Program-made: the position numbers and the translations under genes
Shown: in pieces, positions 1 through 64,000 of the stretch
Layout of the letters: each line of letters opens with the position of its first letter
Numbering within the stretch: the stretch's first letter is position 1
Source of the DNA: an uncultured Gammaproteobacteria bacterium
Lineage (GTDB): Bacteria > Patescibacteriota > Patescibacteriia > Magasanikbacterales > GWA2-37-8
Assembly (NCBI GenBank): GCA_964407865.1
Contig: CAYOXC010000001.1
Location: forward strand, 267,978 to 331,977
Direction of reading: 5' to 3'
DNA length: 64,000 nt
The notes under the pieces: generated by a model
The model's input: only the letters and a program-made list of their open reading frames with translations
Told to the model about the DNA's origin: nothing
Database searches by the model: none

Positions 1-510
1 CATGCCATCCTGGCGAATATGTATTGATTCAAGAGCTTTTTTATTAAAAATTCTAAAACCATTGTGAGCGTCCGAAAGTTTTAAGCCGCAAAAAAATCTA
101 TTGATAATTCTGGCAGACGGTAAAATAAAATATTTTTTTAGCCAAGGCACTTTTGAGCGATTGTCCAAAAAACGTGAGCCTAAAACGACATCGATATTAA
201 GAACCTGCATCTTTTCAAGCGCCGGTTTTATATCTGCCGGATCGAACTGATCGTCGGCGTCAAAATGAACAACGATATCAGCCGATAAATGTCTAGCGTA
301 TTCGTCTCCGGTTTCAAGCGCAGCCCCCTGTCCTCGGTTAATTATGTGTTTAATTGCTTTTGCGCCTTCTTTTTCTGCAACCAGTGCAGTATTGTCACTT
401 GAACCATCGTCAACTACGACAATATTGTTAAAGCCGTGTTCAAAAAGGCCGCGTATCACGCGACCTATATTGTTCTCTTCATTAAACGCAGGAATTACAA
501 CCAAAATCAT
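1..510 (-). CDS. GT2-family glycosyltransferase (dolichyl-phosphate-mannose-synthase-like); truncated at the window edge
   Basis: Minus-strand translation from the ATG at 508-510 reads MILVVIPAFNEENNIGRVI...VVVDDGSSDNT...VVHFDADDQFD, a typical GT-A/GT2 N-terminus. The ORF runs past coordinate 1. Confidence 0.75.
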   Translation of the reverse strand, partial: MILVVIPAFNEENNIGRVIRGLFEHGFNNIVVVDDGSSDNTALVAEKEGAKAIKHIINRGQGAALETGDEYARHLSADIVVHFDADDQFDPADIKPALEKMQVLNIDVVLGSRFLDNRSKVPWLKKYFILPSARIINRFFCGLKLSDAHNGFRIFNKKALESIHIRQDGM

Positions 511-525
511 AGGCAACAATAATTT

Positions 526-1551
526 TTACTTCTGTTGACGGCTAAAAAGCAAGGCTTCTCTGTTTGCTACAACAAATTCTATGGTTTTGTCCAAACCATC
601 CTCTAGCCTAACAAGCGGCATCCAACCCAGTGCCTCTTTCACATAAGTTAAATCTGCAGCGCCTTTTTTGGTCAAGAAAGCTAAACTATTTTCAAAAGTA
701 ATTTTAGAATCAGAATTTGTTTTTTGGACAATCATATTTGCCACATCGACAATACGGACAATCTTGTCATCGCCAATATTGGCAATAAACACCTCCGGTT
801 CAGCGGCCATTAATTTCATTAACACACTAACAGCATCATCAACATAGCACAGTGAAGTGGAAAAAGATTCGTCGCCGTATATAATCAGATCACTGCCTTC
901 AATAGCGTTGATAATAAAATCTGGTATTAACAAACCTTGAAACAGGCGCATTCTTGGACCATAGGTAGTAAAAACACGAGCGATTTTTGCGTCAATTCCG
1001 TGAACCTGTCGATAAGTAGCAACACATGTTTCACCAAACTTCTTACCTTCATCATAGCAGGCTCTCTCTGAAAGGTGATCAACTAAACCCTGGTCGGTTT
1101 CTTTAAAAACATTTTTTTGATCTGTGGCATCACCGTAGACTACTGAACTTGAAACATAAACATACTTCGCACGATATTTTACAGCAATATCCAATGTGCT
1201 AAACATTGACATTGAATTTGCAGCCAACGTCTGCATTTTTAAATTCTCAAAATCTTTTGGACTTGTCGGGCAAGCTAGGTGATAAATTTCCTGCACACCC
1301 TGAAATTTTATTTTAAACTTATTTAATTCTTCAAATTGTTCTAAATCCAATGGTTTGGATACATCATAATTAATAAATTCAAAATCAGGATATTGCAGCA
1401 GGTGGTTAATATTTGACGGATCAGAATTAGAAAAATCATCAATACAAATTACTTTTGCTTCTTTGAGCAAACTCTGACATAAATGTGAACCAATAAAGCC
1501 GGCACCGCCGGTTACGACAACATTTTTCTTTTCAAAAATTGGGGAGTCCAT
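526..1551 (-). CDS. NAD-dependent epimerase/dehydratase, UDP-glucuronate decarboxylase (UXS)-like
   Basis: 341 aa; Rossmann VVTGGAGFIGSHL N-terminus; YVSSSVVYGD...YDEGKK active-site region typical of extended SDR sugar-nucleotide enzymes. Confidence 0.8.
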   Translation of the reverse strand: MDSPIFEKKNVVVTGGAGFIGSHLCQSLLKEAKVICIDDFSNSDPSNINHLLQYPDFEFINYDVSKPLDLEQFEELNKFKIKFQGVQEIYHLACPTSPKDFENLKMQTLAANSMSMFSTLDIAVKYRAKYVYVSSSVVYGDATDQKNVFKETDQGLVDHLSERACYDEGKKFGETCVATYRQVHGIDAKIARVFTTYGPRMRLFQGLLIPDFIINAIEGSDLIIYGDESFSTSLCYVDDAVSVLMKLMAAEPEVFIANIGDDKIVRIVDVANMIVQKTNSDSKITFENSLAFLTKKGAADLTYVKEALGWMPLVRLEDGLDKTIEFVVANREALLFSRQQK

Positions 1552-1654
1552 ATATTATAAGAATTAACAAACGAGATATTAAAAAATTGAATAATGTTAA
1601 TAAATGCTTCAATGTAAAATATTACCAGGATCTAACAATAAAATCAAGGAAAAT

Positions 1655-3580
1655 TTATTTTAGAAGAGGCAGGCTAAAAGAACCGATTTTTTTACCCTTA
1701 CCTGTAACAATATCAAATATCCCCCCTTGAAAACGATAAGCAAAAATATCCTGAAAACCGTCCATATTTTTATCTATTAATAAAATCGACTGGGGCTGGT
1801 AAGAAAGCCTTTCTTTTAGATAAGATCTACTTTCCGTATCTGCGATAAACTTATAACTTCCAACACTATCTTTGGCAATAATTGCTATTTCGTAATTATC
1901 CCGAGACCATAAATGCCCCGCTTTTATAGAAATTATCTTCGAAGCCGTTGGACCGGATATTTGAAATAATTTTTTTCCAGATAAATCAAAGGTTGCAGAT
2001 GTTAATTTACCCTGGGAAATAGTAGCGGCGTAAAGCTTGTCGCCAACTGCTTGAAAATTTCGCCAATCACCGCTCAAATAAAAATTTGAAAGTTTAACTC
2101 CGTCAATACTATACTGATTAAAATAGGTGCGCCCTGTCTTTGTGTCAAAATTGCCCGCGATAAACCTGAGGGACCCACCAATATCAAAAAGTGAGATTAT
2201 TGAATTTTGATTGTTAATTTGTATTGATTTAATCAATAATCCCCTACCCGTATAAATATCAACCCGGTTGGTTAATTTCCCAGAAATAATAACTGCTACA
2301 TAATTTTTGCCAAACCAATCAATGTCAATAACATTCTCCTTGGTATCTACAAGATAAGTTTTTGCCTGAGCGGCAATATCGTAACAATATATTTTAGAAA
2401 ATTCATTAAAACAAATTCTATCAGCAGAACCAGCCACCGAACTATGCTCTGCTTGGAATACTGCACGCCCAACATTTAAACGTCCATATCCAATTCTATC
2501 GTTAAAATCCGGATTGGAAGCGCTAATATCGTCAGCAGTTAAAATAACATTGTTTATCAATTCCTGTGCAGTCCAATCAGGCCTTAAACCTTTTATCATG
2601 GCAATGGTTCCGGCAACAAGCGGCGCGCTAAAAGAAGTGCCCTGCCAACCACCGCCAAAACCTGTAAAATTATTTGTTTGATTTGATATTTCAGTACTAT
2701 AAAGATCTTCACCTGGAGCAGTCAAATCTACACATTGTCCAAAATTTGCAAAACTGCTTAAACGGTCCTGGTTATCAACCGAGGTTACGCCAAGAATCCA
2801 GTTTTCTCGATCTTCGCTGTCGTAACAAATAGGATACAAGGGCCACTCATCTAAATTACCTTCATTGATATAACGATCATTACCAGCGGCCACAACTGTA
2901 ACAATACCCTTTTCATAAGCAGTACGCATGATATTGTATACGGCCTGGTCTGGCGTGTCGCCGATAAAACTCATACTAATTGCACCGGCTCCATTTTCTA
3001 GCGCATAAGCAACTGATTTTTCAATATTAGCATACGAACCGACACCGTAACTATTTATAGCACGAATCGGCATGATTTTTGCATTCCAAATTAAGCCAGT
3101 ACCATCAACACTATTATTACCAACAGCTCCAATGAGCCCTGCAATAGCCGTTCCGTGAGATAGTGTGCCATAATCACCAAATCCGCTATTAGGCTCTGGC
3201 TTTGGAAGGGCATTGTCATCCACAAAATTCCAACCATGAATATCGTCAATATACCCATTTTTGTCATCATCAACATTGTTTCCAGGAATCTCATCGTAAT
3301 TAGTCCAAATATTTTCTCTTAAGTCCGGATGATTATAGTCAACACCAATATCAATAACCGCCACCACCGCATCGGTTTTTGTTGATATGTTCCAGGCGTC
3401 CTTGGCATTAATTTGTGTCCAAAACTGCTTCTGAAGAATGTACTTTGGATCATTGGGTTCAGCCGCCAATACAGGTATCAGACAAAAAAACAAAAATATG
3501 CCTGAAAATGCCAGAAATATTGATTTTTTAGGCAAAATATTATAGAATCTAAACATATGAATCTTGGCCTTATTATACAA
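1655..3580 (-). CDS. Secreted subtilisin-like serine protease (peptidase S8) with long C-terminal extension
   Basis: 641 aa; signal/TM N-terminus; catalytic triad motifs DIGVDYNHPDL, HGTAIAG, GTSFSAPLVAG. Confidence 0.85.
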   Translation of the reverse strand: MYNKAKIHMFRFYNILPKKSIFLAFSGIFLFFCLIPVLAAEPNDPKYILQKQFWTQINAKDAWNISTKTDAVVAVIDIGVDYNHPDLRENIWTNYDEIPGNNVDDDKNGYIDDIHGWNFVDDNALPKPEPNSGFGDYGTLSHGTAIAGLIGAVGNNSVDGTGLIWNAKIMPIRAINSYGVGSYANIEKSVAYALENGAGAISMSFIGDTPDQAVYNIMRTAYEKGIVTVVAAGNDRYINEGNLDEWPLYPICYDSEDRENWILGVTSVDNQDRLSSFANFGQCVDLTAPGEDLYSTEISNQTNNFTGFGGGWQGTSFSAPLVAGTIAMIKGLRPDWTAQELINNVILTADDISASNPDFNDRIGYGRLNVGRAVFQAEHSSVAGSADRICFNEFSKIYCYDIAAQAKTYLVDTKENVIDIDWFGKNYVAVIISGKLTNRVDIYTGRGLLIKSIQINNQNSIISLFDIGGSLRFIAGNFDTKTGRTYFNQYSIDGVKLSNFYLSGDWRNFQAVGDKLYAATISQGKLTSATFDLSGKKLFQISGPTASKIISIKAGHLWSRDNYEIAIIAKDSVGSYKFIADTESRSYLKERLSYQPQSILLIDKNMDGFQDIFAYRFQGGIFDIVTGKGKKIGSFSLPLLK

Positions 3581-3606
3581 TAACTAGGCTATTAAATAAA
3601 CCCTGC

Positions 3607-4995
3607 ATGTTTCATCGCATCAAACAATTAACCTTACTGGTCGGAGATTGGTTGGCCTTGTATATTTCTCTTTTTTTAAGCTTATGGCTGCGTTTCCTGA
3701 ATATTCCAATCGAACAGTGGAATTTGCTTTTTTATCCAATGACGCATTTGTTTATTGCCGCGGTTATTGTTTTTTTTATTCTTGGCCTATATGATTTAAA
3801 CCAATCAAGAAATCGCTGGCCATTTTTTCAGAAAATAATGATTGCCATGGGTATTTGGATATTTTTAGGCATCTTATATTTTTATCTTAACCCAAATATA
3901 AACGCCCAGCCAAAAACAATTATTTTACTGACAGCAATAATTGGCACATCTCTTATATCCGCCTGGAGAGCCATTCATAATCAATTTTTATCAAAGTCAA
4001 TCTTAAAAACTAATATTGTTTTTGCCGGTATAACTCCGGAAACGCACGAATTGATTAATAAAATTGAAAAAGAACCAGAAATTGGCTACGAAATAGTTGG
4101 TCTTATAAAAAATAAAAACGAAGTATTGCAAGCAACTTTACCTGGACTTGATGGTCACACTGCCGCCGACACTCTTGAAGAATTAAATAGCATGCAAAAG
4201 AAACCTATTCATGTAGTGGTAGTATCCCCGGCTATGGCTCAAAATAGCGATTTGTCCAAAGAGCTTTATTCACAACTTTTTGCCCAAACAAGCGTTATCA
4301 GCCTGGCTAAATTTTATGAAGAAATTCTGAAACGAATACCGCCGTTTACTTTTTCTGAATCGTGGTTTCTAACGAATCTAGACGAGCAAAAGAAAAAAAT
4401 ATACGACAGATTCCGGGTTATTATTGATTTTGTTTTTGCCTCTCTAATGGCGATCTTTTTTGCACTGACTTACCCGATAATTACTCTGGTAATTAAACTC
4501 AATTCTCCAGGACCAGTTTTTTTTATTCAGGAGAGAATAGGTCGGAACGGCAAAAGGTTTAAAATTATTAAATATCGCACCATGCACGCGCTTTCAAACG
4601 ACGGCAGTGCGGAGACAAATGGCGCGCAGTATGCCACAGAAAATGACACAAGAATTACTACTATTGGAAAATTCTTGCGTAAGACTCGCCTTGATGAATT
4701 ACCTCAATTTATAAATATTTTTCGAAACGATATGAGTTTGGTTGGCCCCAGACCGGAACGGCCTGAATTTGTCGACCGACTATCTGATGAGATGCCCTAC
4801 TACAGGCTTAGACATTTAATCAAACCGGGATTAACTGGGTGGGCTCAAATACAAAAATCCTACTATGGCACAATTGAAGAGAATCTGCGCAAGCTGGAAT
4901 ACGACTTGTATTACCTAAAAAACCGCGGTTTATTATTAGATACTGCAATAATCCTCAGAACCTTTAATATTTTGGGACGAATGGCAGGCCGCTAA
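3607..4995 (+). CDS. Undecaprenyl-phosphate sugar phosphotransferase (WbaP/WcaJ-type initiating transferase)
   Basis: 462 aa; multiple N-terminal TM helices; conserved C-terminal sugar-transferase domain with PRPERPEF and KPGLTGWAQI motifs. Confidence 0.85.
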   Translation: MFHRIKQLTLLVGDWLALYISLFLSLWLRFLNIPIEQWNLLFYPMTHLFIAAVIVFFILGLYDLNQSRNRWPFFQKIMIAMGIWIFLGILYFYLNPNINAQPKTIILLTAIIGTSLISAWRAIHNQFLSKSILKTNIVFAGITPETHELINKIEKEPEIGYEIVGLIKNKNEVLQATLPGLDGHTAADTLEELNSMQKKPIHVVVVSPAMAQNSDLSKELYSQLFAQTSVISLAKFYEEILKRIPPFTFSESWFLTNLDEQKKKIYDRFRVIIDFVFASLMAIFFALTYPIITLVIKLNSPGPVFFIQERIGRNGKRFKIIKYRTMHALSNDGSAETNGAQYATENDTRITTIGKFLRKTRLDELPQFINIFRNDMSLVGPRPERPEFVDRLSDEMPYYRLRHLIKPGLTGWAQIQKSYYGTIEENLRKLEYDLYYLKNRGLLLDTAIILRTFNILGRMAGR

Positions 4996-5056
4996 ATGAT
5001 CCGTCTAATTACTGCAATAATTAAAAAAATCGTCCTCATGGACGATTTTTTAAGTC

Positions 5057-6688
5057 TTATTTTTTTCTTTTAATCGCAGCTCTAACTAAACCCATGAACA
5101 ATGGATGAGGATGAAGAGGTCGTGATTTAAACTCAGGGTGAAACTGCACTCCAACAAAAAATGGGTGCTTCTTAATTTCAATAATTTCCACCAGATCTGA
5201 TCGCTTATTTATACCAGCAATAATCATGCCCGCCTTATCCATTTCTTTGCGGTATTTATTATTAAATTCATATCTATGACGATGGCGTTCGCTAATTTTT
5301 ACCTGACCATAAAGCGATCTAGTTAAAGTGCCAGGCTTTAAACTGCAGTCATAAGCACCAAGTCGCATGGTGCCACCGTATTTTGCTTCAATGATATTAA
5401 GTGCTTGATTCGGATTAACCTGAATAATGATATTTGAACTTTTAGGATTGCACTCTACTGTATGAGCGTCCTTGTGGTGTAGAACATTCCTAGCGAATTC
5501 AATTGCCGCAAGTTGCATGCCATAACAAAGACCAAGATAGGGAATATTATTTTCACGAGCATAGCGAATTGCCGAAATAACACCTTCAACTCCCCGCGTA
5601 CCAAAACCACCAGGCACCACTATGGCATCATAATATTTTAATTCTTTAACCCGAATCGGATCTTTTTCATAATTTTCAGAATCAATCCAGGTCAACTCGG
5701 GTTTTCTGCTATTATGCCATGAGGCAATCTTTATAGCTTCAATTACTGAAATATATGAATCTGAAAGAGTAAAATTACCACTATTAAAATATTTGCCTAT
5801 CACCGCTACTTTTAATGGTTTTTTAGAATCTTTCATTTTAGAGACAAAATTCCTCCAGTTGCTGCCATCTCTTTTTTTAAACTTCAGCCCCAATTTTTTA
5901 GCGATTATTTTGCTTATATGATATTTTTCAAAATTATCAGGTATTAAATATATATTACTTACATCAGGCGCGGGAATAATATCATCAGGCGACCGCAGAG
6001 AACAAAAAAATGCCAATTTTTGACGCCTTGGTTCATCAAGCTCTTCCTTGCCACGAGCAATAATAATATCTGCCTGTAAACCTGAATTGTTTAATGTCCT
6101 AGAAGCATGCTGGGTCGGTTTTGTTTTCATTTCACCCAAATGACCGGGTACAGGTAAATAGCTGACCAAAACAAAAATGACGCCACCAGGGTCATCAAGT
6201 TTCATCATTCTCGCTGCTTCTAAAAATAAAATATTTTCATATTCACCAACAGTGCCGCCAATTTCAATAATCATCACTTCAGCTTTCGCCTGCTTGGCAG
6301 CTTTTTTGATGCGCCCAATCACTTCAAGCGGTATGTGTGGAACAACTTGAACGCAGCGTCCTTTATAACCCATGCTCCGTTCTTTCTCAATAACGCTTTT
6401 ATAAATACGGCCGGTAGTCATGTAATTCAACGAAAAGATATCCGTATCAAGAAATCTTTCGTAATTGCCGATATCCTGATCAGTTTCATCACCGTCATCC
6501 GTTACAAAAACTTCTCCATGTTCAATTGGATTCATAGTGCCGGCATCAACATTTATATAAGGATCTACTTTTATAGCTGATGTTCTAATTCCATTATTAG
6601 CCAATATACGCCCAATAGAGGCAACGGTAACACCCTTACCTACACCGCTCATCACTCCGCCTATAACAAAAATATACTTCGTCTTCAT
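5057..6688 (-). CDS. pyrG: CTP synthase
   Basis: Starts MKTKYIFVIGGVMSGVGKG (synthetase P-loop); C-terminal glutamine amidotransferase domain with GLCYGMQ and HPEF motifs. The track ORF starts 7 codons earlier at 6709. Confidence 0.9.
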   Translation of the reverse strand: MKTKYIFVIGGVMSGVGKGVTVASIGRILANNGIRTSAIKVDPYINVDAGTMNPIEHGEVFVTDDGDETDQDIGNYERFLDTDIFSLNYMTTGRIYKSVIEKERSMGYKGRCVQVVPHIPLEVIGRIKKAAKQAKAEVMIIEIGGTVGEYENILFLEAARMMKLDDPGGVIFVLVSYLPVPGHLGEMKTKPTQHASRTLNNSGLQADIIIARGKEELDEPRRQKLAFFCSLRSPDDIIPAPDVSNIYLIPDNFEKYHISKIIAKKLGLKFKKRDGSNWRNFVSKMKDSKKPLKVAVIGKYFNSGNFTLSDSYISVIEAIKIASWHNSRKPELTWIDSENYEKDPIRVKELKYYDAIVVPGGFGTRGVEGVISAIRYARENNIPYLGLCYGMQLAAIEFARNVLHHKDAHTVECNPKSSNIIIQVNPNQALNIIEAKYGGTMRLGAYDCSLKPGTLTRSLYGQVKISERHRHRYEFNNKYRKEMDKAGMIIAGINKRSDLVEIIEIKKHPFFVGVQFHPEFKSRPLHPHPLFMGLVRAAIKRKK

Positions 6689-6711
6689 AAACAAATATTT
6701 TTTATACAAGA

Positions 6712-7167
6712 CTATGATTTTTTACTCTCAAGCGCAGAAGCAACAAGATGAATTGTGGCCTCAAGCCCGTGCGGTAATTTAATTTTTACTTCATAGTCTC
6801 CTGGTTCTTTGACTGGTTTTACCTGTATTTGATTCTTGCCAACTTGATACCCCATCCCCAAAAGGGCTTCGGAAATTTTTTGCACCCCAACTGCGGCATA
6901 AAAAAAACCGGCCTCATTGGTCTTTTCAGAGATAGTGATTGAAAGACCGTCGAGCCGGCTAGCGAGAGATTGCTGTTCCTTTAAATCCTGTTCAGCCTCC
7001 TTTGCTTTTCTCGCCCGCTCTCTGCCGAGATTGTCTAAGGCTTTGTTGGATGCTAAAACAGCAAGATGCTGGGGAAAAAGAAAGTTTACAGCATACCCTT
7101 CTGCCACATCGACAACATCGTCGACGGTGCCAAGTCCAGCTACTTTAACCAACAATATAACCTTCAT
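6712..7167 (-). CDS. rplI: 50S ribosomal protein L9
   Basis: 151 aa; N-terminus MKVILLVKVAGLGTVDDVVDVAEGYAVNFLFPQHLAV matches the L9 N-domain. Confidence 0.85.
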   Translation of the reverse strand: MKVILLVKVAGLGTVDDVVDVAEGYAVNFLFPQHLAVLASNKALDNLGRERARKAKEAEQDLKEQQSLASRLDGLSITISEKTNEAGFFYAAVGVQKISEALLGMGYQVGKNQIQVKPVKEPGDYEVKIKLPHGLEATIHLVASALESKKS

Positions 7168-7238
7168 ATACTTGAAATTAATTCTGCCGTATTATACAAT
7201 AGATGCCTGTGGTTTTCAAATAATATGTCAACCCTTTT

Positions 7239-8120
7239 ATGACGAAACGCCAAAAAACAGAAGAAATCAGTAATAAATCAGGTATAGTTACTATCGTTGG
7301 ACGTTCAAATGTCGGTAAATCGACCTTGATCAATTCAATTATCGGCACAAAAATAGCCATAGTCACTCACCTGCCTCAAACCACGCGAAATGTTATCCAT
7401 GGTGTTCTTAATCGTCCTCAAGGCCAAGCAATTTTTGTTGATACACCCGGCGTTTTCAAAGAAATTCGCAGTCTGCTTTCCGGCAAACTTATAGAGCGAA
7501 TCGAGGAATCAATGAAAGATATAGATTTGATTCTTTATGTTGTTGATCCGACAAAAAGCATTGGCTCGGAAGAACGGTACATTTTATCACTTTTACGTAA
7601 GTCAAAAGTGCCAAAAATACTTATCATAAACAAATCTGACCTGCCAGAAAAAGAAAAAATCTATATTAATGATTATCGTGATTTGTCCGAAGATTTTTCA
7701 GCAGTGCTTGAACTCTCGGCTCTTATGAATCGTCATGTTGAACCCCTAAGAAATAAAGTTTTTGAACTTCTGCCCGAAGGTGAACCTTTTTATCCGCCTG
7801 AACAACTGACTAACATTGAACCTAAATTTTGGGTAGCAGAAATTATTCGAGAAAAAATATTTCTAGCCCTGCGCAAAGAGGTTCCCTACTCAACCCATGT
7901 TGAAGTTATGAATATTGACGACCGTGAAGATATAACTGTCATCGATGCAGTCATTTATACCAATGACAGTCGCTATAAAAAAATGATTATTGGTGCACGC
8001 GGCAGAGCACTAAAAGAAATTGGCATTGCCGCGCGAAAAGAACTTGAAACTGCGTTAAACAAAAAAATATTTCTTAATCTTGAAGTTGAAACAGATAAGC
8101 ATTGGGATAAAAGAGTTTAA
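7239..8120 (+). CDS. era: GTPase Era
   Basis: 293 aa; G1 GRSNVGKST, DTPG, NKSD motifs; C-terminal KH domain. Confidence 0.9.
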   Translation: MTKRQKTEEISNKSGIVTIVGRSNVGKSTLINSIIGTKIAIVTHLPQTTRNVIHGVLNRPQGQAIFVDTPGVFKEIRSLLSGKLIERIEESMKDIDLILYVVDPTKSIGSEERYILSLLRKSKVPKILIINKSDLPEKEKIYINDYRDLSEDFSAVLELSALMNRHVEPLRNKVFELLPEGEPFYPPEQLTNIEPKFWVAEIIREKIFLALRKEVPYSTHVEVMNIDDREDITVIDAVIYTNDSRYKKMIIGARGRALKEIGIAARKELETALNKKIFLNLEVETDKHWDKRV

Positions 8121-8141
8121 AAAAAGTAACAAATAATAAAA

Positions 8142-8165
8142 AAGCCGCCTTATTGGCGGCTTAAT
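8142..8165. terminator. Bidirectional hairpin terminator between convergent era and S41 protease genes
   Basis: aaaaaGCCGCCttatTGGCGGCtt flanked by A/T runs on both sides. Confidence 0.5.
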
Positions 8166-8170
8166 TATTT

Positions 8171-9472
8171 TTATGATTCTGGTGTAGTCGTTGATTTTAT
8201 TTCAGGAGGAAATTCCTTTGCCTTGAGAAGTTCAATCGCTTTTTCTAACATTTTATCTTCTCCAACTTTTTCATTTTCCCAATCCTCAATAAATTCTATA
8301 TCAGGCACTATTCCATCCTGATTTATATTTCTTCCTCCTGGAGTATACCATTCAGCAACAGTTAACTTTAAAGCTGAGCCGTCACTAAAGGTTTCAAAAT
8401 CCTGAACTGAACCCTTGCCAAATGTTTTTTCGCCTACGACAATAGCTTTTTTATTATCTTGTAGTGCGCCGGAGACGATTTCTGAAGCAGATGCCGAACC
8501 GCCATTAACCAAAACAACCGTACGGTAGTTAGTTAAACGATGCTGTCCGATCGTCGGATGGTCGCGACTAAATCCAGTTTCAGATTTTTCACTAACTATA
8601 TTTCCACCTTCTATCCATTCGCTTCCCATGGTCACAGCTGAATCAAGAAAACCACCGGGATTATTTCGCAGGTCTAAAACAATCCCATTAGCACCTTCAC
8701 GCACCAATTTACGGACATTTTTATCAAACTCTGAATCTGTGTCTTCGTTAAATTGCAAAATTCTAATATATGCAATTTTGTCATCTTTCCAGGAAAATGA
8801 CACTGAAGGCACGTTGATTTTGTCGCGAACAATCTTTATATCAAATGGTTCTCCGTTTCCGTCGCGACTAATTTTTAAAACTACTTCACTATCAGCGGGG
8901 CCGCGTATTTTACTAACGGCGGTATTTATATCCATGCCAAATGTTGATTCCTTGTCAATTGCTAATATTTTATCTCCAGCATGAAGTCCGGCCCGTTCAG
9001 CCGGTGAATCTGATAAAGGCGCGATCACTGTCAACTGGCCGCTTTTATTGCCGATTTCCGCACCAATACCCTCAAATTCGCCCGAAAGATCTTTGGCAAA
9101 CTCCTCTGCCTCTACAGGCACCATGTATATGGAATACGGATCCTGTAAAGAATATACTAATCCCTGAATTGCGCCATATAATAAATCCGCGTCATTAATT
9201 TCTTTTTTTACATATTTTTGCTTTATCCTATCCCAAACCTGCCAAAACTGATTGAAATCAACTGAATCTGAATGATTTATTGTCCTATTAAAATTTATGA
9301 CTTTGCTAATCTCAATATTACCTTTTTCGTTTTCAATCTGCTTTTTAACAATAATTGCCTGTCCAACAAGAATACCTAAGCCAAAAGCCGATACAAATAA
9401 TATTAATGATAAATATATTCCAATATATTTTGAAAATCTTGCTTTTGACGGAGTTGTATTTTTACTTATCAT
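8171..9472 (-). CDS. Carboxyl-terminal processing protease (peptidase S41) with PDZ domain
   Basis: 433 aa; N-terminal TM anchor; PDZ region (GLHAGDKILAID); S41 core (VVLVNGGSASASE...GEKTFGKG). Confidence 0.85.
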   Translation of the reverse strand: MISKNTTPSKARFSKYIGIYLSLILFVSAFGLGILVGQAIIVKKQIENEKGNIEISKVINFNRTINHSDSVDFNQFWQVWDRIKQKYVKKEINDADLLYGAIQGLVYSLQDPYSIYMVPVEAEEFAKDLSGEFEGIGAEIGNKSGQLTVIAPLSDSPAERAGLHAGDKILAIDKESTFGMDINTAVSKIRGPADSEVVLKISRDGNGEPFDIKIVRDKINVPSVSFSWKDDKIAYIRILQFNEDTDSEFDKNVRKLVREGANGIVLDLRNNPGGFLDSAVTMGSEWIEGGNIVSEKSETGFSRDHPTIGQHRLTNYRTVVLVNGGSASASEIVSGALQDNKKAIVVGEKTFGKGSVQDFETFSDGSALKLTVAEWYTPGGRNINQDGIVPDIEFIEDWENEKVGEDKMLEKAIELLKAKEFPPEIKSTTTPES

Positions 9473-9475
9473 ATA

Positions 9476-10786
9476 TTATTTGTCTTCAATTATTTTTATC
9501 TCCGCCCCAGCTCGATTAAGCGTACCATAAAAATCTTCATAACCCCGTTCAATCATGTAGGTGTGGCGTAAAATTGATTTACCCGGCGCCGCTAACATGG
9601 CAATAAGCACGTTGACAGCTGGACGCAAAGCAGCGGGACAAATTATCTCATTGGGAACAAACTTAGTCGGTCCTTCAACCCAAATGCGGTGCGGATCCAG
9701 CAAAGTTACCTTTGCCCCAAGCTTGGCAAGCTCTAAATTATAAATTGCCCTATTTTCATATGCCCAATCATGTACTAAAGTTCGTCCATTCGCCACGGCC
9801 AATATTGGCACAAAAAGCGGCAGGTTATCTATGTTTAATCCTGGAAAAGGCCTGCCCTCTATTTTGTCGGGCAAGGCTTTCAGTTTTGAAGGGATGATTA
9901 ATATGTCTGCCACCCTAAAATTTTTATTGCGTGACCAGCGCATTTTTCTTAATTCATATTTTTGCCCCATTTGTTCGAGCTTAACTAATTCCAACTCTAA
10001 AAACTCAAGCGGGCAATTTTTTACCACTACTTTTGAACCGGTAGCAATGGCAGCGGCAATATAACTCATGGCCACAATCGGATCTGGCATAATCGAATAA
10101 TCTGACACGGAATGCAATTTTTTTACGCCTTGAATTGTCAGGGTGGTCGTTCCAATACCTTTAATTTTTGCGCCCGCTTTATTTAAAAAATAACACAGAT
10201 CCTGAACCATGTAATTAGCTGAAGCCATTTTTATTATTGTAATTCCTTTAGCTAAAACTGCAGCCATGATAGCATTCTCTGTTGCCGTATCTCCAGATTC
10301 ATACATTACAATCTTCGCTGCCTTAAGCGGGTGATTATTTGTTACTTCATAATAATTATTGTGCGACACGACTCTTACGCCTAATTTCTCCAAAGCATAA
10401 AGATGAGGCCTGACCGTCCTTTCACCCAACTTGCATCCTCCTGACTTGTATAGCTTATACTGTTTCTCACGCGATGCCAAAGCACCGAGTAAAAGAAGAG
10501 ATGATCTAACTTTTTCTGAAGCAAGACGATTGATATTTTGCATTTTTAACGGAGAACGAGAATCAAACGAATATTTCTTTTTTCCAATTTTTTCCACCTT
10601 AACCCCAATGCTTACCAAAATCTCTAATATTCTGTTAATATCTTCAATTTGAGGCACATCAGAAAGCACTGTTTTACCTTTTATCATGGTAGTGGCGCAA
10701 AGCAAAGCAACGGCAGAATTTTTAGCCGTTTGATTATCGATTTCACCGCGAAGCTTGCGTCCGCCATTAATTAACAAAAAGGACAT
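9476..10786 (-). CDS. murA: UDP-N-acetylglucosamine 1-carboxyvinyltransferase
   Basis: 436 aa; EPT-fold N-terminus LINGGRKLRGEIDNQTAKNSAVALLCATTMIKGKTVL matches MurA. Confidence 0.9.
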   Translation of the reverse strand: MSFLLINGGRKLRGEIDNQTAKNSAVALLCATTMIKGKTVLSDVPQIEDINRILEILVSIGVKVEKIGKKKYSFDSRSPLKMQNINRLASEKVRSSLLLLGALASREKQYKLYKSGGCKLGERTVRPHLYALEKLGVRVVSHNNYYEVTNNHPLKAAKIVMYESGDTATENAIMAAVLAKGITIIKMASANYMVQDLCYFLNKAGAKIKGIGTTTLTIQGVKKLHSVSDYSIMPDPIVAMSYIAAAIATGSKVVVKNCPLEFLELELVKLEQMGQKYELRKMRWSRNKNFRVADILIIPSKLKALPDKIEGRPFPGLNIDNLPLFVPILAVANGRTLVHDWAYENRAIYNLELAKLGAKVTLLDPHRIWVEGPTKFVPNEIICPAALRPAVNVLIAMLAAPGKSILRHTYMIERGYEDFYGTLNRAGAEIKIIEDK

Positions 10787-10905
10787 AATTGACTTTGCCG
10801 GACAATGTAAGTAATATTAAGTAATATAAAGATTATACATCAATCGCCTTAACGAATCAAGACGGCATATAAATAATGAGCAGGCTTAGTCTGCAAAGAT
10901 AATTT

Positions 10906-12255
10906 ATGGAATATCCAGGATCAAAGATATCAAAAAAAATAAGGTATGCTATTTTATTCACTGCAATAGCTATTTTTTTTATAATGGCTCCGGCTCTAAT
11001 TATGTATACCAGTGGCTATCGCTATGACTGGAAACGCGGCTTTTTGCGTGAAACAGGTGCTTTGAATATTGATATTGAACCAAAAAATGCCGGTGTCACT
11101 ATTAATGGCGTTAAAATGAAACCAGGCATGCCGCTACGTTTGACCGACAGAATTCCGGGTAAATATAAAATATTAATATCTGCACCTGGTTATATTGACT
11201 GGCAAAAAGAAATTGAAATCAAAAATAAGCAAACTTTATATATCAAAGATGTCTCCCTGCTTAAATCCAACCAACCAAGTCTTATTGCCGAAGGCAATGT
11301 CAATGATGTAAAAATTTCATTTGACGGTAAATATTTAAGCTACCTAAGAACAACTGAAACGAACATCGAGGCCCACCTTGTTACATTAGATTCCTTTTCT
11401 GACCTTACTTTATTGGTGCTACCAAAAAGCACAGGCGCGAAAATTGAAATGTCTCCAAACAATCATTATATTGCCATTAGCGAAGCTCAAAGCCCCTATA
11501 ACACTTTGACTATCTTTAATTCTGAAGATGTGTCAAAAAAAATTGACCTGATTGCTCGAACCAAAGTTTCCATAACTAAATACCAATGGAAAGAATCCTC
11601 AGCAGCTGAACTTTACTACAGTACTAAATCCAGTCTTATGTCGATCATTCCGTTAACCGAACAGCGTTATTTACTTTCAAAAAATACATGGTTTGATTGG
11701 TATATGGAAAACGGACAGCTCTGGACACTGCAACTATCTTCAACCACAAAAAAAATAAAATTAGTACGAGACAGCCTAGGTTTTAACGAGGATTTTGCCG
11801 CGGAAAATATATTTACTCCCTCTGAGCAACAACTCTCCATTCTTATTGCCACGAATAATCATTTACTTTTTAAAAAAAATAACCAGCCTGAAATGATTTT
11901 GCTTGCAAAGGATAAAAAATATAACTTGGCTGGAGAAAAATTTAAAATTTCACCGTATAATAACTGGTGGCTAATTTGGACTCCATGGGAGATATGGACA
12001 TACAGCATGGGTAAAGAACCGAACTTACTAAATCGATCCGGTGAAGGTTTAAATAATATTGAGCCTCTAGATCAGTATAATACTTTGGCTTTAATCTGGA
12101 ATGATAAATTAACAATTCTTTATCCTTACTACTTGGTCACCCACGACTTAATAAATCATCAAATAAATTCAATGGCAGCTGACTCAAAAAATAAAATTTT
12201 GTATTTTTCTGGCACTATCAATAATAAATCTGGATTGTGGAAATTGGATTATTAA
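10906..12255 (+). CDS. Membrane-anchored PEGA-domain protein
   Basis: 449 aa; N-terminal TM; PEGA-like segment (GVTINGVKMKPGMPLRLTDRIPGKYKILISAPGYIDWQKEIEI); rest beta-rich with no known catalytic motif. Confidence 0.6.
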   Translation: MEYPGSKISKKIRYAILFTAIAIFFIMAPALIMYTSGYRYDWKRGFLRETGALNIDIEPKNAGVTINGVKMKPGMPLRLTDRIPGKYKILISAPGYIDWQKEIEIKNKQTLYIKDVSLLKSNQPSLIAEGNVNDVKISFDGKYLSYLRTTETNIEAHLVTLDSFSDLTLLVLPKSTGAKIEMSPNNHYIAISEAQSPYNTLTIFNSEDVSKKIDLIARTKVSITKYQWKESSAAELYYSTKSSLMSIIPLTEQRYLLSKNTWFDWYMENGQLWTLQLSSTTKKIKLVRDSLGFNEDFAAENIFTPSEQQLSILIATNNHLLFKKNNQPEMILLAKDKKYNLAGEKFKISPYNNWWLIWTPWEIWTYSMGKEPNLLNRSGEGLNNIEPLDQYNTLALIWNDKLTILYPYYLVTHDLINHQINSMAADSKNKILYFSGTINNKSGLWKLDY

Positions 12256-12265
12256 AAATATAGAT

Positions 12266-12682
12266 ATGAAACTAACTATTTACACTGATGGCGGTGCGCG
12301 TGGCAATCCCGGACCAGCGGCAATCGGCATAGTGCTGAAAAACGAGAACGATGATACTGTCGCGTCTTACGGCGAATATATTGGAGAACAAACAAATAAT
12401 TTTGCCGAATACTCGGCGCTAATTTCCGGTTTAAAAAAAGCAAGAGAATTAGGCGCTGATGAAGTTCTCTGCATAATGGATTCCGAACTGGTGACTAAAC
12501 AAATGCGCCAGGAATACAAAGTCAGAGAACCAAATTTACAAAAACTTTTTGTCCAGGCATGGAATGCTGCTGGTCAATTTAAGAAAGTTACCTACCGACA
12601 CACGCTTCGTACAGGAAATAAAGAAGCAGACTCAATACTTAATAAAATTCTCGACCAAGAGACGCGACGGGCAATAAAATAA
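12266..12682 (+). CDS. rnhA: Ribonuclease HI family protein
   Basis: 138 aa; MKLTIYTDGGARGNPGPAAIGIVL RNase H fold start with DEDD-type residues. Confidence 0.8.
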   Translation: MKLTIYTDGGARGNPGPAAIGIVLKNENDDTVASYGEYIGEQTNNFAEYSALISGLKKARELGADEVLCIMDSELVTKQMRQEYKVREPNLQKLFVQAWNAAGQFKKVTYRHTLRTGNKEADSILNKILDQETRRAIK

Positions 12683-12691
12683 AAAACGAGC

Positions 12692-13807
12692 TTAAAGCTC
12701 GTTTTTTATTTCCTCAAGCGCCTGTTTTATTTTTTTACTTACTTTTTTAGGTACTCTGATTTTAATACGTACATAATGGTCTCCCCGACCACTTTTTTGT
12801 AAAAAATTAATACCTCGCCCTTTAAGGCGTATAAGTTGTCCTGACTCAATACCTTCTGGAATTGCGACATTAATTTTCCCATCAAGAGTTTCTACTTCAA
12901 TCTTATCCCCTAATACAGCCTGAGAAAATGAAATTTCCGCATTTGAATAAACATCAAAATTGTCACGTTCCCAAATCTTACTCGGCTTTATATGAACTCT
13001 AACATATAAATCGCCTGATCCACCACCGTATGGAGCCGCCTCGCCATAACCTGAAAGCCTTACGGATTGCCCCTCGTTAATTCCAGCCGGAATTTTTACT
13101 TTGACACTTACGGTTTTTGATAATATTCCATCACCACCGCAATGCTTGCATCTTTTGGCCGATCGTTCACCGCGACCACGGCATTCCGGACAAGCGCTGA
13201 CTGTCTGCATGGAACCAAGAAAAGTTCTTTGAGTCTGAACCACTCTACCTTGGCCATTGCATTTATTGCATTTTTCCATCTTACTTCCAGGTTCAGAGCC
13301 GGAACCGGAACAGACATCGCAACGGCTTTGCTTTCTTACGCTCACTTCTCTTTCAACTCCAAATGCCGCATCCTTAAAATCCAATTCAATATCTATTTGA
13401 ATATCGCGTCCTTGAGCGCTGCGTCCTCCGCCAAAACCGTTAAAACTCCAACCGGAACCGCCACCTGAAAATAAATCACCAAATAAATCACCTAAATCAA
13501 TTCCACCAAAATTAACGTTGCTATAACCACCCTGACCCCCTCTAGCCGCTTTCATAAAATCATCCCAGCTCATGCCTGAACCCCATCCGCCTTGAGCATC
13601 AAAATCAGAGCCGAATTGATCATAGCGTGCTCGTTTATTGGAATCACCCAAAACCTGATAAGCTTCATTAATATCTTTGAACTTCTTTTCATCTCCGGTC
13701 GGCCGATCCGGGTGGTATTGCATAGCTAGCTTTTTAAAAGCTTTCTTTACCTCATCTTGTGAAGCACTCTTATCAATACCTAAGGCCTTATAATAATCTT
13801 TTCCCAT
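12692..13807 (-). CDS. dnaJ: Chaperone DnaJ
   Basis: 371 aa; J-domain with HPD (QYHPDRP); Gly-rich linker; four CxxCxGxG zinc-finger repeats; C-terminal domains. Confidence 0.9.
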   Translation of the reverse strand: MGKDYYKALGIDKSASQDEVKKAFKKLAMQYHPDRPTGDEKKFKDINEAYQVLGDSNKRARYDQFGSDFDAQGGWGSGMSWDDFMKAARGGQGGYSNVNFGGIDLGDLFGDLFSGGGSGWSFNGFGGGRSAQGRDIQIDIELDFKDAAFGVEREVSVRKQSRCDVCSGSGSEPGSKMEKCNKCNGQGRVVQTQRTFLGSMQTVSACPECRGRGERSAKRCKHCGGDGILSKTVSVKVKIPAGINEGQSVRLSGYGEAAPYGGGSGDLYVRVHIKPSKIWERDNFDVYSNAEISFSQAVLGDKIEVETLDGKINVAIPEGIESGQLIRLKGRGINFLQKSGRGDHYVRIKIRVPKKVSKKIKQALEEIKNEL

Positions 13808-13809
13808 AG

Positions 13810-15177
13810 TTATTGCTGGGAAAGATTTAGTTTGACTGTCTTCTCTTCCCCTTTGTGGAATACTTTTAATTTTATTTCATCACCAGGCTTCTTTTCTTGA
13901 ATTGCGTCTGATAACAAATATCTTTCATTTAACTTCTTTCCATCAACTTCTAAAATTATATCATTCTCTACGATACCGGCCTTATCAGCTGGAGATCCTG
14001 GCATAACTGCCAAATCAGTCACCGTATCACCGCGAATAACTAGCATGCCATAATCATACGGTAAATTATTCTTTGTTTTTAATTCATCGGTAATCGGTAT
14101 ATAACGTACTCCAAGCCACGGAAGAGCTACTTTTTCAATCGTGCCAGTTTCTTTTACCTGATCAAAAGCTAACTTGACCAAATTTATTGGAATAGCAAAA
14201 CCGATACTCTGGGCATCCGCCATGGCAGTATTGATACCAATTGCTTTTCCGCTAATGTCTAAAAGCGGACCGCCTGAGTTTCCAGGATTTATAGCCGCAT
14301 CCGTTTGAATTAAATTATTTAATTTTTCATAACCACCGTTTGATATACCGGCGGTAATTTTTCTCGACAAACCCGAAACGACACCTTTGCTGACCGTGTT
14401 ATCAAATTCACCCAGCGAATAACCGATCGCCACAACAGTTTGGCCAATATCTAAATTATCTGAATCACCTAACACCACAAAAGGCAGATCGGATTCTTCA
14501 ATTTTAAGAATGGCTATATCATTACTAGGATCACGAGCTAAAACTTGAGCAACAATTTTTTTACCTAAATTTTTTTCATCATTTAATACAACGGTGTATT
14601 CAGCATTTTCATCCGCTACCACATGCTTGTTGGTAACAATATAGCCGTCGCTAGATAATACAAAACCAGTCCCCGCTCCTATCCGGCGTTTTTCGGTACC
14701 ATTCTGACACCAAGCGGGAAACTGAAAGTTAAAAAATTGTTGGAATTCCTGCGGTACGCCATACATCGGAGCATTTTGATAGCACTGCTCCAATTTTGGC
14801 ACTTCAGCTGACGCAATAATACTTACAACTGCCGGTGAATTTTTCTTAACAACTTCAATAACTTGTGATTGTTCGTCAACAACTTTGATGACAGTATTTG
14901 CCTCATCTTTATCATTAGTAAATTTATTCATTAAACCACCCCAAGAATCACGAATACTGCCGAGCAAACTCCAGTTGTATGTTTTTACTGACTGATCTTC
15001 GGTCACTGCTGCGCTCTTGCTAAAATAATTTATCGAACCCCAAACTATAAAAACAATCAGCACTGCCGTACAGACAAACAAAATAATTGCAGTAATCAAA
15101 CCAATGCGAATAAATCGTTTACCTACGTCTCGAACAACAGGCTCCTTATTTTTAAAGGGATTATCAATATCCTCCAT
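13810..15177 (-). CDS. htrA: HtrA/DegP-family serine protease with PDZ domain
   Basis: 455 aa; TM anchor; trypsin-like core with GNSGGPLL oxyanion/Ser motif; C-terminal PDZ. Confidence 0.85.
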   Translation of the reverse strand: MEDIDNPFKNKEPVVRDVGKRFIRIGLITAIILFVCTAVLIVFIVWGSINYFSKSAAVTEDQSVKTYNWSLLGSIRDSWGGLMNKFTNDKDEANTVIKVVDEQSQVIEVVKKNSPAVVSIIASAEVPKLEQCYQNAPMYGVPQEFQQFFNFQFPAWCQNGTEKRRIGAGTGFVLSSDGYIVTNKHVVADENAEYTVVLNDEKNLGKKIVAQVLARDPSNDIAILKIEESDLPFVVLGDSDNLDIGQTVVAIGYSLGEFDNTVSKGVVSGLSRKITAGISNGGYEKLNNLIQTDAAINPGNSGGPLLDISGKAIGINTAMADAQSIGFAIPINLVKLAFDQVKETGTIEKVALPWLGVRYIPITDELKTKNNLPYDYGMLVIRGDTVTDLAVMPGSPADKAGIVENDIILEVDGKKLNERYLLSDAIQEKKPGDEIKLKVFHKGEEKTVKLNLSQQ

Positions 15178-15203
15178 AGTAAATAATTTTTATTAATAAA
15201 TAT

Positions 15204-17141
15204 TTATTTAACCACTTCACCCTCTATTGGCCCATTATCTTTATTTTCATTGCTGTCAGAATCTGACGACTGGTCGCCTTTTGGTTCCTGCTCGTTATCA
15301 GGCGTCGCTGGTGGAGGGGTTGTGCCTTGCTTCTCAGCAGAATACATCTTCATGCCGACTGCCTGTGCAGCTTTAGATAACTCTTCACTCATTTTTTTTA
15401 TCGCCTCTACATCATCCTTATCTTTTACCTCTTTCAAATTGGCCAGTGAATCATTAACTGCCTTTTTTTCGTCGTCAGTTATATCAACTTTCTTTTCTTC
15501 AACTTCCTTCATCATTTTCTCGGTCGTATAAATCATGGTGTCAGCAATATTTCTCGCCTCAATTAAATCCTGCTTGCCTTTATCCTCGGCAGCATGCACT
15601 TCAGCTTCTTGTCTCATTCGTTCAATTTCTTCTTTTGATAAACCGGATGAAGCCTCGATACGAATTGATTGTTCTTTGTTAGTTGCTTTATCCTTTGCCT
15701 TAACATTTAAAATACCATTAGCGTCAATATCGAAAGTAACTTCAACTTGAGGCACGCCTCTTGGAGCTGGTGGAATACCGTCCAACATAAAGCGGCCTAA
15801 AGTTTTATTGTCAACTGCCATTGAACGCTCTCCTTGTAAAACATGCACCTCCACACTAGGTTGACTATCAGCTGCCGTAGAAAATACCTGAGTTTTTGAA
15901 GTTGGAATAGTAGTATTTCGATCAATTAATTTTGTCATCACACCTCCTAAAGTTTCTAAACCAAGTGAAAGTGGAGTAACATCCAAAAGTAAAATATCTT
16001 TCACTTCGCCCTTTAAAACACCCCCTTGTACTCCTGCACCAACCGCCACTACTTCATCTGGATTCACGCTGATATTTGGTTTTTTACCGAAAAATTTCTC
16101 AACCGTTTTTATAACTAGCGGCATTCTGGTCATACCGCCAACCATAACAACTTCTTCAATATCAGAGGCCTTTAATTTTGCATCATCAAGCGCTCGCTGA
16201 ACCGGTTCTAAAGTTTTTTCTATCAAACCACCAATCAATTCTTCTAATTTTGCTCGCGTTAATTTCATCACTAGATGCTTCGGCCCATTTGAATCAGAAG
16301 TAATAAATGGCTGATTAATTTCCGATTCTTGAGTTGTGGATAATTCAATTTTGGCTTTCTCGGCTGCTTCCTTAATACGCTGAAGAGCTAAAGTATCTTT
16401 CGCCAAGTCAATCCCTTGATCACGCTTAAACTCATCAATTATCCAATTAATAATCACCTGATCGAAATCATCACCACCTAAATGCGTATCGCCATTGGTG
16501 GAAAGCACCTGAACATTATCAGGAGCTACATCTAATATTGAAATATCAAAAGTTCCACCGCCCAAATCATAAACAGCTATCTGCTCATTGGTTTTTTTGT
16601 CAAAACCATAAGCCAAAGCAGCCGCGGTTGGCTCATTAATAATACGAAGAACATTCAATCCAGCTATCTCACCGGCATCCTTGGTTGCTTTGCGCTGTGA
16701 ATCATCAAAATATGCCGGTACGGTAATCACTGCATCGGTTATCTTTTCTCCCAGACGTTCTTCAGCATCAGATTTCATTTTTCCCAAAATCATTGCGGAA
16801 ATTTCCTGAGGGCTATATTCCTTACCCTGCATTAAAACTTTTATTCCATCACCAGCCTGAACAATTTTATACGGCATCAATTTCAAATCACGCTGAACCT
16901 CTGCGTCATCCCAACGGCGACCAATCAAACGCTTAATCGAAAATAGTGTGTTCTCAGGATTTGTTACAGCTTGACGTTTGGCTAACTGCCCAACTAATCG
17001 CTCACCTGATTTAGCAATAGCTACAATTGACGGAGTTGTCCGTGTCCCCTCTTTGTTTTCCAGCACCTTTGGCTGACCACCTTCAATGATAGCCATGCAT
17101 GAATTTGTGGTGCCGAGATCAATCCCTAGTACTTTTGACAT
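15204..17141 (-). CDS. dnaK: Chaperone DnaK (Hsp70)
   Basis: 645 aa; [16 protein letters not shown], Hsp70 substrate-binding domain and lid. Confidence 0.95.
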
Positions 17142-17173
17142 AAAAAATTTTATTAATTATTTTTCAACTCACC

Positions 17174-17199
17174 TCTCAGCCCTTAAATCTAGGCTGAGA
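17174..17199 (-). promoter_or_regulatory. Perfect 8-bp-stem hairpin in the dnaK 5' leader (TCTCAGCC-N10-GGCTGAGA)
   Basis: Seen directly in sequence between the hsp20 stop and the dnaK start. It is not a CIRCE sequence. Confidence 0.3.
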
Positions 17200-17231
17200 A
17201 TAAGTGGAAAAATTTGTCCGCCTTGAGCGGA

Positions 17232-17657
17232 TTATTTTTTAACTACTTTAACATCAACTTTTTTAGTCTTTGATGACATTGCCTTTGGACAAGTAATTTT
17301 TAAAATACCATCCTTAAATTCAGCAACCGTCTTATCGTCCACTACCGGAGCAGGCAGAGCAAGTTCGCGGTAGAACGAACCACTTCTAACTTCCTTGCGA
17401 TAATAATTCTTTTCCTCTACCTCGTGTTCCTTTTTACTTTCGCCTTTTATGGTGAGCACACCCTTATCAACACTAACCTTTACATCTTCCGGCTTCATGC
17501 CGGCTAAAGGCGCTTCTACCACCACCTCTGTGTCTGTTTCATAAACATCGACTGGTGGTACAAAAGCCTTAAGTGACGGATGGACCATAGGCAAGCGCAT
17601 CGCCTCGTCCATCTCGCTAAACGGGTCCCACATTGGAGACCAACGTATTAAACTCAT
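17232..17657 (-). CDS. Small heat-shock protein (Hsp20/alpha-crystallin family)
   Basis: 141 aa; alpha-crystallin domain signature (DVYETDTEVVVEAPLAGMKPEDVKVSV...LTIKG). Confidence 0.85.
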   Translation of the reverse strand: MSLIRWSPMWDPFSEMDEAMRLPMVHPSLKAFVPPVDVYETDTEVVVEAPLAGMKPEDVKVSVDKGVLTIKGESKKEHEVEEKNYYRKEVRSGSFYRELALPAPVVDDKTVAEFKDGILKITCPKAMSSKTKKVDVKVVKK

Positions 17658-17734
17658 ATTTTAGCCTCCTTCTGTTTAACGCCGTTCGACGAAAAACAGA
17701 AATATATATTTAATAAATATTTAATATTTAATAT

Positions 17735-18616
17735 TTACTCTTTAACTATTACCTTGGCCGGCCTGATCACCCGGTCGCCCATCATATATCCAGCGGTTAT
17801 TTCTTGCAAAATCTCGCCTTCTTCAGCGTCAACTGCCTCTTCTTTACCAACCGCTTCGTGAAACTTAGGATCGAACAGCTCACCAACAGTTTTTATTTCC
17901 TCCACTCCGTGCGATTTTAAAATATCACCAAATTGCTTAATCACATGTTTTACCCCCTCTGTCCAAGGATTAACTTCGACCTCCTTTGTACCGTTCAAAG
18001 CCAATTTAAGATTTTCATACACTGGTATAAATTCTTCCAAAACTTGCTGTTCGCTCATTTTAATCCATTCGGCACGACGGCTATCAATTTCTTTTTGTAA
18101 ATTCCGATAATCGGCTAAAGCCCTCTGCCAATTCAACTTATATTCTTCAATTTGCTCAGCCGCATCTTTGTTTTCAAAATGCTTAATAAAAAACTTTACA
18201 GTAGTTTCGGTAAACGGATCGATCTTGTATTTTTTGTCAGTTAAAACTTCTTTTGGATCAACCCAAACCCATTCGCTCATTTCACGACTTTCTTTCAGCT
18301 CACCACCGCACATATGGGCCGCATAATCCAAAAAAATAAAATGCGCCTTCCGATGAAAAAATTTAGGATTATTTGCCTCCTGAAATCCAATGTATTCAAC
18401 TTTATCAACATCTAAACCAGTTTCTTCTAAAATTTCACGCTTATTTGCATCTTCGCATGATTCGCCTAGTTCTACATGGCCTCCGGGTATATGCCAACGC
18501 TCGCCCCATTTTGGTGATCTAATTAATAAAACTTTTCCTTCATCATTGTATATAAGCGAACCCACGGTTGGTTCGGGATAGGTTTGGTTCCAGTCTTTGT
18601 TAAATTCAGCTGACAT
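17735..18616 (-). CDS. grpE: Nudix hydrolase fused to nucleotide-exchange factor GrpE
   Basis: 293 aa. Residues about 40-65 carry a perfect Nudix box GX5EX7REUXEEXGU (GGHVELGESCEDANKREILEETGL). The C-terminal about 150 aa is GrpE (FDPKFHEAVG...GYMMGDRVIRPAKVIV). It sits in the GrpE position of the hrcA-grpE-dnaK operon. Confidence 0.8.
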   Translation of the reverse strand: MSAEFNKDWNQTYPEPTVGSLIYNDEGKVLLIRSPKWGERWHIPGGHVELGESCEDANKREILEETGLDVDKVEYIGFQEANNPKFFHRKAHFIFLDYAAHMCGGELKESREMSEWVWVDPKEVLTDKKYKIDPFTETTVKFFIKHFENKDAAEQIEEYKLNWQRALADYRNLQKEIDSRRAEWIKMSEQQVLEEFIPVYENLKLALNGTKEVEVNPWTEGVKHVIKQFGDILKSHGVEEIKTVGELFDPKFHEAVGKEEAVDAEEGEILQEITAGYMMGDRVIRPAKVIVKE

Positions 18617-18617
18617 A

Positions 18618-19325
18618 TTATTTAATTAAGTCATTAGCCTTTGATACTACGGCAAAATTTTTCTTATAATCCATCCTAATAGGTCCGAAAACAATAAACA
18701 TACCTTCCCTGTTCTTCCCAGTTCGTGATGCCACTACGCTTAAATATGATCCAAAGGGGTGTTCCTGGCCAATAAAAACACGTGTTTCATTGCCCACATG
18801 ATTATAGAATCTGCTCAAGCAATCTTCACATTGATCAAACATTCTAGAAGTATTTATTACCATTGATGAACTGGTAAATTCCGGCTTATCAAACAAGCTG
18901 GAAAGTCCGGTATAAAAAATTCGATCTTGGGTAAAAGCGATGATAACTGCCTCGCGAGTTATTCGCGCAGACTCTTTAGCTAGAGACTTGCAAGCCAAAT
19001 CATGCTCATGCTCTTTCTTGTATGATTTTTCCAGATCAGCCAAATCTTTTTTATTCAATTTCAGATCTCTATGATTCAAATTTTTGATATAAAAATGATA
19101 ACCCGATTCAGTTGGAATTCGTCCGGCTGAAGTATGCGGGTGTGTTAAATAACCTGCTTGTTCAAGAGCTCTCAAGTCATTCCGGATAGTAGCTTCGCTC
19201 CAGCCAACTTTTTCCTTATAAGCTAGAAATTTGGAGCTAACCGGTTCGGCAGTACTAATAAAATTTTCTACTACAATGTTGAGGAGCTCTTTCTGGCGAG
19301 GTTCAATTTCATGCTCTGCTGGCAT
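18618..19325 (-). CDS. hrcA: Heat-inducible transcription repressor HrcA (short form)
   Basis: 235 aa; N-terminal wHTH (LSERQKELL-like ...ATIRNDLRALEQAGYLTHPHTSAGRIPT); shorter than the canonical ~340 aa protein. Confidence 0.8.
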   Translation of the reverse strand: MPAEHEIEPRQKELLNIVVENFISTAEPVSSKFLAYKEKVGWSEATIRNDLRALEQAGYLTHPHTSAGRIPTESGYHFYIKNLNHRDLKLNKKDLADLEKSYKKEHEHDLACKSLAKESARITREAVIIAFTQDRIFYTGLSSLFDKPEFTSSSMVINTSRMFDQCEDCLSRFYNHVGNETRVFIGQEHPFGSYLSVVASRTGKNREGMFIVFGPIRMDYKKNFAVVSKANDLIK

Positions 19326-19334
19326 AAAAAATAT

Positions 19335-19361
19335 TTATCACTCTAATCTATTGAGTGATAA
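19335..19361 (-). promoter_or_regulatory. CIRCE-like HrcA operator (TTATCACTC-N9-GAGTGATAA) in the hrcA promoter
   Basis: Perfect 9-bp inverted repeat with 9-bp spacer, one position off the CIRCE consensus TTAGCACTC-N9-GAGTGCTAA. It lies just downstream of a minus-strand TTGACA(-35) / TATATT(-10) pair and about 10 nt before the hrcA ATG. Confidence 0.6.
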
Positions 19362-19433
19362 TATACCACGCTTGCTCAATGTGTCAAGTATTAAAAAACC
19401 CCCAGATAAGGGGGTAAATTCATTGTGTTCACA

Positions 19434-20000
19434 TTATATCGACTGAATCTCGCTTAAAAGCACATTTTCAACGTAAATACCACGCGAGTAAAAAATACTC
19501 TCTAATTCTTCTTTTAACATTTCCTCAACTTCATCTCTTCGCGCACCAACAATATCTTGATAATTAAAACGTGAAAAAACCATGCGAATCCTACTTCTTA
19601 CCGTCGGCCGAACAATTTTTTCCACAAAATCTTCGCCAATTGTCTGCCAAATAAGCGGCACCTGATGCAAATCCAACCGCAAAAGCACCGTACCCTCAAC
19701 TCCAACTCGTTTACCATCCATGGTAATTCCAGCAATCGGTATGTCACCAAGAGCTCTGGGTAATTCAGGGTTAAACTGCCGTGAAATACTATATTCCAAC
19801 GTTTGGGTATTAAATAATTTTGCTTTTTGCCAAAAAGGAATTTTTAAATGCAAACCAGGAGTAAGAACTTTTTTTAATACACCCCTGCCTAAATCATAAA
19901 CACAAGCAACATATCCAGGCGGAACATGTATAAAAAAACCTTTCAGTACGTCTTCAACGACGAAAGAATACATTAGCTTATCTAGAGAGTCTCCTGCCAT
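19434..20000 (-). CDS. SPFH/Band-7 (prohibitin-like) domain protein
   Basis: 188 aa; band-7 core pattern (IPIAGITMDG...GTVLLRLD...IVRPTVRSRIRMVFSRFNYQDI). Confidence 0.7.
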   Translation of the reverse strand: MAGDSLDKLMYSFVVEDVLKGFFIHVPPGYVACVYDLGRGVLKKVLTPGLHLKIPFWQKAKLFNTQTLEYSISRQFNPELPRALGDIPIAGITMDGKRVGVEGTVLLRLDLHQVPLIWQTIGEDFVEKIVRPTVRSRIRMVFSRFNYQDIVGARRDEVEEMLKEELESIFYSRGIYVENVLLSEIQSI

Positions 20001-20013
20001 ATTTTATGTTATT

Positions 20014-20727
20014 TTAGGTTTTTTCCGCATTTTCTTTTGACGGAAAAACCGCTATTCGAGCAAGCGTCAATATATCAGAAAATACTATAGAAGTCAAGAT
20101 GAAAAGGGATTTTGCCATTGGTAAAATCCAAAGAAATGTAAAAGTAAAAAGTGGAAATAAAATAAGAAAAACCGCCTCTGATTTTTCCCATTTGCGATCG
20201 GCAAATTTTTCTATGAAATTAACGATAAATAAATAAATAGCGACCATGCCGGCCCAAACCCAATCATGCGACAAGCCAACATTATGACCATAAAAATTGT
20301 TATTAATTTCACCTGGAAAACTTACCGATTGATAAAGTACGCTCACTAGTTTTTCGCCAAAAATACCGCTCATAAAAACACGATAAAGAACGATTAAGAC
20401 TACAACCTGGATTCCCAGTACGGTTACTTTTGCCCAAGGTGAAATGCGGTTAGCGCGAATAATTTTACGGTACTCTTCATTCATGGCCACGCGGTCTGCC
20501 TTAAATACTTCAACTGCCTTGCGCGCCTCTACTTCTACTTTCTTTCTGCGTAATGTATCACGCTGTGAAATAACAGATAGAGGCAAAAGTGCAATACGTA
20601 GAAAAACGGTTAATATAATAACTGCCCAGCCCATATTTTGGCTGGCAATTTCGTTATATATCCAAATTAAAAAATTTAGAAGCGGTTGAAACAAATAGGA
20701 AAACCACAAATCATGAAGCATAATCAC
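20014..20727 (-). CDS. yidC: Membrane protein insertase YidC/Oxa1 (short type)
   Basis: 237 aa polytopic; conserved GWAVIILTVFLRIALLPLSV segment typical of the YidC core. Confidence 0.7.
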   Translation of the reverse strand: MIMLHDLWFSYLFQPLLNFLIWIYNEIASQNMGWAVIILTVFLRIALLPLSVISQRDTLRRKKVEVEARKAVEVFKADRVAMNEEYRKIIRANRISPWAKVTVLGIQVVVLIVLYRVFMSGIFGEKLVSVLYQSVSFPGEINNNFYGHNVGLSHDWVWAGMVAIYLFIVNFIEKFADRKWEKSEAVFLILFPLFTFTFLWILPMAKSLFILTSIVFSDILTLARIAVFPSKENAEKT

Positions 20728-21332
20728 AAACTATAAGTAAAAAGCGAAAAAATAGCGAAGGCAATAGCCATATAAAAAATGCCTCTAGAAACTGGCAAAA
20801 GAGCATCCAAATTAAAAACGAGAGACAAAAGTAGAAATACTACTCCGGCAACCTGCAAACACATTTTGACTTTACCCCAAACATTGGATTGAACTACTAC
20901 CCCATTTCTCATTTTAAAAAGCGCCGCCGTGATAATGACGCTTTCAAGAATAATAATGAACCAAGCGGCGTAAAAATCTACGTATTTTAATACTAAAACA
21001 AAAACAACGGTGCAAATTAAAAGTTTATCAGCCAAAGGATCGTAAAGTTTCCCCCAATTTGTTATCTGATTACGAGTTCTTGCCATCGCCCCATCTAAAG
21101 CGTCGGTTAAAGCGGCAATAAGAAACAAAATTAAACCAATCCAGTAATTTCCGTTCCAAATAAAAAAAGCCACCCAAGGAACCATTAAAAAACGAATGAC
21201 TGTCAAATAGTTCGGTTTTACATTACGCGGTATCAACTTCAAAATCGTGGCCCGAAAAACCTTATCGAAGAAAAATATTTCAGGTTGCTGATTTTGACTT
21301 GTATCAGACATATTATTTTTCAATAATATCAA
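20724..21332 (-). CDS. CDP-alcohol phosphatidyltransferase family protein
   Basis: 202 aa; DALDGAMAR...G...DPLADKLL signature (D-G-x2-A-R...D-x3-D). Confidence 0.8.
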   Translation of the reverse strand: MILLKNNMSDTSQNQQPEIFFFDKVFRATILKLIPRNVKPNYLTVIRFLMVPWVAFFIWNGNYWIGLILFLIAALTDALDGAMARTRNQITNWGKLYDPLADKLLICTVVFVLVLKYVDFYAAWFIIILESVIITAALFKMRNGVVVQSNVWGKVKMCLQVAGVVFLLLSLVFNLDALLPVSRGIFYMAIAFAIFSLFTYSL

Positions 21333-22077
21333 TATTTTTTATTTTTACTGGATTGACTGGCTTGGAATTTTCACCGGAAAAACTTTGCTCCATCGGCGCC
21401 TCGGCAATCTTATCAACCACATCCAAACCCTTTACCACTTGACCAAAAATTACATAATTTTTCTCCAGCGGGTAATCTTTATGCATTATAAAAAATTGAC
21501 AACCATTAGTATTTGGCCCAGAATTCGCCATGGCGACAATACCGCGTTTATATTCTCCAGAAAAAGGTTCGTCATCAAAAGTATAGCCAGGATTGCCGGT
21601 GCCGTCTCCTTTTGGATCACCGCCCTGAATCATAAAACCGCTAATCGCTCGATGAAAAATGGTATTATCATAAAAATTATTTTTCGACAGTAAAACGAAA
21701 TTATTGACGGTAAGCGGTGTCTTGTCGGCAAATAAGTTTATCTCAATGTCACCTTCTTCAGTATGAAGAATGGCTGTATATTGTTTACCCGCTTGGATTA
21801 CTACTGGCATAGATTGTGGAGTTGGTTGATTAGTTGTTTTATTTTCTTCGTTCGGAACATCACTCTCTGCCGGTTCTCTGACGATGCCATTGGCGAGATC
21901 ATCTATTTTTTCCTCAAGTATTTTTGCACCTTCTTCAAAACTGACATTATTTTTAATATCATCTGCCTGGTATACTTTTGGCGTTTGATATTGACCGTTA
22001 AAAAAAGCGCAACCGGATAAAACAGTTATGCAGGATAATATCAATATAGACAATGATATGTTGCCCTTATTTTGCAT
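21313..22077 (-). CDS. Cyclophilin-type peptidyl-prolyl cis-trans isomerase, lipoprotein
   Basis: Lipobox LSGC; FHRAISGFMIQGGDP...GIVAMANSGPNTNGCQFFI cyclophilin core. The likely start is the internal M at 22077; the track ORF extends to 22134. Confidence 0.85.
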   Translation of the reverse strand: MQNKGNISLSILILSCITVLSGCAFFNGQYQTPKVYQADDIKNNVSFEEGAKILEEKIDDLANGIVREPAESDVPNEENKTTNQPTPQSMPVVIQAGKQYTAILHTEEGDIEINLFADKTPLTVNNFVLLSKNNFYDNTIFHRAISGFMIQGGDPKGDGTGNPGYTFDDEPFSGEYKRGIVAMANSGPNTNGCQFFIMHKDYPLEKNYVIFGQVVKGLDVVDKIAEAPMEQSFSGENSKPVNPVKIKNIDIIEK

Positions 22078-22141
22078 ACATTTATACATTGTATTAATAA
22101 TATAGCATAAAACGAGAAAAGAAAAGCCCCGCAAACTTTAT

Positions 22142-22200
22142 CTATAATCAATCATCAAAAAATATATCGATTGATAAGATGTTTGTGTTTGCGGGGGCCA
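22142..22200 (-). terminator. Long hairpin terminator after the 22304-22636 gene
   Basis: CCCCGCAAAC...GTTTGCGGGG 10-bp stem followed by a T-rich run on the minus strand. Confidence 0.45.
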
Positions 22201-22303
22201 AGTCCACAGGCTCTTCGACAAATAACAATCCTTAAAAAAATCGAGCCTTTGGACAACCTGCTTCGCGTTGATTTTGTTCATTCTTACCTCCACACTTACT
22301 TCT

Positions 22304-22636
22304 TTAATCGAACGGAACGTCTTTCTTTCTCTCCAGAACACTACCGGGACAGAAGCGCTTTGATTCAACTACAACCCTAAGGACATCTCCTACTTCACGC
22401 CTTGAAAGCCAACCTTGAACCATGCAGTAACAGATATCGCTCCAACAGGGGGTGAGCGAAACTTCAGTGGTAACAATCCGATCAGGCAGCCTGATAGCTC
22501 TTATCAGGGCGTCAAACGCCCGATCCACCTCCTTTTCGCTAAGTTCTCCCGAACTCACAAGGTCTTTTGCCTTGAAGTACCATTCATATGGTGTGTTTCT
22601 AAGACTTACTATTGCCAGTGTTGCTACCGTCGCCAT
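22304..22636 (-). CDS. Hypothetical protein in GC-rich islet
   Basis: About 110 aa from the ATG at 22634-22636, preceded by GGAGGTG RBS; no recognisable domain; local GC clearly above the genome background. The track ORF extends further upstream to 22711. Confidence 0.4.
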   Translation of the reverse strand: MATVATLAIVSLRNTPYEWYFKAKDLVSSGELSEKEVDRAFDALIRAIRLPDRIVTTEVSLTPCWSDICYCMVQGWLSRREVGDVLRVVVESKRFCPGSVLERKKDVPFD

Positions 22637-22811
22637 AATGCACCTCCTTTCGGTTTTGGCGAAGCTTGAAAATTTCTTACGCACCAGTGCGCTAGAAATT
22701 TTTTTGTTCAATGTTCTATTTATAATTTACCATTTTTTGAATATATAGACGACCCGGTTTGTCAAGACTAAACGTATTTAATTAACCAGTCACTAGCAAT
22801 TTGGTCAATCA

Positions 22812-22868
22812 TCTCTGTAATCAAAAATCTGCCCCAAGGGCAGATTTTTTCCGTGCGGAGGGAGAGGG
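22812..22868. repeat. Direct repeat copy A: terminator hairpin plus 15-nt copy of the tRNA-Ser 3' end (att-like)
   Basis: TCTCTGTAATCAAAAATCTGCCCCAAGGGCAGATTTTTTCCGTGCGGAGGGAGAGGG. The last 15 nt (TGCGGAGGGAGAGGG) equal the 3' end of the tRNA-Ser gene at 24294. Copy B at 24059-24116 is near-identical. Confidence 0.6.
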
Positions 22869-23086
22869 GTTCGGCTTCGACTAAAATTTTCTTCCGAAAA
22901 TTCTGTCTAGCCATCGCCTCGCGCCTGCCTGCCGGCAGGCAGAGTCGCGCCTCACAGCGAAATCAGCGCCCCGCCGTCGCTCGTGGGTAGCAGAACCCCA
23001 ACCCACTCCGCCACACCTCGCGGGTACGATTCATTTTTTCGGCGGAATTTGAGGTTGTGCCAACATCATTGGCACACCACCTAAAA

Positions 23087-23866
23087 TTATTTTACCGCTT
23101 CAACTTTCAAACTTTCAAGTGGCACTCCCTCATATTGTCTTTTACTAATTTCTTTATCCTCTGATAAAACATTAACTTCAAATCCTGCGTCTTTAATAAT
23201 TTTCAAATAGTCTTTTTTGAGCAACGCCCCGCCAACACAGCCAGCTATCAATCCGTCATCATTTTTTTGGGCTTCAGAAAGATTTTTTAATAAAACAATG
23301 TCCGAGAGATACATTCTACCACCTTTTTTCAGCGTTCTATGCGCTTCCCTAAATACTTTTGATTTATCGGGTGCAAGATTGACAACACAATTGCTGATTA
23401 CCACATCAATTGAATTGTCCTCAACAGGCAATTTTTCAATATCGCCTAATCTGAACTCCACATTTTTATAGCCGTATTTGTCGGCGTTGGTCTTAGCTTT
23501 TTCTATCATTTCTTCGGCCATATCCACGCCAATAACTCGGCCGTGCTCACCGACTTTTTTAGCGGCGAGAAAACAATCGAATCCAGCTCCCGAACCCAAA
23601 TCTAAAACAATATCACCCTCTTTTATTTCTCCCATTCCCTTCGGATTACCGCAACCAAGACCAAGATTGGCGTCCGAAACCGATTTAATATCTTGATCAG
23701 AATAGCCAATGCTTTTTGATATTCGCTCATTTTCGACTTTAGAATCGCAACCGCACCTGTTGCAACAACTGCCGCCACCAGCGGCAATCTTGCCATAATG
23801 TTTTTTTACAATTTGTTTAATTTTATCGTTTTGCATAATTTTAGATAATGTTTTTATTAAATGCAA
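23087..23866 (-). CDS. arsM: Arsenite S-adenosylmethionine methyltransferase-like (ArsM family)
   Basis: 259 aa; SAM-binding motif I ([11 protein letters not shown]); ArsM-like cysteine pairs ([20 protein letters not shown]). Confidence 0.75.
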
Positions 23867-24058
23867 TTCTAAACAAAAATTATTTCTGCCGTCTGTTTTT
23901 TCGCCTCGGCGATCGCGGATTCGGCTTCTTGACGCAAATTCCTTGCCTTATTATAAATCATTTTCACTCCTGCGACAATTATTTCTTGCGTTTTTCTGGC
24001 ACAACGATTTTAATTTTTCTCAAATCTTCCGCTGTTATGGCGGCAGTTTGGTTGCTCC

Positions 24059-24116
24059 TCTCTGTAATCAAAAATCTGCCCCAAGGGCAGATTTTTTTCC
24101 GTGCGGAGGGAGAGGG
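24059..24116. repeat. Direct repeat copy B (terminator hairpin plus tRNA-Ser 3'-end copy)
   Basis: Near-identical to 22812-22868 with one extra T in the T-run. Followed by about 180 nt containing TTCGAAT T-loop-like fragments but no foldable tRNA. Confidence 0.6.
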
Positions 24117-24249
24117 CGCTTTGCTATTCGAACTCGCTCGTTTCACTCGCTCTTTGGGAAACCTTCGGGTTTCCCAATACCCTTCCTCAAAATGTGAAAA
24201 CTACCGTTTTCACCCTTTCCCTGTTCGAATCCCTCTAACTTCTCCTACA

Positions 24250-24291
24250 CAATAACAAATAATACACCCTTATAAGGGTGTATTATTTGTT
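24250..24291 (-). terminator. Hairpin immediately 3' of tRNA-Ser
   Basis: AACAAATAATACACCC-ttataa-GGGTGTATTATTTGTT perfect 16-bp inverted repeat. Confidence 0.5.
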
Positions 24292-24293
24292 AT

Positions 24294-24379
24294 GCGGAGG
24301 GAGAGGGATTCGAACCCTCGATACCTTTCGGTATACACGCTTTCCAAGCGTGCGCCATCGACCACTAGGCGACCCCTCC
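24294..24379 (-). tRNA. tRNA-Ser (anticodon GGA) with long variable arm
   Basis: Minus-strand sequence GGAGGGGTCGCCTAGTGGTCGATGGCGCACGCTTGGAAAGCGTGTATACCGAAAGGTATCGAGGGTTCGAATCCCTCTCCCTCCGC folds as a cloverleaf: 7-bp acceptor, D-arm, anticodon loop TTGGAAA, 16-nt variable arm, TTCGAAT T-loop. CCA is not encoded. Confidence 0.85.
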
Positions 24380-24385
24380 AGGGGG

Positions 24386-25174
24386 TTAATTTTTTAGTGT
24401 TTTCCAAGCACGCAAAATTCTACGCAAAAAAACGCTTATTGTCAACATGAAAAATACAGAAATACCCCACTGGGCTGGGGTTAAAGATAGATATCTGGGA
24501 TCAGACCAACTTAAATCAGTTGCCCGCAAAAAATCCAAAAAGAAACGACCCACGCCATAAATCACGAAGCTCCAAAAAAACGTTCTACCTGGCTTAACCT
24601 CACGAAAAACGCGATATAGTATTATTGTCATTCCAAAAACCACTAAAGAAAAAATCGCCTCATATAAACCCAAATCGTGTCTAGAACCGCCGGCAAAATT
24701 TATAGCCAAGAAAAAGTCACTTAACTTTCCAGGATGATCATGAATCATAAAACAACCAATCCTTCCGATCGCCCAACCTAACCACAAAGATATGGCCAGA
24801 ATATCCGCGTATGGCTTAAAACCTGAAAACGATATTTTTCTTTTTCGAGTATAGATTAATAACGCGGCAAAAGCACCGATAAATCCACCGAGCGAGGATG
24901 CGCCGCCGTGCCAGATCCTAAACATTTCAAAAGGATCGCTATAAAACAATCCTGGATCATAATAAACAACATAAAATATCCTGGCGCCAATAATACCGCC
25001 GATAAGAAGCCAAACAAATAAATCCCAAATAATTTGATCTTCGAGTTTTCTCTTTTTTGCCAAATACAGTGATAAAATAAGAGCAGCAACAGCACCGAGT
25101 GAAACAAAAAGCCCCCAGACCTGTATGGTCAAGGGACCTAACGATATTGTTTGCCAAGAAAAAAAAGGTATCAT
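24386..25174 (-). CDS. lgt: Prolipoprotein diacylglyceryl transferase
   Basis: 262 aa polytopic; Lgt N-terminus (LGPLTIQVWGLFVSLG); conserved central region. Confidence 0.85.
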   Translation of the reverse strand: MIPFFSWQTISLGPLTIQVWGLFVSLGAVAALILSLYLAKKRKLEDQIIWDLFVWLLIGGIIGARIFYVVYYDPGLFYSDPFEMFRIWHGGASSLGGFIGAFAALLIYTRKRKISFSGFKPYADILAISLWLGWAIGRIGCFMIHDHPGKLSDFFLAINFAGGSRHDLGLYEAIFSLVVFGMTIILYRVFREVKPGRTFFWSFVIYGVGRFFLDFLRATDLSWSDPRYLSLTPAQWGISVFFMLTISVFLRRILRAWKTLKN

Positions 25175-26553
25175 TTTGATTTAATACAACTTACAACATC
25201 ATCAATATTATCAATCACTTTAAATAAATCGCGATCATTACGACTTATGGTGTGATAATCCTGATACATAACGTGAACGAAATCAGCCAATGGCTGCCAA
25301 AATTCTCGATTGTATAAACAGAGAGGTATGTGCGCAATTTTACCAGTTTCAATAAGGGTGAGCATCTCGAATAAATGATGAAGCGTGCCTAACCCACCTG
25401 GAAAAAAGACAAAACCTTTTGAGGGCGCAGTAATTACAAGTTTTCTAACAAAAGGAAAAGAAAAACCCATTGATTTTGTCAGATAATTATTTCTTCGTTC
25501 CAATCCTCGCACCCGCATGTTAATACCGATACTATCTCCTCCAACTTCAATAGCTCCTTTACTAGCAGCTTCCATAATGCCCGGGCCGCCGCCAGTCACC
25601 ACAGGATAACCAAGCTTGGCAATCTCATGCCCCAATTTATGCGCCGCCTCATAATAATGCGTACCCGGCATTAAACTCTTCGTGCCCAGCACGGTAACGG
25701 CATTACTAATTTTAGTTAAAAATTCAAACCCTTCAACCAATTCAGCCATTATTCTGAATATGCGCCATTCAGCATCTGCGCCCTTGTTAAATTGAGGGCT
25801 AAAAATATTTGGCCGATCAACCGAACCTTTAACGTGCTTGAAAGCATCGTCTGCTGAATCCACCAAATGCCAACTTTTAATATCTTTTTCCGAAACAGCC
25901 TGTGCAGTTTTGCCGGATTTTTCAGTCAAAAATTGTAGTATCGGTTTCCAAAAATCAGATCCAACAAGAATAATTGGTGAATCTGGCATGTAGCCCTGCT
26001 CAATCATATCCACGACTTCAAAAAATTCATCTAATGTTCCAAACCCGCCGGGAAAAAATACAAAAGCATTGGCTGGCGAAGTCAGCATTGTTTTACGAGT
26101 AAAGAAATAGTAAAAAGCAGCAGATTTCTTTACATACGGATTAATACGCTGTTCAAAGGGTAGCTGGATGTTTAACCCAACCGATTCTCCGCCAGCTTCA
26201 TAAGCGCCACGATTTGCCGCTTCCATGATGCCTGGCCCTCCACCAGTAATAGTAGTAAATCCATTCTTGCCTAAAAGATGGCCGAGTTCAACTGCGATTT
26301 TGTAATATTTTGAATTTGGCGCAAGACGGGCAGAGCCCAAAATCGTAACTTCCTTTTTAAGTTCGCCTAAAAACTGGTAACCCTCAACAAATTCTGACAT
26401 CACTCTAAAAATTCTCCATGATTCACGATAGTCAACAATGGCACCAGCAGTAACCAAAGGTTTGTTGTCTTGTTCTACTGCTTTTGATTTTTTTTCAGTG
26501 GTTTTTTTACGAGGCATACCCAGCATATCAACTTCCAGAGACAAACACTGCAA
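25171..26553 (-). CDS. Tandem double LOG-family (TIGR00730 / lysine-decarboxylase-like) protein
   Basis: 460 aa with two consecutive about 190-aa repeats, each carrying GGGPGIMEA and PGGxGTL(D/H)E motifs. Confidence 0.75.
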   Translation of the reverse strand: MQCLSLEVDMLGMPRKKTTEKKSKAVEQDNKPLVTAGAIVDYRESWRIFRVMSEFVEGYQFLGELKKEVTILGSARLAPNSKYYKIAVELGHLLGKNGFTTITGGGPGIMEAANRGAYEAGGESVGLNIQLPFEQRINPYVKKSAAFYYFFTRKTMLTSPANAFVFFPGGFGTLDEFFEVVDMIEQGYMPDSPIILVGSDFWKPILQFLTEKSGKTAQAVSEKDIKSWHLVDSADDAFKHVKGSVDRPNIFSPQFNKGADAEWRIFRIMAELVEGFEFLTKISNAVTVLGTKSLMPGTHYYEAAHKLGHEIAKLGYPVVTGGGPGIMEAASKGAIEVGGDSIGINMRVRGLERRNNYLTKSMGFSFPFVRKLVITAPSKGFVFFPGGLGTLHHLFEMLTLIETGKIAHIPLCLYNREFWQPLADFVHVMYQDYHTISRNDRDLFKVIDNIDDVVSCIKSK

Positions 26554-26673
26554 ATTGTTTGTACTCCGTGATAAAAATTATATTTAATAAAAAAATATAT
26601 TTCAAAAATTAATTATGTGTTTATTTGCTGTAAACTGGAAGTTTTTATATCTGGGCATAAAAAATATCAATTA

Positions 26674-28098
26674 TTAATTTTCAAGATGATGACCCAAACG
26701 AAGAACTGTAGATTCATTCATGCGTCCTCCGATTATTTGTACCCCAACAGGCAGACCTAACTTTGTGTTTCCAAATGGCACTGATAAAGCTGGCATCCCG
26801 GCTACAGAGGCAGGTGAAACCATAACATCGGCCATATACATTGAAAGAGGGTCGTTAATTTTTTCACCAACAGCAAAAGCCGGAAACGGCGATGTTGGGG
26901 TAATCAAAGCGTCAACTTTTTTAAAAATATCATCAAAATCTTTTTTAATAAGCGTTCTTACTGCCTGCGCTCTTTTGTAATAAGCATCGTAATAACCTGC
27001 TGACAAGGCATAAGTACCGATCAGAATCCGTCGTTTAACTTCTTCTGGAAACCCGACTGAACGCGATTTTGCGTATAGATCGTATAATTTTTTTGTCTTA
27101 GCTCTAACTCCGTAGCGCACACCATCAAGACGAGCTAAATTTGAGCTGTCTTCGCTTGGTACGATAATATAATAAACCGCAACAGCATATTTTGTATGTG
27201 GCAAACTAACTGGTACTATTTTACAGCCAAGATTTTTTAACTTATCAATCGATTCTTCGGTTCGTGCTGCTACTTCAGGATCTATGCCCTCTGCCTCAAA
27301 ATATTCCTTTGGTACGCCTATTTTCAATCCCTTAACATGGTTATTTAACTCAATTGAATATTTTGGCACTGTTACATCAACCGTGGTCGCATCTTTTGGA
27401 TCATGCCCGGCAATCACTTCCATAATTAGAGCAACATCTTCAACTGTTTTTGCTATCGGGCCAACAGTGTCTAGTGAAGATGCCATCGGCATGATTCCAA
27501 AGCGCGAATTACGGCCATAACTTGGACGAAGGCCGACCACACCACAAAAAGAAGCGGGTTCACGAATAGAACCGCCTGTATCTTCTGCGATCGAATATAT
27601 TGATTGATTATCAGCAACCGCTGCAGCTGATCCGCCAGAAGAACCGCCGGCAACCTTGCTTTCATTCACCGGATTCCGTACTGGGCCATACATGCTGTTT
27701 TCATTGCTGGCACCGTGACCAAAGGTATCGCAATTATTTTTGCCAATTATAACACCGCCTACTTCTCGAATTTTTTTTATCACTGTCGCATCATAAGCAG
27801 CGGTATAATTATCTAATATTTTTGCCGCACCAGTTGATCTCAAATCTTCTGTACAAATTGCATCTTTTACCGAAAAAGGAATGCCTGTTAAAATATTACC
27901 CTTGCCTTTTTTTAATATTACATCGGCCATTTTTGCTGACTGGACTGCTTCCTCTTCAGTCAAAGATATGAAAGCATTGATTTTTTTGTTTCGCGCCTTT
28001 GCTCGCTTTAGACAGGCCTCTGCAAGTTCAACAGCACTGAACTTTTTCGCCCTCAAACCATCGCTGGCGCTTTTTATTGTAAGCTCATTTATATCCAT
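26674..28098 (-). CDS. gatA: Glutamyl-tRNA(Gln) amidotransferase subunit A
   Basis: Amidase signature GGSSGGSAAAVA. Start chosen at the internal Met at 28098 so it follows the gatC stop; the track ORF extends to 28155 and would overlap gatC. Confidence 0.85.
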   Translation of the reverse strand: MDINELTIKSASDGLRAKKFSAVELAEACLKRAKARNKKINAFISLTEEEAVQSAKMADVILKKGKGNILTGIPFSVKDAICTEDLRSTGAAKILDNYTAAYDATVIKKIREVGGVIIGKNNCDTFGHGASNENSMYGPVRNPVNESKVAGGSSGGSAAAVADNQSIYSIAEDTGGSIREPASFCGVVGLRPSYGRNSRFGIMPMASSLDTVGPIAKTVEDVALIMEVIAGHDPKDATTVDVTVPKYSIELNNHVKGLKIGVPKEYFEAEGIDPEVAARTEESIDKLKNLGCKIVPVSLPHTKYAVAVYYIIVPSEDSSNLARLDGVRYGVRAKTKKLYDLYAKSRSVGFPEEVKRRILIGTYALSAGYYDAYYKRAQAVRTLIKKDFDDIFKKVDALITPTSPFPAFAVGEKINDPLSMYMADVMVSPASVAGMPALSVPFGNTKLGLPVGVQIIGGRMNESTVLRLGHHLEN

Positions 28099-28108
28099 AG
28101 ATAAAACA

Positions 28109-28402
28109 TTATTCTTCCGCAAACACTCCAGGCACCTTAAGTTCACTGTTCTCAACCTCCGGCATTGCCGACATCAAAGCATCTTTGTTATAAGCTCTTA
28201 CTGCCACATCATCTCTGTAAATGTTTGTCAGTCCGGTAACCTGAGCAGTAGGTTCAATACCCTTAATATCAACTTCATTTAAAATTTTCATATAATCTAA
28301 AACAGCTGAAATTGTTTCAGCGTGCCTTTGCTCCTCTTTGTCCGTTAATTCAAGACGGGCCAAAGTAGCAATTTTTTTAATTTCAGAAATTGATATTGGC
28401 AT
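28109..28402 (-). CDS. gatC: Glutamyl-tRNA(Gln) amidotransferase subunit C
   Basis: 97 aa; IKKIATLARLELTDKEEQ...ETISAVLDYM typical GatC. Confidence 0.8.
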   Translation of the reverse strand: MPISISEIKKIATLARLELTDKEEQRHAETISAVLDYMKILNEVDIKGIEPTAQVTGLTNIYRDDVAVRAYNKDALMSAMPEVENSELKVPGVFAEE

Positions 28403-28447
28403 AGAAAAAGCCTCTGAACTATAACAAAAATAGCTATTAGAAGCAAA

Positions 28448-28816
28448 CTATTCACTAATTTTTTCCCTCACTAGCTTGACCACATCTTTAATATTCCAGT
28501 CAGCTTTTACCAAGTAATCATAGGAATGCTGTTCAACCGCCTCAGCCACTCTTTCGTTGTCGTTTAAATTTGTCAAAAGAATTACCTTAACACCAGCGCC
28601 CCAAGGATCTTTTCGCAACTTCTTAAGCATTGTCATACCGTCCATTTTTGGCATTATAATGTCCAAAAGAATCAAATCAGGATGTAAATCAAGAGCTTTT
28701 TCCAGACCCTCCATGCCATCATGGGCCACCTCTACTTCAAAATCATTTTCTTCCAACTGTGCAGAAATTACATCAGCCAATTCTTTTTCATCCTCCACTA
28801 ATAAAATCTTTTTCAT
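28448..28816 (-). CDS. Stand-alone response-regulator receiver (CheY-like) protein
   Basis: 122 aa; ILLVEDEKE...DLILLDIIMPKMDG...KVILLT REC motifs; no output domain. Confidence 0.85.
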   Translation of the reverse strand: MKKILLVEDEKELADVISAQLEENDFEVEVAHDGMEGLEKALDLHPDLILLDIIMPKMDGMTMLKKLRKDPWGAGVKVILLTNLNDNERVAEAVEQHSYDYLVKADWNIKDVVKLVREKISE

Positions 28817-28836
28817 ATTATTAAATCAATTAATAA

Positions 28837-31212
28837 TTAATTTTTATGTCTGTTATTTTTTGGAAATTCAATATAAAATGTCGTACCCTTGTCTTCAGCA
28901 GAATCAAACCAAATCCGGCCGCCATGTCCTTCAACTATAGCCTTGGCGATATAGAGCCCTAATCCCGTACCCGCTTTACCAGACTCAGCCACATTTTCTC
29001 CGCGAAAGAATTTTTCAAAAACTCGGCCATGTTGACGTATTGGAATACCAATACCGAAATCACGTACAAATACTACCACACGACCATCCTTAGATTCAAA
29101 ACCAACAACTACTTTTCCGCCGGGTGACGAATATATTACTGCATTATGTATTAAATTTTGGAAAACTTGATACATTTGTTCATCATCAATCATAACCAGA
29201 AATTTTTTCGGAATATTCATTGTTTCAATTTTAACATTTGCCTGTTCTGCGGCCACACCCTGATCAGCGATGACACGATTAAGCAAACCAGACAAATCAA
29301 CGGAATGTTTATCTATCACAAACTTATGCTTTGCTTCAATACGGGAAATACTTAGCAAGTCATTAACCAAGCGTATCATCTTCTGGTTGCTGTCATAAAT
29401 CTTATGCACATACTTCATCTCTTTAGCTCGTAAACTATTTCCTGCCGAAAGTAAAAGTTCAGTATACCATTTGACTGCGGTTAATGGAGTTCGAAGCTGG
29501 TGCGAAGCAACAGTGACAAATTCGCTTTTCATCCGGTCGACTTCTTTGGCTTTTGAAACATCTCTTTCAATCCCAACAAAAAATACTACATTGCCATCTT
29601 TGTCCAAAATGGGCGAAACGTGCACTTCAGCATCATACAGTTCACCATTTTTTCTTTTATTTTTAAGTTCACCCATATAAATATTCTTATCAATCTTGAT
29701 CGTTTTCCACATTTTTTTGAAAAACTCCTTGTTCATCTGTCCGCCCCAGAGCTTTCCTGGATTTTTACCTATTATTTCTTTGGTGCTATAACCAGTAGTC
29801 GCTTCAACCGCTTTATTGGCAAAAATAATATTAGCATCAATATCAGTAATCACAATATGATCAGACGCTCCCTCAACGGCTAGTTTAAACTTAGCTAAAT
29901 CTTTAGCCAATACTTCAAGCATCTTTTTACCGTTTTTAACATCTTCAAAACTTTTCTTCAAATTGCTTTGTGTCTTTTCCAGCTCAATATTCCTTCTTTT
30001 TAATTCATCTTCCGCTCGTTTCCGCTCAGTAATATCAACGGAAATGCTGACAAACTCCACCCCGCCGGCCACCTGAATTGCAAAAACCGTTGTCAACATT
30101 ATATGAACATTTAAGTTTTTGTCATAGGCAATTATTTCAAAAGGTGCAAGCGGCTTATTTGTTTCTTTTATTTCATTTACTTGTTTTAGAAAAGTTGAAA
30201 AACCTTCTTTATCTAAAAATATCTTATCAGCAGTCTTGCCGCACGCTTGACGACTCCTCCATCCATAAATCAATTCAGCCGCGGTGTTCCAGCTTAAAAT
30301 CCTTCCGGCATCATCGTATGAAATGATAACAACATTTGGCGTATTATTAACTGTATTGAACAATTTAGCTTCTCTTAAACGAAGCTCTTCTTCCATTTTT
30401 TTGCGTTCAGTAACATCTCTGGCAATGCCGAGTATTAAATATTCGCTTTTAATTCTTACCGGGTGGGTGGATATTTCAACCACTATCTCACGGCCGTCTT
30501 TGCGTGTTAAGGCAAACTCATCAGGACCGGTTGATTTACCGGCCAAATTTTTTCGGAGCAAATTAAGCGCCCTTGGAATGTCTGCTTTTTTTAAAAGACC
30601 GACACTGGCCCAATCTTTGCCAAGAAGATCAAATTTATTATGACCGATCAATTCTTCTGCTGCTCTGTTACCTTCAACAAATTTGCCTTTTAAATCAGTT
30701 AAATAATAAGCGTCAGGTGCTAAATCAAAAATTAATTTAAATCTTTCTTCTGATTCTCTAGCAGCTTCTTCAACAGCAACCTGTACGGTTAAATCCGCAA
30801 CAATGACAATAACATACTTACGGCCCTTAATTGTTATAATCTTGCCGATTACATCAACCGGATACAGCGAGCCGTTCTTTCTTCTGTTGTAGGTACGCCT
30901 ATGAAAACCTCCTTTTTTCAACTCGGCTTCTATTAATTTTGGAAAGCTTTTTGCAACATCAGACGGCACCAAATCAGCTGCCGTCATTTTGCGGAGTTCT
31001 GTTTTAGAATACCCTGACATTTTAGAAGCCTCTTTATTGCAATCCACTATTCTTCCGTCAAGAGTTTCCAAAAAGACCGATGCCGGAACCATTTCAAACA
31101 TCACTTTAAATTTGGATTCAGCTTCGCTAATCTCCTCTCGAAACTCTTTCATTTCACGGCGATTTCGATTCAAATCACTATCAATTTTTTTATGAAATTT
31201 AGATAACCACAT
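28837..31212 (-). CDS. Multi-PAS sensor histidine kinase
   Basis: 791 aa; several PAS/PAC repeats; HisKA (ASHQLRTPL) and HATPase_c (GTGLGLYIAK) motifs. Stop lies 20 nt upstream of the receiver gene. Confidence 0.85.
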   Translation of the reverse strand: MWLSKFHKKIDSDLNRNRREMKEFREEISEAESKFKVMFEMVPASVFLETLDGRIVDCNKEASKMSGYSKTELRKMTAADLVPSDVAKSFPKLIEAELKKGGFHRRTYNRRKNGSLYPVDVIGKIITIKGRKYVIVIVADLTVQVAVEEAARESEERFKLIFDLAPDAYYLTDLKGKFVEGNRAAEELIGHNKFDLLGKDWASVGLLKKADIPRALNLLRKNLAGKSTGPDEFALTRKDGREIVVEISTHPVRIKSEYLILGIARDVTERKKMEEELRLREAKLFNTVNNTPNVVIISYDDAGRILSWNTAAELIYGWRSRQACGKTADKIFLDKEGFSTFLKQVNEIKETNKPLAPFEIIAYDKNLNVHIMLTTVFAIQVAGGVEFVSISVDITERKRAEDELKRRNIELEKTQSNLKKSFEDVKNGKKMLEVLAKDLAKFKLAVEGASDHIVITDIDANIIFANKAVEATTGYSTKEIIGKNPGKLWGGQMNKEFFKKMWKTIKIDKNIYMGELKNKRKNGELYDAEVHVSPILDKDGNVVFFVGIERDVSKAKEVDRMKSEFVTVASHQLRTPLTAVKWYTELLLSAGNSLRAKEMKYVHKIYDSNQKMIRLVNDLLSISRIEAKHKFVIDKHSVDLSGLLNRVIADQGVAAEQANVKIETMNIPKKFLVMIDDEQMYQVFQNLIHNAVIYSSPGGKVVVGFESKDGRVVVFVRDFGIGIPIRQHGRVFEKFFRGENVAESGKAGTGLGLYIAKAIVEGHGGRIWFDSAEDKGTTFYIEFPKNNRHKN

Positions 31213-31270
31213 AAGCCCTCCTTTGAGGCAGGGTTTGTTAAAACTAATTTAATATATTATACCATAAAAA

Positions 31271-32983
31271 TTACCAACTTCCTCCACCGCCACCGCCAAA
31301 ACCGCCACCTGAACCGCCACCGGAAAAACCACTGCCGCCTGATGAAGCAGAAGACGGATTGGCAGCCAGAGCTGAGGAAGCTGAACTGTCAAAACTAGAC
31401 ATCACACCAACCAGCGTTGCCGCATTAAACATGCCTCTATGTGCCGGATCTTCATACCAATCAGGCTGGGTATTATAGATACCCTCAAATTGTTTAGCCC
31501 ACTCTTTTTCAACCTTCATCACCATGGCATAAGGCAAAAACTTTTCAAACTGTTCCGGATTCTTTTTTGGCGCATTATGGAACTCGATCCGCGCCTTTTC
31601 CGCAACAGATAAATACATTTTTAATCCAAAAATCTTTTCTTTAGCTTCTGCTCCTTTTTTTGTCAGAGCTACCATAAGAAAACCGAATATAATAATAATT
31701 ATTGCAGATAAAATTATTGCAACGACGCCAAAAACGCCAAAAAATGCACCGACAAAAAAAGCCAGGAAAAACACCACTGCCGCGCTGATAAAATATTTTG
31801 CCTTAACAGTCGAAGGATTTTTAACAAAATACTCTTGACTGGTTAAGTCGCTGTATAACTTACTCATCACCGCATTCATGACGCTATAAAATTTATATTT
31901 CAAATCTGATAATTTAACCTCGTCGCCTTTTTCAAAAATTCCATTCATGATATCTTTATCAAATTGTTTTTTTAGATCGTCAGCTGATTTTAATTTTATA
32001 AAAACAAAATCCGTGCTTTTGAATACCGTTCCAGCTTCAATCCTGCGTATTTTTAAATATCCCTGAATAGCCAGTTCAATAATTTCAGCCGAAACATCGT
32101 GTCGGTCCGCCCTGCCGTCGAGAAGCGTACCCACTTCAGCCGGCGTCAGATTATCCGGCGCCTCATATTCCGGAATTATTGTTCCCCTGCCCTTTGCGTC
32201 TTTGCCGTGTTTTTTCCAACGTCTAAAAAGCCAAATAAAAACAAAAATTGGAACCAGTATTATGATGTTATCACGAACAATTTCCCAGATAACTGAGGCA
32301 AGGGGCGGTTTAGCAATTGTTCCTGACGGCACTCCGACCACCACAGTCAAACCCTCGGACGGGCCAAGATCATAAGCGCTAAACTCTAAAACAGAAACTG
32401 GTTGCTCCGACGATATCGGACCAATATCGCAAACTGACTGGCTGCCAAATCCACCAAAATAACATGTTCGTTGTATTTCATTTTCATCGAATTCACCCGG
32501 CAGATAAACTGTAGTTTTTGCCTCGCCTATCGGCACCTGCCATTCATTGCCGGTTGCATTCCAGTACAACTCTTCATGGTCGCTAAAATAATTGATTCCT
32601 CGTTTTACCGTGTAGGATATTTTATACCAATGCCTTCCGGAAATTGTTTTATCCGCATCGCCTATTTTCAAACGCAAATAATTGCCCGGATAAGAAGATT
32701 CGAAATTGTATTGATTATCAAATTCATCAGTCACAGAAATATCTGAAACTCGTAATTTGTAATTTCCTCCACGCGCCTTATAGGCCACGGTAATGTCTCG
32801 ATATATTCCATGGCGCTCGGCATCACCAAAATCATACAAAATATTTTCTTCTACCTGTACACTGCCGTCGCGATTCAGTTGAATATTGGTATAATATTTA
32901 TCTATACTCTCCGCTGCCAGAGCTTTTATCGGCAATAAAAAAAGAGCAAAAGCCGCTAAAATAAAAATAAAATTTTTACCCAT
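31271..32983 (-). CDS. DUF2207-family membrane protein with Gly-rich C-terminus
   Basis: 570 aa; signal peptide; extracellular DUF2207-like N-domain; TM helices; C-terminal GGGSGGGFGGGGGGSW tail. Confidence 0.6.
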   Translation of the reverse strand: MGKNFIFILAAFALFLLPIKALAAESIDKYYTNIQLNRDGSVQVEENILYDFGDAERHGIYRDITVAYKARGGNYKLRVSDISVTDEFDNQYNFESSYPGNYLRLKIGDADKTISGRHWYKISYTVKRGINYFSDHEELYWNATGNEWQVPIGEAKTTVYLPGEFDENEIQRTCYFGGFGSQSVCDIGPISSEQPVSVLEFSAYDLGPSEGLTVVVGVPSGTIAKPPLASVIWEIVRDNIIILVPIFVFIWLFRRWKKHGKDAKGRGTIIPEYEAPDNLTPAEVGTLLDGRADRHDVSAEIIELAIQGYLKIRRIEAGTVFKSTDFVFIKLKSADDLKKQFDKDIMNGIFEKGDEVKLSDLKYKFYSVMNAVMSKLYSDLTSQEYFVKNPSTVKAKYFISAAVVFFLAFFVGAFFGVFGVVAIILSAIIIIIFGFLMVALTKKGAEAKEKIFGLKMYLSVAEKARIEFHNAPKKNPEQFEKFLPYAMVMKVEKEWAKQFEGIYNTQPDWYEDPAHRGMFNAATLVGVMSSFDSSASSALAANPSSASSGGSGFSGGGSGGGFGGGGGGSW

Positions 32984-32987
32984 AATC

Positions 32988-33197
32988 TTATTTAAATAAT
33001 TTTGATATTTTTTCGAACACGCTGCTCACAACCTCGCCCGCAGGCGGGCCGACATAAAGCATCACGGCCAAAAAAATCAAGGCGGAAAAAACTGCCACAA
33101 ATAAAAAAATCGTGAAAAAATTTTTCCAAAAACCGCGCTTAAATGATGGTTCTTTGAATTCCTGGCTCTTGTGCGGCTCTAAATGAGATATTGGCAT
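32988..33197 (-). CDS. Small single-TM protein
   Basis: 69 aa with one hydrophobic helix; 4 nt from the upstream gene. Confidence 0.35.
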   Translation of the reverse strand: MPISHLEPHKSQEFKEPSFKRGFWKNFFTIFLFVAVFSALIFLAVMLYVGPPAGEVVSSVFEKISKLFK

Positions 33198-33291
33198 TTT
33201 ATTGGTATTATTTGAATATATTTTATCATTAATTGAGGATAAATTCCACTAGAAATAAAAAAGCCCCGGAGCGGGGCGCGTGGTAGGAGGT

Positions 33292-33540
33292 CTAGTGGCA
33301 GTTAGGGCAGTCGACTTCTCCGTTCGCAACCATTTGATCGCGAAGTCCGCAACTCGGACAAAGATCATCGTCAATAAAACGCTGATCAATCTCTTCTGCC
33401 TTAACAAAAAAACGAAGATTGATATCGCCGAGGTGTACCTTGGCCCAATACGAAGCCGCCTGGACTTCCGAATAAGCCTTGACAGTACTTTGAAAACTGC
33501 TATTGCGAAGCATCAATCTGACGCGGTAGGATTTCATTCT
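33292..33540 (-). CDS. Small hypothetical protein with C-terminal CxxC...CxxC zinc ribbon
   Basis: About 83 aa from a TTG start 9 nt after AAGGAG; ends ...DLCPSCGLRDQMVANGEVDCPNCH; followed by hairpin terminator GCCCCG-ctc-CGGGGC plus T-run. The track ORF extends to 33639. Confidence 0.4.
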   Translation of the reverse strand, partial: RMKSYRVRLMLRNSSFQSTVKAYSEVQAASYWAKVHLGDINLRFFVKAEEIDQRFIDDDLCPSCGLRDQMVANGEVDCPNCH

Positions 33541-33680
33541 TCTATTTGGTTTTTTCAAATAAAATACTCCTTTTAATGGGCAAATGCCATTTGAAAATGT
33601 ACTAGAACGCACTATAGCACAAAATGACGAAAAAATCAATATAAAATCCCTTAGCTTTGAACTAAGGGATTTTTTGTTTC

Positions 33681-34274
33681 TTATTCTTTAATCAGTATTT
33701 CAACCTGCTTGTCTGGCGCCATATACATAACCAGCCGTTTAATTTCTTCCTTGGCTTTATCGTTTGCCGCATTCAACATTTGGGTGGAGCTAACAGCGCC
33801 TTCTGCCTGGATGATAAGTTCGGCCATCGCCAGGTTATAACCATCATCGTTTTCTAAAAGACGCTTTAATATCCCCTGTTTATTTTCTACATTGACATCA
33901 CCGACCAGGCGAGAGTTAAAAATTTCAGCCGCCGGTATATGAACAATAATTTTGTTCGAACTTATCTGAACGTCATCGGCTCTGGTTTTTTCCAAATCCA
34001 CTCCCAAATTTACTTCTACCACACCTGAGGCGCTTACTTCCTGACCCCAAAGTAATTTCTTCCAAATACTGGATTCGTCTGTTTTTATCGTAGCCGATAC
34101 ATTAGAGACACTTGTTTCAGTCACCAAAAATCCGCGTTCACGCAAAGCGCTCAAAATTGTCTGACTAGTCACCTCTTTATCAGTAGCTTTCGGTTTGGCT
34201 ATAAGCCAACCCATAAGAATTCCGACTCCTATAAGAACAGCGACTAGAATTGCCGCTCCAATAAACTTTTTCAT
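33681..34274 (-). CDS. DUF4230-like membrane-anchored protein
   Basis: 197 aa; N-terminal TM anchor; soluble domain resembling DUF4230. Confidence 0.5.
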   Translation of the reverse strand: MKKFIGAAILVAVLIGVGILMGWLIAKPKATDKEVTSQTILSALRERGFLVTETSVSNVSATIKTDESSIWKKLLWGQEVSASGVVEVNLGVDLEKTRADDVQISSNKIIVHIPAAEIFNSRLVGDVNVENKQGILKRLLENDDGYNLAMAELIIQAEGAVSSTQMLNAANDKAKEEIKRLVMYMAPDKQVEILIKE

Positions 34275-34286
34275 GTAATGTAAAAA

Positions 34287-34967
34287 TTAATTGCAATTTT
34301 CCTTGATGCACTCGTCTCTGGCTTCACCGGCCGGCAACTGACTGCACAATCCGCAAATATCATAATCTGCCGCTCCACCTGGGCTACCCGGACCACCCGA
34401 TGTGGCGCCCATGTTTTGGAAGCCTTTCATCATTGCGTCCAAATCCTGAAACTGCACATTTGACGGCGGGGCAAACATGCCTGGATCAATATTCCACTTT
34501 CTACATTTCAACTGATACTGCATGTTCAGATCAATATTTTGCTGGTCACTCTCTTCCATCTGTTCGCTGTAATACTCTTCATCCTCATCGGTAATAGTCA
34601 TTTTTATGCCATTTGGTTGATCGTCGCCCCAAATGTACTGGGTATCACCATCTTTTATAAAATAAGACATTCTCTCACCCATCTGTGGAATATTCATTTT
34701 TACCTCTCCTCGGAATTTATTCTCGCCAGCAAAATAAAACATGCCCTGCTGTTTTACCCCTTCGTAATCCATTGAATATTCGCAAGCATACGGCTTGCCC
34801 TTTTTAGCCATTTCCTCAATAGTAGCTGAAAATTCCTCCATATTACTCTCGCTGCCCTGAAATTGAACCTGATTTTGCTCTCCTGTTTGGTCCTTTTTAA
34901 AGCACCCTGCTCCCAAAAACACTAGCGCGACCATTAATATAGCCGCAAAATATGCAACTTTTCGCAT
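34287..34967 (-). CDS. Lipoprotein, hypothetical
   Basis: 226 aa; lipobox LGAGC; acidic Cys-containing mature part. Confidence 0.55.
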   Translation of the reverse strand: MRKVAYFAAILMVALVFLGAGCFKKDQTGEQNQVQFQGSESNMEEFSATIEEMAKKGKPYACEYSMDYEGVKQQGMFYFAGENKFRGEVKMNIPQMGERMSYFIKDGDTQYIWGDDQPNGIKMTITDEDEEYYSEQMEESDQQNIDLNMQYQLKCRKWNIDPGMFAPPSNVQFQDLDAMMKGFQNMGATSGGPGSPGGAADYDICGLCSQLPAGEARDECIKENCN

Positions 34968-35004
34968 ATAATTTAAATAATAAATAATTAACTGATAAAT
35001 TAAT

Positions 35005-35922
35005 TTAACTCTTTTTAAATCGAAAAATCAAGGCCACTAAAAATACAGTAAATATTGCCACCCCACCAAACAAGGCGTACACCATTTCCGGGCTATGCGC
35101 CCAAGGCAAGGTTTTCAAATTCATGCCATAAAACCCAGAAAGTAAAGTCAAGGGCATAAGCGAAGCAGAGATAACAGTCAGGATGGTAATAATCCTATTG
35201 GTGTGCTGGGATATCAGCGATTCATTTGTCCAGTGTAAGCCATCAATAGTGTATTTCTGGTTTTCTACTTCCACCCAGGTCTTTTCAATAAAATCATGGA
35301 CATTGTCAAAATATATACTCATATCCTCCGTACCATAATCACGCTTCAAATTAACCAAAGTATCAATAGTAAATCTCTGCGGTTCAAGAATGCGGCGTAA
35401 GGTCAAAACCGAACGCTGAATCAGAGCCAAATCACGCGCCACGCTCTTGAGCTCGTGTTCATAAACATCTTCTTCCACTTCGTTTATTTGGCCATTAACA
35501 ACATCAACAGCCAAATGAGACTCGCGGAAAAGTTTCTCCAGTATTTTATAAAGTAAAAAGCTCGGTCCTTTTTCCAGCCACATTTTTTTCAATTTAGCGC
35601 TCTTTTTAACCCGGTCAAAAATATGATCCAAAAACGGGTGGTGGTTTTTTGCTATTGTAATCAAAACTTTATCGGTAATAAAAACATCCACCTCTCGGCC
35701 AATGACTTTAAAATTTTCCTTGTCAAAAAAAGGAAAAACAGCAATTAAGAACAGATAATATTTATAAATATCCACTTTCGGACGTTGGCGTTCCGAAGCT
35801 ACATCTTCAATGTCCAAAGAGTGAAATTTAAAATTTTTAGACAAATAACGCAGTGTCTTATCATCGACACCGTCAAAATATATCCAATGACATTTTTTAC
35901 CCTTGAGTTCATGCATGACCAT
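35005..35922 (-). CDS. corA: CorA-family magnesium/cobalt transporter
   Basis: 305 aa; two C-terminal TM helices; YGMN motif (GFYGMNLKTLPW). Confidence 0.8.
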   Translation of the reverse strand: MVMHELKGKKCHWIYFDGVDDKTLRYLSKNFKFHSLDIEDVASERQRPKVDIYKYYLFLIAVFPFFDKENFKVIGREVDVFITDKVLITIAKNHHPFLDHIFDRVKKSAKLKKMWLEKGPSFLLYKILEKLFRESHLAVDVVNGQINEVEEDVYEHELKSVARDLALIQRSVLTLRRILEPQRFTIDTLVNLKRDYGTEDMSIYFDNVHDFIEKTWVEVENQKYTIDGLHWTNESLISQHTNRIITILTVISASLMPLTLLSGFYGMNLKTLPWAHSPEMVYALFGGVAIFTVFLVALIFRFKKS

Positions 35923-36017
35923 AAAAAAATATTTTGCAACTTAAAAGTATAAGGAAATTATACCATATTATTTGCACGACTAACAGTTTTCATTGATCGC
36001 CATGAAACAGTTCAGTG

Positions 36018-37349
36018 TTATTCCAAACCCCTCGCCGCCCTGCATGTTTTTGTGTACAAATCTCTAAATATATTATCAGGATCTGTTTGTTTTTTGATTT
36101 TGAAATAATTTTCTTTATTCCAAGTCTTCCAGAAATCGTCTTCACTATAGTAATTCTCCGTTATCAAGGTTTTTACCCCTCCAATCTCCATCAGTTTTTC
36201 TTCAAACATTTTGTAGTAATTCACCCCTTCTTTTCGTTTTAAGCCATAAATAGCTATATCCAAAAAAAGTTCGTCTTCCACTTTCAAATCATCGGAAAGC
36301 CATTCATACACTCTGACAATTTTATACGGCACGACCCAGAGGGCATAATGACCAACTGTCCTATCGTACCACTCTAGAAAATCATCTGTTTTTGAAAAAG
36401 GTATAAAAGTGTCTATGGTAACTGGAATTTTCTTTTCAGGAATATGTTTATGAAACAAGCTTGCAAACTTCAACGACATTGTCGAACTCACCAGCTTGCC
36501 AAACAGCAGTCTGCCAATAAATGATTTAAATTTAGTTTTGGTGAAATAAGTATCGTATCTGAAAAAATAATGAGGTGTTTCAATATAATCTTCGTCCTTT
36601 GTTTGCACGGCTGTGGAATAAACCTTTGTCCAGTCATATTTATTTGAATACGGCGCCTGGTCAACAAAATTACCGATGCAAAGAGCGTAATTCGTAGGAG
36701 AATATATTATCCCGTCCATGAAATCAGCATTTTTGTTTTTAAAATAACCAAGTATCGCTTTTTTGTATTCAGCTAAAGTTTTGTACTTCTCGTATCTCAT
36801 TTTTACAAACTTCTTCGCTGGTATTAATTTGAATTTTAACTTTGAAATTATACCGAGCGTGCCAAAAGTTCCATGCATCATTTGAAACAGCAATTTGTTT
36901 TCATTGTCAGGCGTACAAACTAGGACATCTCCTTTTGCTGTAATTACTTCATATTCCAGACAAGTATCATGAAAACCGCCGTATTTAAACGACTGGGATT
37001 CTACCGAGCAACCTGCTACTGCGCCGCCAATGCTGATAGTTTTAAACTCAGGCACTATGATTGGCACGAGACCGTGCTTAAAAGTTGCGTTAACCAGATC
37101 AACGAAAGTTACACCAGGTTCTGCGGTGCAAGTTTTGTTTTCCACATCGATTTCTAAAATTTCATTCAAGTCGCTGATATCAACTTTTTCATCCGTGTGT
37201 GTCTTGTCCCCTTTTTTCGGAACCTGATGGGATACTGATTTCTTTTTTATGGATAACGGCTCTTTTGATTTGCGTGTTGCTAAAAATCGGCTTATCCTGT
37301 TAACTTTATTTTCGTGGGTCATTTGTTTACGATAAAAATAATAAACCAA
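36018..37349 (-). CDS. FAD-linked oxidase (PCMH-type FAD-binding domain; DHCR24/alkyl-DHAP-synthase-like)
   Basis: 443 aa; FAD_binding_4-like region (ISIGGAVAGCSVESQSFKYGG...GTFGTLGII). Confidence 0.65.
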   Translation of the reverse strand: MVYYFYRKQMTHENKVNRISRFLATRKSKEPLSIKKKSVSHQVPKKGDKTHTDEKVDISDLNEILEIDVENKTCTAEPGVTFVDLVNATFKHGLVPIIVPEFKTISIGGAVAGCSVESQSFKYGGFHDTCLEYEVITAKGDVLVCTPDNENKLLFQMMHGTFGTLGIISKLKFKLIPAKKFVKMRYEKYKTLAEYKKAILGYFKNKNADFMDGIIYSPTNYALCIGNFVDQAPYSNKYDWTKVYSTAVQTKDEDYIETPHYFFRYDTYFTKTKFKSFIGRLLFGKLVSSTMSLKFASLFHKHIPEKKIPVTIDTFIPFSKTDDFLEWYDRTVGHYALWVVPYKIVRVYEWLSDDLKVEDELFLDIAIYGLKRKEGVNYYKMFEEKLMEIGGVKTLITENYYSEDDFWKTWNKENYFKIKKQTDPDNIFRDLYTKTCRAARGLE

Positions 37350-37379
37350 ACATTGCGCCTGGACTAAGCGGCATAAATT

Positions 37380-37973
37380 TTACTTTCCGTTTTTCATTCT
37401 CTCCGATAACCTCTTGCCTATCTTCACGATTTCCTCATCAGTCGCGCCAAAATGGTTTGATTTAATCATAAAAAAATGATTTTCATCAATCAACAAGTCA
37501 ACTCTGTAAGCGGTTTTACTTCCTTTTGATTTAACCAGATAATGTTCCCATGAAAAACTATCATCTTTGACAAACTGGTATCCTTTGGGTTCATACTTGG
37601 CGATTTCTTCGGTAGCATGATTTTCTTCAACAAGAGAAACTAAAATATGCGGACCTCCCGGCGATGTTTTGCCATACGGAGATTTATTATAATCCTCACT
37701 ATACTCTGTATAATAATGGCATAAATTGGAACTGAGCAAAGTTTCGTTGTCGGCATGCACAATCGGCTTGCCAATAGCCTCTTCCACGATTTCCTTTGGA
37801 AAATAATTGCAAACATCTTCCATCGCCGACAAACTTTTGCTTTTTGTCGCTGTTTCTTTACCCGGTTCCGGCCCCGGCCCGCCTTCTCCATGTGTCGGGT
37901 CATTACAACCTGCACCTAAAAAAATAAACACCGCGACAAATGCCACTGCGCTAAAAAATATTTTTTTGATCAT
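37380..37973 (-). CDS. Lipoprotein, hypothetical
   Basis: 197 aa; lipobox LGAGC. Confidence 0.5.
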   Translation of the reverse strand: MIKKIFFSAVAFVAVFIFLGAGCNDPTHGEGGPGPEPGKETATKSKSLSAMEDVCNYFPKEIVEEAIGKPIVHADNETLLSSNLCHYYTEYSEDYNKSPYGKTSPGGPHILVSLVEENHATEEIAKYEPKGYQFVKDDSFSWEHYLVKSKGSKTAYRVDLLIDENHFFMIKSNHFGATDEEIVKIGKRLSERMKNGK

Positions 37974-37995
37974 ATTTACCCAGTTAAATAAATAA

Positions 37996-38328
37996 TTATT
38001 TAAGAAGACATCCGCACGGTTTCTGGCGCAAAATTTCGCGCTGCTCGCGCGGACTATGCAGATATTCTATCTGAATACCTTTGCCTTTGGCAAATTTCTT
38101 ATCCAAAGGCGATTTGTGGTTATAGCCCCGTCTTTTCATTTCCTTTATCAATAACTCATGACGCAAAAACAACGCCTTTAATTTACCCCGCCAGCGCAAA
38201 GTTTCCGGATGTTTGCTATATCCTTTTTTGTTTTCCGTCAGCACCGACCAAATGGCGTGCACTTCCCTGTGCTCGCCCAGCAAATGCTCGCGGCATAAAT
38301 TTTTCGGGGGAATATCCCAGACACGCAT
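37996..38328 (-). CDS. Pyrimidine-dimer DNA glycosylase (T4 endonuclease V / DenV family)
   Basis: 110 aa; N-terminus MRVWDIPPKNLCREHLLGEHREVHAIW parallels the endo V catalytic N-terminus (LxxQHLxAEYREL). Confidence 0.65.
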   Translation of the reverse strand: MRVWDIPPKNLCREHLLGEHREVHAIWSVLTENKKGYSKHPETLRWRGKLKALFLRHELLIKEMKRRGYNHKSPLDKKFAKGKGIQIEYLHSPREQREILRQKPCGCLLK

Positions 38329-38329
38329 A

Positions 38330-38578
38330 TTAACTATTATTTTTTATCAACTTTAACTTTTCCTCTCTAGTCAAATTTTTAATTTGGCTTTCCGCTTTTG
38401 TTGCCAAAGATCGACTCTTATACTTTTTAGAATAAACCAACTTCACCGGCCGTCGCGCTCTGGTATATTTCGCTCCCAACTTGGATAAGTTATGTTCTTT
38501 CACCCTGCGCATAACATCTACCGTGATTCCGGTATATAGGGTGTTATCAGCGCATTTCAATATATAAACAAAGTACAT
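38330..38578 (-). CDS. GIY-YIG nuclease domain protein
   Basis: 82 aa; FVYILKC...LYTGIT...R..EHN GIY-YIG signature. Confidence 0.8.
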   Translation of the reverse strand: MYFVYILKCADNTLYTGITVDVMRRVKEHNLSKLGAKYTRARRPVKLVYSKKYKSRSLATKAESQIKNLTREEKLKLIKNNS

Positions 38579-38677
38579 AACATAATAAGTAATTTTACCG
38601 ATAAATTATACCGCTTTTGAACCTATAAATCAAAAACCCTCGACCTAAGGCCGAGGGTTTTATTTTTTTCAAACTAT

Positions 38678-39229
38678 TTACTGCACATTGATAATCTTTG
38701 CTCGAAGCACATCTTCTTCATCCATTGAACCGAAAATAATTAAATTCTGTCCTGGCTGAAGCGAGTCTATGCCGGTTTCGGTTGACGAAACGACAATTAC
38801 TGTTTCTGCCTCTGACATTACTATCTGTTCTGCTGCCGCATTGGTCATGACAGTAATCTGATTGCCTTGAATTTTTACGATAGAAGCATAAATACGCGTC
38901 GGCATCTTTCCAATCATATCGCTTTTTGTCACTATCGGCATTTCTCCGTCTTTTATTATCATACCAACTCCGCCGGTCCGCATTGCATAAAATCGGTCTT
39001 TTTGCTCCATTTCAACAGCTCTAGGCGCGTAATATTGAATCCGCTTGCTTGCTTTGGTGGCTTTCCAATCGATACTCAAAACCCACTGCATGGAAAGCGC
39101 CAACACAAAAGCGATGATCACCAGCGCCAAAAACATTTTTACAAACATGTGGCCAACTGTGATTTTGCCACATGGGCAGTACAAGCCACAACAGTGGCCT
39201 TCCTGCTTGCATACCTCCTTTTTTGCCAT
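38678..39229 (-). CDS. Hypothetical membrane protein with Cys-rich N-terminus
   Basis: Start taken at MAKKEVCKQEGHCCGLYCPCGK (39229); one TM helix. Confidence 0.4.
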   Translation of the reverse strand: MAKKEVCKQEGHCCGLYCPCGKITVGHMFVKMFLALVIIAFVLALSMQWVLSIDWKATKASKRIQYYAPRAVEMEQKDRFYAMRTGGVGMIIKDGEMPIVTKSDMIGKMPTRIYASIVKIQGNQITVMTNAAAEQIVMSEAETVIVVSSTETGIDSLQPGQNLIIFGSMDEEDVLRAKIINVQ

Positions 39230-39465
39230 ATGAAAAAAATTAGAAGATAAATTAATATTATTTCTTTTTATATTATACAGTTTTTTAAAAAAGCAAGCAA
39301 CTAAAAAAGTCACCATCACGCATTGCTGTCCGTTTTCTTTTTCTCGTTATCCTGTACGTCGTACTTGAAACCGGCTATTGATACTATTATCAGAAGAATA
39401 ATAATTGTTATTACGCCAATAATAAACATGTTTATATTACTTACCTGCCTTCAAAAATCGATTAC

Positions 39466-40011
39466 TTATTTTATAATATTTACTCCGACCGGCAAACTCT
39501 TCATGATAACCTCTAAATCTATGATGGAATAGTTGTTACCAGACAGATTCAGGGTTTTCAAGTTTTTCAAATTCCCCAATTCATAAGGCAAACCAGTCAG
39601 CTGGTTGTTGGACAAATCCAATACTTCCAGATTTTTTAACTGGCCCACTTCCGCCGGTACACCAGTCATCTGATTATTGCTTGCGTTTAACACGCGAAGC
39701 GCCTGTAAATGTCGAATCTCGGCTTGAATCGCGCCGGTTAATTTATTGCCTGAAACATCCAATTCCTGCAGATTAGTCTGCTTAAAAACTGAATCGGGAA
39801 TCTTGGTTAAATTCTGATTGCTCAAATCCAATTTTTTGCTCGATGGAACTGACACATCTTCCGTTGGCGCGGATTTTTCGTTTTCCGTTATCGCACTGTC
39901 GCCCGCAGGAGTTTTCTTATCAGCATTTGTATCTGGCTGTACCCAATTGACTATGGCACAACCGCCAAGAAACAAACTCGCTAACGCAACCACAAAAAAT
40001 ACTTTTTTCAT
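39466..40011 (-). CDS. Leucine-rich-repeat lipoprotein
   Basis: 181 aa; lipobox LGGC; at least 5 LRR units (LxxLxLSxNxLTGxP). Confidence 0.75.
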   Translation of the reverse strand: MKKVFFVVALASLFLGGCAIVNWVQPDTNADKKTPAGDSAITENEKSAPTEDVSVPSSKKLDLSNQNLTKIPDSVFKQTNLQELDVSGNKLTGAIQAEIRHLQALRVLNASNNQMTGVPAEVGQLKNLEVLDLSNNQLTGLPYELGNLKNLKTLNLSGNNYSIIDLEVIMKSLPVGVNIIK

Positions 40012-40019
40012 ACAACAAA

Positions 40020-40709
40020 TTAAGTTATTTTATAAACTACATCTTTTCTCTCCACTACCACTTTCCAGCCGGCGCGCTTTGCGTGCAAATAAAGTTTTTT
40101 GTTTGGATTAAAACAAATCGGATTGTCCACCATTTTTAAAAAAGCAATATCCATTTCAGTATCCCCTACGCCATAAGAATCCTTAAGGGTCAGGCCTTCT
40201 TTTTTAGCCGCTCTCTTTAATGTTTTAGCTTTATCGCGGGCTAGATCCTGAAACAAAACCTTTCCCGTAAATTTATTATTTTTACCAACTTCTAACTTTG
40301 TGCCATAGGCCTTGTCAAAACCCCAACCACGACAAAACTCTCGCACGATTTCAAACGGCGATCCTGAAATGGCCAATAAATAATATTTTTTCTTTTTCAA
40401 ATCTTTTATCAGCGCCCGGGTATGTCGGTAAACACGATTTTTATGAAAATTACTAACCGTCTTTACCACTTTCAAAAAATCATCATAATCAACCCCTGTA
40501 ATATGCTTAACAAATACAGCCACCACCGCTTCAATATATTTTTCATAACTACCTTTGCGTTCTGACCAATTTTTGTAGGCTCTGGCATAACCAGATCTGG
40601 CGGCAGGGGGAAACAAACCCTCTTGTACCAAGGATTCCACAACTTCAATCAGCAGGCTTGAACGAAAAATCGTCCCGTCAATGTCAAATATTGCGACTTT
40701 TTTAGTCAT
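40020..40709 (-). CDS. HAD-superfamily hydrolase (copy 1)
   Basis: 229 aa; FDIDGTI motif I; GVGDTEMD motif; 98-99% nucleotide identity to copy 2 at 42363-43046. Confidence 0.8.
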   Translation of the reverse strand: MTKKVAIFDIDGTIFRSSLLIEVVESLVQEGLFPPAARSGYARAYKNWSERKGSYEKYIEAVVAVFVKHITGVDYDDFLKVVKTVSNFHKNRVYRHTRALIKDLKKKKYYLLAISGSPFEIVREFCRGWGFDKAYGTKLEVGKNNKFTGKVLFQDLARDKAKTLKRAAKKEGLTLKDSYGVGDTEMDIAFLKMVDNPICFNPNKKLYLHAKRAGWKVVVERKDVVYKIT

Positions 40710-40718
40710 TTCAAAAAA

Positions 40719-41243
40719 TTAAGGCGCTTCAACATTTCCGGCACTCGGATTCGGGTCGTGCGGATCAGGGCATTCCTGATCAAAATTCGCCTGGACGGTG
40801 CAAAGGGTACCGTCGATACGCTTGCACATCGGAGTTTCCGTGCCTACCCCCTCAACTTTGCCGCCGGTAATGGCGCAGTATATTTGCGCGTCGTTTTCAT
40901 AACCGGTTATTTTTAGCCCACCCTCCGGACACTCGCCCCGGAAAAGCGCCCACTCCTCGCACTGCCGGTTATCTTCAAACAAGCAGACCCCGTATTGTCC
41001 CGCTTTATTTTCCCGCATTTCAATCGTGCCGCCTTTATCTATGCAGTTAGTCGAGGCGGGATTAGCCATGCCAATGACTGGAGCTTGCTCCGCCGGCTCT
41101 TCCGACGTCGATGTCATGTCGCCGGCTGTTTCAGCTGTCTTTTCGCCGTTCAGCCGATTAACCGTATCCGTTCTCATGAAATACCACGACAATGCCGCGA
41201 TCACCACCACTGCCGCGACGACTAGAATGATTTTCTTGACCAT
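40719..41243 (-). CDS. Secreted/membrane-anchored Cys-rich hypothetical protein
   Basis: 174 aa; N-terminal TM; 8 Cys in the mature region. Confidence 0.5.
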   Translation of the reverse strand: MVKKIILVVAAVVVIAALSWYFMRTDTVNRLNGEKTAETAGDMTSTSEEPAEQAPVIGMANPASTNCIDKGGTIEMRENKAGQYGVCLFEDNRQCEEWALFRGECPEGGLKITGYENDAQIYCAITGGKVEGVGTETPMCKRIDGTLCTVQANFDQECPDPHDPNPSAGNVEAP

Positions 41244-41264
41244 AAAAATATATTAAATTAATTA

Positions 41265-41666
41265 CTATTCAATTATACGCCTTCCCGCCTTAATCCGCGA
41301 ACGATGTATTTTGGATTCCTGTCGGCGTAGCTTTGACGCCTTGGTCGGTTTGGTCGGACGGCGAATCTTTGGTACATGCAAAGCGCGGACAACAAGCGCT
41401 TCCAGACGGGCAATAGCGAGCACCCGGTTCCGTCCCTGCGTTCGTTCCTCTTCGGATACAACCACCACCTCGTCGTTCAGATTTATCCGGTAGGCAAGTT
41501 TCACTCGAATCCGCGCCTTTTCATCGTCGGACAAAACGCGCGAACGTCCCACTTTCCAATGCACTGTCGCTTTAGTCGAGGTTTTGTTCACATTTTGCCC
41601 GCCCGCGCCCGATGACCGGGAAAATGTCACCAAGAGTTCGGATGGCGGAATACGACGTTGGTTCAT
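41265..41666 (-). CDS. arfB: Alternative ribosome-rescue factor ArfB (peptidyl-tRNA hydrolase, RF-1 domain)
   Basis: 133 aa; GGQ motif (SGAGGQNVNKTSTKA); basic C-terminal tail. Confidence 0.8.
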   Translation of the reverse strand: MNQRRIPPSELLVTFSRSSGAGGQNVNKTSTKATVHWKVGRSRVLSDDEKARIRVKLAYRINLNDEVVVVSEEERTQGRNRVLAIARLEALVVRALHVPKIRRPTKPTKASKLRRQESKIHRSRIKAGRRIIE

Positions 41667-41796
41667 ATTATACCCCGATTTTTTAAATCCACCTTTCCCC
41701 TAATTCATCGGAATCCTATCCGATAATTCCTAAATTTTATGGGTGTGGATAATTTTTTAAAAACCTTTAGTTCTAGGAGGGACAAATCGAATATAT

Positions 41797-42249
41797 TCAA
41801 CGCTTCCTGTGTAATAAGAAAAAAAATAGAACTAAAAAAATTATGGCAATAAAAAATACAATATAAATTTGGGGATAAACAAAATGAGCTGTATACAAGA
41901 GAACTGCCGTAATAATCGCCGCTAAAAATAATCCTAACACTCTTCGTTTAGCCACTTTTTTCGGGTCCGAAGACGCCAACTGTTTGCATCTTTTTTTCGC
42001 GTAAGCCCAGGATGAGAACGAGATGTGTCCTTCCCCAGCGATCCAAGGATCATCACCAAACATGGTGTACTGTTCGTACAATTGAGAAAAAGATTTACCC
42101 TTTCCTTTCATGGAATTACAATTTTTATCAACAATTTCCTTACAAACCCGTATTGCTTCATCCAAGCTATCATATTCATCAAACAAAATACGGTAATTTT
42201 TGTCCTGATAATGAAAATTGTCATCTACATAAACTCTGTATTTCCCCAT
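41797..42249 (-). CDS. Hypothetical protein with C-terminal TM helix
   Basis: 150 aa; sits between the full arfB and its truncated duplicate. Confidence 0.45.
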   Translation of the reverse strand: MGKYRVYVDDNFHYQDKNYRILFDEYDSLDEAIRVCKEIVDKNCNSMKGKGKSFSQLYEQYTMFGDDPWIAGEGHISFSSWAYAKKRCKQLASSDPKKVAKRRVLGLFLAAIITAVLLYTAHFVYPQIYIVFFIAIIFLVLFFFLLHRKR

Positions 42250-42269
42250 ACAAAATTATATTAAATACG

Positions 42270-42350
42270 CTAAACATTTTGTCCGCCCGCGCCCGATGAG
42301 CGAGAAAATGTCACGAGAAGTTCGGATGGTGGAATGTGAACAGCGTTCAT
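42270..42350 (-). pseudogene. Truncated 5' fragment of arfB
   Basis: Translates MNAVHIPPSELLVTFSRSSGAGGQNV-stop. About 85% nucleotide identity to the first 75 nt of arfB at 41666; ends right after the GGQ motif. Confidence 0.6.
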
Positions 42351-42362
42351 AAAACTAAATAA

Positions 42363-43046
42363 TCAAAATTTATAAATAACATCTTTTCTCTCCACTACCA
42401 CTTTCCAGACGGCGCGCTTGGCGTGCAAATAAAGTTTTTTGTTTGGATTAAAACAAATCGGATTGTCCACCATTTTTAAAAAAGCAATATCCATTTCAGT
42501 ATCCCCTACGCCATAAGAATCCTTAAGGGTCAGGCCTTCTTTTTTAGCCGCTCTCTTTAATGTTTTAGCTTTATCGCGGGCTAGATCCTGAAACAAAACC
42601 TTTCCCGTAAATTTATTATTTTTACCAACTTCTAACTTTGTGCCATAGGCCTTGTCAAAACCCCAACCACGACAAAACTCTCGCACGATTTCAAACGGCG
42701 ATCCTGAAATGGCCAATAAATAATATTTTTTCTTTTTCAAATCTTTTATCAGCGCCCGGGTATGTCGGTAAACACGATTTTTATGAAAATTACTAACCGT
42801 CTTTACCACTTTCAAAAAATCATCATAATCAACCCCTGTAATATGCTTAACAAATACAGCCACCACCGCTTCAATATATTTTTCATAACTACCTTTGCGT
42901 TCTGACCAATTTTTGTAGGCTCTGGCATAACCAGATCTGGCGGCAGGGGGAAACAAACCCTCTTGTACCAAGGATTCCACAACTTCAATAAGCAAGCTTG
43001 AACGGAAAATTGTACCATCAATGTCAAATATGGCGGTTTTTTTCAT
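42363..43046 (-). CDS. HAD-superfamily hydrolase (copy 2)
   Basis: 227 aa; near-identical to copy 1 except at both termini. Confidence 0.8.
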   Translation of the reverse strand: MKKTAIFDIDGTIFRSSLLIEVVESLVQEGLFPPAARSGYARAYKNWSERKGSYEKYIEAVVAVFVKHITGVDYDDFLKVVKTVSNFHKNRVYRHTRALIKDLKKKKYYLLAISGSPFEIVREFCRGWGFDKAYGTKLEVGKNNKFTGKVLFQDLARDKAKTLKRAAKKEGLTLKDSYGVGDTEMDIAFLKMVDNPICFNPNKKLYLHAKRAVWKVVVERKDVIYKF

Positions 43047-43052
43047 AAAAAT

Positions 43053-43508
43053 CTATCTTTCAAATTCTTTAACAAATTTTAAATATTTTTTCTGTATATT
43101 TTCAGAAATTTTATCTATTCCTAATTTTTTAATACCTTCATAATACACAATTCGCGAGCATTCACCAAAATAAAAACCTTCTAGTGTTGCAACAAACAAC
43201 CAGGAGGGATCCCATCTTTTCATCTGTTTTTTTGCGGTTCTTATAATTTCATCAATATTAAATTTTGATTGGAATTTTACCTCAACCAAAAAGATGGACT
43301 TACCATCACGCATTATCAGAGCATAATCCGGAGCAGTGCGAATATTATCTACCACTTTTTTTGCACTCGGATTTTGAAATCGCGCTAATTCAGGAACAAT
43401 TTTTTCATACCCAAAAGGAATTACTGTATACCCCTTTGCCTCCCTAAACATTTCCTCAAAAATAACTTCTGCAATTTTTCCTTTAATAAAATTTTTCACA
43501 TTTTTCAT
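43053..43508 (-). CDS. Small PD-(D/E)xK-like nuclease-fold protein
   Basis: 151 aa; ...PDYALIMRDGKSIFLVEVKFQ... fits a D...(D/E)xK restriction-endonuclease-like core. Confidence 0.45.
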   Translation of the reverse strand: MKNVKNFIKGKIAEVIFEEMFREAKGYTVIPFGYEKIVPELARFQNPSAKKVVDNIRTAPDYALIMRDGKSIFLVEVKFQSKFNIDEIIRTAKKQMKRWDPSWLFVATLEGFYFGECSRIVYYEGIKKLGIDKISENIQKKYLKFVKEFER

Positions 43509-44983
43509 ACTTGTTTTCTTAAAAAATTATATAACTCTACCATGGCAAAAGTGTCACGCTCACAGTATTCCAAAAGTTGCTTTTTAACCTCCTCTTTATT
43601 CTTAACCTCTCCAAAAACCAAATCGTAAATTGCTTCCATCGCTTCTCCACCGCCCTGCACTTCCAAATCCACATAACTCAATTTAGGGAAAAGTACCGGT
43701 AAAACCGCCTTCAAAGACGCGCTACCTTTAAAGCGATAATCAACATATCCCTCTTTAAAAATCAATTTTAAATCTTTCATCCGACGGTTCACATCAGCCA
43801 TAAACTCAGCATATCTTGGAACCACTTCCCCTATCTCTTTATTTCTTCCTTTTTCAAAAACATCATGCCAAGCAATCACCGTACCAGTATCACCAATCTG
43901 TTCACGCAAAAATTTAGCGATCGGTTCAAAAGGTGAACTTTTAGAAATATGTAAATATTCATAATGCCTTACTTCGCCACCCGGCTCATCTTGAACATGC
44001 AGGGAATATTGCATGGGGATCTGTTGCCACGGTCGCGTACCGTCGAAAAGCGGTAGGGGTGAAGAAATGGTTTCGTAATCTAAATAATATAAAGGGTATT
44101 TATATTTTTCTAAACTTTCAGCAATTACCTCTTTATTAACTTCTACACTCTGCTTTTTCGTCAATTCAATTTGCCTAATTTGATCAACATGCATTTTTTC
44201 ACTTATAGGGATATCCTTCAACAACAAAATACCCTGTTCTACCAATTCATTTATTTTTTCTTGTCCAAAACGCCCGCTCAAATCATAGATACTATAATCA
44301 GGCAACCCCTTATAATATTCCTCGTACATGAGCGGCGGCAATTCGTATTCAAAACTTTTTTTCCAGGCCTTAACCTCCGGTTTTTTATCACCTATAATAA
44401 TTTCGTAAGCTCTATCCATCTCTTTTAATTCATCATCCAATCCAGCCATAATCTCATCGGTCATATCCTCAACAATAAACAATTTATTCAATTCCAGTCC
44501 TTTGTTAGCCCGGTAAACATACTCACGATTCAGGTGTATCAAATAAGCAGCTTTTATTTCAATGCCGGATAAATTAAAAACATTTACTTGAAATTGTAAG
44601 TCATGAATATATTTCGTCTTGTGTTTTTTAAAATCTGAACTACTTTTTACCTCATACAAATGCCAGCCATCTCTTTTTTTAACTAAAATATCCGCCCGTG
44701 CTAAAAATTTATCGGTCATGGCTTGGGCTTGGTAAATAACCTGAGCACCCTTGGTGATTAATTCCTGGGTTTCTTTGGATCCACTATCATAATAAGTCTT
44801 CACTTCTACTCCTTTTTCAAAAAGACCATGTGCCACTGCTTCTACTTCTTGGCCCTGGTGAAAAATCAATTTATCTTTTTCCTTCATCAGTTCCGGCTTG
44901 TGTTTGGCCAACCATGCATAAAGCGGACACTCCACATAACGCATGTAATCGGTTTTAGATATTACTGATAAGCGACTAGACAT
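43505..44983 (-). CDS. DUF2779-like protein with N-terminal RecB/Cas4-like nuclease module
   Basis: 492 aa; N-terminal ECPLYAWL...DILVKK...YEVKSSS (PD-(D/E)xK); C-terminal YYLDYETISSPLP RNase-H-like/DUF2779 pattern; 4-nt overlap with the downstream nuclease gene. Confidence 0.55.
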   Translation of the reverse strand: MSSRLSVISKTDYMRYVECPLYAWLAKHKPELMKEKDKLIFHQGQEVEAVAHGLFEKGVEVKTYYDSGSKETQELITKGAQVIYQAQAMTDKFLARADILVKKRDGWHLYEVKSSSDFKKHKTKYIHDLQFQVNVFNLSGIEIKAAYLIHLNREYVYRANKGLELNKLFIVEDMTDEIMAGLDDELKEMDRAYEIIIGDKKPEVKAWKKSFEYELPPLMYEEYYKGLPDYSIYDLSGRFGQEKINELVEQGILLLKDIPISEKMHVDQIRQIELTKKQSVEVNKEVIAESLEKYKYPLYYLDYETISSPLPLFDGTRPWQQIPMQYSLHVQDEPGGEVRHYEYLHISKSSPFEPIAKFLREQIGDTGTVIAWHDVFEKGRNKEIGEVVPRYAEFMADVNRRMKDLKLIFKEGYVDYRFKGSASLKAVLPVLFPKLSYVDLEVQGGGEAMEAIYDLVFGEVKNKEEVKKQLLEYCERDTFAMVELYNFLRKQV

Positions 44984-45295
44984 ATAATTATTTTATTTAA
45001 AGTATTATCCCACTTTAACCGACACAAAACAAGTAAAAACAAAAAAGCGGCTAAAAGATTCCATCTAAAAATTATGTGCCCATCTATAGTCTCTTGCGAA
45101 ACAGTAGAGGGTTACATGCTCTTCAAATGAAATCTTCCAACCGCCTTGGTGGTTTATCGTCAAAACCCGTTTTTTCGGGTTTTTTCGTTTGTTTTTACTA
45201 AAAAGTACTCGGATATACTATAGCACATTTTGACGATTTTGTCAATAGCTAGATTTGGCTAAGATTGGGCAAAATAAAATTTTATATTATTCAAT

Positions 45296-45452
45296 CTTCA
45301 TTATAACCAAGGGGATCGTCATTGTCTGGAAGCTTTTCATCCAATTCTAAAACCCGATTCTCTAATCCACTAATTCTATTATTAGTTCCTCTAAGACCCG
45401 CAAAAATAAGAATAATTGCAATTAGAAAAAATATATCCCAACCACTCATATT
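45296..45452 (-). CDS. Small single-TM protein (52 aa)
   Basis: MSGWDIFFLIAIILIFAGLRGTNNRISGLENRVLELDEKLPDNDDPLGYNED read from the sequence; below the ORF-track cutoff. Confidence 0.3.
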
Positions 45453-45458
45453 ATTTAG

Positions 45459-45734
45459 TTAATTTTTAAAAAAATCTTTAATCTCTTTTGGTAGTTTTGA
45501 TATTTTCATGCGGTTAATTAAATAACCTTTAGTCAGCAAGAATTTAACTCTATCCATATCTTTTTTGTCTTCCATATACAGTTCAGCGGCGTAATTCAAT
45601 AAACCAAAAGAAAAAATATCTTGAATCGGTAAATTTTTAAAATATTTCTTGTATTTTAAATAAAAATCAATTACAGCCTTTTCTTCTTCTTTTGAAAACT
45701 TCGGATACATTGTGTCAAAAACTTCTTTGGGCAT
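45459..45734 (-). CDS. Hypothetical protein
   Basis: 91 aa, Lys-rich; no recognisable domain. Confidence 0.4.
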   Translation of the reverse strand: MPKEVFDTMYPKFSKEEEKAVIDFYLKYKKYFKNLPIQDIFSFGLLNYAAELYMEDKKDMDRVKFLLTKGYLINRMKISKLPKEIKDFFKN

Positions 45735-45917
45735 AAAAAATAGTTTTTCTTATTATCCCACTTTAGCCGGTTTTGGACAAGTTCTAGATAAAACAAAACC
45801 CCGAAAAACGGGGCTTTGAAAAATAATTAGTTCGGCCGCGTTTAGTGCGATAATTTCAGCTGGCACAGCTTTTTCGACCATACATTTTCCGCTCCGCACG
45901 CGCGTCCTACTTTAAAT

Positions 45918-46091
45918 TATTTTTTAAAAATAAACCTTTCGTTACATTCTTTACACTCATAAATTGGGTGTTCTGGCATATTAATTGGTTTTCCCGGTAT
46001 ATAATCCTGAACATCTCCAAAACGAGAACCAGAATCTTCAATGTCAGTAGAATGACATTCTGGGCACTCTAATATATTTGTGGTTTTCATA
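45918..46091 (-). CDS. Small zinc-ribbon protein (57 aa)
   Basis: MKTTNILECPECHSTDIEDSG...IYECKECNERFIFKK with two CxxC pairs; strong RBS AGAGGAGGTG 8 nt upstream; hairpin terminator downstream. Confidence 0.5.
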
Positions 46092-46350
46092 ATATTTTCA
46101 CCTCCTCTCTTTTAATATTTATAACACTAAAATTTTATGATCGGCGCAGTTAAAATGCAAATCTGAAATTTCTCCTTTAAAATAAAGCAAAAAATGATTA
46201 ACTGATCAATTTTATCCACAGTTCAAAAACCCCGCATTTGCGAGGTTGGGTTTAAGTTTAGTACTTTGTCATTTTCGAGGATTGTTTGTGGATCGTCGAG
46301 CTGGCACTCTCATCACACTCTTAATCGTCACGAAGCCTCCTTTGTATATA

Positions 46351-47259
46351 TTATTTAAAAATATCTAAATATTTTTTTGATATGAATAAGCCGTTTTCTC
46401 TAATTTTTTCTGCATTCCATTTACGTTGTCGTAAAATATTTTTTGTCAAATAATTATTTTTTTCAATGTCGCGATAAACGGACTTTTTTTCTTTGAAACC
46501 CTTATCGCTAAGCGAAGAGTTGTCCGCATGTGCTAAAATTAACATATTACCAATCGATTGAATATAATACTTATAATAAAAATCTAACTTATCATCTAAT
46601 TCTAGAAAACGATTTGTTTCACGACTAACAATTGAATCTTTTGCAAGATCGTTCTTCACAATATCAAACCATTCTTTACGGAGGTTTAAAACTCCATTAT
46701 TCATGGTTTGTGGCATGATGTGTTCTAAAGTCTTATCAAATTTTTTAATATCTAATTCAGTAATGTTTGAACCTGCGTTCTTCTTAAGAACTCTAAACAA
46801 TAAATATATTACACCATTCTTTTTTGCACGTAACAATGTTAATCGTGATAATCTGTCAGAGTTATTTTGTTTTAGCTCAGTTAATTTTTTCTTTAATAAT
46901 GCATTTATTTTGGACAACGACCTTTTGTCGTTTAATTGCCACATCAAACTATAAAAGAAATTTTTTATTACTTGAGGTAACGCACCCTCTGACACATTTT
47001 GAAATAAAAATTGTATTGCTTCTACATATTTAATAGCCTCTAAGAAATCTTGGTTAAAACCTTTGGTGGTTTTAATAAATTTTAATAACAAAGGAAGATG
47101 TGATTTATATCCCAAATAATTAATGCAATCTATCGAGTCATTAATTTCTTTAATAATACGGGACCTGTTGGTCGATCTATTTTTTAACAAATCGTAATAC
47201 TTTAAATATTCGATTAATGATTTTAATATCAATAGTGTATCGTTGTTATTTCTTTTCAT
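46351..47259 (-). CDS. GmrSD-family C-terminal half (DUF1524 / HNH-like)
   Basis: 302 aa; LEHIMPQ motif typical of DUF1524; overlaps the upstream DUF262 gene by 4 nt. Confidence 0.6.
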   Translation of the reverse strand: MKRNNNDTLLILKSLIEYLKYYDLLKNRSTNRSRIIKEINDSIDCINYLGYKSHLPLLLKFIKTTKGFNQDFLEAIKYVEAIQFLFQNVSEGALPQVIKNFFYSLMWQLNDKRSLSKINALLKKKLTELKQNNSDRLSRLTLLRAKKNGVIYLLFRVLKKNAGSNITELDIKKFDKTLEHIMPQTMNNGVLNLRKEWFDIVKNDLAKDSIVSRETNRFLELDDKLDFYYKYYIQSIGNMLILAHADNSSLSDKGFKEKKSVYRDIEKNNYLTKNILRQRKWNAEKIRENGLFISKKYLDIFK

Positions 47260-48104
47260 GCATTCATTTTTAAAAAAGGCGTATGATTTTGACGATTAAA
47301 ATTATCTTCTTTTTTAGATTCAGCAAAACAAAAGTATTCAATAAAATTTTCTCTCTCACTATTCTTTGAAAAATAATTATAAAATTCATTCCATAATTTT
47401 AAGGCCTCAATCTGTTTTGATTGCGGGGTTTCGCTTAATAAATAATTTTTAATGAGATCGGCGCTTGATAATTCTACTCGTTTTGAATTAATTGCCTCAA
47501 AAATATCTGACTCCTCTGCAGTGTGACTTAACTCAATAATAACAAACTCAACACCTTGAAATATGAAATTATAAATTTGATTAATTTGTTTTTTTGTCAT
47601 ACCAGTAAAAAGCTCATCGAAAGTTTCGATTGCCAATACCACATTTTCTGATAAAGTTCTGTGTTCACTTGTATAGACATCAATATTATCGCCATTCCAA
47701 ATTACAGCCTTAAAAAATTCATTTCTTTGCGTTTCATTCAAATCAATGTCCAATCTTTGAAATGTGGTTTTACTAAACCATTGTTTTATATCTCTTTTAT
47801 TATCATCGTCGAGCTTGCCTGAACGCAATAAGCAACGTAATAAAATAATTATTGTAATTATGCGTTGTTGGCCGTCAACTATATAAACTTGTTTGTTTTT
47901 ATAGTCTTTAGTAAGCAATGTCCCCAGATATAAAGTACGTTTATCTTTAATACAAACCTCAATATCTGCTACCAACTGTTCAATTAATTCCCTATTCCAC
48001 GCATAAAATCTTTGATATGGCGGAATAACAATTGTATTTTGAAAAAATTTTGTTAAAAAAATACACGGCACCGGGCTTACTATATTTTTTTTAAAGTTTA
48101 TCAT
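47256..48104 (-). CDS. GmrSD-family N-terminal half (DUF262 / ParB-like nuclease domain)
   Basis: 282 aa; VIPPYQRFYAWNRELIEQLVADI matches the DUF262 [IV]PxYQRxYxW core. Confidence 0.7.
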   Translation of the reverse strand: MINFKKNIVSPVPCIFLTKFFQNTIVIPPYQRFYAWNRELIEQLVADIEVCIKDKRTLYLGTLLTKDYKNKQVYIVDGQQRIITIIILLRCLLRSGKLDDDNKRDIKQWFSKTTFQRLDIDLNETQRNEFFKAVIWNGDNIDVYTSEHRTLSENVVLAIETFDELFTGMTKKQINQIYNFIFQGVEFVIIELSHTAEESDIFEAINSKRVELSSADLIKNYLLSETPQSKQIEALKLWNEFYNYFSKNSERENFIEYFCFAESKKEDNFNRQNHTPFLKMNA

Positions 48105-48119
48105 ACTTTATAAAGCTTA

Positions 48120-48641
48120 CTAATTTGGATTAGATAGACCTAATTTAAATAATGGCAAATATTCAAAATAATATTGACAGCCCACAGAAATAATATAATC
48201 AAGGACGTCTTTATATTGTGGTTTACGAAACCAGTCGCTTAGTATATAAATATATTCAACTTCAATATTTAACGGCGCCATCAATTTAGCATACTGTTTT
48301 CTTTTAAAATCACAAGTCTGTAATTTTTCATCAACCGAGCCGGCAACTTTTTGAAATTTAACCTCAATAACAAATAATGTATTGTTAATAATTACATACA
48401 AGGCCTCATCAGGTAAAAGCTTTTTCGATAATATTTTTTTATAATTAACACCCTTAAATTCGAGAAATTTATATAAGGCATTTTTTCTATAGCTTCGCGC
48501 AACTTCTTTATCCTGAAAAAAAATTACCGAACCTTTAACAGCATATCCTTTTTTCTTTTTCAGAAGTGAAAGAATATCTATTTCCTTTTCAAAATTTAAG
48601 CCTGTAATAGTGTTTCCACCCCCAACGCCTTTTTCTTTCAT
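48120..48641 (-). CDS. Putative type II restriction endonuclease
   Basis: 173 aa; PDEALYVIINNTLFVIEVKFQ fits PD-(D/E)xK; 4-nt overlap with the methyltransferase gene. Confidence 0.5.
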   Translation of the reverse strand: MKEKGVGGGNTITGLNFEKEIDILSLLKKKKGYAVKGSVIFFQDKEVARSYRKNALYKFLEFKGVNYKKILSKKLLPDEALYVIINNTLFVIEVKFQKVAGSVDEKLQTCDFKRKQYAKLMAPLNIEVEYIYILSDWFRKPQYKDVLDYIISVGCQYYFEYLPLFKLGLSNPN

Positions 48642-49471
48642 AATTTTATATCTTTTAAACGTTTAACAGATAGATCCAAATATTTTTTCTCCAAATCAAT
48701 ACCGACAAATTTTCTGTTATTTAATATCGCTGCCAAACCTGTCGTGGCCGAACCAGAAAATGGATCTAAAACAATATCACCCTTATCAGTGCTTGCTAAA
48801 ATAATTCTTACCAATAAATCAATTGGTTTTTGAGTTGGATGTTTACCAAATTTTTTCTCATCTTTTTTCGGTGGATAAATTGACCAGACGCTTCGCATTT
48901 GTAAATTTGGTTTTTTTATAAAATCTTCTGACCAATCACCGTTTTTCATCAAACCATAATTAAACTTGTGTTTTCCTTTTTTATCTTTCCTCGCCCAAAT
49001 CAAAGTCTCATGACTAGCGGTAAAAAAACGACAACTTAAATTAGGCGACGCGTTCGGCTTGAACCATGCGATATCGTTTAAAATATGAAATTTTTCTACC
49101 TGTAATGCAAAACCGCATTGATATATTGAATGATACGTACCGCTTATCCAAATCGTACCGCCCGGCTTTAAAACTCGCTGACATGCTTTTATCCATGAAA
49201 GGTGAAATTCAAAATCTTTTTTAACACCATTGCTTATATCCCATTTACCTTTGTTTACACTAACCATTTTTCCGCCATCACAAGTAAAACCGCCGTTAGA
49301 CAAAAGATAAGGGGGATCTGCAAAAATCATGTCGATGGAATTTTCAGGCAACTGTGCCAAGGTATTTAAGCAGTTATCACGATATAAAACAAAATCCCCT
49401 TTCTGAAAATAGGGTTTTTTTGCAATTTTTGATAAAATCTTGGTCATTTTACTCTTTGCCTTTTTGGGCAT
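48638..49471 (-). CDS. DNA methyltransferase (N4-cytosine/N6-adenine, beta class)
   Basis: 277 aa; IFADPPY (motif IV) precedes DPFSGSATTG (motif I). Confidence 0.85.
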   Translation of the reverse strand: MPKKAKSKMTKILSKIAKKPYFQKGDFVLYRDNCLNTLAQLPENSIDMIFADPPYLLSNGGFTCDGGKMVSVNKGKWDISNGVKKDFEFHLSWIKACQRVLKPGGTIWISGTYHSIYQCGFALQVEKFHILNDIAWFKPNASPNLSCRFFTASHETLIWARKDKKGKHKFNYGLMKNGDWSEDFIKKPNLQMRSVWSIYPPKKDEKKFGKHPTQKPIDLLVRIILASTDKGDIVLDPFSGSATTGLAAILNNRKFVGIDLEKKYLDLSVKRLKDIKL

Positions 49472-49581
49472 AACTTAACTAATGGTTATATTTTACCATT
49501 TTAATTATATAATCGAAAAAAGTTATCCACTATGATCAACATATAATAAATAATCAATTTTAAAACACGTACTCTCAACTA

Positions 49582-50427
49582 TTAAATCGGGCAGGTGTTT
49601 TTGCCAATGGCGGCGTATAGTCCGCACCAGCTAAATACAGCTTCAAATACAACGAAACCGGAAATAAACAAAAGCCAGGGGCTCCATAAAGTGGTAATGG
49701 CCCAAATAAGCAGGCCAATACCAATCGCCAAACGAATCATCCTGTCCGCGAACCCGATATTATGTCGCTTTTTGCGAATCGCGTTTTTGGCCAATTTTCT
49801 AAGTGCTAACCGATACAAAAATCCTGCTATAAAAGCCAAGATATACATAACAAGTATATACCCCCAGCCAAAAGGAGACTTGATTAAACTTATCGGAGAC
49901 TCTTTAAAAAAATCACGTTTTAATCTCGGAATAATCTGTAGGGCGCTAGCTATCTCTTTTCCATTAAAAGATTCAATATTGCCGACGGCAAGAGAATATT
50001 TACCTGTATTGTCAGCGCTGGAAACGATTATGATGTATTTGCCGCCGTCAACATTTGCTCTATAATCACCGCCGTCCCAATAATTACTCTGTCCAAAAAA
50101 CTCAAACATCTTTTCCCAACTGGCATTACTGCCACCAACGACATCGAGCGTCTCATCCCCCTTTCGTATTTCCGCCTGAACATCTTTTTTGGAATCCATT
50201 GCATACGGCATCAAAATACCGACATAAAGCTCAAAATTCTCCGCTGATTCAATCGTATAAACATGAGGCGAACCAATTAGTTCGCCATAATATGCTTTTG
50301 ACACCTCGGGATCAACTACCTCTGTTGCCTCACTTTCAACAAGCCTTGGCTGATGAGCAAACGCTGTATTAGCGGTGACAGCAAAAAAGGCTATCGTTAA
50401 AAAGGTAAAAAAAATAATTTTTTTCAT
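49582..50427 (-). CDS. Secreted domain fused to C-terminal DUF2892-like two-TM module
   Basis: 281 aa; signal peptide; C-terminal hydrophobic hairpin ending ...FSWCGLYAAIGKNTCPI. Confidence 0.45.
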   Translation of the reverse strand: MKKIIFFTFLTIAFFAVTANTAFAHQPRLVESEATEVVDPEVSKAYYGELIGSPHVYTIESAENFELYVGILMPYAMDSKKDVQAEIRKGDETLDVVGGSNASWEKMFEFFGQSNYWDGGDYRANVDGGKYIIIVSSADNTGKYSLAVGNIESFNGKEIASALQIIPRLKRDFFKESPISLIKSPFGWGYILVMYILAFIAGFLYRLALRKLAKNAIRKKRHNIGFADRMIRLAIGIGLLIWAITTLWSPWLLFISGFVVFEAVFSWCGLYAAIGKNTCPI

Positions 50428-50436
50428 AATAACTAT

Positions 50437-51825
50437 TTATTCCCTAATAAGCCTGTTGCCGACCAGACCATTCTTTCCCGGTTCGGCTACGGTGCCGTCT
50501 GTGTAGTTGGTTTTCACCCATTCCAAAGTGTTGGTATCAATAATTTTATAATACATCACTGCCCCCAAATCTTTCCAATCAACCACCACCATATCCCCTT
50601 CTAATTTCCAAGTATAATTAAAAGTGGTTACTGCTTGACCATTTTGAACTTTCATTATAGCCATGCCATCAGATTTGAATTGGATGGGCGCGTTGGATTT
50701 CACTTTGGTCGCCATATTAAAAGAATACCAGTTCCCGAGCAAACCTTCCTTGGTCACATTGACCTTTTCGTTACTTTTTTCCGGTTGTTCAACTTTCTTT
50801 TCCTCTTCTTTTGTTGTCTTTTCTTCCGTCTTCACTTCTATTTTTTCCGCCACGGTGGTGATTTTGGCCACTACCGCTTCCCTATCCGGTTTTTTATTCA
50901 TACCTTGTTCATCCAACCATTTATCTATATCGCCCGAGACAATTTTATCCACCGTGCTATTCTCGGCAATTTTATCTATTTTGAAACCCAATATTTCATT
51001 ATCATTTTTTAAAGATAAATACTGATCAATCACAAAGGTGCCGGCTGAAATCACACCCTCTGCGTCAGACACATCTAAAGTAGCAAAACCCATAAGCGTG
51101 GCCACCGGTTTAGACATAGTTCGCATACCGGAAAAAACCGCTGTGTATTCATTGTTGTAACCGGCAAATATATTGGCGGTGTCTTCTCCTATTTCCAAGA
51201 CTAAATCCGCTCCACTAACAATAGCCGACGCATTACTCAGTGCGGCTGCCACTCCGGTCGTCCCGCCGGTCGCAACTAGTCCGCCGACGTACAAACCGAC
51301 TTTGCAGGCGTTTTTCACCCCGCGGGCGGCATTTTCCAGATTCTCTGCCCTGTCGCCAGTCTTGTCCCAATAATCGGCAGATTTTGTTTCTTCAGCTTTG
51401 AGTAGCGCATAGGCTTCTTTGGCGCTAACCCCGAGCATGTTGGCCAAAGTTTTGATTCGTTTGCCCGGTGGCGCCGCGTCATACATTTTTTCAATGATAC
51501 TACGGTCATCGCTTTGGGCATGAGCAATAGGAATAATATTTAAAGCCACCTCTTCGGTATCATCAGCTATTTTTTCCAATTCAGTTGCTTTTTCTTCCAG
51601 TAATTTCCAACGAGAAGATAATTTTTCCATCTCTTTGAGAGCCGCCTCATAATTGAGCGAGGCCAACTCCGGCAATTTTTCAGTTTGCAAAACATTATCC
51701 GAATAAAGCACTGAAGCTTCCATAACCATTTGTTTAACATCTTTCTTGTCTCCGGTCGGATAAAATAAAATTCCAATAATAATGATGGCAACCGCGGCAA
51801 TGGCAATTTTAACAGCTTTTTTCAT
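50437..51825 (-). CDS. Membrane-anchored hypothetical protein
   Basis: 462 aa; N-terminal TM; Lys/Glu-rich linker; C-terminal beta-rich domain. Confidence 0.45.
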   Translation of the reverse strand: MKKAVKIAIAAVAIIIIGILFYPTGDKKDVKQMVMEASVLYSDNVLQTEKLPELASLNYEAALKEMEKLSSRWKLLEEKATELEKIADDTEEVALNIIPIAHAQSDDRSIIEKMYDAAPPGKRIKTLANMLGVSAKEAYALLKAEETKSADYWDKTGDRAENLENAARGVKNACKVGLYVGGLVATGGTTGVAAALSNASAIVSGADLVLEIGEDTANIFAGYNNEYTAVFSGMRTMSKPVATLMGFATLDVSDAEGVISAGTFVIDQYLSLKNDNEILGFKIDKIAENSTVDKIVSGDIDKWLDEQGMNKKPDREAVVAKITTVAEKIEVKTEEKTTKEEEKKVEQPEKSNEKVNVTKEGLLGNWYSFNMATKVKSNAPIQFKSDGMAIMKVQNGQAVTTFNYTWKLEGDMVVVDWKDLGAVMYYKIIDTNTLEWVKTNYTDGTVAEPGKNGLVGNRLIRE

Positions 51826-51850
51826 GTCTATGAATCATTTATAAAAAAAA

Positions 51851-52570
51851 TTAATAACAATCCTCGATCATCTCACTCGGAAAGCCGTATTCAGACAATT
51901 CGCACGAGATCGCTCCATTGCCATCAAATACTATCTGCCACTGGCCATCCACTTTTGTTGCCAAAAATACACCACCCGGCATACCCTCAACAAAAACAAC
52001 TCCTCCGCGGGCGTGGTTTTCTGTTTCCTTTTCTATGTTCACTGAAATTGTATCATCGTACTTCGGATATTTTTCCGCGAATAGTTCAGTCAGCTCGTCC
52101 GCTGTTGAGGCTTCCGGCACGATGAGGCCGGTACAGCGCCAGTTAATCTCGGTTTGACCGGTTTCTTCGCTCACCACGCAGGCCGGATTGCACCCCTCCT
52201 GCGTGGCATTCAGGTTTGCGTCAAACCACCATGTTTTAGAATTCGGATTGTAATACCCTGGAGAGAGCGATTCTCCGCCTTTAATACACCCCTGCTCCGC
52301 TATTACGCGAGCTTCCGCCTCAGTCATCATTGACTGGACAGTAATATTTTCCGTAAATACCTCGTCATCTGCTCTGCATTGCCTCGGATAGCTCTCCATC
52401 ACTGGATTGCCGGCGGAAACACATTCCTCAAAATTGGATACCTGTTTCACCTGCGGCGCTTCCCTACCCTCTCGCACTTTCGGCATAACAAGGAAGAAAA
52501 TAATAAAAACAGTGAGTAGAGCCGGAAGTACCACTACCAAAAAATTTTTTATTGATGGTTTTGTATCCAT
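51851..52570 (-). CDS. Membrane-anchored hypothetical protein
   Basis: 239 aa; N-terminal TM; Cys-containing ectodomain. Confidence 0.45.
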   Translation of the reverse strand: MDTKPSIKNFLVVVLPALLTVFIIFFLVMPKVREGREAPQVKQVSNFEECVSAGNPVMESYPRQCRADDEVFTENITVQSMMTEAEARVIAEQGCIKGGESLSPGYYNPNSKTWWFDANLNATQEGCNPACVVSEETGQTEINWRCTGLIVPEASTADELTELFAEKYPKYDDTISVNIEKETENHARGGVVFVEGMPGGVFLATKVDGQWQIVFDGNGAISCELSEYGFPSEMIEDCY

Positions 52571-52589
52571 ACCCAGTATATTTATTTAT

Positions 52590-52997
52590 TTATTTATTTA
52601 AAAATGTAATTGTCAACTGTAAAACCGAGGCGAATGAAACCCAAAGCAAATATGGAATATTGACAAGCGCGACCCAGCGGGCGTGAGGCCAAATGGCAAT
52701 CATAGCCCAAATGAGTGTGCCGAGAACGAGAAGGATGTCTATGGCGGCGAGCCAGTTGTTCTGCAGACCGAACTGTAGCGGAGTGAAAGCTAGATTAAAA
52801 ACAAGATTTAAAATAAAAGGCAGAAAAACCAGCCAGGTGATTTTCTTTTGCAAAACCAGAGCAAACGCCCAGCCGAAAGAAATGGCGATAAGAATATACA
52901 AAACAGTCCAAACCGGACCAAAAATCCACGACGGTGGCGCCCAGCTCGGTTTGATCAAAGTTTGATACCAGCTATATGTTGGTGTAACATTTGCCAT
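52590..52997 (-). CDS. tspO: TspO/MBR family (tryptophan-rich sensory protein)
   Basis: 135 aa; YQTLIKPSWAPPSWIFGPVWTVLY matches the TspO signature. Confidence 0.75.
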   Translation of the reverse strand: MANVTPTYSWYQTLIKPSWAPPSWIFGPVWTVLYILIAISFGWAFALVLQKKITWLVFLPFILNLVFNLAFTPLQFGLQNNWLAAIDILLVLGTLIWAMIAIWPHARWVALVNIPYLLWVSFASVLQLTITFLNK

Positions 52998-53070
52998 ATT
53001 TAGCTAAAATTTAATGAAAAACATATCTAAATTATACTACTTTTTACCCTTTAGCGTCAAAGACTATTTA

Positions 53071-53162
53071 TTGACATTTTTGTCGACAACTGCTACTGTT
53101 TACTGTTTCGTACATTTACAAAAAAATAGCCCCGGAAAGGCTATACAAAAAAGGAGAAAGAA
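53071..53162 (+). promoter_or_regulatory. Promoter/5'UTR cassette copy 1
   Basis: TTGACA at 53071; 17-nt spacer; TACTGT; ACTGTTT ACTGTTT direct repeat; UTR hairpin ATAGCC-ccggaaa-GGCTAT; AAGGAG RBS. Repeated at 54339 and 55659. Confidence 0.5.
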
Positions 53163-54074
53163 ATGTATGTAGCGAGCACAAAAGATGTCCTGGCAGATAT
53201 CGCCAGGAGTATATGGAAAGATTTTTTAAGACCGCTCTTAATTTTTCTTGTCAAAGCATTTGCTGTTTGTCTCGCACTTTGCATCATCGCCTATATCGTC
53301 ATGCTCTTTATGGCTCATTCAGCCATCAAAAAAATGACCGATCCGGATAATACGGAATTCCAAACTTTTGCTAGCGCGATACCACTATTCTGCACTGCAA
53401 AAGAAATTGAAGAAAACGAAGAAGAATTCGCTCTGTTGGCTGACTTTGCCAACGATGTTGAAAGGAAAAAAAATAAATGCACCAATTCGCTTGGTGACGC
53501 CTGGGACTGCGCTTCCGAAGCATGGTCGGCACTTGACGACACTGGAACATACAAGAAAGCCTATCAGAAAGGCAAACGGTTAAACCGGGCAAGAAAGAAA
53601 GTCAAAGGCATAATCGAGCGGACTGTCAAACGTATAAAGGCGATTGAGCCATATGACGAAAACAGCGCCGAGCTGAAAAAAGATGCTCTCTCGCTTGCCG
53701 TCTATATAAACAATAATGCAAACGCATGGGATGTGGCAATAAACAGTGAACGTATTGTAAATGAAATTGGACGACGTGGCGATAAAATCTTTGAAAAAGA
53801 TAATTTGAAAAAAATTTCCAAACATATTTGGGATAAATACCCCCAATCTATCGTCCTGATTTTCGACCCTGTTTACAAAATATTCGCTGACGAGGATAGT
53901 CTCAAAGAAGCAGCGTGGCGTTCAAAGACATTCCGCGAAGCGATGAGTGACGACGGCTGTCTTACCAACATATATACTGACAATATCGCTCCGGCTAGAT
54001 TTGTCGGCTTTGCTGCACTGATGGGAATGATGCAAAAAGATGAGCCGACAGAAGAAGCTGACGATACCGAATAA
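53163..54074 (+). CDS. Membrane-anchored hypothetical protein, paralog A
   Basis: 303 aa; TM anchor; shares DPDN, CTNS, RTVKRI.AIE.YDEN.A.LK.D..SLA.Y.NNN and RSKTFR blocks with 54431-55321. Confidence 0.6.
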   Translation: MYVASTKDVLADIARSIWKDFLRPLLIFLVKAFAVCLALCIIAYIVMLFMAHSAIKKMTDPDNTEFQTFASAIPLFCTAKEIEENEEEFALLADFANDVERKKNKCTNSLGDAWDCASEAWSALDDTGTYKKAYQKGKRLNRARKKVKGIIERTVKRIKAIEPYDENSAELKKDALSLAVYINNNANAWDVAINSERIVNEIGRRGDKIFEKDNLKKISKHIWDKYPQSIVLIFDPVYKIFADEDSLKEAAWRSKTFREAMSDDGCLTNIYTDNIAPARFVGFAALMGMMQKDEPTEEADDTE

Positions 54075-54104
54075 TCTTTCTTTCCTCTTGCCTATTCTAG
54101 GCCA

Positions 54105-54172
54105 CCCCGCACAACAACGCGGGGCCCAGCCCCGCACAGACGCTTGCGTATTGTGCGGGGTTTTTCTTTTTA
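54105..54172 (+). terminator. Tandem-hairpin rho-independent terminator after paralog A
   Basis: CCCCGC-acaacaac-GCGGGG then CCCCGCACA...TGTGCGGGG followed by TTTTTCTTTTT. Confidence 0.6.
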
Positions 54173-54204
54173 ATTGCGTAATCCGATTAATCTATACGTG
54201 ATTG

Positions 54205-54338
54205 CCGGTAGAATATCTGGAGAACTCTATCGGGCCTGCCCGGTAAAATATCTGGAGAACTCTATCGGGCCTGCCCAGTAGAATCTTTGGAGAGCTCTAT
54301 CGGGCCTGCCCGGTAGAAGCCGAAGGCGTTCTACCGGG
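54205..54338. repeat. 35-bp tandem direct repeat x3, closed by a 30-bp palindrome
   Basis: Unit CCGGTAGAATATCTGGAGAACTCTATCGGGCCTGC, 3 slightly variant copies. Ends with CCCGGTAGAAgccgaaggcgTTCTACCGGG immediately before TTGACA. Confidence 0.85.
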
Positions 54339-54430
54339 TTGACATTTACCTGCATAACTGCTAATGTTTACTGTTTCGTTCATTTACAAAAAAATAGCCC
54401 CGGAAAGGCTATACAAAAAAGGAGAAAGAA
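54339..54430 (+). promoter_or_regulatory. Promoter/5'UTR cassette copy 2
   Basis: About 95% identical to 53071-53162. Confidence 0.5.
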
Positions 54431-55321
54431 TTGAATACCGACAACAAACAAATTGATTCACCATATTCAGTGTGGCCTGGATTAAAAAAAGCTCTCAAAG
54501 TAATATTTCTTCTATTTTCTATAATTGTCATTGGTGCACTAATATGTATATATATTGTCACCGATAAGCTGGTACACAAATTGATCGATCCCGATAATCA
54601 CGAAATAGAGTTGATAGCCAGCATGATGCCACTGTGGTGTAGTGTCTATGAATTTCAAGAACATGCTGATGAATATGAAGAATTCGCTAATTTTATAGAT
54701 GAAGCATTACAAAAGAAGGATGAATGCACTAATTCGCCCCTCGGCAGCATTAAATGTGCAAAACAATTGTACGGAACACTTAAAAATCCCGAATCCTATT
54801 TTCGTGGAATTCAAAAAGGTTCGCAGCTATATCAGGCACATAATGAATTCAAGAGTCTTGCTTCACGAACAGTAAAAAGAATTGAAGCAATTGAAACCTA
54901 CGACGAAAATACTGCCAAACTAAAACAAGATTTGGTTTCATTGGCCAGGTACGTTAACAACAACCTAAACATTGTCTCTTTGGTTACCAAATCGGATGAA
55001 ATTCTTGAAGGAATAGAGGAACGTGCGATAATTCTAGGAAATGACGAGCAGCTAATAGATAATATTATAGTGAATACTATGGATAAGTATTATCCTGAAA
55101 TCTTTATAGTACTCCATCCGTTGGTTAGTAAAATTTCCTTTGCTATAATAGTCAACCACGATGAGTTTAATGATGTTAAACTTGAACGCTTATTTGTGCG
55201 CTCTAAAACATTCAGAGATGAGTGGAACCACGGCTGCATCACTAAGATGACATGGCCGGCTGAAAAAAGAAATGTTCGATCACTAATCGAACACATTGTT
55301 CACACCGTAGATAATTGGTAG
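54431..55321 (+). CDS. Membrane-anchored hypothetical protein, paralog B
   Basis: 296 aa from a TTG start at the same spacing from the RBS as the ATG of paralog A. Confidence 0.6.
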   Translation: MNTDNKQIDSPYSVWPGLKKALKVIFLLFSIIVIGALICIYIVTDKLVHKLIDPDNHEIELIASMMPLWCSVYEFQEHADEYEEFANFIDEALQKKDECTNSPLGSIKCAKQLYGTLKNPESYFRGIQKGSQLYQAHNEFKSLASRTVKRIEAIETYDENTAKLKQDLVSLARYVNNNLNIVSLVTKSDEILEGIEERAIILGNDEQLIDNIIVNTMDKYYPEIFIVLHPLVSKISFAIIVNHDEFNDVKLERLFVRSKTFRDEWNHGCITKMTWPAEKRNVRSLIEHIVHTVDNW

Positions 55322-55354
55322 TACCTTTCCTCGGCCACATACTGATCATATCTC

Positions 55355-55421
55355 CCCGCACAACAATGCGGGGCCCAGCCCCGCACAGACGCTTGCGTAT
55401 TGTGCGGGGTTTTTCTTTTTA
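55355..55421 (+). terminator. Tandem-hairpin terminator after paralog B
   Basis: Nearly identical to 54105-54172. Confidence 0.6.
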
Positions 55422-55453
55422 ATTGCGTAATCCGATTAATCTATACGTGATTG

Positions 55454-55657
55454 CCGGTAGAATATCTGGAGAACTCTATCGGGCCTGCCCGGTAAAATAT
55501 CTGGAGAACTCTATCGAGCCTGCCCAGTAGAATCTTTGGAGAACTCTATCGGGTCTGCCCGGTAGAATATCTGGAGAACTCTATCAGGCCTGCCCGGTAG
55601 AATCTTTGGAGAGCTCTATCGGGCCTGCCCGGTAGAAGCCGAAGGCGTTCTACCGGG
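55454..55657. repeat. 35-bp tandem direct repeat x5, closed by the same 30-bp palindrome
   Basis: Same unit as 54205-54338 with five copies; copy number differs between the two loci. Confidence 0.85.
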
Positions 55658-55658
55658 A

Positions 55659-55746
55659 TTGACATTTACCTGCATAACTGCTACTGTTTACTGTTTCGTT
55701 CATTTACAAAAAATGGCCCCGGAAAGGCTGTAACAAGGAGCGAGAA
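55659..55746 (+). promoter_or_regulatory. Promoter/5'UTR cassette copy 3
   Basis: TTGACATTTACCTGCATAACTGCTACTGTTTACTGTTTCGTTCATTTACA...GGCCCCGGAAAGGC. Confidence 0.5.
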
Positions 55747-56601
55747 ATGAAAAATGAAAACAAGTCAAAAAAATCCCCCAGTCAGCTTTTTTGGTGGCCA
55801 ATCTGTCTTGTGGTTATTGTGCTCAGCGCCGTCCTTATTTCTACCGATACTTCGGCGCAAGAGCAGGTGACAAAATTCCGTAATCCGGATGCGAAATTGG
55901 AAAATTGCTTTGAAATCGGTTTTGATTTTGACAAAGGCATCTACATGAACTGGACCGGCAAGGCCGAGGTGAGATACAAGCAATTCGAAAACAAACTGAA
56001 ACGATATGTACGGCACAACAAGGACGACGAAGAAGCCGCCGAAATGCTAAAATTCCTACAAGAGGAAGTCGGACCGATTATGCCCGACTATTTCAATGGA
56101 GACTACGACGCGCGAGTAAAGATCAACAATATTGCCGAGAAGGATAAGAAGAAAAAAGAATGGCTTGAGGGCTCAATCGGTGGCAAGGCAATGACCAAGA
56201 AAAAAGGCGCGGTCAGCCGCGTCCGAGGATACCAATTCCTGAAAGTCTATGATGAAAAAGCTGTGAGCAAGGGGTATGCTAAAGCAAATATTCAAATCCC
56301 TCACGATGTGGAAGCTCTCGGACTGAAACTGTTTACTCTTGACGTAAACGCTGCCGGAGGCAGTGCCTCTGATACGATCACGATTTACAACCGACCGGAC
56401 GGCAAGCCACAGGCTGAAGTCAAAGCCGGCGCGAAAATGTGGGCGCTCGACGGCACCGATGGTTGGATGCGCGTCACCTACGTTGACGACAAGGGAGACC
56501 TTGTCTGGGGCTACGTGCTCGGCCCGAAAATTCAAAAAAAAGTTGAGGAGCTCTCTGGCCAGCCCGTTCCAAAAAGAGAAAAGGGTAAGAAGAAATTTTA
56601 A
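55747..56601 (+). CDS. Membrane-anchored protein with C-terminal SH3b-like domain
   Basis: 284 aa; TM anchor; C-terminal ITIYNRPDGKPQAEVKAGAKMWALDGTDGWMRVTYVDDKGDLVWGYV resembles bacterial SH3 domains. Confidence 0.55.
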   Translation: MKNENKSKKSPSQLFWWPICLVVIVLSAVLISTDTSAQEQVTKFRNPDAKLENCFEIGFDFDKGIYMNWTGKAEVRYKQFENKLKRYVRHNKDDEEAAEMLKFLQEEVGPIMPDYFNGDYDARVKINNIAEKDKKKKEWLEGSIGGKAMTKKKGAVSRVRGYQFLKVYDEKAVSKGYAKANIQIPHDVEALGLKLFTLDVNAAGGSASDTITIYNRPDGKPQAEVKAGAKMWALDGTDGWMRVTYVDDKGDLVWGYVLGPKIQKKVEELSGQPVPKREKGKKKF

Positions 56602-56630
56602 CAAATAACAGCCGAAAAGGAGGCAAAAAA

Positions 56631-56915
56631 ATGGGTGCACGAACTGTTCGAAACACTTGTTCTTCATGTGATGGTAGTGGAAAGACATGGAGCAGTGAAA
56701 GGTGCTCCAGCTGTGACGGCAAAGGTTGGGTCAGTGGAATATTTGGTGGTGAAAAAGTCTGTTCCCGTTGTGACGGCGACGGCAACATCAGCAGGCACAA
56801 CGTTACCTGTTCCAGTTGTAACGGCAAAGGCTACAGCGTCTCGGTAGAAGAAGAGAGTGAACAGCCAAGGCGTAACCGACGTGGCGAGTACGTATGGGAT
56901 AGAGACGACGACTAA
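56631..56915 (+). CDS. Stand-alone DnaJ-type zinc-finger mini-protein (4x CxxCxGxG)
   Basis: 94 aa with CSSCDGSGK, CSSCDGKGW, CSRCDGDGN, CSSCNGKGY and an acidic tail; AAGGAGG RBS. Confidence 0.6.
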   Translation: MGARTVRNTCSSCDGSGKTWSSERCSSCDGKGWVSGIFGGEKVCSRCDGDGNISRHNVTCSSCNGKGYSVSVEEESEQPRRNRRGEYVWDRDDD

Positions 56916-57211
56916 CATTTCTCCGCTTTGCACTTTCCTTTTTATCCGTTCTGGATAAACTAACCCCGCGCTATACGCGGGGATTTTTTTATAACAATCA
57001 TGTTAATAAAAAATAAATTATTTACAATCTCGTTTTCTAAATAGTTCATTTAACAACTGGGCGGTCAGAAAATGACAGGAGCAACGAGATCAATCTGCAA
57101 CTACTCACTCATACCCTGTTCATTCCGAATAAAGCCCATATAAATCAATGCTTGGTTTTATATTTATAAAAAGGACTTTCGCTAAAAATTAAGTAAAAAT
57201 TCTGTCGGATA

Positions 57212-57240
57212 TTGACTAAATTAATTTTTTCATCTATACT
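57212..57240 (+). promoter_or_regulatory. Sigma70-like promoter of the first small CxxC gene
   Basis: TTGACT-17 nt-TATACT. The 5'UTR at 57270-57288 carries TCTACCGG-aacaa-CCGGTA, the same half-site found in the 35-bp repeats. Confidence 0.5.
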
Positions 57241-57311
57241 TTGCATTCAGTTCTTTCTAAAATAGTAGATCTACCGGAACAACCGGTACACTCACAAAAG
57301 CGGAGGCTGGA

Positions 57312-57536
57312 ATGTTGGCGCAGAAACAAGTTAAGAAACGCGAACTGAAAAAAGAAGAGTTTCACATTATCTGCGAAAGTTGTGGCATGATACAATATTT
57401 CAACGCAACAAGCGAACTGGCGGCAAAAATCACAGCGCAAAATAATCACGTGGTGTATTGCGAACGCCACAGATCCCGGTGTGTTTCCCCAAAAATGAAA
57501 ATGACACGTCCTAACGGGACTACTGTCTACATTTAG
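57312..57536 (+). CDS. Small CxxC protein, paralog 1
   Basis: 74 aa; FHIICESCG...A..I....H..YCERHRSRC. Confidence 0.5.
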   Translation: MLAQKQVKKRELKKEEFHIICESCGMIQYFNATSELAAKITAQNNHVVYCERHRSRCVSPKMKMTRPNGTTVYI

Positions 57537-57680
57537 CCTTCCGAACTACCAAACCCTGCCACAAGCAGGGTTTTATCATACACGATTACGCGACAAGCTA
57601 ATTAGGGATATAATCGGGTTGACAATCACATATTTCCACGCTAAGGTACGGGCGGTTCTTTTTAAATAAGGGAGGTAATA

Positions 57681-57896
57681 ATGGCATCAAAATGGAGATC
57701 TGCGCCAAAAAAAGATACATTGGCGAAAAATAATATTATTGTTTACAATTTCTTCTGTTCGCAGTGTGAATTTGCTACCACAGTGGAAGCTTTAAATCTG
57801 CAAGAAGCGCTGGGGGAATCATTCAGAAAACACCATAATCACCACAACCAGGAAGGCAGCAGTTGTGAGGGCAAATACTACGAAATTTTTGATTGA
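57681..57896 (+). CDS. Small CxxC protein, paralog 2
   Basis: 71 aa; YNFFCSQCEF...EA....F..HH.HH...SCEG; TTGACA promoter and AGGGAGG RBS upstream. Confidence 0.5.
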   Translation: MASKWRSAPKKDTLAKNNIIVYNFFCSQCEFATTVEALNLQEALGESFRKHHNHHNQEGSSCEGKYYEIFD

Positions 57897-57948
57897 ACTG
57901 AAAAAAACACTCCCGCCTAAATGGCGGCAGTCAAACAAGGAGGAGATA

Positions 57949-58419
57949 ATGGAACAAACGGACAAACTGCCCATGATTTTTGAAGACAAAATGCCCCGCC
58001 TCAAACAACTGATGCGGATACCGCAGAAGAAACCGGTGTATGTACTCGTCGTAGATGACAACGAATACGCCGTCATCGGTATGCGGACCATTCTCGGACA
58101 CTGGAACAATCTCGGCGCCACCACGACCATCGTCTCGAACGGACAAATGCCACACATCGATCTCAACAACCACATCATCCTGATCGATTCGGATATGGCT
58201 GGAGTCAAAGACGAAGACATCTACAACTGGCTCTCTGATCAGTCCTACGCCGGCATCGTCGCGTCGACTCTCTACTACGGCACAGACACACCTGCGCGTG
58301 TCGGCAGGCACTACCGATACCACTTCGGCTACAAAGTTGGCATCGGCACGTCTTTCGCGACCGCGATCGAATTCGTCAAATTCATGAACGAACTGATCGC
58401 CGATGCCGAAAAACACTAA
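57949..58419 (+). CDS. Atypical receiver (REC)-like domain protein
   Basis: About 157 aa from the ATG after CAAGGAGG. VYVLVVDDNEY (acidic pocket), IILIDSDMAG (putative phospho-Asp), GIVASTLYYG (Thr/Ser) and HFGYKVG (Lys) sit in REC-consistent order. Confidence 0.45.
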   Translation: MEQTDKLPMIFEDKMPRLKQLMRIPQKKPVYVLVVDDNEYAVIGMRTILGHWNNLGATTTIVSNGQMPHIDLNNHIILIDSDMAGVKDEDIYNWLSDQSYAGIVASTLYYGTDTPARVGRHYRYHFGYKVGIGTSFATAIEFVKFMNELIADAEKH

Positions 58420-58491
58420 AAAATGAGGTTCGCGCACATCATGATAAAAACACTTGGATTCGACATTGGCCAAGAATAGAAAGGAGGAGCC

Positions 58492-58707
58492 GTGGAAGAA
58501 AAAAATGATGAAGAAAGACTGGTCGGAAATTATCATTTTCTCTGTCTCGAGTGCGACTTCGGAATTAACATTCAAAGCACGGACATAGAAGCAGCCACAC
58601 GGGAAGCTTTTATCCGGCATGATGCCTACTTCGAAGGCATCATGTTCAAATGCAGTGCTGATCACTACCGGATTACCGGCCCGGACGGAACGTTCGTTGA
58701 ATTCTAG
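58492..58707 (+). CDS. Small CxxC protein, paralog 3
   Basis: GTG start 5 nt after AAAGGAGG; YHFLCLECDFG...EA.IRH....KCSADH; hairpin terminator downstream. Confidence 0.5.
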   Translation: MEEKNDEERLVGNYHFLCLECDFGINIQSTDIEAATREAFIRHDAYFEGIMFKCSADHYRITGPDGTFVEF

Positions 58708-58867
58708 CCAAAATCAAACAAGTCTCCCACCCGCTCATTGCCCACACCCCTCGCTATCAAGCGAGGTTTTTTCTTCTGCAATTTAATATAACCCATACCT
58801 AATTGACAAAACTGCCAAAATACGCTAACTTTGTTCAAATGCACATTTCACCAAAAAGGAGGTACTA

Positions 58868-59125
58868 ATGGGTTTTAACAAAACTGACGATGAGTCTTGT
58901 GATGAAATATTCCAAGAGAAAGTCACGAAAAAAAAGTACACGCTAGAATTACTCACCACCAGTAGTCGCAACTATTCGTTCAAGTGCTTGGACTGCGATT
59001 TCGCTGTAATAGTGAACACAAGCAGTAGAAGCGAGGCCGTGACAGAGGCCTTGTACCAACACGACATTTTTCACAGCAAAATTAGCGACAAGGGTTGCGA
59101 TGCCGACAACTTTGAACTACGCTAA
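58868..59125 (+). CDS. Small CxxC protein, paralog 4
   Basis: 85 aa; YSFKCLDCDF...EA..QHDIFH...GCDAD; TTGACA promoter at 58803 and AAGGAGG RBS. Confidence 0.5.
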   Translation: MGFNKTDDESCDEIFQEKVTKKKYTLELLTTSSRNYSFKCLDCDFAVIVNTSSRSEAVTEALYQHDIFHSKISDKGCDADNFELR

Positions 59126-59338
59126 AAAATTTTCAAAAAAGACAAAAAAATTGCCCTTCAATCACCGGTCTGACCGTTAGCAGGCCGGTTTTTATTTATA
59201 TTTGATATTTTGCCTACCCCCTTGACAAAACCGTTATTTTATGCTATACTAGAGACCTCAAAATCGTGCTTCCAAGTAGAAAATAGTCGAATTTCTGCAG
59301 AGGCCGTCTTTGCAGCTTAGTTCACTATCTAACCTATT

Positions 59339-59542
59339 ATGAACGGAAAAATCAAAAGATTAACAGACAAAGGGTTCGGTTTTATCGCTCCTGAGGGAGA
59401 AGATGGAAAGGATATTTTCTTCCATTCCTCTGCTCTTCAGGGTGTTACCTTCGACGAATTACGCGAAGGAGATGCCGTCACCTTTGACACTGAAGATTCA
59501 GACAAGGGCCCTCGCGCTACCAATGTAGCTCGCGTCGCCTAA
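59339..59542 (+). CDS. cspA: Cold-shock protein (CspA family)
   Basis: 67 aa; GKIKRLTDKGFGFIAPEGEDGKDIFFHSSAL RNP motifs; TTGACA-17-TATACT promoter with about 100-nt leader; terminator at 59559-59585. Confidence 0.9.
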   Translation: MNGKIKRLTDKGFGFIAPEGEDGKDIFFHSSALQGVTFDELREGDAVTFDTEDSDKGPRATNVARVA

Positions 59543-59558
59543 ATCTAAAAAATAAATG

Positions 59559-59585
59559 CCCCGACCTAGCGTCGGGGTTTTTATT
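59559..59585 (+). terminator. Rho-independent terminator after csp
   Basis: CCCCGAC-ctagc-GTCGGGG followed by TTTTTATTTT. Confidence 0.7.
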
Positions 59586-59722
59586 TTATTTGTTTTATAA
59601 ACGCCTGATAAAATTTTACCGATTGTTTTGGTTGTGGGCATTGTGCACAATTGACAAAATATTTTAAATGCTCTATCATAATGCTCTGTATTTTTTCAAA
59701 CACTCATCCAACTAGGAGGGAA

Positions 59723-59956
59723 ATGATGCTGGCCAAAGGTAAAATACACAATTTTGAGTTCGTCTGTTCATCCTGCGGATACATCGCAAACGTGGCCGCA
59801 TATGATCCGGCCGAAGCGGTAAAATCCGGTTTTCAACTTCACGACATACGTCAAAGAGACAGCAAAATGCCGTGCTACAACAACCGGAAAAAATGCGGAC
59901 TCCGGCAACTCAAAACCGAGGAGAAATCACAGCTTAATTTAGCGTTCTTTTTTTAA
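59723..59956 (+). CDS. Small CxxC protein, paralog 5 (GFQLHDI subfamily)
   Basis: Start ATG after CTAGGAGGG; FEFVCSSCGY...GFQLHDIRQ...PC...KKC; TTGACA-17-TATCAT promoter upstream. The track ORF extends further upstream to 59651. Confidence 0.55.
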   Translation: MMLAKGKIHNFEFVCSSCGYIANVAAYDPAEAVKSGFQLHDIRQRDSKMPCYNNRKKCGLRQLKTEEKSQLNLAFFF

Positions 59957-59978
59957 CTAACAAAAGGAAGGTAACGAA

Positions 59979-60185
59979 ATGCCTAAAAAGGCTCCCGTAC
60001 ATGTCTATGAATTTACCTGCTTGATCTGCGGATACAGTACGTATGTGACTGCATCCTATGTCGCAGAGGCGATTGCGCCAGGATTTCAACTGCATGATAT
60101 CCACCAGGAAGAATCCCGCAACAAATGCTTCAACCCTGAAAAGAAATGTCGAGTTAAGAATATCGAAAATCAAAAACTAGTATAA
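59979..60185 (+). CDS. Small CxxC protein, paralog 6 (GFQLHDI subfamily)
   Basis: 68 aa; YEFTCLICGY...GFQLHDIHQ...KCFNPEKKC; AAGGAAGG RBS; co-transcribed with paralog 5. Confidence 0.55.
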   Translation: MPKKAPVHVYEFTCLICGYSTYVTASYVAEAIAPGFQLHDIHQEESRNKCFNPEKKCRVKNIENQKLV

Positions 60186-60315
60186 CCTCCACCTTTCTTG
60201 TTCTTTACATTGACCGATCTGTTCTGGGTCGGTTTTTTAATATTTGACAAAAAATTTTAAATAGCATAAAATGCTGTTCTCTAAAATGTTCTTTTCAACA
60301 ACCTGGGAGGGTAAA

Positions 60316-60516
60316 ATGATAGAAATCAAAGAAAGATATAAATTCCATCTTACTTGCATTCGCTGCGGGTACAAAGTCGAAATCACCACCTTTTCCGGTG
60401 AACAAGCGATAACGGCCGGTTTCCAGCTACATGATATACGGCAGCACAGAAAAGAATTTCCCTGCGTCAGCCCGTTACGAAAATACACAATCAGGTGTAT
60501 GGGCAAGGTGAAATAA
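60316..60516 (+). CDS. Small CxxC protein, paralog 7 (GFQLHDI subfamily)
   Basis: Start after TGGGAGGG; FHLTCIRCGY...GFQLHDIRQ...PC...RC; TTGACA-17-TAAAAT promoter upstream. The track ORF extends further upstream to 60271. Confidence 0.55.
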   Translation: MIEIKERYKFHLTCIRCGYKVEITTFSGEQAITAGFQLHDIRQHRKEFPCVSPLRKYTIRCMGKVK

Positions 60517-60620
60517 GTAAAGAAGATGTCCCGATGGACGAGAAAGTACACACTGAGTCAAACCAACCAAGCTGATCCTCGGCTAACCACTCCTTCAACA
60601 ACAAGGGAATGGAGGAAAAC

Positions 60621-60839
60621 GTGGAACGAAGATGTGTAGATGACGACTATTACTTCACCTGCTTCGGCTGTGGCTTTGGCACGACGATCCACACATCGAA
60701 TCTGAAGACCGCTTCAGAAGAAGCATTGCGGCAACACAAGGAACACTACCCGTCAGTCATGTTGCTTTGCCGCGCCGACCACTGCAAAATCGTATGCCCG
60801 AACGGAACAGTCGTTTGTTTCGAGGCTTCCTACCCCTAA
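60621..60839 (+). CDS. Small CxxC protein, paralog 8
   Basis: GTG start 5 nt after GGAGG (alternative ATG at 60609); YYFTCFGCGFG...EA.RQH....LCRADHC; terminator 60863-60892. Confidence 0.5.
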   Translation: MERRCVDDDYYFTCFGCGFGTTIHTSNLKTASEEALRQHKEHYPSVMLLCRADHCKIVCPNGTVVCFEASYP

Positions 60840-60862
60840 CCCCTAGTTCTTTTCCAAAAACA

Positions 60863-60892
60863 CCCCGCTAACAAGCGGGGGTTTTCTTTTTT
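60863..60892 (+). terminator. Rho-independent terminator ending the small-gene array
   Basis: CCCCGC-taacaa-GCGGGGG followed by TTTTCTTTTTT. Confidence 0.7.
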
Positions 60893-60938
60893 GCATTTTA
60901 CCAATTGACATTTTATATAAGTTGTCCACAGCTTATTT

Positions 60939-60967
60939 TTGACAGGTGAACAAATGTTCACTATAAT
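60939..60967 (+). promoter_or_regulatory. lexA promoter with embedded LexA box
   Basis: TTGACA(60939)-17 nt-TATAAT(60962). The spacer contains the perfect palindrome GTGAAC-aaat-GTTCAC at 60946-60961, matching the Gram-positive-type LexA/Cheo consensus. Confidence 0.65.
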
Positions 60968-61002
60968 CAAATAGAGAAAGTTATCAAGCATTAAATAATT
61001 GT

Positions 61003-61575
61003 ATGCCAAACAAATATCTCCCCTATTTTATTAGATTTTATAAACGCCACCACCGTCTGCCAAGCTATCGCGAATTCATGGAACTATCCGCGCTTAAATC
61101 CACCAACGCGGTTCATAAAATTACAGCCAAGCTGGAAGAAGAAGGATTTTTACGGCGCGATGAATCAGGACGATTGACGCCAGGGCGCAAATTTTTGGGT
61201 CTACCACTTTTAGGCGATATTGCCGCCGGCTTCCCCTCTGCTGCCGAAGAAGAACTGTGCGACACAATGACTCTGGATGAATACCTGGTGCCTCACAAAG
61301 AAGCTACCTACATGCTCAAGGTATCCGGCGACAGCATGATTGAAGCTGGTATTATGCCGGGCGATCTTGTTTTGGTTGAACGAGGCCGTGAAGCGCGCAA
61401 CGGCGATGTAGTGGTGGCTGAGGTGGATAAATCCTGGACCCTAAAATATTTTGACAAAAAAGGCAAACAGGTGCGACTAATTCCAGCCAACAAAAAATAC
61501 AAGCCGATTGTACCGACTGATGAATTAAACATAGCCGCTGTAGTAATCGGGGTTGTGCGGAAGTATAAGACTTAA
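61003..61575 (+). CDS. lexA: LexA repressor (S24 peptidase)
   Basis: 190 aa; N-terminal wHTH; Ala-Gly cleavage site (IAAGFP); catalytic Ser in VSGDSM; Lys in VVVAEVDKSWTLK. Confidence 0.85.
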   Translation: MPNKYLPYFIRFYKRHHRLPSYREFMELSALKSTNAVHKITAKLEEEGFLRRDESGRLTPGRKFLGLPLLGDIAAGFPSAAEEELCDTMTLDEYLVPHKEATYMLKVSGDSMIEAGIMPGDLVLVERGREARNGDVVVAEVDKSWTLKYFDKKGKQVRLIPANKKYKPIVPTDELNIAAVVIGVVRKYKT

Positions 61576-61590
61576 TGAAAAAATAATCCA

Positions 61591-62295
61591 TTATTTCTTT
61601 AACTTGAAAGTTTTGACAATCAAATTATCCAGATCATGATTTTTCCGCCAAATTTTTTCCATCGGGATAAGCAACTTCGCCGCCCCCTTGTCATAAGGCT
61701 TGGAAATTCCCCCACCAGAAAACGGCCGCCACATCTTGGAATTTTCAATCAGCACATTCAGGTTTTCTGTGAATCGCCAGAAAAAATTATCCTTACTATA
61801 ACGCTCACTCGGCTTCAAATGATATTTTTTCTGCAAATAATCATAAGTAATGAAATGCAGCATTTCATGGGTGATAACCCGCAAATCAACGTTAACGAAT
61901 TTAGGATTGTTATACTGTCTGGGAAAAGCGAATATTTTCCGACTGATGAAACGCGGAAAACGATGCCAGACGGAAATGTAGCCGCGGTAATTCCCTTTAG
62001 GCCACGAGTAATTTTTAAAAATTTTATCAACCAACCGGAAAAATGTTTTTTCATGCTTGCGCCATTTTCGTTCTGTAATCTTTAAATCACTCCGCATCAT
62101 ATCAAACTCTTTCTTATATTGATGTTCTCCATAATTCTTAGCTAACTTCTTTCTTTCTTTTTTGGAAAAATTTTTTCCATTAACAAAGCGCATTATGTTG
62201 GGAAAACAGTGTTTTATATAATCATCGCCCCATTCCAAAGCTGCCATATCCTGTTTTTTATCAAAAATAAATTTTACACGCGGATATTTGGACAT
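61591..62295 (-). CDS. HExxH-motif protein (putative zinc metallopeptidase)
   Basis: 234 aa, very basic; single HEMLH motif (VITHEMLHFITYDY); convergent with lexA, 16 nt between stops. Confidence 0.45.
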   Translation of the reverse strand: MSKYPRVKFIFDKKQDMAALEWGDDYIKHCFPNIMRFVNGKNFSKKERKKLAKNYGEHQYKKEFDMMRSDLKITERKWRKHEKTFFRLVDKIFKNYSWPKGNYRGYISVWHRFPRFISRKIFAFPRQYNNPKFVNVDLRVITHEMLHFITYDYLQKKYHLKPSERYSKDNFFWRFTENLNVLIENSKMWRPFSGGGISKPYDKGAAKLLIPMEKIWRKNHDLDNLIVKTFKLKK

Positions 62296-62431
62296 AAATA
62301 AGAGTTAATTATTGGCTATAGTTTACACTAATAAATCACGGCTGTAAAAAAACACCCACGCCCGCGCAATCTCCTGAAGAGACGGCGAGCGTGGGGTCCG
62401 GCCCGAAGAAAGAACTACCGATGTGAAGCGG

Positions 62432-62647
62432 TCAGTCGGGCAAATTGACCACTTTACCGAGGTTCAGACGATTCGCTTCCTCCCGAGCTCTACGGAACAA
62501 ATTCTCGCGAGCCGCCTGCGGCGAACTGACATCTGTCTCGGTGACGGTAAAAATCGATTTTGCCGGAGGCACAATACTGGGGGCCTTCCCCAGAAGAGTG
62601 GCGGCATAGTACTCTCCCCCCAATTTGTAAACTACGAGACTGAGCAT
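62432..62647 (-). CDS. Small hypothetical protein (71 aa), divergent from the Y-family polymerase gene
   Basis: ATG preceded by AGGGAGG with a 5-nt spacer; GC-rich coding sequence; hairpin plus T-run terminator downstream (about 62350-62400). Confidence 0.45.
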   Translation of the reverse strand: MLSLVVYKLGGEYYAATLLGKAPSIVPPAKSIFTVTETDVSSPQAARENLFRRAREEANRLNLGKVVNLPD

Positions 62648-62670
62648 GGTAACCTCCCTATTTTTTTCAA

Positions 62671-62691
62671 GTCCACTGCGGACAAGTGGAC
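62671..62691. promoter_or_regulatory. Perfect palindrome GTCCACT-N7-AGTGGAC in the divergent promoter region
   Basis: Lies between the 71-aa gene start (62647) and the polymerase start (62743). A related GTTGTCCACAGC occurs at 60921-60932 upstream of lexA. Confidence 0.35.
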
Positions 62692-62742
62692 AAGATAATA
62701 TCAGTTTTTATTTTAAACGTCAAGTAGATACGATAAAAAAAT

Positions 62743-64000
62743 ATGTTTGCTGTTTCTTCATATCCAAAAGCCATACTTCATGTTGACGGCGATGCCTTTT
62801 TTGCCTCTTGTGAACAATCGCGCCGTCCAGAACTTAAAGGCAAGCCGGTAATTACAGGCAAAGAACGCGGTATTGCCTCATCCATGAGCTATGAAGCCAA
62901 GGCGCGCGGGGTGACCCGGGGCATGCCGCTTTTTGAAATTCGCCGAATCTGCCCGGAGGCAGTTATTTTACCATCCGACTATGAAACCTATTCCCTGCTC
63001 TCCCGCCGTTTGTACGCCATTGTACGGCGCTACACGCACGCAGTAGAAGAATACGGTATAGACGAATGCTTTGCTGACCTGACCGGCTATGGCAACCGCA
63101 ACGGCAGCGGGTATTTCAAATTAGCCCAACAAATTAAAAATGATTTAGACAGTGAACTAGGTTTTACTTTTTCCGCGGGCTTAGCTCCAAGTAAAGTATT
63201 GGCTAAAATCGGCTCCAAATGGAAAAAGCCCTCAGGCCTAACCGCTATATCCACTAAAGATCGTTGGAAATTTTTAGACAAATACGCCATTGAAAAAGTT
63301 TGGGGTATTGGACCGGCGACAACTAATTTTTTAAACCGGCGCAACATTTTCACTGCCGGTGACTTTGCCCGCGCCAACGAATGGTGGGTGAAAAAAAATC
63401 TCAATCGTCCTTTTTGGGAAATTTGGCAGGAGCTCAACGGCGCATCAGTTATGCCCCTTCAACTTGAAGAAAAATCTCTCTATTATTCAATACAAAAATT
63501 TAAAACATTTACTCCTCCGTCAGATAACCCGGATTTTGTGTTTTCACAACTTTCCAAAAATATTGAAAACGCCTGTATTAAAGCAAGGCGGCACAAACTA
63601 ATGACTGGAACAATGGCAATAATTCTACGTACCCAGGATTTTCGACATTTTGGCGCTGAAATTACCTTGTCTAGGCCAACAAATATTCCTCAAGAAATAG
63701 TTGCTTCAGCCAAAAATGTTTTTGGCGGACTGTTGCGTCGCCACACTTTATACCGCGCCACCGGCATAGTTCTTGGCGATCTAAATATTGCCACGGTCCA
63801 GCCAGACCTATTTTCATCAGGCGCACGTTTGCAACAAATGATTAAACTCTATAAAAGCATTGATGAAATAGCTGAAAAATACGGCAAGCACTCTGTGTTT
63901 TTAGGTACTAGTTTTGAGGCTCAACATTTTGGCGCCCATCTCGGTGACAGGGGTGATGCACCCAAACGGCAAAAAGAAAAACTACTTGGCGAAAATAACC
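62743..64000 (+). CDS. Y-family DNA polymerase (DinB/UmuC-like), C-terminus beyond the window
   Basis: Reads MFAVSSYPKAILHVDGDAFFASCEQSRRPELKGKPVIT...FAD...FSAGLAPSKVLAKIGS, the Y-family palm/fingers signature. Confidence 0.8.
   Translation, partial: MFAVSSYPKAILHVDGDAFFASCEQSRRPELKGKPVITGKERGIASSMSYEAKARGVTRGMPLFEIRRICPEAVILPSDYETYSLLSRRLYAIVRRYTHAVEEYGIDECFADLTGYGNRNGSGYFKLAQQIKNDLDSELGFTFSAGLAPSKVLAKIGSKWKKPSGLTAISTKDRWKFLDKYAIEKVWGIGPATTNFLNRRNIFTAGDFARANEWWVKKNLNRPFWEIWQELNGASVMPLQLEEKSLYYSIQKFKTFTPPSDNPDFVFSQLSKNIENACIKARRHKLMTGTMAIILRTQDFRHFGAEITLSRPTNIPQEIVASAKNVFGGLLRRHTLYRATGIVLGDLNIATVQPDLFSSGARLQQMIKLYKSIDEIAEKYGKHSVFLGTSFEAQHFGAHLGDRGDAPKRQKEKLLGENN

What the first reader, a model, noticed from the sequence alone, without database searches (positions are those of the whole stretch)
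53071..55746. Tandem paralog cassette: coding regions diverged but the intergenic regulatory modules are almost identical
The two membrane-anchored proteins at 53163-54074 and 54431-55321 are clear paralogs but strongly diverged (roughly one-third identity; one uses ATG, the other TTG). Yet the non-coding module after each gene (tandem-hairpin terminator, 33-nt spacer, 35-bp repeat array, palindrome, TTGACA promoter, 5'UTR hairpin ATAGCC-ccggaaa-GGCTAT, RBS) is nearly identical between copies. A third copy of the promoter/UTR drives the SH3b gene at 55747.

Non-coding DNA more conserved than the flanking coding DNA is the reverse of neutral expectation. It implies gene conversion or strong selection on a regulatory element; a recently spread mobile promoter cassette is a third possibility.
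Basis: seen in the sequence. Interest (0 to 1): 0.75.

Follow-up and report, generated by a model that had tools for sequence, protein, structure and literature searches.

The report
Recently copied terminator–repeat–promoter spacer between old paralogs
In an uncultured ultra-small (CPR, Magasanikbacteria-like) bacterium, the stretches between three neighbouring genes carry almost identical copies of one terminator, hairpin-repeat and promoter block although the genes themselves are very different. The most likely cause is recent copying of non-coding DNA within the genome, a known process, seen here in an unusual composite form.

Summary
Genes 53163-54074 and 54431-55321 are 33-35% identical in protein and 48.5% in DNA, with synonymous sites saturated. 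The spacers after them are 99.0% identical (284 matches, 3 mismatches) from the first terminator hairpin to the leader. They differ mainly by two extra 35-bp units, 3.3 against 5.3 copies. A third promoter and leader copy (53071-53162) drives gene 1. The copy at 55659-55746 drives gene 3, which is not homologous to genes 1 and 2.

Selection alone cannot explain this: in an ortholog pair of the same family, the promoter (82%) is no better conserved than the coding DNA (80%). The best explanation is recent non-reciprocal copying (gene conversion) of whole spacers between independent transcription units. These lie in a fast-evolving envelope-protein island of a Magasanikbacteria-like CPR genome.

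Four related genomes show the same habit with their own module sequences. The promoter and leader type is ancestral to the gene family.

No other copies were found in the window or in any collection searched. I found no mobile-element hallmarks, no recombinase and no Rfam match. The function of the 35-bp hairpin array is unresolved; a boundary or insulator role is my guess. The "SH3b" label for gene 3 is unverified.

It is a new variant of a known kind, of moderate interest.

The parts
53071..53162 (+). P1, the promoter and leader copy for gene 1. It has a -35 TTGACA (53071-53076), a 17-nt spacer ending in TGC, a -10 TACTGT (53094-53099) and a GTAC variant of the GTTC box (53110-53121). It also has the leader hairpin ATAGCC-CCGGAAA-GGCTAT (53126-53144) and the ribosome-binding site GGAG (53153-53156). 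There is no terminator or repeat array upstream, because the neighbour is a divergent TspO gene.
   Evidence: It is 91% identical to P2. All but two of the differences lie in the spacer between -35 and -10.
53163..54074 (+). Gene 1, 303 aa. It is an all-helical protein with an N-terminal membrane anchor and four conserved cysteines. It belongs to an orphan family and is probably the ortholog of the single copy found in relatives.
54075..54104 (+). Pyrimidine-rich 3' tail specific to gene 1. It lies outside the copied tract and shares only the CTTTCCTC and GGCCAC motifs with the tail of gene 2.
54105..54171 (+). Tandem-hairpin intrinsic terminator of gene 1. Hairpin 1 is at 54105-54124, hairpin 2 at 54128-54162, followed by TTTTTCTTTTT.
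   Evidence: -35.6 kcal/mol, z -5.7. It differs from the copy at 55354-55420 by one base, in a loop.
54172..54204 (+). 33-nt spacer, identical in both modules
   Evidence: (D9)
54205..54309 (+). Array of three 35-bp units. Each unit is an imperfect hairpin with a 10-bp stem (GCCCGGTAGA / TCTATCGGGC), and units are separated by 2 nt.
   Evidence: -15.7 kcal/mol per unit, z -3.4
54308..54338 (+). Perfect-arm palindrome GCCCGGTAGAA-GCCGAAGGCG-TTCTACCGGG, directly next to the -35 box
   Evidence: I1; -22.9 kcal/mol, z -5.2
54339..54430 (+). P2, the promoter and leader copy for gene 2. It has -35 at 54339-54344, -10 TAATGT at 54362-54367 and the GTTC box at 54378-54389. The leader hairpin is at 54394-54412, GGAG at 54421-54424, and the TTG start at 54431.
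54431..55321 (+). Gene 2, 296 aa with a TTG start. It is a diverged paralog of gene 1 and is about equally distant from all known family members (25-34%).
55322..55353 (+). 3' tail specific to gene 2, outside the copied tract
55354..55453 (+). Second copy of the tandem-hairpin terminator (55354-55420) and of the 33-nt spacer (55421-55453)
55454..55657 (+). Array of five 35-bp units (55454-55628) followed by the same palindrome (55627-55657)
   Evidence: The order of unit variants matches the first array, apart from a 70-nt internal indel.
55659..55746 (+). P3, the promoter and leader copy in front of the non-homologous gene 3. It has -35 at 55659-55664, -10 TACTGT at 55682-55687 and the GTTC box at 55698-55709. 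The hairpin (55713-55731) carries two A-to-G changes that keep G-U pairs. GGAG is at 55737-55740.
55747..56915 (+). Genes 3 and 4, which form a two-gene unit driven by P3. Gene 3 (55747-56601) is 284 aa, has a signal or anchor sequence, and its 'SH3b' label is unverified. Gene 4 (56631-56915) is a 94-aa protein with a DnaJ-type CXXCXGXG zinc finger.
56964..56992 (+). Terminator of the gene 3-4 unit, CCCCGCGCTATACGCGGGG followed by a T-run. It is related to hairpin 1 of the modules but is not part of the copied tract.

Best explanation
The locus is a row of three independent transcription units in a fast-evolving envelope-protein island of a Magasanikbacteria-like CPR genome. Each unit has its own copy of one ancestral promoter and leader: TTGACA, a 17-nt spacer ending TGC, TAnTGT, a GTTC box, an A-rich tract, a small stem-loop and a ribosome-binding site. 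The first two units end in a strong double-hairpin terminator.

The near-identity of the spacers is a historical signal, not a sign of function at every base. Whole boundary modules were copied recently from one spacer to the other by non-reciprocal homologous recombination (gene conversion). Each module comprises terminator, 33-nt spacer, 35-bp hairpin array, palindrome, promoter and leader. The copying was probably anchored on the terminator and promoter segments that the units already shared.

The tracts stop at the coding regions. Those are about 50% identical in DNA, too different to recombine, and chimeric proteins would probably be selected against. A separate tract made P1 and P2 identical from the -10 box to the start codon. 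Unequal recombination or slippage within the array then removed two units behind gene 1.

Functionally, I infer that the module is a unit boundary. It ends the upstream transcript, buffers read-through with further hairpins, and restarts transcription from a co-regulated promoter.

Shown: the sequence pattern, the copy tracts, and the recurrence in relatives. Inferred: the recombination mechanism, the transcription start (about 54374 and 55694), terminator and promoter activity, and any role of the 35-bp array.
For: 1. Coding DNA is 48.5% identical with synonymous sites saturated, while the module core is 99.0% identical.
2. Calibration: in family orthologs L003 and L006 the promoter and leader (82%) evolve as fast as the coding DNA (80%). 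Purifying selection therefore does not give about 99%.
3. Identity covers the 33-nt spacer, the hairpin loops and the order of unit variants.
4. Differences unique to P1 all lie 5' of alignment column 42, and those unique to P3 all lie 3' of column 50. P2 has a single unique difference. This implies two tracts with different ends.
5. Unit 3 of the first array equals the 5' part of unit 3 plus the 3' part of unit 5 of the second array, consistent with a single 70-nt deletion.
6. The pattern recurs as within-genome sameness against between-genome difference:
   - L009 has 94.6% identical 130-nt terminator modules on both sides of its family gene.
   - L005 has three modules, 82-93% identical, behind unrelated genes.
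   - L017 has two.
   - L016 has a repeated terminator and leader.
   - The L009 family-gene promoter is nearly identical over about 75 nt to the L016 promoter of the gene 3 homolog, yet clearly different from the window's.
7. The promoter architecture is ancestral: -35, a TGn extended -10 and the GTTC box are present in front of family genes in seven loci.
8. The same genome holds another sharply bounded copy, the HAD genes 40020-40709 and 42363-43046. These are about 100% identical over the coding region only.
9. Terminator, unit and palindrome hairpins are far more stable than shuffled sequence.
Against: - No direct test of recombination is possible with three copies. The partition test (p about 6e-4) falls to about 0.06 if the six clustered spacer differences count as one event. 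With three sequences every difference is a singleton.
- Only 64 kb of a contig of at least 463 kb was available. Dispersed copies elsewhere, which would favour a mobile element, cannot be excluded.
- L009 and L016 come from different samples, so they may not be one genome.
- The calibration rests on one ortholog pair.
- There are no expression data, so promoter, terminator and leader functions are consensus-based. The -10 hexamers score only 3 of 6 and were missed by the consensus scan.
- P1 has no array or palindrome. This argues that these are not needed for promoter activity, and it leaves the array's role open.
Confidence: 0.6

Rival explanations
1. The module, or its parts, is a small non-autonomous mobile or modular repeat, comparable to BOX, SPRITE or a 'putative mobile promoter'. 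It inserted independently behind gene 1 and behind gene 2, bringing a terminator, a variable hairpin array and an outward-facing promoter.
For: - The layout of conserved flanks around a variable number of tandem internal units mirrors pneumococcal boxA-(boxB)n-boxC. SPRITE is a terminator-like interspersed repeat found at the 3' ends of genes (PMC3049150).
- P2 and P3 meet the operational definition of a mobile promoter (PMC3488235).
- Terminator modules of one type (CCGGGCAAACC plus a hairpin) recur in L005, L017, L003 and at window 58705-58790 behind non-orthologous genes.
- Hairpin inserts flanked by GGTTGAC direct repeats sit at the -35 box in L016 and L017.
Against: - There are only two adjacent full copies. 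The other 60 kb has none, even allowing 3 mismatches.
- No terminal inverted repeats join the module ends, and no target-site duplication is visible.
- No transposase or RAYT was found among the 40 window ORFs scanned.
- There were no hits in GTDB genomes, JGI metagenomes, IMG/VR, phages or plasmids.
- The right end coincides with a start codon and the promoter is the family's ancestral one. This is not what an inserted element would give.
Confidence: 0.15
2. Cassette replacement. A recent tandem duplication produced identical units, and one coding region was then replaced by a very different allele. The replacement came from imported DNA (natural transformation) or from another locus, with the conserved spacers acting as homology arms.
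For: - The family evolves very fast: 35-40% identity between genomes whose LexA-like proteins are 76% and cold-shock proteins 82-85% identical.
- Gene 2 is no closer to gene 1 than to copies from other genomes.
- Copy number and unit order differ between genomes. There is one copy in L005 and L006, gene 3 comes before the family gene in L017, and the L017 copy is frameshifted.
- CPR Saccharibacteria are naturally competent (PMC10187176 abstract).
Against: - It requires a donor that carries the same module flanks around a 35%-identical allele. No such donor, nor any other sequence with these flanks, was found.
- The first 30 nt after each stop codon are unit-specific, so the left arm would begin only at the terminator.
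- It does not explain P3 in front of a non-homologous gene, or the two different tract ends.
Confidence: 0.12
3. Purifying selection alone. Every part of the spacer is a functional regulatory element, kept unchanged since an ancient duplication.
For: The promoter architecture (-35, TGn extended -10, GTTC box) and a leader stem-loop are conserved across genera. The hairpins are thermodynamically significant.
Against: - Between orthologs, only short motifs are conserved, and overall promoter identity (82%) is no higher than that of the coding DNA.
- The modules of relatives have quite different sequences.
- The 35-bp array and this terminator sequence are absent from all relatives found.
- Variant units break their own stems, so the stems are not under tight constraint.
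- P1 lacks the array.
Confidence: 0.05
4. Assembly artefact. A metagenome assembler joined or duplicated sequence through a shared repeat.
For: The source is a metagenome-assembled genome. Short-read assemblies break at this repeat, and the Logan contigs are only 1036 and 1537 nt long.
Against: - The two copies differ by 8 substitutions, a 70-nt indel and distinct flanks.
- Logan contig ends fall exactly where the copy-specific variants predict.
- The repeat graph has two entries (the 3' ends of genes 1 and 2) and two exits (into genes 2 and 3). Its only linear solution is the assembled order.
- The organism was recovered from three runs.
Confidence: 0.03

Closest known systems
Putative mobile promoters, or promoter reuse in prokaryotes (Matus-Garcia et al. 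2012, PMC3488235; Nijveen et al. 2012, PMC3575422)
   Same: Highly similar upstream regions (over 50 nt at 80% or more) sit in front of coding regions that do not align. Conservation ends a few bases before the start codon. That paper suggests that small families of two or three copies arise by local recombination rather than transposition.
   Different: Here the copied tract is 320-390 nt. It also includes the upstream gene's terminator and a tandem hairpin array. The copies are adjacent, two of the three downstream genes are old paralogs, and the promoter is the family's ancestral one.
Pneumococcal BOX (boxA-(boxB)n-boxC) and SPRITE elements (Croucher et al. 2011, PMC3049150)
   Same: Both are composite intergenic repeats with conserved ends and a variable number of tandem internal units that fold on their own. 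SPRITE is a repeated terminator-like element enriched just after coding regions. Arrays with more units vary more in length.
   Different: BOX and SPRITE are interspersed repeats found at many separate loci around the genome, and BOX has terminal inverted repeats. Here there are two adjacent copies, no inverted ends, and a complete sigma-70-type promoter and leader forms the right-hand part.
Mycoplasma bovis vsp and M. agalactiae vpma variable surface protein loci (PMC3365025)
   Same: A cluster of diverged surface or membrane protein genes, each preceded by a highly conserved non-coding block of about 70 bp, in a small-genome bacterium. The locus content differs between strains.
   Different: In vsp and vpma, conservation continues into the signal peptide, and a site-specific xer recombinase sits next to the cluster and inverts the genes. 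Here identity stops at the start codon, no recombinase was found, all units have their own promoter, and there are no repetitive coding regions.
Enterobacterial REP / BIME clusters (from my own knowledge; named in the background of PMC3049150)
   Same: Imperfect palindromes of about 35 nt, GC-rich, clustered in spacers after genes. They are proposed to stabilise mRNA 3' ends, attenuate transcription and bind gyrase or IHF.
   Different: BIME units alternate in orientation, are separated by linkers, and occur hundreds of times per genome with a dedicated RAYT transposase. Here the units are strictly head-to-tail, 2 nt apart, at two sites only.
Concerted evolution by gene conversion, for example among bacterial rRNA operons (PMC8022953, listed)
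   Same: Repeated copies are kept alike within a genome while diverging between genomes.
   Different: Here the homogenised part is the non-coding boundary, and the coding regions escape. This is the reverse of the usual case.

Membership tests
Putative mobile promoter (operational definition of PMC3488235) | Two upstream regions align over more than 50 nt at 80% identity or more | tested here: met
   P2 against P3 is 93% identical over 88 nt. P1 against P2 is 91% over 92 nt.
Putative mobile promoter (operational definition of PMC3488235) | The downstream coding regions do not align | tested here: met
   Gene 3 against the family profile gives hhalign probability 0.2%. Genes 1 and 2 are protein paralogs (35%) but only 48.5% identical in DNA, which a nucleotide BLAST would not align.
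Putative mobile promoter (operational definition of PMC3488235) | The upstream coding regions do not align | tested here: inconclusive
   The genes upstream of P2 and P3 are genes 1 and 2. They are homologous as proteins but not alignable as DNA, and their terminators are part of the copied tract.
BOX-type modular interspersed repeat | Conserved end modules around a variable number of tandem internal units | tested here: met
   3.3 against 5.3 units of 35 bp between identical flanks
BOX-type modular interspersed repeat | Many interspersed copies in the genome | tested here: not met
   There are no further copies in the remaining 60 kb with up to 3 mismatches. The rest of the genome could not be searched.
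BOX-type modular interspersed repeat | Terminal inverted repeats or MITE-like ends | tested here: not met
   No inverted repeat joins the module ends
REP / BIME | Imperfect palindromic units of about 35 nt clustered after genes | tested here: met
   35-nt unit with a 10-bp stem, -15.7 kcal/mol
REP / BIME | Alternating unit orientation, genome-wide spread and a RAYT transposase | tested here: not met
   All units are direct repeats. There are none elsewhere in the window. No Y1 transposase was found among the ORFs scanned.
vsp / vpma-type variable surface gene locus | A conserved non-coding block in front of each diverged gene | tested here: met
vsp / vpma-type variable surface gene locus | Conservation continues into the N-terminal signal peptide | tested here: not met
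   Identity ends at the start codon
vsp / vpma-type variable surface gene locus | An adjacent site-specific recombinase that drives inversions | tested here: not met
   No recombinase domain was found in the 40 window ORFs scanned with Pfam. All three units are on the same strand.
Integron cassette array (attC sites) | attC sites with R''/R' core sites (GTTRRRY) and an integron integrase | tested here: not met
   No integrase was found. The palindrome arm GTTCTAC does not fit GTTRRRY (read from the sequence). These units also carry their own promoters.
CRISPR array | Repeats separated by unique spacers of similar length | tested here: not met
   The units abut with a 35-bp period and no spacers
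Known structured RNA (Rfam 15) | A match at the gathering score | tested here: not met
   The only hit in the window is a tRNA-Ser. The region 52900-57100 has only sub-threshold chance hits.

The most novel reading that the evidence does not exclude
The near-identical boundary modules may be more than by-products of gene conversion. They could be a dedicated device of these ultra-small bacteria. Hairpin-rich terminator, array and promoter blocks would act as portable homology arms and insulators. Through them, self-contained units for fast-evolving envelope proteins would be shuffled, duplicated and exchanged within and between populations, for example by natural transformation, without any dedicated recombinase. 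In that reading, the 35-bp hairpin array is a new kind of cis element, either a recombination hot spot or a transcriptional insulator whose copy number tunes the next promoter.
Probability: 0.1. Interest if true: 0.7.

Novelty: new variant of a known kind. Interest (0 to 1): 0.42.

Why it matters
Regulation and genome dynamics in CPR (Patescibacteria) bacteria are almost unknown, because most cannot be grown. This locus gives three concrete things.

- **A promoter and leader consensus.** It consists of TTGACA, a 17-nt spacer ending TGn, TAnnnT, a GTTC box, an A-rich tract and a small stem-loop. It is shared by a set of island genes across several genomes.
- **Copying of non-coding boundaries.** Whole non-coding boundaries are copied between neighbouring transcription units while their coding regions diverge beyond recognition. 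This matters for anyone inferring regulation or orthology from conserved non-coding DNA.
- **A rare envelope-protein family.** It is orphan and fast-evolving, with 17 representatives among 1.84 billion proteins. Its variable copy number and order suggest a role at the cell surface, perhaps in contact with hosts or phages.

If the modules prove to drive unit shuffling, that would be a simple route to surface variation that needs no recombinase.

Tried and rejected
**Searches for further copies**
- Exact-pattern scans for the promoter core and for the 35-bp unit found nothing. Collections: GTDB species genomes, JGI metagenomes and IMG/VR.
- blastn of the whole module against phages and plasmids found nothing.

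**RNA families and hidden features in the spacers**
- Rfam gave nothing relevant at either gathering or E-value thresholds.
- The longest ORFs in the spacer are 35-39 aa and lack a ribosome-binding site. The 35-bp period is not a multiple of three, so the array does not look coding.
- The consensus scan found no promoter inside the units.

**LexA control**
- A perfect GAAC-N4-GTTC box exists only in the promoter of the LexA-like gene itself (60946-60961).
- P1-P3 have only a lone GTTC.

**Replication origin or iterons**
- Gene orientation switches at about 53 kb, and cumulative GC skew flattens there rather than turning.
- There are no DnaA-box-like repeats.
- I did not pursue this.

**Protein function**
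- Pfam gave nothing for genes 1-3.
- The gene 3 model failed (pLDDT 41), so no fold search was run on it.
- AFDB50 was not available.

**Leader hairpin covariation**
- A MAFFT/RNAalifold test failed because loop lengths differ and the columns fell out of register.
- The hairpins are therefore reported one sequence at a time.

**Other**

Full report
**Anatomy.** On the + strand the window holds three consecutive transcription units.
- Unit 1 is P1 (53071-53162) followed by gene 1 (53163-54074, ATG start, 303 aa).
- Unit 2 is P2 (54339-54430) followed by gene 2 (54431-55321, TTG start, 296 aa).
- Unit 3 is P3 (55659-55746) followed by gene 3 (55747-56601) and gene 4 (56631-56915), ending in a terminator at 56964-56992.

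After gene 1 and after gene 2 comes the same composite module, in this order:
- a unit-specific pyrimidine-rich tail of about 30 nt;
- two hairpins, the second followed by TTTTTCTTTTT (RNA fold -35.6 kcal/mol, z -5.7);
- a 33-nt spacer;
- a head-to-tail array of 35-bp units, 3.3 copies at 54205-54318 and 5.3 copies at 55454-55637;
- a palindrome with perfect 10-11-nt arms (54308-54338 and 55627-55657; -22.9 kcal/mol, z -5.2), which touches the -35 box;
- the promoter and leader.

Each 35-nt unit is itself an imperfect hairpin with a 10-bp stem (-15.7 kcal/mol, z -3.4), and neighbouring units are only 2 nt apart.

- Genes 1 and 2 are 35% identical by BLASTP (E 9e-47).
- Over 285 aligned codons they are 33% identical in protein and 48.5% in DNA. 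Third positions are 33% identical, pS is 0.80 (so dS cannot be computed) and dN is 0.66.
- The module core, 54105-54392 against 55354-55711, has 284 matches and 3 mismatches. It also has a 70-nt indel of exactly two units and a 1-2-nt indel, giving 99.0% identity at aligned bases.
- The unit, the promoter core, the leader hairpin and the palindrome occur nowhere else in the 64 kb, even with up to 3 mismatches. Shuffles give 0-0.04 expected matches.
- P1 against P2 is 91% identical and P2 against P3 is 93%.

The first ~30 nt after each stop codon lie outside the conserved tract. The ribosome-binding part of P3 is clearly diverged. The leader hairpin is weak (-6.7 kcal/mol, z -1.2). The 'SH3b' label for gene 3 has no support from Pfam, and the structure model was unusable (pLDDT 41).

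**Not an assembly artefact.**
- Independent Logan assemblies of three runs contain the same genes.
- The gene 1 contig ends 74 nt after the stop codon, which is 30 nt past the copy-specific base 54118C.
- The gene 3 contig starts at window position 55628, which is 30 nt before the copy-specific extra A at 55658.
- These ends are what a k=31 graph produces at a real repeat (coordinates).
- The repeat has two entries (the 3' ends of genes 1 and 2) and two exits (into genes 2 and 3). The assembled order is therefore the only linear path.

**Organism and gene family.** The closest species-representative locus is a Candidatus Magasanikbacteria MAG (L006). Synteny is conserved in L005, L006 and L017: family gene, cold-shock gene, Pif1 helicase, LexA-like S24 peptidase, Y-family polymerase. 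The window keeps the cold-shock gene (59339-59542) and the LexA-like gene (61003-61575) downstream of the family genes. To the left lies a low-GC defence-type stretch with GmrSD, a DNA methylase and a PD-(D/E)XK nuclease.

The family evolves fast. Gene 1 is 35-40% identical to the L005 and L006 copies, while the LexA-like proteins are 76% and the cold-shock proteins 82-85% identical. Gene 2 is as far from gene 1 (32%) as from any other member (25-34%), and the family tree is star-like. Relatives have one copy, which is frameshifted in L017, and the order of units differs between genomes.

**The promoter and leader are ancestral.** Upstream of family genes in L003, L004, L005, L006, L009 and L010/L011 there is the same architecture. 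It consists of TTGACA (TTGATA in L006, TTTACA in L004), a 17-nt spacer that usually ends in TGC, a TAnnnT/CAnnnT hexamer, and then a box GTTC-N4-ACAA.

In the window this GTTC box follows the -10 in six of the nine TTGACA-type promoters of the + strand island at 53071-60300. P1 carries a GTAC variant. The box is absent at all the other promoter-like sites.

Many of these leaders then have an A-rich tract and a 5-6-bp GC-rich stem-loop with an A-rich loop, 8-17 nt before the ribosome-binding site. The stems differ in sequence: AUAGCC, GCGGCC, GGCGG, GUUGC, AGCCG and UACCGG are folded by the tool, and AGCGG in L009 is read by eye. In P3 two A-to-G changes turn two pairs into G-U, which are allowed only in + strand RNA. 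This is suggestive of an RNA element. A formal covariation test failed on alignment register, and several orthologs lack the hairpin, so I rate it as plausible but not essential.

**Why recent copying rather than selection.**
1. In the ortholog pair L003 and L006, the promoter and leader (82%) are no better conserved than the coding DNA (80%). Selection keeps motifs, not every base.
2. The 99% identity includes the 33-nt spacer, the loops and the order of unit variants.
3. All seven differences unique to P1 lie 5' of alignment column 42, and all seven unique to P3 lie 3' of column 50. P2 has one unique difference. This implies at least two copy tracts with different ends. The permutation p of 6e-4 drops to about 0.06 if the clustered spacer block counts as one event. 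With three copies this shows clustering, not a recombination test in the strict sense.
4. Unit 3 behind gene 1 (CCAGTAGAATCTTTGGAGA|GCTCTATCGGGCCTGC) is the 5' part of unit 3 joined to the 3' part of unit 5 behind gene 2. One 70-nt unequal exchange turns the five-unit array into the three-unit one.
5. Relatives repeat the pattern with their own sequences.
   - L009 has 94.6% identical modules of about 130 nt on both sides of its family gene.
   - L005 has three 134-nt modules, 82-93% identical, behind three unrelated genes.
   - L017 has two.
   - L016 has a repeated terminator and an 82% identical leader in front of two unrelated genes.
   - The promoter of the L009 family gene is almost identical over about 75 nt to the promoter of the gene 3 homolog in L016. 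Both differ strongly from the window's P2 and P3.

   Sameness within a lineage and difference between lineages, for promoters of non-homologous genes, is the signature of concerted evolution.
6. The same genome contains the mirror case. HAD genes 40020-40709 and 42363-43046 are about 100% identical over the coding region, with unrelated flanks. Sharply bounded recent copying therefore does occur here.

**What was not found.**
- There are no further module copies in the window or in the GTDB genomes, JGI metagenomes, IMG/VR, phage or plasmid collections.
- No inverted repeats join the module ends.
- No transposase, RAYT, integrase or recombinase was found among the 40 window ORFs scanned.
- There is no Rfam family, no convincing ORF in the spacers and no LexA box in P1-P3.
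- The source genome is not among the species representatives, so the remaining ~400 kb of its contig could not be searched. This is the main gap.

**How it most likely works.**
- *Shown:* three units share one promoter and leader sequence; two units end in the same strong terminator; the spacers were copied recently.
- *Inferred:*
  - Transcription of gene 1 and gene 2 stops at the double hairpin.
  - The hairpin array and the tight palindrome then act as a buffer. This could work as back-up termination or 3'-end protection on read-through RNA, as a DNA structure or protein-binding array that insulates the next promoter, or both.
  - Transcription restarts a few bases upstream of the GTTC box, about 54374 and 55694.
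  - The shared promoter, GTTC box and leader place genes 1, 2 and 3-4 under common control with the small CxxC-protein genes of the island.

P1 has the same -35 and -10 boxes but no array or palindrome. The array is therefore linked to having a co-directional gene upstream rather than to promoter activity. That is why I prefer a boundary role over an activator-site role, with low confidence (about 0.3 for any specific role).

The copying itself is most simply gene conversion. It would be anchored on the terminator and promoter segments that the units already shared by descent. It is blocked in the coding regions by their ~50% DNA identity and by selection against chimeric proteins.

**Comparison with known systems.**
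- The case fits the operational definition of 'putative mobile promoters' (PMC3488235) for P2 and P3. That paper attributes families of two or three copies to local recombination.
- The layout of conserved ends around a variable tandem core parallels pneumococcal BOX, and the repeated terminators parallel SPRITE (PMC3049150). Dispersal and inverted ends were tested here and not met.
- Conserved 5' blocks in front of diverged surface-protein genes recall Mycoplasma vsp/vpma loci (PMC3365025). Here, however, identity stops at the start codon and no recombinase is present.
- The 35-nt palindromic units resemble REP/BIME in size and position, but not in orientation or spread.

I therefore file it as a new variant of a known kind: intragenomic copying or concerted evolution of regulatory non-coding DNA. 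It is notable for the size and composite nature of the tract and for occurring in a CPR lineage.

**Verdict.** I score interest at 0.42. The most novel reading still open is that the modules are recombination handles or insulators for shuffling envelope-protein units. I give that about 0.1 probability.

Noticed in passing
window 53110-60290 (boxes at about 53110, 54378, 55698, 57250, 57652, 58833, 60276); also L003, L004, L005, L006, L009, L010 upstream of family genes: A conserved box GTTC[AT]T..ACAA lies 1-15 nt after the -10 in six of the nine TTGACA-type promoters of the + strand island, and P1 carries a GTAC variant. It is absent from the other promoter-like sites in the window, including the cold-shock and LexA promoters. 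It is conserved across genera. It could be an operator or a conserved 5' end of the transcripts, marking an island-wide regulon.
   Followed up: partly
window 57312-57536, 57681-57896, 58492-58707, 58868-59125, 59979-60185, plus others read by eye near 59724, 60318 and 60622; L006 6255-6512; L005 13483-13701; L016 2128-2582: A family of about 70-aa proteins with a CxxC motif and conserved histidines. Several paralogs sit in a row, each mostly with its own promoter, always near the membrane-protein family. They have no Pfam domain.
   Followed up: partly
window 60946-60961: A perfect palindrome GTGAACAAATGTTCAC, a Gram-positive-type LexA (Cheo) box, lies between the -35 and -10 of the LexA-like S24 peptidase gene (61003-61575). 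This implies autoregulation and gives the SOS box of this lineage.
   Followed up: no
window 40020-40709 and 42363-43046: Two HAD-hydrolase genes are about 100% identical over about 680 nt of coding DNA while their flanks are unrelated (26-46% identity). This is the mirror image of the finding, and it is evidence of recent, sharply bounded copying in this genome.
   Followed up: partly
window 58705-58790; L005 8942-9075, 9677-9810, 11541-11674; L017 9836-9900 and 11927-11990; L003 1020-1064: A terminator module recurs behind non-orthologous genes in several genomes. It has a C-rich lead-in (..CCGGGCAAACC..) and a hairpin. The hairpin CTCGCTATCAAGCGAG is identical in the window and in all three L005 copies, although the two genomes' LexA-like proteins are only 76% identical.
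   Followed up: partly
window 54075-54095, 55322-55340, 56916-56950, 60186-60205; the 3' ends of genes in L003, L005, L009, L016, L017: The first 15-30 nt after many stop codons are pyrimidine-rich and resemble the anti-Shine-Dalgarno sequence (CTTTCCTC, CCTCCACCTTTCT). They could pair with ribosome-binding regions or act as C-rich Rho entry sites.
   Followed up: no
L016 905-975 and L017 8590-8640: GC-rich palindromic inserts lie directly upstream of the -35 box, flanked by a direct repeat of GGTTGAC (a duplicated -35 edge). They are reminiscent of small insertions or hairpin expansions at the same spot where the window has its palindrome.
   Followed up: no
L017 11026-11926: In this relative the family gene is split by a frameshift into 162-aa and 156-aa pieces (P0011, P0012). 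It also lies after the gene 3 homolog, not before it. So the family is dispensable and the unit order is not fixed.
   Followed up: partly
L010 / L011 (family member P0010): A family member sits next to a serine recombinase (resolvase domain) and an inovirus-like block (Zot, replication protein G2P). This suggests a possible integrated filamentous phage in a related bacterium.
   Followed up: no
window 44000-49500: A low-GC stretch (29-34%) holds GmrSD-type restriction genes, a PD-(D/E)XK nuclease and an N6/N4 DNA methylase. It is a defence island in the same position where L005 has MmeI and NERD genes.
   Followed up: partly
window about 52000-54000: Gene orientation switches from the - strand to the + strand at about 53 kb. 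Cumulative GC skew stops falling there, forming a plateau rather than a clear minimum. I did not examine whether this marks a replication landmark.
   Followed up: no
window 22796-22868 and 24043-24116: A 55-73-nt repeat, 91% identical, contains a terminator-like hairpin. The two copies lie 1.2 kb apart, close to the tRNA-Ser gene (24294-24379).
   Followed up: no
window 57865-58419 (probably starts at the internal ATG, 57949): An ORF whose N-terminal part looks like a response-regulator receiver domain (..VYVLVVDDNEY..) has no Pfam hit. It lies among the small CxxC-protein genes.
   Followed up: no

What the first reader, a model, noticed from the sequence alone, without database searches (positions are those of the whole stretch)
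54205..55657. 35-bp tandem repeat arrays (x3 and x5) ending in a palindrome directly abutting the -35 box; TCTACCGG half-site shared with another promoter
Repeats of CCGGTAGAATATCTGGAGAACTCTATCGGGCCTGC (3 copies at 54205-54309, 5 copies at 55454-55628) are each closed by the 30-bp palindrome CCCGGTAGAA-gccgaaggcg-TTCTACCGGG, only 0-1 nt before TTGACA. Copy number differs between the two otherwise identical cassettes, like a VNTR or slipped-strand contingency locus.

The half-site TCTACCGG recurs in inverted orientation (TCTACCGG-aacaa-CCGGTA, 57270-57288) in the 5'UTR of the first small CxxC gene. That suggests a common DNA-binding regulator links the paralog cassette and the small-protein array.

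The position upstream of -35 fits an activator iteron array or UP-element mimic. Repeat-number variation could tune expression.
Basis: seen in the sequence. Interest (0 to 1): 0.65.

Follow-up and report, generated by a model that had tools for sequence, protein, structure and literature searches.

The report
Palindromic 35-bp repeat arrays at promoters
Two neighbouring genes of an uncultivated, probably Patescibacteria-type bacterium are each preceded by a lineage-specific array of 35-bp palindromic repeats that ends in a perfect palindrome touching the promoter's -35 box. It is most likely an expanded protein-binding site, interesting but not a new principle.

Summary
There are 3.3 and 5.3 copies of a 35-bp unit at 54205-54318 and 55454-55637. 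Each array closes with CCCGGTAGAA-N10-TTCTACCGGG, 0 or 1 nt before TTGACA.

Each unit is itself an imperfect inverted repeat of the arm CCGGTAGA. The arrays lie inside a terminator-to-start-codon cassette that is 97-100% identical between two adjacent intergenic regions. The flanking genes are only 35% identical or unrelated, so the cassette has been homogenised by recombination. The short array equals the long one minus exactly two units, with a chimeric unit at the breakpoint.

Homologous promoters in five related metagenomic lineages lack any array. Two of them still carry TACCGG or CCGGTA directly 5' of the -35, which none of the other TTGACA sites in 105 kb does. The repeat matches nothing in genome, metagenome, viral, phage or plasmid collections, nor in Rfam.

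Best reading (about 0.4): an expanded array of half-sites for an unidentified DNA-binding protein acting at about -40. Rivals are a REP/MITE-like hairpin element inserted at the -35, and a neutral minisatellite.

Population copy-number variation could not be tested. The UP-element idea is rejected.

The parts
53071..53162 (+). Promoter and 5'UTR of g1 (copy IG-0). TTGACA at 53071, TGC-TACTGT extended -10 at 53091-53099, UTR hairpin TAGCCCCGGAAAGGCTA and RBS. There is no repeat array upstream.
   Evidence: (family D2).
53163..54074 (+). g1, 303 aa. N-terminal transmembrane helix and four conserved Cys. No Pfam, PHROG, NCBIfam or PADLOC family.
   Evidence: Family of only 17 proteins in 1.84 billion representatives.
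54105..54171 (+). Intrinsic terminator of g1. Hairpin CCCCGC..GCGGGG, then CCCCGCACA-N13-TGTGCGGGG followed by TTTTTCTTTTT. This is where intergenic module A begins.
   Evidence: It is 97/98 identical, together with the spacer, to the copy in module B.
54172..54204 (+). 33-nt spacer ending in GATTG. It is identical in both modules.
   Evidence: Weak similarity of TATACGTGATTGCCGG to the promoter-upstream sequence of L015 (p about 0.02).
54205..54309 (.). Array A: three 35-bp units. Each is L arm CCGGTAGA, 13 nt, R arm TCTATCGG, then linker GCCTGC. Unit A3 is a chimera of B3[1-19] and B5[20-35].
54309..54338 (.). Closing perfect palindrome CCCGGTAGAA-gccgaaggcg-TTCTACCGGG, centred about -50.5. 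Its half-sites sit at about -60 and -40. As single-stranded DNA it folds to a 13-bp hairpin of -12.2 kcal/mol.
   Evidence: (I1).
54339..54367 (+). Promoter of g2: TTGACA-N14-TGC-TAATGT.
   Evidence: The architecture is conserved in ten homologous promoters from the window and five related lineages.
54368..54430 (+). 5'UTR of g2. It is 62/63 identical to the g1 UTR, although the -35 to -10 part matches module B. Module A is therefore a mosaic.
54431..55321 (+). g2, 296 aa, TTG start. Paralogue of g1 at 35% identity.
55354..55453 (+). Terminator and spacer of module B.
55454..55628 (.). Array B: five 35-bp units, with a higher-order 70-bp pattern (unit types 1,1',2,1'',2').
55628..55657 (.). 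Closing palindrome of module B, 30/30 identical to that of module A. It is followed by GATTG|ACA, so the array is flanked by direct GATTG repeats at 55449-55453 and 55657-55661.
   Evidence: (I5). Logan contig L001 starts exactly here.
55659..55746 (+). Promoter (TTGACA-N14-TGC-TACTGT) and 5'UTR of g3.
55747..56915 (+). g3 (284 aa, N-terminal signal or TM segment, unrelated to g1 and g2), followed by a 94-aa DnaJ-type CxxCxGxG zinc-finger protein at 56631-56915.
57270..57290 (.). Isolated inverted pair TCTACCGG-aacaa-CCGGTAca. It lies at +24 to +44 of the promoter TTGACT-17-TATACT (57212-57240), ahead of the first small CxxC gene (57312-57536).

Best explanation
The arrays are a lineage-specific expansion of a cis-acting protein-binding site at the upstream edge of a conserved sigma-70-type promoter (TTGACA-N14-TGC-TAnnGT).

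The functional unit is the arm (T)TCTACCGG(G) / CCGGTAGA(A).
- One copy, at about -36 to -45, touches the -35 hexamer. Its perfect inverted partner lies two helical turns upstream.
- Further upstream, 3 or 5 degenerate inverted pairs follow at a strict 35-bp period. Arm starts are spaced 21 and 14 bp apart.

Proposed mechanism: a dimeric or oligomerising sequence-specific protein occupies the perfect palindrome. From about -40 it either contacts RNA polymerase (sigma region 4 or alpha-CTD) to activate, or blocks polymerase access to repress. The weaker upstream copies would add cooperative or titrating sites, so unit number would set the dose-response.

What is shown:
- The anatomy of the arrays.
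- That the promoter is real, from its conservation in relatives.
- That unit number changed by unequal recombination.
- That the whole terminator-array-promoter module is kept nearly identical between two intergenic regions by gene conversion.

What is inferred:
- That a protein binds at all, and which protein.
- The sign of the effect.
- Any role of copy number.
For: 1. The same arm occurs with three unrelated spacers: unit loop TATCTGGAGAAC, closing loop GCCGAAGGCGT and AACAA at 57270. Tandem duplication alone does not explain this.
2. The promoter-proximal arm is perfect and identical in both modules, and it abuts the -35 at 0 or 1 nt.
3. In homologous promoters of related lineages, whose -35/-10 spacers have fully diverged, TACCGG (L012) or CCGGTA (L016) lies within 16 nt 5' of TTGACA. 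Only 4 of 98 TTGACA sites in 105 kb have this, about 0.75 expected, and all four belong to this promoter family.
4. The isolated pair at 57270 lies in a neighbouring promoter region. Such a pair is found in 0.5% of simulated windows.
5. The array sits after a strong terminator and before the promoter. No Rfam family matches, and the single units are poor hairpins (-3.0 kcal/mol, z = -0.6). A DNA-level rather than RNA-level role is therefore favoured.
6. The two regulators recognisable in the window have their own, different, single palindromic operators. These are the CIRCE-like site at 19335-19361 for HrcA and GAACAAATGTTC at 60948 for LexA. Palindromic operators at promoters are thus the local norm.
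Against: - No candidate binding protein was found. Pfam scans of essentially all ORFs of at least 120 aa in the window show only HrcA and LexA as DNA-binding regulators.
- Substitutions among the eight units are spread evenly over arms, loop and linker: 4 of 8 variable positions fall in the 16 arm positions. The upstream units therefore show no site-specific constraint and look like a young amplification.
- g1 uses the same promoter without any array, and no relative has an array. The array is not needed for promoter function.
- The centre of the closing palindrome is itself self-complementary (GCC-GAA-GGC). This suits a nucleic-acid hairpin better than a protein operator.
- Arm spacing differs among contexts, with start-to-start distances of 20-21 and 13-14 bp.
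- Only one genome carries the arrays.
Confidence: 0.4

Rival explanations
1. A REP/BIME- or MITE-like selfish palindromic element. A small hairpin element with terminal inverted repeats CCGGTAGAA/TTCTACCGG inserted right at the -35 and duplicated the target, which regenerated TTGACA. It was then amplified internally by slippage and copied to the neighbouring intergenic region by gene conversion. Any effect on expression would be incidental.
For: - In module B the array is bounded by 9-bp inverted termini and flanked by direct GATTG repeats at 55449-55453 and 55657-55661 (I5).
- In a sister lineage, L015 compared with L012 shows a clean filled-versus-empty site. An unrelated 52-57-bp palindromic element sits at exactly the same place, the -35 of the homologous promoter, with TTGAC duplicated.
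- The arms of that element, CCCTGTTWAAT, recur at other loci in related genomes L009 and L010.
- The closing palindrome is a strong hairpin (-12.2 kcal/mol, z = -5.9) with a self-complementary centre.
- The array is absent from all relatives and from every collection searched.
Against: - There are no further copies in the other 60 kb of the window, except the partial site at 57270.
- In module A the right-hand flank is G-TTG, not GATTG, and three of the five bases are fixed anyway by the -35.
- No transposase or RAYT was seen among the window's ORFs.
- The TACCGG/CCGGTA motif next to the -35 in relatives that lack the element suggests the arm pre-existed there.
- A 30-bp monomer is far below the usual MITE size.
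Confidence: 0.25
2. A functionally neutral minisatellite. A hairpin-prone sequence upstream of the promoter expanded by replication slippage or unequal crossing-over. It persists because the whole intergenic module is repeatedly homogenised by gene conversion.
For: - The period is exactly 35.0 bp, and loop and linker are as conserved as the arms.
- A higher-order 70-bp pattern exists, and array A equals array B minus exactly 70 bp with a chimeric unit.
- The modules are 97-100% identical next to genes that are 35% identical, and module A is a mosaic.
- Other local duplications occur in the window, for example 40029-40328 vs 42369-42668 at 99%.
- Relatives function without the array.
Against: - It does not explain why the same arms occur with unrelated spacers in the closing palindrome and at 57270.
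- It does not explain the perfect proximal palindrome or the recurrence of TACCGG next to the -35 in other lineages.
- Units differ by up to 6/35, so the array is not brand new and has been retained.
Confidence: 0.2
3. A structural DNA element. The closing palindrome, and the quasi-palindromic array as a whole, extrude as a cruciform under negative supercoiling. This would insulate the promoter from the upstream terminator region or make it sensitive to supercoiling.
For: - The closing palindrome folds as a 13-bp hairpin.
- Whole arrays fold far better than shuffles: z = -3.2 for DNA of array A and z = -7.1 for RNA of array B.
Against: - High foldability is an automatic consequence of repeated inverted arms.
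- The single units fold weakly.
- Nothing here tests extrusion in vivo.
Confidence: 0.07
4. An iteron-type replication origin or a sopC/parC-like centromere. The direct repeats would bind an initiator or partition protein, and the inverted repeat at the promoter would autoregulate.
For: - The layout resembles mini-F and other iteron plasmids, where iterons are followed by an inverted-repeat operator at the rep promoter (PMC13028717).
- It also resembles sopC, 43-bp repeats each holding an inverted repeat (my own knowledge).
- Gene strand switches from - to + at about 53 kb, and GC skew flattens there.
Against: - The downstream genes are membrane or secreted ORFans with no Rep, ParA or ParB signature.
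- There is no DnaA-box cluster.
- Two arrays lie 1.3 kb apart in front of unrelated genes.
- There is no similarity to any plasmid or phage record.
Confidence: 0.04
5. An assembly artefact. Unit numbers, or the second copy, would be mis-assembled in a metagenome-assembled genome.
For: - Repeats of 105-175 bp within two modules of more than 300 bp that are near-identical are hard for short reads.
- Independent Logan assemblies all break at these modules.
Against: - Independent contigs confirm the palindrome-promoter-g3 junction (L001) and the ends of the g1 flanks (L006).
- The units carry distinct, ordered variants that are shared between the arrays.
- The source contig is 463,612 bp long.
Confidence: 0.03

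Closest known systems
Promoter-upstream repeat tracts that modulate transcription, for example the TAAA tract of Neisseria meningitidis nadA with flanking NadR operators (PMC2791445). From my own knowledge: the 7-bp repeats of Haemophilus hmw and the GAA repeats of Mycoplasma gallisepticum vlhA.
   Same: A repeat tract lies 5' of the core promoter of surface-protein genes. Unit number changes by slippage or recombination and alters how upstream elements or operators relate to the promoter.
   Different: The units here are 35 bp and each carries an inverted repeat of the putative operator arm, so the repeat is the binding-site array rather than a spacer between operators. There are only 3-5 units, and no population switching has been shown.
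Iteron plasmids such as mini-F, pPS10 and pSC101: direct iterons followed by an inverted repeat of the iteron at the rep promoter (PMC13028717).
   Same: Direct repeats end in an inverted repeat built from the same sequence, and that inverted repeat sits at the promoter of the next gene.
   Different: There is no Rep gene, no DnaA boxes and no AT-rich unwinding element. The period is 35 bp rather than about 22 bp, the locus is chromosomal, and there are two arrays in tandem in front of unrelated membrane or secreted proteins.
REP/BIME clusters of enterobacteria, BOX elements of Streptococcus pneumoniae and STAR elements of staphylococci (PMC3532100; the rest is my own knowledge).
   Same: Units of about 35 bp are imperfect palindromes, tandemly reiterated in intergenic DNA, with variable unit number and hairpin potential.
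   Different: Those families are dispersed in tens to hundreds of copies and usually lie in transcribed 3' regions. Here only two adjacent copies are seen in 64 kb, plus one partial site. They lie after a terminator and against a -35, and no RAYT was seen.
PeSL composite terminator/promoter cassettes of T4-like phages (PMC2839356, PMC4122927).
   Same: A stem-loop terminator and a promoter form one conserved intergenic module that is repeated between unrelated ORFans. Its homology ends sharply at the module edges, and the modules show mosaic, recombination-mediated relationships.
   Different: PeSLs are about 70 bp, occur in phages and have no internal tandem repeats. This module is 330-390 bp and sits in a bacterial chromosome region that is syntenic in relatives (cold-shock-domain (CSD) gene, LexA and DinB nearby).
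Tandem and palindromic repeats in upstream regions of Mycoplasma hyopneumoniae genes (PMC5179023).
   Same: In a reduced genome with few transcription factors, repeats near promoters have been proposed as cis-regulatory elements.
   Different: The sequences and organisms are different. Only the title and the start of the abstract of that paper were read here, and function is not demonstrated in this case.

Membership tests
Iteron-type origin with autoregulatory inverted repeat | An initiator (Rep) gene lies directly downstream of the repeats. | tested here: not met
   g2 and g3 have no Pfam, NCBIfam or PHROG hit to any Rep. They have N-terminal TM or signal segments.
Iteron-type origin with autoregulatory inverted repeat | DnaA boxes and an AT-rich unwinding element lie beside the iterons. 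| tested here: not met
   TTATCCACA with up to 1 mismatch: none between 50953 and 55078, and no cluster.
Iteron-type origin with autoregulatory inverted repeat | Direct repeats are followed by an inverted repeat of the same sequence at the promoter. | tested here: met
   This is resemblance in layout only.
Simple-sequence-repeat contingency locus | Short unit (1-9 bp) with high-frequency length variation among cells or strains. | tested here: not met
   The unit is 35 bp. Variation among cells could not be tested, because only short contigs that break at the repeats are available.
REP/BIME-type extragenic palindromes | Imperfect palindromic units of about 35 bp, reiterated. | tested here: met
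   Each unit is CCGGTAGA-N13-TCTATCGG.
REP/BIME-type extragenic palindromes | Many dispersed copies per genome and an associated RAYT (Y1 transposase). | tested here: inconclusive
   There are no other copies in the 64-kb window apart from 57270. No transposase was found among the ORFs scanned.
MITE | Terminal inverted repeats and a target-site duplication. | tested here: inconclusive
   There are 9-bp inverted termini. GATTG is duplicated 5/5 in module B, but the right-hand copy is G-TTG in module A, and TTG is fixed by the -35 anyway. An analogous clean insertion is seen in L015 vs L012.
MITE | Multiple dispersed copies, and empty sites in relatives. | tested here: inconclusive
   The virtual empty site TATACGTGATTGCCGGGTTGAC resembles L015 (p about 0.02) but not L012 (p = 0.54). 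No dispersed copies were found.
CRISPR array | Repeats separated by unique spacers, with cas genes nearby. | tested here: not met
   The units are head to tail without spacers. No cas genes were found among the ORFs scanned.
sopC/parC-type centromere | Adjacent parA/parB (or parM/parR) genes. | tested here: not met
   The neighbours are ORFans, TspO and zinc-finger proteins.
Known RNA family (Rfam) | A match at or near the gathering score. | tested here: not met
   Only sub-threshold chance hits were found in 52900-57400.
PeSL-like composite terminator-promoter cassette (analogy, not homology) | The same terminator-plus-promoter module recurs between unrelated ORFs, with homology ending at the module edges and with mosaic structure. 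| tested here: met
   Relatives have their own repeated terminator modules (L012 87-177 and 1191-1281; L009 about 5690-5790 and 7555-7650).

The most novel reading that the evidence does not exclude
The arrays are a heritable, copy-number-tunable operator 'rheostat'. An as yet unknown regulator of this Patescibacteria-like clade would recognise TACCGG-type half-sites next to the -35 of a conserved promoter family that drives surface-protein genes. In this lineage the site would have been amplified into 4- and 6-site arrays. Unit number, changed by unequal recombination, would set the expression level of each paralogue. That would be a minisatellite-based contingency mechanism in an uncultivated, reduced-genome bacterium.
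Probability: 0.12. Interest if true: 0.6.

Novelty: new variant of a known kind. Interest (0 to 1): 0.35.

Why it matters
Gene regulation in candidate-phyla-radiation bacteria is almost unknown, because they have few recognisable transcription factors and cannot be grown alone. A conserved half-site abutting the -35 of a clade-wide promoter family gives a concrete motif for finding its regulator, for example by DAP-seq or heterologous reporters. Its amplification into arrays of different length in front of paralogous surface-protein genes offers a natural series for asking whether site number tunes expression. The locus is also a clear bacterial example of a terminator-promoter module evolving in concert independently of the genes it separates. 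If the array turns out to be only a hairpin element or a minisatellite, the matter is ordinary.

Tried and rejected
Searches for the repeat elsewhere:
- The unit junction TCTAYCGRGYCTGCCCRGTARAA gave no match in GTDB species genomes or in JGI metagenomes.
- The closing palindrome with a variable loop gave two unrelated hairpins in IMG/VR.
- blastn of module B against phage and plasmid collections gave no match.

Population copy number:
- Exact-protein look-ups for g1, g3, the zinc-finger protein and TspO returned only short Logan contigs (SRR14492171-73) that end at the repeated modules. g2 is not on record.

RNA explanations:
- Rfam gave nothing at gathering or E-value thresholds.
- Single units are poor hairpins.

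Known regulators and replication:
- A LexA box was rejected. The local box is GAACAAATGTTC at the lexA promoter, and no such box is in the g1-g3 promoters.
- HrcA/CIRCE was rejected. A CIRCE-like site lies at 19335.
- An origin of replication was rejected because there is no DnaA-box cluster.

Other ideas:
- 'UP-element mimic' was rejected on composition.
- CRISPR was rejected because there are no spacers.
- g1, g2, g3 and their neighbours have no hits to PHROGs, NCBIfam or PADLOC.
- The small CxxC proteins were tested as candidate DNA binders. The AF2 model is confident (pLDDT 84), but no PDB fold matches at E <= 0.001.
- Arm pairs were sought in related loci and none found.
- Locus searches with the 12-sequence family alignment failed for lack of a conserved stretch. 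The 6-sequence alignment then found 1 genome locus and 2 metagenome loci.
Full report
**Observation**

Tandem Repeats Finder reports two arrays with period 35 and the same consensus, CCGGTAGAATATCTGGAGAACTCTATCGGGCCTGC. One is at 54205-54318 (3.3 copies, 91% matches, score 193). The other is at 55454-55637 (5.3 copies, 88%, score 298). Nothing else in the window comes close.

Each array ends in the same 30-bp perfect palindrome, CCCGGTAGAA-gccgaaggcg-TTCTACCGGG, at 54309-54338 and 55628-55657. TTGACA follows after 0 nt at 54339 and after 1 nt at 55659. TTCTACCGG occurs 8 times against 0.33 expected, always inside the arrays. The site TCTACCGG-aacaa-CCGGTAca at 57270-57290 is also real.

1. Every unit is itself an imperfect inverted repeat: L arm CCGGTAGA, 13 nt, R arm TCTAtCGG, then linker GCCTGC.
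   - L and R arms alternate with start-to-start spacings of 21 and 14 bp.
   - The junction between units is a 22-bp near-palindrome, TCTATCGGGCCTGCCCGGTAGA.
   - The closing palindrome has the same arms, now perfect, but an unrelated centre.

2. The arrays are part of a larger intergenic module. It comprises a two-hairpin intrinsic terminator with a T-run (54105-54171), a 33-nt spacer, the array, the palindrome, the promoter, a 5'UTR with a small hairpin, and the RBS.
   - This module is nearly identical between 54105-54430 and 55354-55746. Identities are terminator plus spacer 97/98, first two units 69/70, palindrome 30/30, and -35 to -10 28/29.
   - The genes it separates are a different matter. 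g1 (53163-54074) and g2 (54431-55321) are 35% identical in protein, and g3 (55747-56601) is unrelated.
   - Homology starts exactly at the terminator and stops at the start codon.
   - g1 has the same promoter and UTR (53071-53162) but no array.
   - Module A is a mosaic. Its -35/-10 part matches module B (28/29, against 22/29 with g1), while its UTR matches g1 (62/63).
   - The modules are therefore being homogenised by recombination or gene conversion, independently of the coding regions.

3. Array A equals array B minus exactly 70 bp. Unit A3 is B3[1-19] joined to B5[20-35]. This is the signature of unequal crossing-over or slippage between units. Unit number has thus changed at least once, but between paralogous copies, not between alleles.

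**The promoter is real**

g1/g2 belong to a tiny family, 17 hits among 1.84 billion representative proteins. g3 has two homologues. I retrieved their loci:
- L007, L008/L011, L009, L010 (a MAG named Candidatus Magasanikbacteria) and L012 for the g1/g2 family.
- L015 and L016 for g3.

L009 and L016 show the same neighbourhood as the window: a cold-shock-domain (CSD) gene and LexA in both, small 70-aa genes in L009, and a DinB-type polymerase in L016. All these genes are driven by a homologous promoter, TTGACA-N14-TGC-[T/C]AnnGT, followed by a conserved 5'UTR motif. This supports the -35 assignment, even though the simple promoter scan missed the weak -10.

With the start site near 54374, the closing palindrome is centred at about -50.5 and its arms lie near -60 and -40.

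**Distribution**

None of the related loci has a tandem array or an arm pair.
- The unit junction has no match in GTDB species genomes or JGI metagenomes.
- The palindrome pattern found only two unrelated hairpins in IMG/VR.
- Module B has no blastn match in phage or plasmid collections.
- Rfam finds nothing.

The array is a lineage-specific novelty, and it is not required for the promoter to exist.

**Evidence that the arm is a recognition sequence**

- The arm appears with three unrelated spacers: the unit loop, the closing loop and the 57270 site.
- The 57270 pair is the only exact half-site outside the arrays. Such a pair occurs in 0.5% of Markov-simulated windows (post hoc). It lies at +24 to +44 of the promoter of the first small CxxC gene.
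- In L012 the sequence 5' of the -35 is GAGATACCGGGG|TTGACA, and in L016 it is AGCCGGTAGCGG|TTGACA. The window has TTCTACCGGG(A)|TTGACA.
- Across 98 TTGACA sites in 105 kb of window and related loci, only four have TACCGG or CCGGTA within 16 nt upstream (about 0.75 expected). All four are promoters of this family.
- The -35/-10 spacers of these promoters have diverged completely between lineages. Retention of this hexamer next to the -35 therefore suggests function.

**Evidence for the mobile-hairpin rival**

- L015 differs from its close relative L012 by a 52-57-bp palindromic insertion exactly at the -35, flanked by duplicated TTGAC.
- The arms of that insertion, CCCTGTTWAAT, recur in L009 and L010. 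Hairpin elements therefore do move in this clade and do land at this spot.
- In the window, the array in module B has 9-bp inverted termini and is flanked by GATTG on both sides. In module A the right copy lacks the A.
- A virtual empty site resembles L015 (p about 0.02) but not L012 (p = 0.54).
- The closing palindrome is a strong hairpin (-12.2 kcal/mol, z = -5.9) with a self-complementary centre. Single units are not strong hairpins (-3.0 kcal/mol, z = -0.6).
- Against this rival: there are no other copies in 60 kb, no transposase was seen, and the half-site is present in relatives that lack the element.

**Evidence for neutrality**

Substitutions among the eight units fall evenly on arms, loop and linker. 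The upstream units therefore show no site-specific constraint.

**Other readings**

- Iteron origin or centromere. The layout resembles iterons followed by an inverted-repeat operator (PMC13028717). However, there is no Rep or Par gene and no DnaA-box cluster.
- LexA and HrcA have their own operators elsewhere: GAACAAATGTTC at 60948 and a CIRCE-like site at 19335.
- UP-element mimicry is excluded by the G+C-rich composition.
- Assembly error is unlikely. Independent Logan contigs confirm the palindrome-promoter-g3 junction, and the units carry ordered private variants. Long reads would be needed to confirm the counts.

**Verdict**

The most likely reading (about 0.4) is an expanded array of binding sites for an unidentified sequence-specific protein that acts at the upstream edge of the promoter. 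The perfect proximal palindrome would be the primary site and the degenerate units auxiliary sites. The whole is embedded in a terminator-promoter module that evolves in concert.

A REP/MITE-like hairpin element (0.25) and a neutral minisatellite (0.2) remain serious rivals. These readings are not mutually exclusive.

In kind, this is a variant of known promoter-proximal repeat systems: nadA-type tracts (PMC2791445), iteron-plus-inverted-repeat layouts, BIME/BOX-like palindromic clusters, and PeSL-like terminator-promoter cassettes (PMC4122927). The sequence itself is unreported. Contingency-type switching is untested.

Noticed in passing
window 57312-60839: Eight paralogous genes of 66-85 aa share a CxxC...H...C motif. 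Each has its own consensus promoter (TTGACA-N17-TAnnnT) and terminator, and the run is interrupted by a receiver-like 156-aa ORF and a cold-shock gene. AlphaFold on their alignment gives pLDDT 84 with a beta-beta-alpha-beta-beta fold, but no PDB fold matches at E <= 0.001. A homologue is present in L009 (9483-9701).
   Followed up: partly
L015 913-975 compared with L012 200-215: A palindromic insertion of about 52-57 bp sits exactly at the -35 of the homologous promoter, flanked by duplicated TTGAC (MITE-like). Its arms, CCCTGTTWAAT, recur in L009 (10886-10908 as a terminator hairpin, and 12326) and in L010 (5985), next to the lexA promoter.
   Followed up: partly
window 53100-53125, 54368-54393 and 55688-55712, and related loci: All promoters of the g1/g2/g3 family share a 5'UTR motif, GTTCnnn(n)[G/T]ACAA, shortly after the -10, in five lineages. 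It may be a second, clade-wide operator.
   Followed up: no
window 60890-61003 and 62744-64000: The lexA promoter carries a Cheo-type LexA box, GAACAAATGTTC (60948-60959), between the -35 and the -10. A DinB/Y-family polymerase-like ORF starts at 62744 and runs off the window. L009 and L010 have TTATCCACA directly before the lexA -35.
   Followed up: partly
window 19335-19361: A CIRCE-like inverted repeat, TTATCACTC-N9-GAGTGATAA, lies upstream of the hrcA-grpE-dnaK-dnaJ cluster.
   Followed up: yes
window 40029-40328 vs 42369-42668, and 41590-41667 vs 42274-42351: A 300-bp stretch is 99% identical between two HAD-hydrolase paralogues (40020-40709 and 42363-43046). A second 78-bp repeat nearby is 82% identical. 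This is further evidence of local duplication or gene conversion in this genome.
   Followed up: no
window 22796-22850 vs 24043-24097, and 24223-24315: A terminator module, AAAAATCTGCCCCAAGGGCAGATTTTT, is repeated. An inverted partial copy of the tRNA-Ser 3' end lies next to tRNA-Ser(GGA) at 24294-24379. It may be the scar of an integrated element.
   Followed up: no
window 44000-50000: A low-GC island (29-34% G+C) carries a split GmrSD-type restriction enzyme (46351-48104), a PD-(D/E)XK nuclease with an N6/N4 DNA methyltransferase (48120-49471), and a DUF2779 protein. Related loci also have defence genes next to the g-family cluster: MmeI and NERD in L009, and a Schlafen-like helicase, MazG and DUF3800 in L016.
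   Followed up: partly
window 52997-53163: All long ORFs to the left are on the - strand, and the main ORFs from 53163 to 61575 are on the + strand. Cumulative GC skew stops falling here. No DnaA-box cluster was found, so this is not shown to be an origin.
   Followed up: partly
window 62300-62740: A G+C-rich stretch of about 440 bp between a HExxH protein gene and the dinB-like gene has no long ORF and no Rfam match, apart from a 71-aa ORF on the - strand with no Pfam hit.
   Followed up: partly
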